This document shows, piece after piece, positions 1 through 64,000 of a stretch of 64,000 nucleotides of DNA; position 1 is the stretch's first letter; the number at the start of each line of letters is the position of its first letter. The notes beneath the pieces are model-generated. The model saw only the letters and a list, made by a program, of their open reading frames with translations. It did not search any database and was not told the DNA's origin. The DNA comes from Schmidtea polychroa (lineage: Eukaryota), in NCBI GenBank assembly GCA_044892525.1, contig CM097885.1, forward strand, positions 29,886,001-29,950,000, read 5' to 3'. The translations under genes were made by a program, and so were the position numbers.

Positions 1-122
1 GATTCATTGCAGGAAAATTTTCTGTAATAAGATCTTTAGATGGAGTATAACTAGTTGTTGGTGGAACTTTTGTTTGTTTTTTACCCGATATCCTTGTTTT
101 TGAAAACATGATTTATATGTTT

Positions 123-761
123 TCAACTTTGTTTTGAACTTTGTTTATATACCATGGCACCTTTTGGGTTGAAAATATCTGTTTTTACCCGTATATCATC
201 AGGGCATTGTTGTGTGAAATCGAGAAATATATACCCATGCGGTATTTTCGTGGCATCTTGAAATGCACTGATAAGAAAATTACGGTTATTAGGGTATGCT
301 TGTCGTCCAAGAAAATCAATGACAGTTGCATCTCTAGGATTCTTGAAAATAACTAAATATTGTACATTTAAATTACGTGTTCGATGTGCACCACCTTGAT
401 GAAATAGATTTTGTGTTATGAAAATAACTGTTACACCAACATGTCTGCTGATTTTTGTGAATAAATTATTAAAGTCCTTTTCTTTATTGGCTTCTTGATA
501 CAAATCATCGATAATGATGACATCATCTTTCTTCAAACGACTTGACCAGTTTTTATCAAAGCCCTTTACTATTTTCATGTTTTTCAACTGACAGAAACTT
601 GATTGCGTCAATCCGTGTTCTTCGTCGGCGCCCCTATGCCAATAAATATTGTTGAATTTTGTTTTAAACAAATTTGATTTTAGTAATTTACAAACAAATA
701 AAGTTTTCCCGCTACCACTTGGACCAACGATTTAGTATACTGCATCATTTCGTAATTCCAT
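123..761 (-). pseudogene. Polinton packaging ATPase (A32/FtsK-like) with an in-frame TAA at codon 10
   Basis: ATG at 761 reads MELRNDAVY*IVGPSGSGKTLFV (Walker A) in frame with ORF 123..671, which has IIIDD (Walker B), SRH, ITQ and FKNPRD motifs. Confidence 0.85.
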
Positions 762-865
762 TTTTTAAATTTAAACTATATAATTATTGTTTATATTGAT
801 AATTTAAATGAACTCTGTTTTTAAATACCTATATATATCAAAGTTTTTAAAATTATTTCATTAAA

Positions 866-1330
866 ATGCTTTCAAATATAAATTACAGGGCAAAAACTGA
901 TGTATCAAAAATGGTATTTCCAATAGGGAAACCACAACAACTTATCAATAGAAGTAATAAATATCCAATAATATATTTCAAAACTGGTAAATGTAGAATT
1001 ATGGGGTGTAAGGAAATAATCAAAGCTAGTGAATATAATGTTTATGATTTAGAAATACAATCGATAACCGTAACTTCCGATATAGGTTTTTCTTGTAATT
1101 TAAATAAATTAGCTAAATTAATACCATGCTTTTATGAACCAGAATTATTTCCAGCTTTGAGATATATAAAATATAACCCTATGTGTGTAAATATATTCGC
1201 TAGTGGTAAGATAGTAATTCTTGGAATAAAAAATATTGATTACAAATGTATAGTTGATAATATCATATCTGAAATTAAATCAATAATTGAAGGAAAAGAA
1301 TTTTTAGATTTTTTATTATCACTTAATTAA
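866..1330 (+). CDS. Minimal TATA-binding-protein-like protein (two TBP repeats) inside the Polinton
   Basis: Repeat 1 IYFKTGKCRIMG; repeat 2 IQSITVT…NLNKLA…YEPELFPALRY…VNIFASGKIVILG. Intronless, AAAATG start context. Confidence 0.85.
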   Translation: MLSNINYRAKTDVSKMVFPIGKPQQLINRSNKYPIIYFKTGKCRIMGCKEIIKASEYNVYDLEIQSITVTSDIGFSCNLNKLAKLIPCFYEPELFPALRYIKYNPMCVNIFASGKIVILGIKNIDYKCIVDNIISEIKSIIEGKEFLDFLLSLN

Positions 1331-1438
1331 TTATTTATCATTCAATTAAAACAAAAACATACTGCAATCTGATTGGATGATAAACAATAGTCATAGGTAT
1401 AAAAACCCTGTACCATTTCATTTTAATCATAATTCACA

Positions 1439-1858
1439 ATGACCAAGAAAATTTCAAGCACTGAAAAACCAAAAGTAGTTCCAGAACTTGTACAACCTGT
1501 TCAAATGTTCCACAACTACAAAATGTATTTTTTAAAAGAAGAAATCAATATGAAATTGGTGTCACCGATCAAGCTAATTCCTACCCAATTTCAATTCTTA
1601 ACCGGCACGCTTTCAATGTTAGATATTAAAACCATAGATGATGTTTTCAAAAGGTTGAATACGAATCTATCATGCAATCAAAATGCATTTTTCAACAACC
1701 GATATGCAAAATTTTATGATTCCTTTGATGAAATCAGTTTCAAAGAAAACGAAAATTGGTATATAACAATTACAATCCAAGGATATAAAGTTGATAATAA
1801 TGATGTGTATTCTCCAATTTGGAAAATTATGTCTGCTAGACTTTCACAGTTATTTTAA
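1439..1858 (+). CDS. Hypothetical Polinton protein, 139 aa
   Basis: Open ORF preceded by TATAAAA (~1398) and followed by AATAAA (~1869). Confidence 0.6.
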   Translation: MTKKISSTEKPKVVPELVQPVQMFHNYKMYFLKEEINMKLVSPIKLIPTQFQFLTGTLSMLDIKTIDDVFKRLNTNLSCNQNAFFNNRYAKFYDSFDEISFKENENWYITITIQGYKVDNNDVYSPIWKIMSARLSQLF

Positions 1859-1954
1859 TGTTGTATTTAATAAATGTATTTAGTCATATTTGTTTTCGCT
1901 TATATTCTATATTTTCTATAAACAAATATATACTATAGTTTTAAAATACTAATA

Positions 1955-2313
1955 ATGACTACAGAAAAAGGTTAATATGATTAGTTAATTATCGAATTAT
2001 TTAATATTTAGAATTTATAATAAACTTTTTATTGGAAAAGTTAGCAGAAATATCTGGTGTGAAAATTGAGGACATATTATCTGTTACAAACGCATTAAAT
2101 ATCGGCTGGGTAGCAGAGAGTGAAGATTCGGAATTTGATGAAACAGATGAAGAAAACACTCAAGATGATGAGGAAAGCATTCAAGAAATTGATGAACCTA
2201 TGGAGGAATTTACGGATACTGAACCGTGTGTATATAGGGATTGTATAGATCATGTTGTTGAAAATGTTATGAACTGTGGAGATGATGAATGTGAATGTGT
2301 TAATAAATTTTAG
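1955..2313 (+). CDS. Acidic protein with a Cys-rich tail, probably spliced (exon 1955-1970, intron 1971-2011, exon 2012-2313)
   Basis: ATGACTACAGAAAAAG|GT…TTTAG|AA joins in frame to ORF 2032..2313, giving MTTEKEFIINFLLEKL…. Confidence 0.5.
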
Positions 2314-2481
2314 TGAATATTTAAAGAATAATATTTAGAATTTAGAAAGTTTTGTCTTGAATATTTTTACAAGTAATTTTGTGAACAGTACCCTTGTGAC
2401 TTGTTGAGTGTGAGTAGTACATTTGTGTGCAGTACCCTTAGGGGGACAGAATATTTTGTCAGATAGACTCTGTATATATAT

Positions 2482-2482
2482 G

Positions 2483-2525
<43 letters not shown>
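2482..2525. repeat. (ATA)n microsatellite
   Basis: Direct reading of about 14 units. Confidence 0.95.
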
Positions 2526-2527
<2 letters not shown>

Positions 2528-2664
2528 CTTAGAAAATAATAATATGTAATCAACGATTTAAACAAAATTATATTATTAAGTATTCTATAATTAAAACAAA
2601 AGAATTATATAATCAATGATTTAAACAAATTATATAATCATCGATAATTAAAACAAAATTATTA

Positions 2665-3090
2665 ATTCTAAAAATATTAGACATCGTTCTAAAAGTATGA
2701 TGTAATCATTCTAAAAATAATTGGCATCGTTCTAAAAATATTAGGCATCGTTCTAAAAATATTAGGCATCGTTCTAAAAATAATAGACATCGTTCTAAAA
2801 ATATTAGGCATCGTTCTAAAAGTATTACGTAATCGCTCTTAAAATATTTGGCATCGTTCTAAAAATATTTGGCATCGTTCTAAAAATATTTGGCATCGTT
2901 CTAAAAATATTAGACATCGATTACGTAATAGTTCTAAAAATATTAGGCATCGTTCTAAAAATATTAGGCATCGTTCTAAAAGTATGACGTAATCGTTCTA
3001 AAAATATTAGGCATCATTCTAAAATATTAGACATCATTCTAAAAATGTGATGAGTCATTGTCTTTGTTCTAAAAATGTGATGAGTCATCG
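2665..3090. repeat. Subterminal tandem array, ~21-bp unit GGCATCGTTCTAAAAATATTA
   Basis: More than 15 head-to-tail degenerate units with no unique spacers. Confidence 0.9.
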
Positions 3091-3130
3091 TATGATAAAA
3101 AATCTATATCTCATTAGAAAGTTCTTGCAC

Positions 3131-3427
3131 AGAGCTTTAAAATAAGCTATCGTCCAATAAATTCGGATAATGGGAACAATAATTTTTGGGATGAAAAAAA
3201 GTAGGTCCCCGCTGGATCACTTAATAATATTTTGAAAAATAATAATAATTTAACGTTGAAAAGATGGTGGTCATCAATTGTTAATAACATTAAAACTATT
3301 AAAGATATATATGATACCTATAGCTCATTCGAAAGGTCTTGGACTGAGCTTTAAGATGAGGTATCGGTCAATAAAATCTGTTGGCAGGAACATTAATTTT
3401 TGGGATGAAAAAAAGTGTGAGCCCGCC
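3131..3427. repeat. Degenerate ~80-bp direct repeat pair (3131-3211 and 3346-3427) near the Polinton end
   Basis: GAGCTTTAA…GGAACA.TAATTTTTGGGATGAAAAAAAGT…CCCGC occurs twice. Confidence 0.75.
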
Positions 3428-3737
3428 CGGCCAATTAATTAAAACAAAAAATTAAAAAAAAATTTTTTTCCCGGGGGGGGGAGGGGGTATATGTGGCCGG
3501 GGGAGCTCCTGGCCGGGGGAGCCCACATCCTACTACTAAAAGACCAGAATGGGAATCCTCAAAGCCAATTTCAGAGAAAGATGTATTCTTTGCAATAAAA
3601 AATAGCAAAGATACAGCGCCAGGAGAGGACGGAATTCCGGTCAGAGCATAGAAAGAATGGATGCCTGAGGACCCATTGACTCCAATATTCAATAGAATAA
3701 TCGAATCCAAAACTATCCCTGATTCTTGGAAAAATAA

Positions 3738-4740
3738 TATAACTTAATGATTTAATTTTTTTAATTTTTTTATTTATTTTTAATTATATATAAGTTATTG
3801 ATTAAACTGTTAATTATTTTTTTTACTATTAATTGGCATTTAGTTATCGTTGTTTTTCATCTTGGATGCTGGTGGAAAGTTATTTAGGGCTTTTTCCAAT
3901 TTCATTTGGACGAGGTTCTGAATTGTTCTGAATTTCGAATTTTTCATTGTTTTAAAATTCTTTTTCATTGAATTAGTTAAACTAAAAAAATGTATTTATA
4001 TAACTGTTAGAGTTATTATAAATCTGTTGGTACTTCAATATTTTTTGTTAAAATATATTTGAAATTTTAATATATTTTTTATCTTTAAAATCATATTCTG
4101 ATATAATTTTCTTTAAAGTTTGATATTTTATATATATTTTTCATAAATATAATTGTAACATTCTAATTGTTTATTATCATCTTGATCTAAAATTTCAATA
4201 TTATTATTATAATTAAATGTTTTTTTTAAATTTGGATTAAAATATTTTTAAATTCGATATTTGACCTTCCATTTTCAAAAAAAATAATTAAATTTTAAAA
4301 ATTGTTTTAACTTTTATTTCTAATTATTTTTATTGATATTTTTAAATTTAAATTTTTTTTGTATATTTTCAATTATTTTTAATAATAAATTAATTTTTAT
4401 CATTTAAATTTTCTTATGATATTTATGACTTACATACACACTTACATTTTTAACTTTAAAAAAATACAAATAATTCAACTATAATTAAATAAACCCATTC
4501 TGCCAAAAAAAATTTTTTTAATTCAATATTTGAACTTTCAATTTTAAATAATTATTGTTTACATTTTAATTTCTAAAAATGTTTATCTTAGCCAAAAGAT
4601 ATTTTTATATTTTATTTGATTTTTGTATATTTTAAATTATTTTTAATAATAAATTAACTTTCTAATAAAAGACCCATATACTCTAATTTTGAGATATTTA
4701 TCTTAGGCAATAGATATTTTTATATTTTATTTGTTTTTTG
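3738..4740 (-). repeat. ~1-kb AT-rich dispersed repeat in inverted orientation (also 22960-23960); forward copies at ~18530-19465, ~30400-31325 and ~54000-55005, partial copies at 52525-52800 and 53250-53395
   Basis: Shared marker CAGAACCTCGTCCAAATGAAATTGGAAAAAGCCC and its reverse complement. Confidence 0.85.
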
Positions 4741-4754
4741 TAATTGCAATCATT

Positions 4755-7700
4755 TTTCTGGATGGAAGTTATGAATTCCAAAAACCTATTGACCAGCATA
4801 ATGCAATACACTGGTTCAACTTCTTTATCAAAAGAACGATAGTCGGAGTACCAAGATCCTTCAATCTAAGGAAAAGTATACCATATCTTAATAAAAGCCA
4901 AACAGTTCCGCAGACCAATGTGGAAACAAATGGAGACATAACCAACCACTCTAACCTGAAAGGTCTACAATGCCGAGATATTAGTAGAAAAAGGAGAAAA
5001 TGCTCAACTAATGAATCCGTAGAACATCAATCAAAGAGAAAAAATAATGAGGAAAATACTGAACAACCAGTAAATCAGGAAGAAGAAACACATGTAACTC
5101 ATCAAACCACAACAAGTCCCAATCAATCATTAAATGAACAAGCATGACGGGATGGGGAAAGGACAACAAGTGCAGTCCTACCCCCACAAGAAAATACTAT
5201 CATTTCAACACTCCAAAACCCTGACAACCGTCTAATAGGAGGAACAATGCAAATCAAACAAATTGAAGCTTCAATCGATCTAATAATTGACAATGAATGC
5301 AGAATAGTTTGTGCAAAAGAAGGTTGCAACAAAACCTATACTGATATCTTCCATGCTGAGCACCATTCCAGAAATAAACATAATCTACCTTCTGGAACAA
5401 GAACAAAGGTCAAATGTGTACAATGTGAGAACCCAATCGAAGGAGATCAAGTAAATGACCATATCAAAAACCACAAAGACGAAAGAAAAGAAGACCTGAT
5501 TAGACAAATGAATATCATCCTACCAAATAAAAGAGATACGCCTTACGGACCATATGATCTACTATCACAAGCGGCGTTGGAAATATATATTAGGAATCTA
5601 ATAATGTATGACAAAAGGGAAATAGCATACATTGGCCCCAGAGCATCAATATACCTTAACAACAACAATAAACACGCTCTGCTCAAAGAAATACAACTGC
5701 ACAACCTTGTCGGCTGGAAACTGGCAATCTGGCTCATCCACTGGAATGGTAACCACTGGGCAGTGTACCTAGCTAATAAAAACACTAGACAATCCAAAAT
5801 CCTGGATTCAGCTAACTCATTTACAATCAACCAAGAATTTTTAATGAAAAAGAATATGGATTCAATTCTTAATACCGCATCAGAAGAGGATAAACCCTTC
5901 CTGAGATTGCAGATTGAGCATAAACCTACCCAATCTAACCAATATGACTGCGGCCCATATGTACTACAATTCATAAAGGACTTTCTAAATAATCCTGAAA
6001 GAACTAGATACAACGAGCCAAACACGAAAGAAATTAGAGAAAAAATATGCGAATTAATAACGGAAGAATGAAAAAAATAAAGATAATGGAATAAAACAAA
6101 TCAATGATCCTGAAATCGCAGAGCTACTGAAAAAATTCTCACTACATCAATACACAATTGAACAGATCCTAGAAAATTTCAGAAGAATATACGAAAGAGA
6201 CAATCTAAAACCAAAAAGAAATTCTAAAATAAAGATTCCAATGGCTAAATGCTCTTATCAGATCCAACGATTATATGCCATCAATCCTGGAAGAGCTATT
6301 AATGAAATAAACAAAGCCACTGATTCTACTCCAGAACTACAAACAGAAGTAATGAACATCTACTTCACCAGACAAAAACCACAAACAAATCCAGAAAATA
6401 TTCTAATATCGAAAAGAACCGCTGACTGGATAACCGACAAAAAGATCAAAAACAAGGAAATCACAATAACAATCAAAAGAATGGAAGATAAAGCACCAGG
6501 AGCAGACAAAATTCCTATACGACAATGGAAAACCTGGAACAAAGATAGGGCATTAAAAGTGCTATTTAACCATATCATAAAACAAAAGAAGATACCAATA
6601 AACTGGAAAACATTTATGACAAAACTAATTATAAAACCAGGAAAAGCCGAAGAAGCATCCAATCCATCTAACTGGAGACCGATAGCACTAATGCCAACGG
6701 CCTATAGAATCCTAATGAAACTACTAAATAAAAGATTATTAAAATGGATCCATGACGGAAAGCTACTATCTCCATGGCAAAAAGCATTTTAGAAAAAGAA
6801 AACGGATGCGATGAGCACAATTTCATAATCAATTGCCTTATGGAAAAAGCAAACAGAACAAGATACAAAGGCGAACAGATACACCTAGTATTCTTGGACC
6901 TCGCAGACGCCTTTGGCAGTATGCCACACGAGGTGATTTGGTACACATTAGAGAGAATGGGGTTAAATAAAAACACCATTGAACTAATTAAAAATAGCTA
7001 CCAAGACTGCTTCTCAGTATACGAAAGCGGCGAATCCAAATCAGACAAAATTAAAATTGATAAAGGGGTCAAACAGGGATGCCCCTTGTCCATGACGCTA
7101 TTTAGTCTATGTATAGAATTCCTCATAAAAGCTGTAGAGGATCTAAACAAAGGTGCCAAAATAGCAGAAACAAAAATAAGTATTCTAGCCTACGCAGACG
7201 ATTTGGTACTAATCGCAAATAACAAAGAGGACATCCAAATAATGCTTAACACCATATTCGAAGAGGCAAATAAAGCATGTCTAACCTCTAAACCTGCCAA
7301 ATGTGGATATTTCAGTGAACAAGAAAACAATGATATCCCAATAATGATCAACAACCAGACAATTAGGAAAATCAACAACAATGAACTGTACACATACCTA
7401 GGAGTCAGAATAGGAGGACCTAAAAAAAGGAACTTAGACCAACTATTCAAGGAAGCAATCACCTACTCTGAAAAGATATTCAAATCAAAACTTAAAGCAT
7501 GTCAAAAAATAGAAGCATACCAAACATTTATACACTCCAAATTCGTATTCCCTCTCCAAGGAGAAGACATAAACAAAGGAAACATCGAAGAATACGATAA
7601 CCAAATCCGAACAAGAATCAAAAAAGATGTTATTGACCTACCTACAAATAGTCCATTTATGGATGCAATAATCTATTCCCCAAGAGCAAAATGAGGTCTA

Positions 7701-9403
7701 GGAATAACAAAAGTCGCAGACGAGCAACTTATCCAGACCATCGCTAGATACCTAAGGCTATTTAACAGTAGCCACATGGACATCAGAAGAATCCTAACAG
7801 AAGAAACAATTGATATTGCCAAGATCAGAACAAACCAGACAATCTATACCATTAAAGACGCAATAAAATGGCTAGATAATACGCATACCAACTCAAAAAG
7901 GAACGACACAAAATACAGTTGGATCACTAGAATCAAAACAGCAATAATGGGAATCATGAGAACCCATAAAATTGAGATAAAACTGTCCATTAATGAGGAT
8001 GACCAACTAGAAGCAAGAGTCAAATGTGCTACTGAAGAAACACCAGTAGTGGTCAAAGAAACGAATAAAATTTCAGCAACACTACACTGGATGATCAAAG
8101 AAAGCTATTTCAATAAATGGAAAGCAGCTAAATGCCAAGGCTACATCATAAGCCTCCCATATTCCAAGAAAATGGAATGGGAACTCCCACGGAACTTAGA
8201 TGATTCAGATTGGCAATTCATAATAAAAGCACGTGCCAACATGCTTGACCTAAGGAACAAGCAAGCAAACCAAGGAGGAAGACTAGCAGCAATAAACTGC
8301 AGGAAATGCGACTACCCAAGAGAATGCCAAGCACATGCCATCAACCACTGTGACTATGGTAAAAACAGTAGAGTAACAAAACACAACGAAATCCAAAGAT
8401 TGCTTACCGAATTACTCGAAACAAAAAAGTTAAATTACGAGACAGAAGCAATACCAAAAGAATCATCTGTGAACCTAAAACCAGACATCCTAATCAGAGG
8501 AGAATCAAAAAATACCATCATTGACATTAAATGTCCTTTCGATGACTAGGATACCATTGAACTGGCAAGAAACAAAAACCAAGACAAATATCGAAACTTG
8601 GCCACAGAGATCCAAACCAAGTCTGAAAAACCTACCACTGTAGAAACATTTGTGCTGTGTTCCCTTGGAACCCGGGATAAGAGAAATAACGAAATCCTCA
8701 GAAAACATGCTTGACCTAAGGAACAAGCAAGCAAACCAAGGAGGAAGACTAGCAGCAATAAACTGCAGGAAATGCGACTACCCAAGAGAATGCCAAGCAC
8801 ATGCCATCAACCACTGTGACTATGGTAAAAACAGTAGAGTAACAAAACACAACGAAATCCAAAGATTGCTTACCGAATTACTCGAAACAAAAAAGTTAAA
8901 TTACGAGACAGAAGCAATACCAAAAGAATCATCTGTGAACCTAAAACCAGACATCCTAATCAGAGGAGAATCAAAAAATACCATCATTGACATTAAATGT
9001 CCTTTCGATGACTAGGATACCATTGAACTGGCAAGAAACAAAAACCAAGACAAATATCGAAACTTGGCCACAGAGATCCAAACCAAGTCTGAAAAACCTA
9101 CCACTGTAGAAACATTTGTGGTGTGTTCCCTTGGAACCCGGGATAAGAGAAATAACGAAATCCTCAGAAAACTTCAATTCAAATTTGACGAATATTCAAA
9201 AACAAAAGACAAAATGATCAAAGCCGTAATCAAAGGATCCAGATACACATTCGACCAGCACAGGGGCTTCATGACCTGATGCTTTAAATATACCAGTGAC
9301 TAGTTCACTCAAGAATCCAGATATCCCACCTATTCTGTTTACAGAAAGGTTCTTAACTCATCCTTGTGATGACACTTTTTGTTATATTAATAAATATTTT
9401 GTA
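4755..9403 (+). mobile_element. NeSL/R5-like non-LTR retrotransposon, family A; 5'-truncated and decayed, with the 3' end intact
   Basis: Two C2H2-like fingers; Ulp1-like protease (WLIHWNGNHW, QSNQYDCG); RT (NWRPIAL, FLDLADAFGS, GVKQGCPLS, YADD); CCHC (CRKC…HAINHC); endonuclease KPD…IDIKCPFD; stop at 9279; AATAAA at 9389. Several stops and frameshifts. Confidence 0.93.
8241..9172 (+). repeat. 466-bp tandem duplication of the CCHC-endonuclease region (also 27464-28395)
   Basis: ATGCTTGACCTAAGG… at 8241 and 8707, with AAC microhomology at the join. Confidence 0.95.
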
Positions 9404-9454
9404 TTTCTGACACCTCTTGCTACAAACTCTGTAAAAATCAAAAGGATCGATAGG
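9404..9454 (-). rRNA. 51-bp 28S rDNA scrap forming the 3' flank of the family A element
   Basis: TTTCTGACACCTCTTGCT…AAAGGATCGATAGG is the reverse complement of conserved LSU sequence CCTATCGATCCTTT…AGCAAGAGGTGTCAGAAA. Confidence 0.85.
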
Positions 9455-11355
9455 GAACAAAACCAATCAATGAATAAAACCATCAAATACATTGAACCAA
9501 GACTGGCAAACTTGCTTATCAATCGAAACTTGAGAACATTTCATAATGAAATCAAGATAGACTCCTTGATTGGATGGGAACTAATAATCTGGCTTATACA
9601 CTGGAACAACTGCCATTGGATTGTCTACCTTGCTAATTTCGAGGATAAAACCTCCATTATCTTGGATTCAGACAATCAGATGACAACATTGCAAAAGTGT
9701 TATATAAAAGACAGACTAGATAAATTCCTAGAAAATACAGTGGAAGAAAGAACCATCTTTAAATCACTTGAAAACAGATTAATTCCTCAACAATCAAACG
9801 ACTATGATTGTGGAACATATGTCCTTCAATTCATAGAGGACTTTGTGAATGAACCTGAAAGACTAAATTATCAGACTCCAGACTCAATTAGAATTAGAAA
9901 CATAATCGGGAAGCAGATTATGGAAGAATTAAAAGATGCCAAAAAGAATACACCAAAGAAGTCAAATAAAGAAATAGACGAATTAATTCTCAAATTGAAG
10001 TTACTACAGATAGACATTCATTCAGTACTTCAATGGTTCACGAACAAATATAATGAATCAATCCCTAAACAAAAGAACAAAAGAGGTGCAAAGATCAACA
10101 TCTCAAAATGCTCATATCAAATACAAAGATTATTTGCATAGCTCCAAAAAGAGCAATAAAGGAAATATATAAAAATGAGTCAGCCCCAGCAGACCTTCCG
10201 AAAAGCATCTTAGATGCTTACTTCATAAAAGAAAATTGATCTCGGAATGGCAGTAGGCAGTAATGGCTGTGATGAGCACAATTACATCATCCAGGCACTG
10301 ATTGAGAAATCGAACAGAATTAAATACAAACACGAACAATGTCACCTGGCTTTCTTGGACTTGGCTGATGCATTCGGAAGCATCCCATTTTCTGTCATTT
10401 GGCATACAATGAGCATAATGGGACTCGATAAAACAACTATCGACCTATTAAAAGAATTGTATAAAGATAATGTCACAAGATACAAAAGTGGAAAAACTGA
10501 ATCGGAAAGGATAAACATTGTAAAAGGCGTGAAACAGGGTTGCCCACTATCAATGACCCTATTCAGCCTATGCATTCAATTCATTCTAAAAGAGATCATC
10601 AATATGAATAAAGGAGCAACAATGGCAGCACAAGATATTAACATCCTTGCCTATGCAGACGACTTAGTAATTGTGGCCGATTCTGCTAAAAACCTACAAA
10701 TTCTACTAGGAAGAATTGAAGATCTAGCAAATAAAGCATGCCTAAAGTTCAAACCGGCAAAATGCGGATACTACAGAGATCCAAAAGACAATACATCACG
10801 AGTTATGATCTATAAAGAACAAATCAGATTAGTAAGTGAGGAAAACATATACACCTATCTTGGAGTCAGAATAGGTGATAAAAAGAAAAAGAACCTAAAT
10901 AAGCTTTTCGAAAAGGTTAAAGATCATACTAAATCGATTTTCACTTCAAAACTCAGAAATGACCAAAAACTGGGGGCTTATAACACCTTTGGCTAATCAA
11001 AATTTGTATATATACTACAAGGAGAAGATATCTCAAAAATAAATATTGAAAAATACGATAATGATATAAAAGCCATAATAAAAAAGCACGTGCTAGATCT
11101 CCAAGATAACAGCCCATTCACAGACTCAGTGATTTACTCACCACGAGAAAAGGGAGGCTTAGGAATCACAAAAGTGTTCGATGAGCAGATAATCCAAACA
11201 ATAAATAGAGCTCTGAAACTCCTAACAAGTAACCACAAACTGATCCAAGAAAAGATTGAAGATTTGGAAAATGCATTGAAATGGTTGGATGGATCAATAA
11301 AATACAAGAAAAACACAAACGCCAAGACAACGTGGATAACACGAGTAAGAGAAAA
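9455..11355 (+). mobile_element. NeSL/R5-like family B fragment (protease plus RT, internally deleted); partial copy at 28677-29432
   Basis: WLIHWNNCHW, QSNDYDCG, FLDLADAFGS, QGCPLS, YADD, KGGLG. Confidence 0.88.
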
Positions 11356-11791
11356 ATTTTTTAGACGACCATCTGAAATAGTCCAAAAAATTAGACTAAG
11401 TATTTTGGCTAGTGTACAAATGCTACTGCAAAAACATTTTCAAAAAATGTGGTAATGAAGAGATTTTGACAATTGGAGGAGATGAAATTCAGATTGCAGA
11501 TCTTACAAAGTCAGAAATCAGCCAAAACAAACCAGATAATCAGAATACTTCAACAATTTCTGAATTAAAGAATGAGAATCGTCAATTACGTTTGGAAATG
11601 AAAAACATGAAGAAAATGATGGAACAAATGATAAAATCAATTGAAACTTTAGAACAAATTATCAAAGACTCTGCCAAAATTTCTACAGAAAATAGAAAAA
11701 CACAACCAAATTCAGATCAGATTGTGAAAATTCGAGAAAAAGAGCATTATTTAAACAAAGTGTGTGTTACACATTAATTGTATACAAGATT

Positions 11792-37610: not shown

Positions 37611-38250
37611 TGAGGATGTCAACTAGCAAGTTGCTATTTGACTAATTTATAATTTTATAAATCTTAATCTTGAAGAATAAAAAATTTTATGAAAATAGTA
37701 AAACTGCTCTGAGAGGACAGTGGTTTTTTTTTTTTTTTTTTTTTTTTTTCACTGTCCTCTCAACAGTTTTTTTTGATCCGGATCATTTTTTTTTTTATTT
37801 CAACCTCTTTCGTTTATCAAATCTCTTCCAATATACAAGCTGGCCAGACTTATATATCAGAATCAATTCGATAATAGCAGCACACCTTATTATTCGCTTC
37901 TCGCTCACGAAGTCGATTTCATCGGCGTTTTAAGTGTACTGCTCGAAAGTACAAATGAATTCGAAAGCGAATCCGAAAGAGGTCCGAAAACAACCAAGAA
38001 ATAAATGTGCACATTATAGAATCGATCCGGGGGTGTTCGAAAGACTGGTGGCGATAATTACCGGTTCGCCACCATCACCCGTTTCAATATTTTTTTTTTC
38101 ATATTTATGTTTAAAAATTAATTAATTAATAAATAAATAAAATAAACAAGATTTATTTCCTAAGATACCCACACTATATATTTTTTTAATATTTATTTTC
38201 AAAAATTATTTTCAATATTATTTTCAAATTTTTAATATTATTTTATGTTG

Positions 38251-38332
38251 AAAAAAAACTAACCTCAGATGTGATTTGAACCACTAGCATTTGAACCACA
38301 ATGCCAGTCTATTCCCACTGCGCTATCGGAGT
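38251..38332 (-). ncRNA. Putative Pol III tRNA-like small RNA cassette 1
   Basis: On -: A box TAGCGCAGTGG, B box GGTTCAAATC, T8 terminator. Confidence 0.5.
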
Positions 38333-38483
38333 TCGGATTTTCGTCACTTTTTAAATTTTTAATTAATAAAAAAATAAAATAAAATAAATAAAATAAAATA
38401 AAAATAAATAAAATAAAATATAAATCTAAGATACCCACACCATTTTCAATATTATTTTCAAATTTTTAATATTATTTTATGTT

Positions 38484-38566
38484 AAAAAAAACTAACCGTA
38501 GTTAGGATTTGAACCGCTATCCATTTGAACCACAATGCCAGTCTATTCCCACTGCGCTATCGGAGT
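38484..38566 (-). ncRNA. Putative Pol III tRNA-like small RNA cassette 2
   Basis: On -: A box TAGCGCAGTGG (38549-38559), B box GGTTCAAATCC (38505-38515), T8 terminator (38484-38491). Confidence 0.55.
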
Positions 38567-38603
38567 TCGGATTTTTGTCATTTTTTAACTTTTTATTATA
38601 AAA

Positions 38604-39899
38604 ATGAATAATATAAATCTTAAAATTCAAGAAAAAAATAAATTAAATCTTGATTATAATAAAGAATTTACTCATGAAATAAAAAAAATCGATATTTTAA
38701 AAATCTCTCCAACTTCAGGATCTATTGCAAACTTAAATCGTAAGGGTGATATAGTTTTTCAATCTCTTCAAACATCAAACCCAATAGATATTTGTAATGC
38801 CAAATTATATTATAAAATTGAATTAGAAATTGAAGCAAACAAAGATATAACCCTAGAAAACAATTTCTTTCCAAATTTATTCTCCAACATGAGATTAAAA
38901 CTAGGATCATCAGAAATTGAAACTGTTTTACATCCAGGAGTATATTCTACAAAGTTAAATTTTATTTTGACTGGTTGTGATTATAAAAATGAATATGGTG
39001 AATTAACAGGTTGGATTCCTGATGTTAATAAAGGAGATTTAGATAAAGATGGTTTGGATATAAATTATGTTTACTATAAAAGAGCTGAACTTTATAAATC
39101 TAAAAAATTTGAAGGTTATTTTGAATTAAAACACTTGTTCGGATTCCTTCAAAACTATAACCGGGTGCTCCATAATGTTTTTATAGAACTCATCTGTAAT
39201 AGACTAGAAGGTGATAAAAGATTGTTCTATGGAGCTGCAGATACAAAAGCTAAATTAAAATTATCAACACTTGAATTGCATATACCTGAATGGACATTAA
39301 ATCCACATTCTGAAATCAAACTCCTTGAAAGATTAAATTCCAACAAGTCTATAAATGTAAATTATTTAAATAGAATCTGTAGTGAATTTAGTATCACAGA
39401 GGGTTCAACATATTCTATAAAGGTGGCAAATTTAGCATACCGACCAAGATATATCTTGATTGGATTCAAAGAAGTAGATTCATCTTTCCAAAAAAATAAC
39501 AACTTGTTTATTCAAAAGATTGGAAATGATAATTTAAAAACAATCCAAATTCAATTAAATAGTTCTTATTATCCAATAAATAGAATGGAATTTAATATTG
39601 AAAATAATGAAAACATATTCCCATATCTAAATTATATTGAAACATGTTATGATTTCAAAGTTGAACCGCAATTAAGTTTAGAAGATTTCAAAAATTTATA
39701 TTCTATATTTTGTATAAATGTTTCAGACCAAGATGATCGCCTAGCCATAAATAATGTTGATGTTACACTTCATGTAACAAAGGATTCTAATTTTAAAGCT
39801 AAAGTATATACATTAATATTAGAAGAAAAGAAAATAGAAATGAAATTATATGGTGGAAAGATTTCAATTATTGAAAATGTTAGGGGAGATTCTTCATAA
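38604..39899 (+). CDS. Polinton major capsid protein (double jelly-roll, putative)
   Basis: 431 aa with Polinton MCP-like pieces (LENNF..NLFS, L.HLFGF, RPRYILIGF, LNS..YP) and a fitting gene context. Confidence 0.8.
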   Translation: MNNINLKIQEKNKLNLDYNKEFTHEIKKIDILKISPTSGSIANLNRKGDIVFQSLQTSNPIDICNAKLYYKIELEIEANKDITLENNFFPNLFSNMRLKLGSSEIETVLHPGVYSTKLNFILTGCDYKNEYGELTGWIPDVNKGDLDKDGLDINYVYYKRAELYKSKKFEGYFELKHLFGFLQNYNRVLHNVFIELICNRLEGDKRLFYGAADTKAKLKLSTLELHIPEWTLNPHSEIKLLERLNSNKSINVNYLNRICSEFSITEGSTYSIKVANLAYRPRYILIGFKEVDSSFQKNNNLFIQKIGNDNLKTIQIQLNSSYYPINRMEFNIENNENIFPYLNYIETCYDFKVEPQLSLEDFKNLYSIFCINVSDQDDRLAINNVDVTLHVTKDSNFKAKVYTLILEEKKIEMKLYGGKISIIENVRGDSS

Positions 39900-41305
39900 G
39901 TAGATTCCCCCATAAAAAAACTTTTAAAATAAGTAAATATTGGAGATGCGAAACTTGTAATTGTCAAGTTACTAGACATCACAAAGCAAGTCATCTCAAA
40001 ACTAAAAAACATATAGGAGGCGATATTACACGAACAGGAGGTGATCTACAATCTTCAAAAACAACATCTACAATATTAAAACCTTTTACTACAGAAAAAT
40101 ATCCAGGTGAAAGACATTTATTCCGTCACAATTATACTGGACCAGGAACAAGATTAGATATTAGATTAGATGAAAATAATAATCCTAAACAAGGAGAAAA
40201 ACCAATAAATAGAATTGATCAAGCAGCTTTAAAACATGACATTGCTTACAACTCTGAAGATCTTAGAGATAGACATGTTGCTGATGTGAATTTAATACAT
40301 GATTTAAATAATATACAAAATCCATCAAGCAAGGAAAAGATTCAAAGAGCTCTAGTTAAATTAGCAATGAAAGGTAAGATTTTCATAGGAGCAGGACTTC
40401 CTAGAAAAGCAAAAGATGTTGCTAATAAAAGGATTATTGAACAAGCAGACGTTGAAAGATCCCTTGAGAATCAACTCTTTGAGAATAAACCCTTACAAAC
40501 CCCAACAGAATCACAAATAAAATATGCCAACGAATTACACCATGAATTTAGAAAAAATAAAAAATATTTAAAAGTTCAAGTATATGAAAAAGATCAAACA
40601 TGGTCTGCTGATTTAGTCTTTATGCCCAAATCATCAGACCCTGAAAAATATAAAATAATTTTAACAGTAATAGATTTATATACAAGATTTGCTTTTGCAA
40701 GGTGTTTAGAAAATAAAACAGGATATTCAATTACAGAAGCATTTGAAAATATATTTGAACAACATCAAAGAATTCCAAAATATTTATGGTGTGATAAAGG
40801 AACAGAATTTTATAACAAAGTTTTTACAAAGTTTTTAAATGAAAATGATATTAAATTATATTCAACAGAAAACGAAGGAAAAGCAGTTGTGGTTGAAAGA
40901 TTAAATAGAACATTAAAAAATAAAATGTGGAAATATTTTACTGCTATTGGAAAACAAAAATGGAACAATGAATTGTTACAAAAGATTGTAAATGAATATA
41001 ATAATGATGTACATAGTTCTATAAAATCAACACCTTTAAATGCTTCCTTGAATCCTGAAACAGTTAAAGTAATAAATGTTGATACAACCCCTATAAAACC
41101 AAAATTTAAAATTGGTGACCGCGTAAGAATATTTAAATATAAAAATAAATTTGAAAAAGGATTCACAGCAAAATGGACAAATGAAATTTTTATTATAAAT
41201 AAAATACATCATACAACTCCAATAACATATGGTATCATCGATTTAAATAATGAAAAAATATTAGGTAGATTTTATAATAATGAACTACAGAAAACAGATT
41301 TTTAA
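39884..41305 (+). CDS. Polinton retroviral-like integrase with in-frame N-terminal C2H2 finger and parvovirus-type PLA2 domain; start codon unresolved
   Basis: Frame is open from 39884: CETC…H…H, NYTGPGT…DQAALKHDIAY, then DDE core (WSADL, CDKGTEF, VERLNRT) and KFKIGDRVRI. Confidence 0.88.
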   Translation, partial: GRFFISRFPHKKTFKISKYWRCETCNCQVTRHHKASHLKTKKHIGGDITRTGGDLQSSKTTSTILKPFTTEKYPGERHLFRHNYTGPGTRLDIRLDENNNPKQGEKPINRIDQAALKHDIAYNSEDLRDRHVADVNLIHDLNNIQNPSSKEKIQRALVKLAMKGKIFIGAGLPRKAKDVANKRIIEQADVERSLENQLFENKPLQTPTESQIKYANELHHEFRKNKKYLKVQVYEKDQTWSADLVFMPKSSDPEKYKIILTVIDLYTRFAFARCLENKTGYSITEAFENIFEQHQRIPKYLWCDKGTEFYNKVFTKFLNENDIKLYSTENEGKAVVVERLNRTLKNKMWKYFTAIGKQKWNNELLQKIVNEYNNDVHSSIKSTPLNASLNPETVKVINVDTTPIKPKFKIGDRVRIFKYKNKFEKGFTAKWTNEIFIINKIHHTTPITYGIIDLNNEKILGRFYNNELQKTDF

Positions 41306-41316
41306 GTCGACAAGCC

Positions 41317-42096
41317 CTAAAATAAACTTTTCCACATTTCAGCTTCTTCTCTATCCAAATAAATATAATTATATTTTTCTTTCCAATGATTATCAACAAA
41401 CATATCAAACATATTCTTATCAGGTTCAACATTTGAAAATAAATCATTATAAATCATATTCTTATCACGCTTGTCTAATTTAAAAAATATAAAACAATTA
41501 GAATTATTTCTTATAGAGTTTTTATCTAAATCATAATATGTTTGAGATATATAAATAACATTACAATTATTATGTCTACCTCGTGTAAAGTAACTCTTTT
41601 GAATCTCTTGATTTTTCATGTTAACAACATCATCAAATATAACTAGATTCTTTTTATCTTTAGGAAGTAAATCACAATGTAAAACATCTTCAGGTTTATT
41701 AGAGAATAAGATCTGGATTCCATCCCCTATATAATCATTTTTATTACTAATATCTGATTCTAAAATCTTTTCCTTGTACCAATCAACCATATCACAAGGA
41801 TGAAAAACCTCTTCGGGATATGTATGTTGATTTTTAAAAATATCAATTATAGCTTTTTTAGTTAATTTATTTTCAAATCCACATTTCAAAAGTTGTAATT
41901 CCGGTTGGTTAATGGTTGTAGAATAAAAGATTAAATTATTATAATCCAAAAAACCATCTTCTAATAACATTCTCATAAGAAGAACATTCTTTCCACATCC
42001 AGAAGATCCAATAATTAAGCATCTAAAATTATCAGGAAATACTTTATTATTAAATTTAGATTTATGTCTATTTAAAATTGGTTTCCAAGTATCCAT
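41317..42096 (-). CDS. Packaging ATPase (A32/FtsK-like)
   Basis: GSSGCGKN, LVIFDD, RGRH…ISQ. Confidence 0.9.
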   Translation of the reverse strand: MDTWKPILNRHKSKFNNKVFPDNFRCLIIGSSGCGKNVLLMRMLLEDGFLDYNNLIFYSTTINQPELQLLKCGFENKLTKKAIIDIFKNQHTYPEEVFHPCDMVDWYKEKILESDISNKNDYIGDGIQILFSNKPEDVLHCDLLPKDKKNLVIFDDVVNMKNQEIQKSYFTRGRHNNCNVIYISQTYYDLDKNSIRNNSNCFIFFKLDKRDKNMIYNDLFSNVEPDKNMFDMFVDNHWKEKYNYIYLDREEAEMWKSLF

Positions 42097-42112
42097 TTTT
42101 ATTTATTATAAA

Positions 42113-42718
42113 ATGACAACACAAAACCCTACAGAGGAATCTTTGCAAGAATTAATAAATTCAAATAAAAATAAATCAGTAGTAATCTCTGGTAAAAAAT
42201 ATTTTATTGGAAAACATGTAAAAGAACAAGTTAAAGAACATATAGGGAGTTCCTCCAAATCCGGAGGTATTCTTCCATTAGCTGCTTTAATACCTGCAAT
42301 CATTGCCGGACTATCAGGTGCTGCTGGAATAGCTGGAGGAATTGCAACTACAGTTCAAAAAGCTAAAGAATCTCAAAAGACAGACCTAGAAAAAGAAAAA
42401 CTACAAACTGAAATCGATTCAATGAAGAAGGATCAAGCTAAAGGGGGAGTGTCCGTTGGAAAGGGTCTCTATCTTAATCCATATGAGGGGAGTCTGCAAA
42501 AGTCTCAGGGAAGGGGTCTCTATCTTGATCCTTATAAAGGCCGTGGTTTAAATGATTTTTTAAAAAATCAAATTTCATCATCTGAATCTTTATCTTCAAA
42601 AGATAAAGATGATTTTAAAAAAATATGTAAATCTTTAAAGAATGGATGTCTTTGTAAAATTAAAAATGGTAAAGGTTTATACTTGAAACCCTTTCCAACG
42701 GATCCTTTACCAAAATGA
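42113..42718 (+). CDS. Putative virion core/membrane-active protein resembling adenovirus pX
   Basis: GGILPLAALIPAIIAGL…GIA and repeated G(K/R)GLYL motifs. Confidence 0.6.
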   Translation: MTTQNPTEESLQELINSNKNKSVVISGKKYFIGKHVKEQVKEHIGSSSKSGGILPLAALIPAIIAGLSGAAGIAGGIATTVQKAKESQKTDLEKEKLQTEIDSMKKDQAKGGVSVGKGLYLNPYEGSLQKSQGRGLYLDPYKGRGLNDFLKNQISSSESLSSKDKDDFKKICKSLKNGCLCKIKNGKGLYLKPFPTDPLPK

Positions 42719-42740
42719 TACCATTTTTAATACCATTAAA

Positions 42741-43538
42741 ATGGTATATGAAGAAAGATTAGCACTTTTAAAAAAATTACAATCAGAACAAGATAAATAT
42801 AATAAAAAAGATACAACTCAACACGCTGAATCTATAATATTAAATGAGGTAATCCAACAACAGCAAGGACCAACAATTAAAGCCATAAAAGAGTTAGAAG
42901 TTTTAAAATTTAAAGAGTTGGAAGATAAACAAGATTTAAAAGAATTACCATGGTTGGAAGATTTAAATATAAAACCTCTTATACTTGATCCTAAAATTAA
43001 TGTGAGTTTAAGTAAAACAATTAAACCTACATTTAATATTAATGTTGAAGGATATCAAATAATAACAATTAATAAACATGACTTTCTGTTATATTTAAAT
43101 TCAGAAAATAAATCACGTATTCATTCACAAAATGTTTATAATACTAAACACCTAGATTTTGAATTTACAGATGATTTTTATGGATTAGTTTGTGGATATC
43201 CCTCAGAGAATGTTGATCTTCTAGAAATTAAAAAATATTTAAATTTAATAGAATTAGTACATGGTAGTGCTAAAGCAAAACATATTCAAGATTTAAAGAA
43301 ATATTTAAATAAAAATGAAAGGGGTTATATTGTCACAGAAGGAGAGGGCCAGGGTCAGGGCCAGGGAAAGGGTAAGGAGATAAACCCAATCAATCTTTTT
43401 ATTGAATTAAGAAAACTATTAGCAGCTAAAAAAGCAGGACATAATAATTTAGATTCTGATATTTTAAAGATTTCTAAAGAATTATTAAAACAAGGAATAA
43501 TTTCAAAAGATAAATTTAATAAGTATACGAAGTTATAA
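42741..43538 (+). CDS. Polinton hypothetical protein
   Basis: 265-aa ORF; C-terminal LRKLLAAKKAGHN…I.KEL motif after a GxG linker. Confidence 0.65.
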   Translation: MVYEERLALLKKLQSEQDKYNKKDTTQHAESIILNEVIQQQQGPTIKAIKELEVLKFKELEDKQDLKELPWLEDLNIKPLILDPKINVSLSKTIKPTFNINVEGYQIITINKHDFLLYLNSENKSRIHSQNVYNTKHLDFEFTDDFYGLVCGYPSENVDLLEIKKYLNLIELVHGSAKAKHIQDLKKYLNKNERGYIVTEGEGQGQGQGKGKEINPINLFIELRKLLAAKKAGHNNLDSDILKISKELLKQGIISKDKFNKYTKL

Positions 43539-43560
43539 ATACGAAGTTATAAAATATAAA

Positions 43561-43992
43561 ATGACTCCTTCAATATTAGATTTTTTAAAAACATTTGGAA
43601 TAAATACAAAAACAAATTTTGATTTAAAAGATTATGCAGATTATTTAAATTTAAAAATAAAAATATTAATGAATGATGAATTGTCGAGTCTGAAAGAAGA
43701 CACTCCAAAGAATATCATTATAAATTATCAAAATTCAAATGAAAAAGGATCTCATTGGGTTTGTATATATAATAAATCTATATACTTTGATTCTTTTGGG
43801 ATTAAACCCACTAAAGAAGTTGAAGACTATCTCTCGGACTACACTTTTAATTCTTTACAAGTTCAACCTAATAATACTAAAATATGTGGTATTTTAAGCT
43901 TATATGTTTTGTATAGATTGAATAAATCCAAAGGAGAAGGTTTCACTTCCTTAATCCAAGAAATTTATAATGATTTAAAATCTATACTATGA
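43561..43992 (+). CDS. Adenain-like maturation cysteine protease
   Basis: GSHWV, YFDSFG, QVQ…CG. Confidence 0.9.
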   Translation: MTPSILDFLKTFGINTKTNFDLKDYADYLNLKIKILMNDELSSLKEDTPKNIIINYQNSNEKGSHWVCIYNKSIYFDSFGIKPTKEVEDYLSDYTFNSLQVQPNNTKICGILSLYVLYRLNKSKGEGFTSLIQEIYNDLKSIL

Positions 43993-44759
43993 AAATGGAG
44001 CTTCGCAACCTTCCGGAAGATAATTTTAAAAAAATGGTAAACATAATGTCAGATAAATATTCAAGAACTTTATCTATAAATTCAAAAGAATCAGACTTTA
44101 CTATAAACTTTCAAGATTCAATTAAATTAGATCAAAATTTAAATTATGAATTAGGACTATTATGGTTTTGTGCTTATAATACTATTTTTAATATAACTAA
44201 AGATAATAACATATTTTATTATATAAGCCCAAAATCTACAGATAAGATTATAATAACAATCGAACCCTGAGCTTATGAGATAAAAGATTTAAATAATATA
44301 CTTTCTAAAAAAACAAATGGAGTCATTAAAATTAAAATGGATTTACCAACTTCAAAATGTATAATGACTTTAGAGAATATAGGAATTCATTTTCAAAATA
44401 ATAGTTTTTTTAGAACAATTTTAGGATTTACACGAAACCATTATATCACACCTGTAGTTGAGAATATAACATCAGAAAATATTATAAAAATAATAAATAC
44501 AAACACAATAAATATTCATTGCGATTGTATAACTGGTTCTTATAATAATGGTAAACAAACAAATGTTTTATATTCCTTTCTCTCAAACACAGTTCCTATG
44601 GGATATAAAATAGTTGAAAGAATGAATCCTCCAAATTATTTACCTTTATGTAGAAAATATATAATGGATATTAATTTTAAAATTCTTAATCAAGAAGGAG
44701 AATTGATTGATTTTAATGGAGAAGAGATTTCAATGTATTTACATTTGAAACAGGTCTGA
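43989..44759 (+). pseudogene. Minor capsid (penton-like) protein with an in-frame TGA at 44268-44270
   Basis: ORFs 43989 and 44337 share a frame (IEP*AYEI, probably GGA>TGA). C-terminus reads IHCD.I.GSY.NG…NQEGELIDFNGEEI. Confidence 0.8.
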
Positions 44760-44863
44760 GGAAGTCACAAGGGGGAGAAGGACTAAAAGGGAGAAGGGGG
44801 AGAAGGACTAACGAAGTGTACAAAGGGGGAGAGGAATTCTCAAGTATTTTAATCCCCTAATAA

Positions 44864-45874
44864 ATGAGTTCTTATATTCCATGTAATAGAGGTGGTGGAA
44901 CAATAAAAACAGGGTTTAATACAGAAGAAATATTAACTTTAACAGAAAATAAATATATTAATGAAAGAGGTGATTCAATGAAGGGTGATTTAAGTATGAA
45001 TGCACACAAGATAAAAGATTTATCTTTTCCAGTTGATAATCTCGATGCAGTTAATAAGAAATATGTAGATGGTGTTAAAAAATATACTGATTTAACAACA
45101 ACAAGAATTGAAAGTTCATTAACAACAAAAATTGATTCAATGGAATCAAAGCTTAATAATATCGAACAACGATTTAATGATAAATTTGACAAGTTACAAA
45201 GTCTGTTAACTGAACAAGTTGTAAAGTTAAATACTAGCATATTAAATTCTAAAGATAAACAAATTATTAATACTAAATTTAATACAATATATAATATAAT
45301 AAATGAGATGATTACATCATTTAATAAAAGAATTTCAAATTTAGAGTCTCATGGAACACACATTAACACCACACATAGTATTAGAAAAAGAGCTGCTGAA
45401 TTAGAACAGAATAAAACATTATTACCCCATACATATAAACATTTTATAGAACCAAGTTTAATAACAACAAACAGTAAAGAATGGGGTGTTTTTATGGTTG
45501 TAAAGATTATTGATCCTTATTTCTTTTTGTTTGATGATGATAATGAAAGAATGAAATGGTTTGTGAAATGTGATTATAATAGTAAGCTTGAAAAGGGTGA
45601 TGTTATAATGACTAGTTATGATTTACCACACGGAGATTGGTATGTTAATACTCATTCACATGGACTACATAAAGTTAAAAGTAAGAATATTATTTTTAAA
45701 AGCACACTTGTGGATTATATAGATTTAATATTTTATGAAAAAAAGGTTGATGTTGATGAAGTTCGTAAAGCATTGATGGAATTGTATAAAGATATTCTCT
45801 CAACAAGAGTTTCTTTTGATATCCGAGTATTGGTACCAGATGGTGCTCAGAAGAATAAAGTCTTATTTTTTTAA
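44864..45874 (+). CDS. Putative fibre/spike-like protein
   Basis: GDLSMN..KI.DL..P….DAVNKKYVD motif, a coiled coil and a globular C-terminus. Confidence 0.55.
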   Translation: MSSYIPCNRGGGTIKTGFNTEEILTLTENKYINERGDSMKGDLSMNAHKIKDLSFPVDNLDAVNKKYVDGVKKYTDLTTTRIESSLTTKIDSMESKLNNIEQRFNDKFDKLQSLLTEQVVKLNTSILNSKDKQIINTKFNTIYNIINEMITSFNKRISNLESHGTHINTTHSIRKRAAELEQNKTLLPHTYKHFIEPSLITTNSKEWGVFMVVKIIDPYFFLFDDDNERMKWFVKCDYNSKLEKGDVIMTSYDLPHGDWYVNTHSHGLHKVKSKNIIFKSTLVDYIDLIFYEKKVDVDEVRKALMELYKDILSTRVSFDIRVLVPDGAQKNKVLFF

Positions 45875-45882
45875 TTATTAAA

Positions 45883-46473
45883 ATGGAAGAAGTAAGAGAA
45901 GAAAAAATTTACCCAGAATTGCGATCATCAGGATATTATTCTTCCAAGGCCTCGGCTCCCACAGAACTTGAAATTATGAGAGTAAAAGAATTTAAATCAG
46001 AAACCTTACATTTACAAGATTTATTAAAGCATTATAAAAAAATTAAAAATAGATGGAATAAAGGGAATACAGTTTTAAAAGTTATAGGTTATTCTTTAGG
46101 ATTTGCATCTGCAATATTAACAGTTATTTTACCCATAACTTTACCAGTTGTTACTCTTGCACCTGTAATACTTGGAAGTATTTCTGTAGCTGATGGTTTC
46201 TTAACTGAAATAGTTTCATTATCTTATACTTCTAAAAAGAAAAGTTTATATAGAGAAGTTTGTTTATCAATAGAATTAGGAATCTCTAAATTATTTTTAT
46301 TTCAATTAAAAGCTTTGGAAGATGGAATCCTAACAGACGAAGAAATAATGAAATCAAATCAAATAATACAAGATATTAAAAATGAGGTTATAAGATTAAA
46401 AAGTGCTAATGTTATAAGTAATGAATATTCTAAAAATATTAAACGAGAGAAGTGGCTAAAGAATCATACATAA
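45883..46473 (+). CDS. Predicted membrane protein with a central hydrophobic hairpin
   Basis: VIGYSLGFASAILTVILPITLPVVTLAPVILGSISV flanked by helical segments. Confidence 0.65.
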   Translation: MEEVREEKIYPELRSSGYYSSKASAPTELEIMRVKEFKSETLHLQDLLKHYKKIKNRWNKGNTVLKVIGYSLGFASAILTVILPITLPVVTLAPVILGSISVADGFLTEIVSLSYTSKKKSLYREVCLSIELGISKLFLFQLKALEDGILTDEEIMKSNQIIQDIKNEVIRLKSANVISNEYSKNIKREKWLKNHT

Positions 46474-46633
46474 AAAAATTTATTGCCCTTCAAAAGGTTG
46501 ATGTTGTCACTCTTAAATTAATTGTTGACATTTTTAAAAGAAAAAAATCATTTGATAGAATCTGATGTTAACTTTTCGAAATTAGTTTTTAGAACCTCTT
46601 TATGATCTTTAAATTCTTTATCATTTAGACCTT

Positions 46634-49600
46634 TTATATATTCAGGATCAGTATTAATTTAAGTTCTAAACATATAGGATTAAAAACTTGAGAATATAAA
46701 GGTTTCTCAATTCTCTCAGGATAAATGATTTCAACATTATAAATATCAAGATCAGTAATCTTTGTACCATATAACTGATTCAATCTATCAAGATTTTTTA
46801 TTATCGGTATTAAATTATTTCCTATAGGAAGAGTTGTCTTTAAATCACTTAGTATGAATATTTTGTCATCATAATTTGATAATGATACTTTTTGGGATTC
46901 TATCAAGTAAATATCATGCTTTTCACTTTTAAGTTGATGTATTTCATCAATTTTATCTTTATGATTTGGATTCAATGTATCTATATAATCTTGATGAGAA
47001 AGATTCTTTGCTACACATCTCTGAATTCCTTTACATCTGTTATCCTTTACAGGTTTTTCTCCCTGTCCGTCAGGTCCTTTAGGGAATATAGGATATCTAT
47101 GTGTAATGCTTTCTTCTGTTTCTGGGGTTTTAAATATAAATGTATGTTCTTCAAATTTAGGATTTGTAAATGTTTCATATGAATATTGTTTAGCACGAAT
47201 AAATATTCCATTTTCTATAGGAGTAAAAGGTTTTTCATCTTTAAACGAAAATAATTCTCCAGATGAATTTATTAAATTTGAAAGTATAGGATTTTCAGAG
47301 ATATCACTTTGTAAATCGTGAGTTCTTATTGCTAAAAACATTGAATCTGTATCCATTGCATGCATTGCTATATTCGATCCATATATAGGTTGTAAGATGT
47401 TATAATATGTTTCATACATTTGTAATTTTGAAAGTTCTAAAATTGCAAAGCCAATAAATATTGGTTTATTATATGTTTTCTCATAATTCTTTAGTTCTAC
47501 TGCAGTAAGACTTTCAGAAAATACTTGTGCGTTTTTAAATGTAGGCTTTCCTAGCATACGATTATAACGGGCTATATCTTTCGGGGTATTTGTTAGGAGT
47601 TCAATATGAGTATATTTATCAACATTCTCCATTGTCTTCCCAAAGACTGAATTGTTTAAAAGTTTATAATTATTGTCTTTTAAAAGGTTACCTTCTCTTT
47701 TTGCAATGTTTCGACACCTAATGTTCTCCTCGATAAAAGTCTTCATGAATGCTGCTTGTTTAAATCTTATGACACTATGAACTTTTTTTAATATCATTCC
47801 TTGTGAAAGATAAAACTGGAGGAGTCTATAGTGACAAAGATAATAAGTTCGATCTGTTTGATCACAAAGAAATTTCATTGTTGGAGGTTTATCTTGTGAG
47901 ATTTGCCAGAGTGAAAGTTCGTTGATATCAATCTTTCTTCTTATAGGAGCTAAAGGGAAATGTCTTGTTCTTGATTTTATATCATCTGGGTAGTCGAGGT
48001 CACATTCTACAAAGTATCCTATTGGAGAATCTTTAGGAGTTGAAAGTATTTCATTCATAAGAGTCTTTAAATATTCTTCTGGAGGGCATTCTATTTCTGG
48101 AAGTCCTTCAGAGGAGTATATTTCTTGAAAGTCACTCATTGGTAAATATTGAGTCATAATTCCTGAATATAAAGCTGTTGCATCTATATAAAGTATAAAT
48201 AGAAGATTTTTCATTCCTTCTAATACTTCTTTTAGTTCCTCATTGTTAAGTTTTATATATGGATCAGGGTGTTTAGAGATTCTTCGGCTAGTAGTTATTG
48301 CATTTCTAGCTTTTATTTCTCTATTCCCCATTACTGAAGATACTCCTCCTCTAATGTTTGTTTTAATTTGATTAAACATATCTTGGTCGGTTAAAAGATC
48401 TATAATTTTATCAGATTCTGGAAGATCTGAAGTCCAAATGGTATATAACATAGTATCCCAAGCTAAAGAAGGAGCTGTTATATAATTATAAGGTTTAAGA
48501 ACAAAAGACTTTGTAAATTCTTCAAAGCAATCTGCTAGAATATAAACATCTAGGGATAAGTACATACTTGTATATTCTCCTAAAGTTTTACAGTTGAAAA
48601 GATCCCACATTTTATTTGCTCGAGAATATTCTTGATTTGTAATATGAGATGTTTGAAGTTGGGAATAGAAATCTTCTTTCTCTGGTAATTTTGTTTCATT
48701 ATATTTTTCAAATGAATCAACATAGTCATAGGGATATATTCCTTTTGCTAAGCATGTAGGATATTCTTCTGGGGGGATATTATTTTTTTCCAAGAATTCT
48801 CGAGTGATTTTAAAATTTTCTGCTTTCATTGTTTTAGCTATTCCATCTAGAGACATTTGGAGAAAGTTTAACGAGTCTATAAATTTTAATTTTCCATATT
48901 CAACTGATTTATATTTTTCCTTTGTAAGTCCTATAACTTTGAAAGAGTTTTTAGCATTTTCTGCTAAATGTTTAATAAATAGATGTATGTCATAACCAAA
49001 AAGATTATGAAATATAACTGGTACAAATTTAGGAGTATGACAATTAAGATTACAATTTCTATGGGCTGCTCCTCGATAATTATTTTCCTTTTTTAAATGA
49101 TCGTGATCTATAACTTTATCATCAGGAAGAATGTCTTGTTTACACATCCAACAGTTGGAAGTATTTTCATATTCTTGTTGTTGTTGATTAGAAATTTTTT
49201 GAGGATACTTTGTTTTTAATATTTTAAATATTTCATGTTCTAGATCATTTATACGTTTAGTAAAATGATTTAAAACATCTTCTGAAGTTCCTTGAAATGC
49301 ATATTCTCTAGATTCTATGAGTTCAGGATAATTACTTTTAAATAATAATTTATAAGCAGATGGTAATTGTTTAGTTTTTTTAACACTATTAGGTTTATTT
49401 CTTTTTCTTAGAAAGGCTTTCATCCTCTCTGGTTTCATCTTCTGTTTAGAGGCTTTCCATTCATCCATGAGTTTATATTTTTCTATTATTTTTAAATATT
49501 GCATAATTATATCTTGTTTACGATTTATAGATTCAAAGTCTCCATAGACAACTCCTAATGTTTGTAATAAATTTGAAAAGTTTTTAAAATACATCCTGGG

Positions 49601-50881
49601 ATCTGTAGGCATTCTAATTAAAGCTGGATCAACTTTTTCACAAAATCTTGCATGTTTAATCATAGAGTTTTTAGTTGTTGAATAATGAAGACATCTTTTA
49701 CATGTTCCTCCTCCACTAGTTGGATTCTCTGCTGATGTAAAAGCTTGAAAGTCTTTTATTAAAACATAATGTTGATTATTTCCTTCTTCCAAGATTAAAA
49801 GATATATCTCCTTCGTGCTATCACTATCAGAAATATAAATTGGAATAATATCTTTCCTTCCATGTCCACATCCTTTAACATGTTCATAAATATTAAGTTT
49901 AAGATTATTTAGTTTTTCAAATTCTGGAATGTCTTCTAGTTTCATTGGGTGTGTGAATCCCTTGGGAAATATTAATTCATTTTCATATTGTTTGTATTTT
50001 GAAACTCTTTGAGGGTTTTCAGCTTGAGGATGTAAATATGCAAGTATTGACCACATGAAACATTTGTTATCCTTATTCTGTACATTTATAACAACCCTAG
50101 ATCTAAAGGGTGTTTGAATATAAGATTTAGGATTAGGTGGTAATCCTCTCCAATAATCAATCACTAAAGTTTGGAAAGAGTTGAATACTAAGTTTGAATC
50201 TCCTAATTCATTTTCAACCTCTTCTTGTTTTGCTTCTACTGCTTGAATTATTTCTTTGATGCTTTTATTAAATCCTCTAGTTGAAAATAAATATTTAAAA
50301 GGTATTCCAATTTCAACATCTAAAGGAGTTGTCTTTTCTTCTGGTCCTCTCCAATATTTTGCTTTGATTGTAATTTTATATTTTATAACATTATACCTTG
50401 TTGGTTTATAATTTTTTAAAGCTTCAGTGAAAGAATTTTTAATATTTTTTTTATTTCTCCTTATATATTCTCCAGGGGTTGCAGGTCCATTAATTTTTAA
50501 TTGAAATTCATCTATATGATTAAAATCATCCCAGTTGTATTTTTCTCTTTCAACATGATCAGGTTCTCCTTCTGAATGACATTCTTCAACGTCAGAATTT
50601 TGTTTTTTATTTTTACATTCTTTTAAATGTCTTAAATAATAGAAATTTAGTTTTGTTGAAAAGTTACAATGAGGACATGTAAATATTTCTCTATTTTTCC
50701 CGATACAATTTTCAAAATGTTTATTATATCCAGAATGTAGAAATCTTCCTTTACATTTAGTACAAAGTTTTGAATTTGTATCATTAAGATTATTTTCTTT
50801 TAATAAATGAGCTTTCGATTTTAAGTGAGAAATTAATCCAGTTTTATTTTTAAAAACTTTATTGCAAATATTACAATTCAT
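46634..50881 (-). CDS. Protein-primed family B DNA polymerase with N-terminal zinc fingers and an endonuclease-VII-like insert
   Basis: GDFES, FHNLFGYD, KGIYPY, YIDATALY, KLLNNSVFGK, DTDS, KGI; insert CWMC…DHDH…YRGAAHRNCN. Confidence 0.95.
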   Translation of the reverse strand: MNCNICNKVFKNKTGLISHLKSKAHLLKENNLNDTNSKLCTKCKGRFLHSGYNKHFENCIGKNREIFTCPHCNFSTKLNFYYLRHLKECKNKKQNSDVEECHSEGEPDHVEREKYNWDDFNHIDEFQLKINGPATPGEYIRRNKKNIKNSFTEALKNYKPTRYNVIKYKITIKAKYWRGPEEKTTPLDVEIGIPFKYLFSTRGFNKSIKEIIQAVEAKQEEVENELGDSNLVFNSFQTLVIDYWRGLPPNPKSYIQTPFRSRVVINVQNKDNKCFMWSILAYLHPQAENPQRVSKYKQYENELIFPKGFTHPMKLEDIPEFEKLNNLKLNIYEHVKGCGHGRKDIIPIYISDSDSTKEIYLLILEEGNNQHYVLIKDFQAFTSAENPTSGGGTCKRCLHYSTTKNSMIKHARFCEKVDPALIRMPTDPRMYFKNFSNLLQTLGVVYGDFESINRKQDIIMQYLKIIEKYKLMDEWKASKQKMKPERMKAFLRKRNKPNSVKKTKQLPSAYKLLFKSNYPELIESREYAFQGTSEDVLNHFTKRINDLEHEIFKILKTKYPQKISNQQQQEYENTSNCWMCKQDILPDDKVIDHDHLKKENNYRGAAHRNCNLNCHTPKFVPVIFHNLFGYDIHLFIKHLAENAKNSFKVIGLTKEKYKSVEYGKLKFIDSLNFLQMSLDGIAKTMKAENFKITREFLEKNNIPPEEYPTCLAKGIYPYDYVDSFEKYNETKLPEKEDFYSQLQTSHITNQEYSRANKMWDLFNCKTLGEYTSMYLSLDVYILADCFEEFTKSFVLKPYNYITAPSLAWDTMLYTIWTSDLPESDKIIDLLTDQDMFNQIKTNIRGGVSSVMGNREIKARNAITTSRRISKHPDPYIKLNNEELKEVLEGMKNLLFILYIDATALYSGIMTQYLPMSDFQEIYSSEGLPEIECPPEEYLKTLMNEILSTPKDSPIGYFVECDLDYPDDIKSRTRHFPLAPIRRKIDINELSLWQISQDKPPTMKFLCDQTDRTYYLCHYRLLQFYLSQGMILKKVHSVIRFKQAAFMKTFIEENIRCRNIAKREGNLLKDNNYKLLNNSVFGKTMENVDKYTHIELLTNTPKDIARYNRMLGKPTFKNAQVFSESLTAVELKNYEKTYNKPIFIGFAILELSKLQMYETYYNILQPIYGSNIAMHAMDTDSMFLAIRTHDLQSDISENPILSNLINSSGELFSFKDEKPFTPIENGIFIRAKQYSYETFTNPKFEEHTFIFKTPETEESITHRYPIFPKGPDGQGEKPVKDNRCKGIQRCVAKNLSHQDYIDTLNPNHKDKIDEIHQLKSEKHDIYLIESQKVSLSNYDDKIFILSDLKTTLPIGNNLIPIIKNLDRLNQLYGTKITDLDIYNVEIIYPERIEKPLYSQVFNPICLELKLILILNI

Positions 50882-51039
50882 TTTTAGAAAAAATTTTTTT
50901 TCTGGATACGTTGTTTTTAAATTTTAAATTTTTATATATTTATTTTTATTTTTATTTTTATTTTTTTTTATTTTTATTTTTTTTATTTTTTTATTTTTAT
51001 TTTTATTTTTTTTTTATTTTTTTTATATTTATATTCTAG

Positions 51040-51190
51040 CAGCTTGCCAAGCTATCGACCTGCCAAGCTGTCGACTTACCAAGCTGTCGACTTGCCAAGA
51101 CCGCAGCGATTGCATCATCGACTTGACAAACTATCGACTTGATAAACTGGCGACTTGATAAACTGGCGACTTGATAAACTGGCGACCTGC
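51040..51190. repeat. Subterminal 16-17-bp tandem repeats (CTTGCCAAGCTGTCGA / CTTGATAAACTGGCGA)
   Basis: About eight units next to the right TIR. Confidence 0.85.
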
Positions 51191-51191
51191 A

Positions 51192-51497
51192 AGTAGTGTG
51201 TATCTATCCCTAACGACCGCAAGCCGACAAACGTTTTTCATAGTTTTATCAGTATTTTTTTCCCTGTTTTATTAACATTTTGTGTTGTTTTTTTAATATT
51301 TTTGTTGTTTTTTAAGTTTTTATTTTGAAAGCAAAATGTCTTCGGAATAAAGAAATTAAAAGATATAGGTTTTTAAGGTTTTAAGTGTTTTTCTTTACGT
51401 TTATGGGGGAAAAATAGGTATAAAACGGGAAAAAATAGGTATAAAACATGAAAACAGTTGGGAGGCTTGTGGTCGTTAGGGATAGATACACACTACT
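51192..51497 (-). repeat. Right TIR
   Basis: Ends …GGTCGTTAGGGATAGATACACACTACT. Confidence 0.93.
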
Positions 51498-51503
51498 TTC
51501 AAC

Positions 51504-52525
51504 AAAAAGAAATATATTTGCGGAATCATTGACCACTATAGTAAATACATCTCATTAACGGCCATAAACAAGCAAGACGAAAAAACAATTAGTGAGACGT
51601 TATTAAATAAATGGATATTAAAGTTTGGAGCTCCAAAAGAACTTCATGTAGATTGTGGGAAGAACTTTGAAGCAAGAAGTATAAAAGAACTAGCAAAGGC
51701 AGCTGGCATTGAATTAATTTTCTCAAGCCCATATCACCATAACACGAATGGTATTATTTAAAGACAATTCAGAACAATCAGAGAGTATATTAACGCGTCA
51801 TTGAATGAAGGAGGAAGGAAAAACTGGGCTGATATAGTGCCAGAAATAGAATATACGTTAAATGCAACAGTTCAAAAAACAACGGGAGTAAGCCCAGCAG
51901 AGATTATATTTGGGAGGAAAATCGACAGAATGAAATGGTACTCGAATAAAGAAATAAATAGAGAAGATATGGAAAAAAGAATAGAGGATAAAACACTAAA
52001 ACCAAAAATAAGCAAAACAGTGAGAGATTTTGAAATGGAAGATGTGGTCTTGATAAAACAAGAAATTCGAAATAAAGACGATGCAAGGTGGGAAAGGCCG
52101 TACAAAGTGAAAAAGAAAATACATGAACGGAGCTACTTACTTAAAGATCAAAATGGGAAGATGGTAGTCAGAAATGTTGAGAAGATCAAACATTTTAAAA
52201 AAGGGGGATGTGAGGAGTTAAAATTAAAATACTAAATTAAATTAGTTCATGATTAAAATTTGTAAAATTTAAATTGAAACTTAAATTATTTTAAGATATT
52301 AAAATTGAAATGATAATTGAAATTTTAAAATAAAATAATTTTTAATAAAATTGAAATTCAAGTATGAATGCGATGGTATGTTGATATTTGGTTGAAATTA
52401 AAATTTAGAAAATGTCCCAAGAATATTTGTTTATATAATCAGATTTAATGAAATATAATTTTGGATTTAATAGTCTTAGTTATTTATTTTGATGACCGAA
52501 GAATTAAATGTTATAGCTTCTAACA
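51504..52525 (+). mobile_element. Gypsy-like integrase C-part (one internal stop), polypurine tract and probable 3' LTR (52209-52525)
   Basis: IIDHYSKY, FGAPKELHVDCG, SSPYHHNTNG, TTGVSPAEIIFGR; AAAAAAGGGGGA followed by TGT…ACA. Confidence 0.85.
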
Positions 52526-55500
52526 AGTTATATAAATAAATTTTTTTAATTTAACTAATTCAATGAAAAAGTATTTTAAAACAATGAAAATTTCGACATT
52601 CAGAACAATTCAGAACCTCGTCCAAATGAAATTGGAAAAAGCCCTAAATAACTTTCCACCAGCATCCAAGGTGAAAAACAACGATAACTAAATGTCAATA
52701 ATTAGTAAAATAAATAATTTACAGTTTAATCAATAACTTATATATAATTAAAAATAAATAAAAAAATTAAAAAAATTAAATCATTAAATTATATTATATT
52801 TCTGATTATTCTTGAATGAAGAGTTTGAACTTTTTGAATTCTATGATTGTTGAGTTCTCAGTTTCTGGTTGTTTGGTAGTTGAAATCTCTCTGTCTTTGG
52901 CGGCCAATGCGTTCATATTTTCTTTTGAAATTTTGTTTTCGGTATTTCATATCTGGGAAAGGTTGGCAGAGGTTTTTATTATTTTCTTTATGTTCTTTGA
53001 GGTTTTATATGAAATATATTTATCATTTATTTGTTCTTTGATAAAATTTTATAATTTTTGATAAAATTCGATTTCAAAGGTTTATTTTCGTCAAAATATT
53101 TTGTTATTAAAATTTTATCACTTCATAATAAAATTTTATTGTTTTTGTAACGACTCCTGACAATTTTATCAAAATCAAATGAAAATTTATTATTTCCATC
53201 TGTAACTTTAAAATTATTATCAAATATAAGCAATTTTTAGTAAAACATCAATGAAAAATCAAAATTCAGAACAATTCAGAACCTCGTCCAAATAAAATTG
53301 GAAAAACCCCTTGTAAACCTTCCACCAGTATCCAAGATAAAGTACAACAAAAACGAAATGCCAAATAATAGTAAAATAATCAATTAACAGTTTAATATAT
53401 ATATATATATATTTCATTTCTTATTCCTTGTGATCTCCAATGCTTCGAATTGAAACAGTTTTTTTTGTATGTCTTGTGATGACGTTTAGATAAAAACGTT
53501 CATTTCTTGGAATCTGGATGTTAGTGGGCTGATAATATCTGGTTGGTAATTGGTTGTTATTATCTAGTTATTATCTAGTTATATTCGATAACTAACAGCT
53601 TCTACAAAATCCAAAGAATCTACTAGGTCATCCAGGAAGACTAATCCGAGAAATTGATAACGTCTTTAGTCTTTTATCAAAAGGTGAATGCATTTTAAAT
53701 TAGGACAGGATATGTTATCAGATTACACAAAAATCCATCATAATTTAATATCAAATAAAATAAGTAGATTATTTAACAAAATTAAATTATTTTTAGATAT
53801 AGAAATACCAATCGAAACAAGAAGAAAATATGTCGTTTGAATTATGTTTTGAGTATGATTTAATTATTTGAGATTCAATAATAATAAAAATTAAGATTTA
53901 ATTAATTGTTGAAATATTAAATTTATCACAGAAAATATCTCGATGTTAGAGGATATGGGTCTTTTATTAGAAAGTTACTTTATTAATAAAAATAATTTAA
54001 AATATACAAAAAACAAATAAAATATAAATATATCTATTGCCTAAGATAAATATCTCAAAATTAGAGTATATGGGTCTTTTATTAGAAAGTTAATTTATTA
54101 TTAAAAATAATTTAAAATATACAAAAATCAAATAAAATATAAAAATATCTATTGGCTAAGATAAACATTTTTAGAAATTAAAATGTAACCAATAATTATT
54201 TAAAATTGAAAGTTCAAATATTGAATTAAAAAAATTTTTTTTTGGCAGAATGGGTTTATTTAATTATAGTTGAATTATTTGTATTTTTTTAAAGTTAAAA
54301 ATGTAAGTGTGTATGTAAGTCATAAATATCATAAGAAAATTTAAATGATAAAAATTAATTTATTATTAAAAATATTTGAAAATATACAAAAAACAAATCA
54401 AATTTAAAAATATCAATAAAAATATTTAGAAATAAAAGTTAAAACAATTTTTAAAATTTAATATTTTTTTAAAAATGGAAGGTCAAATATCGAATTTAAA
54501 AATATTTTATTCCAAATTTAGAAAAAACATTTAATTATAATAATAATATTGAAATTTTAGATCAAGTTGATATTAAAAAATTAGAATGTTACAATTATAT
54601 TTATGAAAAATATATCTAAAATATCAAACTTTAAAGAAAATTATATCAGAATATGATTTTAAAGATAAAAAATATATTAAAATTTCAAAAATATTTTAAC
54701 AAAAAATATTGAAGTACCAACATATTTATAATAACTCTAACAGTTATATAAATAAATTTTTTTAGTTTAACTAATTCAATGAAAAAGAATTTTCAAACAA
54801 TGAAAAATTGGAAATTCAGAACCTCGTCCAAATAAAATTGGAAAAAGCCCTAAATAACTTTCCACCAGCATCCAAGATGAAAAACAACGATAACTAAATG
54901 CCAATTAATAGTAAAATAATTAATTAACAGTTTAATCAATAACTTATATATAATTAAAAATAAATAAAAAAATTAAATAAATTAAATCATTAAATTATAT
55001 TATATTTCTGATTATTCTTGAATGAAGAGTTTGAACTTTTTGAATTCTATGATTGTTGAGTTCTCAGTTTCTGGTTGTTTGGTAGTTGAAATCTCTCTGT
55101 CTTTGGCGGCCAATGCGTTCATATTTTCTTTTGAAATTTTGTTTTCGGTATTTCATATCTGGGAAAGGTTGGCAGAGGTTTTTATTATTTTCTTTATGTT
55201 CTTTGAGGTTTTATATGAAATATATTTATCATTTATTTGTTCTTTGATAAAATTTTATGATTTGGTAATCACTGTCATTGAGGAGCCTACAGATTTCACA
55301 AGAGACTTAGACGCTGTAGAGCTGTCAAATCCAATAGAACTCACAACTATCGAGCAACCATGTAGAAGCATGGAAAATAATGAGACCGCAATCTCTACAG
55401 TAAACAACAAAAATATAGAAATTGACGGAACAAGTCGGGGAATAATAATAAACCCCATTGCACCTGTACTCAAAGAAAATATATCAAATAACGAAACAAG

Positions 55501-56359
55501 AAGGCAATCAAGACAAGATAAAAATATCAGATCCAAGAGTCAGAAGAAAAAAAGACAAATAAATGACTCCGATAGCCATAGATACCACAAAACAAAACAA
55601 AAAAATACGTACCGGTGGAGGACCATCAACGGCAAATACTCTAAAAATTCATCAAAAACCAAACATGAAGATCAACTGTGATCTGAAAATTCAGTTTATA
55701 TGCAACAAAAAAGTACACCTATTCTACAGATATTAATGCTGCTAAACAGTATGAAGAGTCGCATCCACCTGTTGAGAGGCAGATGGTGGAATGTGAACAA
55801 TGCAACACAACCATCACACTCAAAGAGGCAATAGAGCACATAAAAGTACATAAAGAGAATAGAGCCAGAGAAAGAAGCGAACAGCAGCCCGCCGCCAAGC
55901 CAACAAAGGAAGACATCCCTACGGAGATCAGCTGACTATCACAGACAGCAATCGAATATTACATGGATTTTCTATCAGGTAATAAAGCTACTACCCAGAT
56001 CATTAAACTTGAGAAAAATCATTCCATACATAAGAAGATCACCAATCAATACTGAAATTCCGATACCTTCCGGGAACATCATCCCTATAACACCGGAATC
56101 TCAACCAATCGAAACAAACAGAAAGAGAAGAAAGGCCGTCTCAACGAGTGATGAAGAACAAAATCTACCAAAAAAGACAAATATTCATAAAGATCAATCC
56201 CTATTCGATCAAGCGGAAAAACTGATTGAAGGAGGACCTAGTCAGGCTATTACAAATGATGATGAAAATTTCCAGATTCACATTACAAATATTTTATATT
56301 CCAAATCGACTACAATTGCAAATGAAAAAATCCTTGGAAAATCAGAGAACAATTTCCAG

Positions 56360-59300
56360 ATGAGTAGCAGTGCGGGGTCCTCCGTGGAAACTCGTTCTCC
56401 TGCGGAGAACATTCAGAATGTTGACATGGACTCAACCCAACAACCAAATGAAAATGATGATGGATTCGAATATACCAGGAAACAAAAAAGGGCTATGAGA
56501 TCATACTATGCCAAAACGCTCAAGACCAATATTGATAACATCGAAATACCTGAAATATCATCAAAAGCAAAGTCAGCAAAAAATTTCGTAAATAAAATCA
56601 ACAAAAAACTAGATTCAAAAGAGAAATGGCAAAGAGACCCTTACTAACAAAAAAACGCTTATGAAAACCTGACAAAAACTGAAATATCTCAGAATGATTT
56701 CTCGAACATTCGAAGAGTTTTCATGGTTAATAATCTATTTGAGTATGAATCTGAACAGGATCATGCAATTGCAGCAGCCCTCTCACAAAGTATTCTGCGA
56801 AAATCATCAGAAAACTTGAAGAACATCAACTGGAAAAATATAAGCAATTATTTCACGGTGCTGGATACATGGCTCAAAAAACTTAAACATAACCCAAGGA
56901 TACCAGAATTAAGAAAGGAAGATGGAAATCTTCTAGATCTCATTGAAGGAACTCTAAAAACTTACCAATTCAAAACTCCATCGGATCAACACAATGCCAT
57001 AACGTTTTTCAACTTTCTGGTTAGGAGAACTATCGTTGGAGTACCAAGAACACTAAACCTAAGAAAAATAATACCATATATAAGAAAATCAACCAACACT
57101 GAAATCCAGACTTGCTCTGAGAATATCAACTCTACAACACCGAACTCAATACCTGTAGATTCAAACAGAAAGAGAAGAAAAGCAATCTCAACAAGTGATG
57201 AAGAGCAAAATCTTCCAAAAAAGACTAATAAAGAGCAATCTATATTCGACCAACCGGAAAAATTGATTGGAGGAGGTCCAAATGACACCATCACCAATGA
57301 TGATGAGAACTTCCAGATCCATATTACAAATGAACTAACCTACAAATGTGTTCTGATTGGATTCCAATCCAAATCTGAATCACTAGCCGGGATTAAACAG
57401 CATGTATCAAGAACCCATAAAATCAAGACAACACATGCTAAATGCCATCAATGCCCAAACAATATTCAACAGCATGAAATTGACGAACATGTCAAATATC
57501 ATAGAGAATTGACAAATAAATATAAAGATGCCTAAATGGATGTCATAATTCCAACAAAAAATGACATTCCTTCAAACATCGCATGACTATCACAGTCAGC
57601 TATCGAGGCTCAAATAAGATCCATGATAAAAAAGCCCAATAACAAAGATAGCATAATTTGTTACCTAAATCCCCAATGTGCTAATGAACTAATATCAAAC
57701 AACAGGACTGGCCTCTTTAAAAAGTTAAAAATGGATGCCCTTGTTGGATGGGAGCTTACTATTTGGCTAATCCATTGGAATAAAAATCATTGGACTGTAT
57801 ACCTTGCAGAAAGGAAAAACAAAACATCAGTGATTATGGACCCTGACAATCAAATGTCTCAAGAACTTAAAATTTCCATCAAAAAGAAAATGGATGATAT
57901 ACTGAGAATAACTTCCTCCGATCAAGACAATGAAATGCAATTAATGAACAAAAATCTAAAACCACAGAGAAAACATAAATAGAAAGGTTACACAATTACC
58001 AAATGCTCCTACCAGATACAGAGAATATTCATGGTGGCACCTGGTAGGGCAGTCAAAGAGATAGACAAAATCCTGGCACCAGCTACTGATCTTACAACAG
58101 CAGTAATGGACCAATACTTCGAAAGATCCACCCCTTCTAAAATGAGAGAAAAACCAGCACCCATTAAAAGTGCTCCAGAATGGGAAACAAATAAACCAAT
58201 AACCAGGGCAGACATCGATGAAGCAATAAGAAACAGCAAAGATGCTGCACCTGGTATGGACCAAATCCCACTTCGACAATGGAGGGAGTGGATGGCATTT
58301 GATCCACTAACACCAATCTTCAACAAAATCCTGGAGACGCATCAAATTCCCGAAGTATGGAGAAAATATTCAACAAAACTAATAATAAAGCCAGGGAAAG
58401 GTAACCAACCGGAGAACCCATCAAATTGGAGACCTATAGCCGTTATGCCAACAAGCTATAGGATCTTCATGAAAGTATTAAATCAAAGAGTATTGAAATG
58501 GGTACACCAAAACAAGTTAATCTCCGGTTGGCAGAAAGCTGTAAACAGAGCGAATGGCTGCGATGAACATAGCTATATCATACAAGTTCAGAGGGAAAAA
58601 TGCAATAGAGCCAGATACAAAAACCAGCAGTGCCACCTGGTATTCCTCGACCTTGCAGATGCTTTCGGAAGCGTCCCTTATGAAGTAATTTGGCACACAC
58701 TGCAAAAGATGGGTATGAACAAAAGCACCATCCATCTGCTGCAGGAGTGCTATAGGGACTGCTTCACCATTTACGAAAGTGGAACTACAAAATCTAGCGA
58801 AATAAAGCAGACCAAAGGAGTAAAGCAGGGATGCCCCCTGTCTATGACTCTTTTCAGTCTGTGTATAGAATACCTTATACAAACAGCGATAGACTGCCAC
58901 AGAGGTGTAAACATAGCGGGGGAAAACATCAGCATCCTTGCTTATGCTGATGACCTAGTGTTAATGGCTCCTCAACACCACCAAATGCAAGAAATGTTAA
59001 ACATAGTAGTTGAGAAAGCCAAATTAGCTGGGCTCGCATTCAAGCCTGAAAAATGTGGCTACTACAGAAACAAAAATGATGACTTGGGATGGCAAAACAT
59101 CATCACCATAAACGGCCAGAATATCAGACACATAAATGAAGATAACCTATACACTTACCTGGGAGTAAGGGTTGGGCAAAAAAAGAAGTGCGACTTGGGC
59201 GAAGTCTTCAAAGAGGTCGAGTCAAAAGCCACCAACATATTCAACTCCCTCCTAAGAGCCCACCAGAAGATCGAGGCCTACAACACGTTTTGCCATTCCA

Positions 59301-60003
59301 AGTTCATATTCCCATTACAAGCAGAGGAAATATCGAAAACCCATTCAGACAAATTCGATGATACAATAAGAAAAATGATAAAAGACAAGAACGTCCTTGA
59401 TCTGCCAAATAAAAGCCCTCTTATGGACGCTGTCATCTATTCGCCAAAAGAGAGGGGAGGGCTTGGAATCACAAAAGTTAGTGACGAATATCTAATCCAA
59501 GCCCTCAACAGATTCATAAAACTCATGAACAGCGGCCACCTCCCCATTGTCAAAATCTTGAGAGAAGAGCTAATATATGTCGCACAAACAAGAACAGAAG
59601 TGGATATCCAGAACATCAGAGATGCCTGCAAGTGGTTGGAAGGAAGCTACGAGCACAAAAGTCAGAAAAATGCAAAGAAGTCGTGGCTGGACAAAACAAG
59701 AGAATCAATTAAAGCCCTAAAGACAACCCAGGGAATCGAGATAACATTCATTTATAAAGTAGACTCCGTGGGTTGCTCAATAAAATGTAGCACAGACAAT
59801 AAGCCAGATTGGATCCTACCTCCAAACTTAGATGATATATCAAAAACCCTCCACTGGATGATAAAGGACGCATATTTCAAAATATGGTTGGCTGTAAAAT
59901 GCCAAGGTTATATTATAAGTCTTCCGACATCCGACGAAATGGAATGGAAAATGCCCCGGGTCCTTAAAGACCCAGAATGGAAATTCATTATAAAGGTCCG
60001 GGC
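56360..60003 (+). mobile_element. Second copy of the E/D element, truncated before CCHC/endonuclease
   Basis: Near identical to 32680-36322. Confidence 0.9.
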
Positions 60004-63000
60004 TTTTTTTAATATAACTAAAGATAATAACATATTTTATTATATAAGCCCAAAATCTACAGATAAGATTATAATAACAATCGAACCCTGAGCTTATGAG
60101 ATAAAAGATTTAAATAATATACTTTCTAAAAAAACAAATGGAGTCATTAAAATTAAAATGGATTTACCAACTTCAAAATGTATAATGACTTTAGAGAATA
60201 TAGGAATTCATTTTCAAAATAATAGTTTTTTTAGAACAATTTTAGGATTTACACGAAACCATTATATCACACCTGTAGTTGAGAATATAACATCAGAAAA
60301 TATTATAAAAATAATAAATACAAACACAATAAATATTCATTGCGATTGTATAACTGGTTCTTATAATAATGGTAAACAAACAAATGTTTTATATTCCTTT
60401 CTCTCAAACACAGTTCCTATGGGATATAAAATAGTTGAAAGAATGAATCCTCCAAATTATTTACCTTTATGTAGAAAATATATAATGGATATTAATTTTA
60501 AAATTCTTAATCAAGAAGGAGAATTGATTGATTTTAATGGAGAAGAGATTTCAATGTATTTACATTTGAAACAGGTCTGAGGAAGTCACAAGGGGGAGAA
60601 GGACTAAAAGGGAGAAGGGGGAGAAGGACTAACGAAGTGTACAAAGGGGGAGAGGAATTCTCAAGTATTTTAATCCCCTAATAAATGAGTTCTTATATTC
60701 CATGTAATAGAGGTGGTGGAACAATAAAAACAGGGTTTAATACAGAAGAAATATTAACTTTAACAGAAAATAAATATATTAATGAAAGAGGTGATTCAAT
60801 GAAGGGTGATTTAAGTATGAATGCACACAAGATAAAAGATTTATCTTTTCCAGTTGATAATCTCGATGCAGTTAATAAGAAATATGTAGATGGTGTTAAA
60901 AAATATACTGATTTAACAACAACAAGAATTGAAAGTTCATTAACAACAAAAATTGATTCAATGGAATCAAAGCTTAATAATATCGAACAACGATTTAATG
61001 ATAAATTTGACAAGTTACAAAGTCTGTTAACTGAACAAGTTGTAAAGTTAAATACTAGCATATTAAATTCTAAAGATAAACAAATTATTAATACTAAATT
61101 TAATACAATATATAATATAATAAATGAGATGATTACATCATTTAATAAAAGAATTTCAAATTTAGAGTCTCATGGAACACACATTAACACCACACATAGT
61201 ATTAGAAAAAGAGCTGCTGAATTAGAACAGAATAAAACATTATTACCCCATACATATAAACATTTTATAGAACCAAGTTTAATAACAACAAACAGTAAAG
61301 AATGGGGTGTTTTTATGGTTGTAAAGATTATTGATCCTTATTTCTTTTTGTTTGATGATGATAATGAAAGAATGAAATGGTTTGTGAAATGTGATTATAA
61401 TAGTAAGCTTGAAAAGGGTGATGTTATAATGACTAGTTATGATTTACCACACGGAGATTGGTATGTTAATACTCATTCACATGGACTACATAAAGTTAAA
61501 AGTAAGAATATTATTTTTAAAAGCACACTTGTGGATTATATAGATTTAATATTTTATGAAAAAAAGGTTGATGTTGATGAAGTTCGTAAAGCATTGATGG
61601 AATTGTATAAAGATATTCTCTCAACAAGAGTTTCTTTTGATATCCGAGTATTGGTACCAGATGGTGCTCAGAAGAATAAAGTCTTATTTTTTTAATTATT
61701 AAAATGGAAGAAGTAAGAGAAGAAAAAATTTACCCAGAATTGCGATCATCAGGATATTATTCTTCCAAGGCCTCGGCTCCCACAGAACTTGAAATTATGA
61801 GAGTAAAAGAATTTAAATCAGAAACCTTACATTTACAAGATTTATTAAAGCATTATAAAAAAATTAAAAATAGATGGAATAAAGGGAATACAGTTTTAAA
61901 AGTTATAGGTTATTCTTTAGGATTTGCATCTGCAATATTAACAGTTATTTTACCCATAACTTTACCAGTTGTTACTCTTGCACCTGTAATACTTGGAAGT
62001 ATTTCTGTAGCTGATGGTTTCTTAACTGAAATAGTTTCATTATCTTATACTTCTAAAAAGAAAAGTTTATATAGAGAAGTTTGTTTATCAATAGAATTAG
62101 GAATCTCTAAATTATTTTTATTTCAATTAAAAGCTTTGGAAGATGGAATCCTAACAGACGAAGAAATAATGAAATCAAATCAAATAATACAAGATATTAA
62201 AAATGAGGTTATAAGATTAAAAAGTGCTAATGTTATAAGTAATGAATATTCTAAAAATATTAAACGAGAGAAGTGGCTAAAGAATCATACATAAAAAAAT
62301 TTATTGCCCTTCAAAAGGTTGATGTTGTCACTCTTAAATTAATTGTTGACATTTTTAAAAGAAAAAAATCATTTGATAGAATCTGATGTTAACTTTTCGA
62401 AATTAGTTTTTAGAACCTCTTTATGATCTTTAAATTCTTTATCATTTAGACCTTTTATATATTCAGGATCAGTATTAATTTAAGTTCTAAACATATAGGA
62501 TTAAAAACTTGAGAATATAAAGGTTTCTCAATTCTCTCAGGATAAATGATTTCAACATTATAAATATCAAGATCAGTAATCTTTGTACCATATAACTGAT
62601 TCAATCTATCAAGATTTTTTATTATCGGTATTAAATTATTTCCTATAGGAAGAGTTGTCTTTAAATCACTTAGTATGAATATTTTGTCATCATAATTTGA
62701 TAATGATACTTTTTGGGATTCTATCAAGTAAATATCATGCTTTTCACTTTTAAGTTGATGTATTTCATCAATTTTATCTTTATGATTTGGATTCAATGTA
62801 TCTATATAATCTTGATGAGAAAGATTCTTTGCTACACATCTCTGAATTCCTTTACATCTGTTATCCTTTACAGGTTTTTCTCCCTGTCCGTCAGGTCCTT
62901 TAGGGAATATAGGATATCTATGTGTAATGCTTTCTTCTGTTTCTGGGGTTTTAAATATAAATGTATGTTCTTCAAATTTAGGATTTGTAAATGTTTCATA

Positions 63001-64000
63001 TGAATATTGTTTAGCACGAATAAATATTCCATTTTCTATAGGAGTAAAAGGTTTTTCATCTTTAAACGAAAATAATTCTCCAGATGAATTTATTAAATTT
63101 GAAAGTATAGGATTTTCAGAGATATCACTTTGTAAATCGTGAGTTCTTATTGCTAAAAACATTGAATCTGTATCCATTGCATGCATTGCTATATTCGATC
63201 CATATATAGGTTGTAAGATGTTATAATATGTTTCATACATTTGTAATTTTGAAAGTTCTAAAATTGCAAAGCCAATAAATATTGGTTTATTATATGTTTT
63301 CTCATAATTCTTTAGTTCTACTGCAGTAAGACTTTCAGAAAATACTTGTGCGTTTTTAAATGTAGGCTTTCCTAGCATACGATTATAACGGGCTATATCT
63401 TTCGGGGTATTTGTTAGGAGTTCAATATGAGTATATTTATCAACATTCTCCATTGTCTTCCCAAAGACTGAATTGTTTAAAAGTTTATAATTATTGTCTT
63501 TTAAAAGGTTACCTTCTCTTTTTGCAATGTTTCGACACCTAATGTTCTCCTCGATAAAAGTCTTCATGAATGCTGCTTGTTTAAATCTTATGACACTATG
63601 AACTTTTTTTAAAATCATTCCTTGTGAAAGATAAAACTGGAGGAGTCTATAGTGACAAAGATAATAAGTTCGATCTGTTTGATCACAAAGAAATTTCATT
63701 GTTGGAGGTTTATCTTGTGAGATTTGCCAGAGTGAAAGTTCGTTGATATCAATCTTTCTTCTTATAGGAGCTAAAGGGAAATGTCTTGTTCTTGATTTTA
63801 TATCATCTGGGTAGTCGAGGTCACATTCTACAAAGTATCCTATTGGAGAATCTTTAGGAGTTGAAAGTATTTCATTCATAAGAGTCTTTAAATATTCTTC
63901 TGGAGGGCATTCTATTTCTGGAAGTCCTTCAGAGGAGTATATTTCTTGAAAGTCACTCATTGGTAAATATTGAGTCATAATTCCTGAATATAAAGCTGTT
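60004..64000. mobile_element. Partial duplicate of Polinton 2 (equivalent to ~44184-48179): penton C-part, 60685-61695, 61704-62294 and the pPolB C-part
   Basis: Offset 15821, identical proteins and the same penton TGA. Confidence 0.95.

Follow-up and report, generated by a model that had tools for sequence, protein, structure and literature searches.

We analysed a window of 64,000 nucleotides from Schmidtea polychroa, and all positions below refer to this whole stretch. Polintons are related to adenoviruses, and the window contains a full-length Polinton/Maverick inserted in a Gypsy integrase gene and surrounded by Ulp1-bearing non-LTR retrotransposons (Table 1). The element has terminal inverted repeats (TIRs), an identical 6-bp sequence on both flanks that represents the target-site duplication, and four hallmark genes matched by Pfam, namely PolB (PF03175), the retroviral-like integrase (PF00665), the A32-type packaging ATPase (PF04665) and the double-jelly-roll capsid (PF21738). 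It is thus a Polinton/Maverick, and the sequence-only reading had rightly placed the A/B-box cassettes inside such an element. Pfam gave no support for the protease candidate. The left arm, where the features described here are located, is AT-rich and repeat-prone.

Table 1. Positions of the Polinton and of the features in and around its left arm
Feature	Position	Strand	Details
Full-length Polinton/Maverick	37334..51497		14,164 bp; AGTAGT termini, 6-bp target-site duplication
Left TIR	37334..37600	+	95% alike over 226 bp with the right TIR
Inverted repeat	37703..37770		Around a 26-nt A/T run; ends at the next minus-strand T4 (37703)
Structured RNA candidate	37795..37992	-	198 nt; begins at the T4 of unit C; 10-bp closing stem
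Pre-miRNA-like hairpin	37814..37874	-	61 nt; inside the 198-nt domain
Unit C (putative)	37987..38090	-	A box 38071-38061; B box GGATCGATTC 38028-38018; spacing 43; T4 37990-37987
Tandem duplication	38208..38600		Period 234, ~88% identical; includes both unit flanks
Unit B (putative)	38251..38344	-	A box 38325-38315; extra B-box word at 38297; B box 38282-38272; T8 38258-38251
Unit A (putative)	38484..38578	-	A box 38559-38549; extra B-box word at 38531; B box 38515-38505; T8 38491-38484
Major capsid protein gene	38604..39899	+	Double-jelly-roll, PF21738, E 2e-26
Right TIR	51211-51497		Partner of the left TIR

Several further observations concern the element and its relatives in the window. Each TIR (37334-37609 and 51194-51497) is closed by a short inverted copy of the terminal word, giving it the look of a mini-element. 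Among ten ORF starts examined between 38604 and 50881, nine had an A-rich AAATG context, often after TA. Upstream of the integrase, an unannotated ORF (39947-40369) encodes a phospholipase A2-like domain (PF08398, E 1e-9); it has no in-frame ATG at its start, so it is possibly spliced or fused. The probable minor capsid gene (43989-44759) carries one in-frame stop near 44270, and the same break was present in a partial second copy of the Polinton (gene ending at 60580). This copy (60003-64000) is 99.95% identical to 44182-48179, and the left arm is absent from it. It is joined straight into a NeSL-like retrotransposon, a junction that represents either a recent rearrangement or an assembly duplicate. 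The end of a second Polinton-like family lies at 123-3538, where a piece of an A32 ATPase gene (123-578) stands head-to-head with a TBP-like ORF (866-1330, PF00352); TBP is also a subunit of TFIIIB. The A/B-box scan found no A/B unit in this part.

The sequence-only reading had reported a duplicated minus-strand unit of A box, B box and T8 run with an offset of 234, transcribed divergently from the major capsid gene, and every one of these features was recovered where it had been described. Both units, A and B, point away from the plus-strand capsid gene, which is identified by its Pfam match. Their A box is TAGCGCAGTGG in both cases, and the B box is GGTTCAAATCC in unit A and GGTTCAAATCA in unit B. 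The A-to-B-box spacing is 44 nt in unit A and 43 nt in unit B, which is the spacing of tRNAs, and in both units the T8 run follows 13 nt after the B box. When transcription is taken to start 12-19 nt before the A box, as a general rule, the predicted RNAs are 84-91 nt for unit A and 83-90 nt for unit B. The earlier figure of ~80 nt for the two RNAs is thereby corrected to a predicted 83-91 nt.

Both the 5′ and the 3′ flanks are common to the two copies, indicating copying at the DNA level and not retroposition. Units A and B thus go back to one duplication event and count statistically as one event. The B-box word GGTTCAAAT occurs twice per unit, and its first copy overlaps the TTGTGGT "His loop"; an internal repeat as long as this doubled word appeared in 2/1000 and 0/1000 shuffles of the two units, respectively. 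The two copies differ at 2 positions in the 58 nt up to the first B-box word and at 1 position in the 51 nt from the T run, and their 3′ parts differ at 7/30 positions compared with 3/109 in the adjoining segments (Fisher p 0.0009, with segments picked after looking). None of the seven 3′-part differences falls inside the 10-nt B-box word (chance 0.04). On sequence grounds, this is what would be expected if the promoter is kept while the 3′ part is free or diversifying. The same pattern could also arise by gene conversion, and since the units are ~88% identical, the kept boxes may be an effect of a young duplication. Downstream of the terminators, the two duplicated spacers (38160-38175 and 38427-38441) both retain CTAAGATACCCACAC, a word richer in GC that is possibly a Pol II or replication element.

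To assess the pattern statistically, the window was compared with block-wise dinucleotide shuffles, using box consensus sequences from general knowledge. The strict pattern of A box, B box and T4 occurred twice in the 64-kb window and in 0/60 shuffles; when one extra mismatch was allowed, there was 1 match in the 60. The two cassettes of the sequence-only reading were both real, and it had missed a third unit, C, as well as the structured domain behind it. Unit C lies 254 bp further out on the same strand and is divergent in sequence, with 33/77 positions (43%) identical to unit B in register. A looser consensus, likewise from general knowledge and adopted only after unit C had been seen, gave just three matches on both strands of the 64 kb, all within 500 bp, on the same strand and with a spacing of 43-44. 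Shuffled windows gave a mean of 0.25 matches at spacings of 30-70 and 0.017 at spacings of 41-46, and shuffles of the local stretch gave 1/2000 and 0/2000. These three same-strand units, each with an A box, a B box and an oligo-T run, have the anatomy of type-2 Pol III genes as read from the sequence. No A/B unit was found at the right end of the Polinton in the scan of the window.

The spacing was compared with that in viral contigs, which were scanned for the two box words of the units at an allowed spacing of 39-47. There were 108 loci with both words, of which 106 were tRNAs; the spacing was 43 in 92 loci, 44 in 15 and 45 in 1. As 107/108 loci fall at 43-44, the units keep the exact promoter geometry of tRNAs. 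Both B-box variants also occur in annotated Schmidtea mediterranea tRNAs (the set of PMC7962491), and the variant of unit C, GGATCGA, is present in planarian Ala and initiator tRNAs. The A box of units A and B is 10/11 like that of the planarian initiator tRNA.

We then considered whether the units could be tRNAs. ARAGORN called no tRNA gene in the 64-kb window, and an Rfam search at E up to 10 returned only chance matches, far below gathering scores. The sequence-only reading had stated that the acceptor and anticodon stems do not pair, and this was borne out: with G-U allowed, the acceptor stem had 4/7 and 5/7 pairs and the anticodon stem 2/5, and the D and T stems had 1/4 and 2/5. In register, 9/21 and 10/21 stem pairs formed in the two units, which is near chance. 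With unpaired stems and both ARAGORN and Rfam negative, units A and B were rejected as tRNAs. The TTGTGGT motif does lie at the register of an anticodon loop (+24), and the His likeness proposed from it was compared with 61 His and 53 other tRNAs from viral contigs, mostly phage. These were the 114 distinct ARAGORN-called tRNAs kept of 224 segments after uncalled segments, anticodons off register and duplicates had been dropped. Outside the loop, likeness of 28 positions to His and other tRNAs was 7.2 and 7.4 for unit A (p 0.82) and 8.2 and 7.6 for unit B (p 0.03, one-sided, uncorrected). Against one planarian tRNA-His row, ~10/30 positions outside the boxes and loop were alike by eye. A His origin of the units is possible; beyond the loop itself, it is not supported by these sequence comparisons, and the "His loop" is explained as well by the duplicated B-box word.

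Copies of the units were also sought elsewhere. The 21-nt unit core had no exact match in viral contigs or prokaryote genomes, and no further copy of a unit was found in the 64-kb window. The T8 run at 13 nt after the B box and the flanks common to the copies do not agree with the LINE-related or A-rich tail of a tRNA-derived SINE or with copying through RNA. The capsid protein falls in a cluster of 9 members in public assemblies that are 98% identical. Capsid relatives were absent from viral contigs and were found at 33 metagenome loci (24-53% identity). None of the 33 loci had the A and B pair, and ARAGORN found no tRNA gene in any of them; gene order differs there, with other genes upstream of the capsid gene and no recognised element end, which makes this a weak comparison.

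At the RNA level, the folding of units A and B did not surpass that of shuffles (z -0.6 to -1.3), and the best folds of the two are unlike each other, which gives no hint that RNA structure is under selection. The RNAs of all units are predicted to be 83-104 nt long, and the longest helix in A and B is 9 bp. Unit C has a 9-bp hairpin spanning the A box and a fold z of -0.3. The 198-nt domain behind unit C folded strongly, with z of -6.0 for the minus strand and -3.5 for the plus strand. The 61-nt hairpin inside it has 27 pair positions, comprising 19 Watson-Crick pairs, 6 G-U pairs and 2 mismatches with no A-C, and its fold z was -4.2 on the minus strand versus -0.6 on the plus strand. This strand asymmetry ranked 3-4 of 1598 windows in a sequence whose strands are skewed, so it is reached elsewhere too. 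The same-strand position, the richness in G-U and the lack of A-C pairs point to RNA. The hairpin lies ~115 nt behind a T4 of unit C, and units A and B are without such a hairpin. Rfam had no match for the region of the domain and hairpin at E up to 10. Further out, the inverted repeat had z of about -5 and -9, and it is possibly the end of a read-through transcript or a DNA cruciform. A T4-free path from unit C to 37703 is not unusual, being found in 389/2000 shuffles.

From these sequence features, we consider it about evenly balanced that the left end of the Polinton carries a cluster of element-borne, tRNA-derived type-2 Pol III genes making RNAs of 83-91 nt. The element would keep the units for their promoter and terminator, not as tRNAs. 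Host TFIIIC would bind the internal boxes and put TFIIIB on the AT-rich DNA upstream, by the assembly mechanism summarised in PMC7990762, and Pol III would run outward, toward the terminal repeat, and halt at the T8 run. Units A and B would yield uncharged RNAs of 83-91 nt with a common 5′ two thirds and a variable 3′ third, and transcription of unit C may continue past its weak T4 and take in the folded domain with the hairpin. The RNAs of A and B might act by abundance, either as decoys, a role that we only infer, or as sources of tRNA-fragment-like small RNAs. They could load host small-RNA or La-type proteins and blunt the PIWI/Argonaute silencing of the element. In a search of the window for antisense targets, the longest match was 11 nt, which is the chance level. 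Planarian pseudo-tRNAs are described as transcribed and as a source of plentiful fragments, yielding about half of the 5′ fragments (PMC7962491), Polintons as silenced by SMEDWI-2 (PMC8532177), and a single uncharged tRNA-like RNA of MHV68 as functional (PMC4337559).

In layout, the units are closer to gammaherpesvirus TMERs than to VA RNA. The TMERs of MHV68 lie clustered at the left genome end as non-coding, tRNA-like Pol III units, and their tRNA-like head, early terminator and subsequent hairpin resemble unit C with the domain behind it, according to PMC4337559. As described there, however, the heads of TMERs retain the sequence and structure of tRNAs and undergo processing by RNase Z, whereas the cloverleaf is lost in the Polinton units, none of which has a head with kept tRNA structure. 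Units A and B, moreover, would end at T8 without a hairpin. A quite doubtful extension is that animal Polintons have a Pol III small-RNA programme of their own, convergent with TMERs: read-through from unit C would give a folded transcript of 290-390 nt and, from it, the 61-nt hairpin as an element miRNA, with A and B as decoys and TFIIIB gating the capsid promoter.

The TRIMp3 elements Helenus, Ajax and Cassandra are likewise described as keeping Pol III promoter motifs while the fold of the captured small RNA is lost, and the promoter there presumably drives synthesis of a retroelement's template RNA (PMC10886601). The Polinton units, in contrast, belong to a DNA element, face outward and have terminators. 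Polinton-like viruses have tRNA-related genes within the same broad virus group, with 558 Rfam tRNA matches in 8300 genomes and tRNA-His in cryptophyte elements, as given in PMC12220804. Those are tRNAs of protist elements recognisable by Rfam and ARAGORN (PMC12220804), whereas the present units escape both tools and belong to an animal-type Polinton.

As an alternative, TFIIIC and TFIIIB on the boxes may constitute a DNA-level device, such as a chromatin barrier or a nucleosome-free patch at the element end or a switch of the capsid gene, with RNA as a by-product; we regard this as a serious although rather unlikely explanation. The sequence-only reading had named both small RNAs and TFIIIC-bound DNA, and either may hold. 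The A box of unit A is 45 bp from the capsid start codon, so the capsid promoter would have to overlap unit A or its TFIIIB site, and TFIIIB positioned for unit A would cover the start codon itself. The promoter words are kept and RNA structure is not, and it is the B-box word that is doubled in each unit at the shuffle frequencies given above, both of which favour a function of the DNA. Yeast tRNA genes are described as acting as barriers that require intact A and B boxes (PMC7990762), and the account of PMC4337559 allows for an effect in cis even with TMERs. However, the barrier evidence considered here comes from yeast, the right end without an A/B unit would leave only one side of the element shielded, and the adjoining same-strand, G-U-rich hairpin points to RNA.

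The units could also be neutral passengers, which we think unlikely: a host tRNA pseudogene or SINE head would have been captured once or twice, tandem-duplicated and left to decay, and the folded domain would be captured host structured DNA. The lost cloverleaf and the missing fold signal of A and B agree with decay, the AT-rich, repeat-prone left arm would be a suitable setting, and Polinton-like viruses are described as capturing host tRNA and rRNA genes (PMC12220804). Yet boxes, spacing and terminator are intact though all four stems are gone, an outcome that neutral decay would not favour, and three units share one strand and spacing even though C is only 43% like B. The common 5′ and 3′ flanks and the internal T8 are unlike a retroposed SINE. 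The window holds no other copy, and the best match of a unit to LINE ends or other sequence of the window had E 0.6, a weak test on 64 kb only. Nor did the unit core occur in the S. mediterranea tRNA supplement files searched (PMC7962491, all but one file).

A chance motif in a GC-rich patch, doubled by local duplication, is very improbable; A and B do count as one event and T-runs are common in AT-rich DNA, but the strict pattern was absent from all 60 shuffles and an independent third unit has the same spacing.

The sequence-only reading had called the arrangement VA-RNA-like. What stands of this is that a lineage of related DNA viruses has putative Pol III units in tandem, with the box A, box B and terminator of U4 or longer that also belong to the definition of VA RNA. 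Like VA RNA I and II, the units are tandem with internal box A, box B and oligo-T (PMC7589676, PMC4378190), and a tRNA origin has been proposed for VA RNAs in the same two sources. Nevertheless, VA RNA is ~160 nt long (PMC4378190) and is further defined by GGGU-ACCC, a U4 terminus and its three structural domains (PMC7589676), with the apical stem, the central domain holding GGGU-ACCC and the terminal stem, whereas A and B are predicted at 83-91 nt, without these tetranucleotides or such a fold. GGGT and ACCC were absent from units A and B, and a VA-like terminal stem was predicted for unit B (8 expected pairs) and not for unit A (0.03). That the units are true homologues of adenovirus VA RNA, with a long apical stem and a central domain by which they inhibit a dsRNA sensor, is hardly credible: tandem type-2 Pol III units in an adenovirus-related lineage and the one GGGT and one ACCC of unit C speak for it, but A and B have about half the VA length, no GGGT/ACCC, no three-domain fold and no helix beyond 9 bp, the Rfam VA families gave no match at E up to 10 and unit C folds at a z of only -0.3, so VA homology of units A and B is largely refuted.

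The nearest report to a cluster of element-borne Pol III genes is that of intact tRNAs in protist Polinton-like viruses (PMC12220804). Among literature titles and abstract openings, outside most subscription papers and Repbase, no description of Pol III units in an animal Polinton was found. It is already known that viruses make Pol III small RNAs, that Polinton-like viruses carry tRNAs and that mobile elements can hold captured Pol III promoters. Adenoviruses and herpesviruses use Pol III small RNAs for counter-defence and regulation, and the units, if transcribed, would add a virus-like trait to Polintons. They would also offer a model for the origin of VA-type RNAs from tRNA genes, and would represent a class of RNA genes overlooked by scans for tRNAs and with Rfam.
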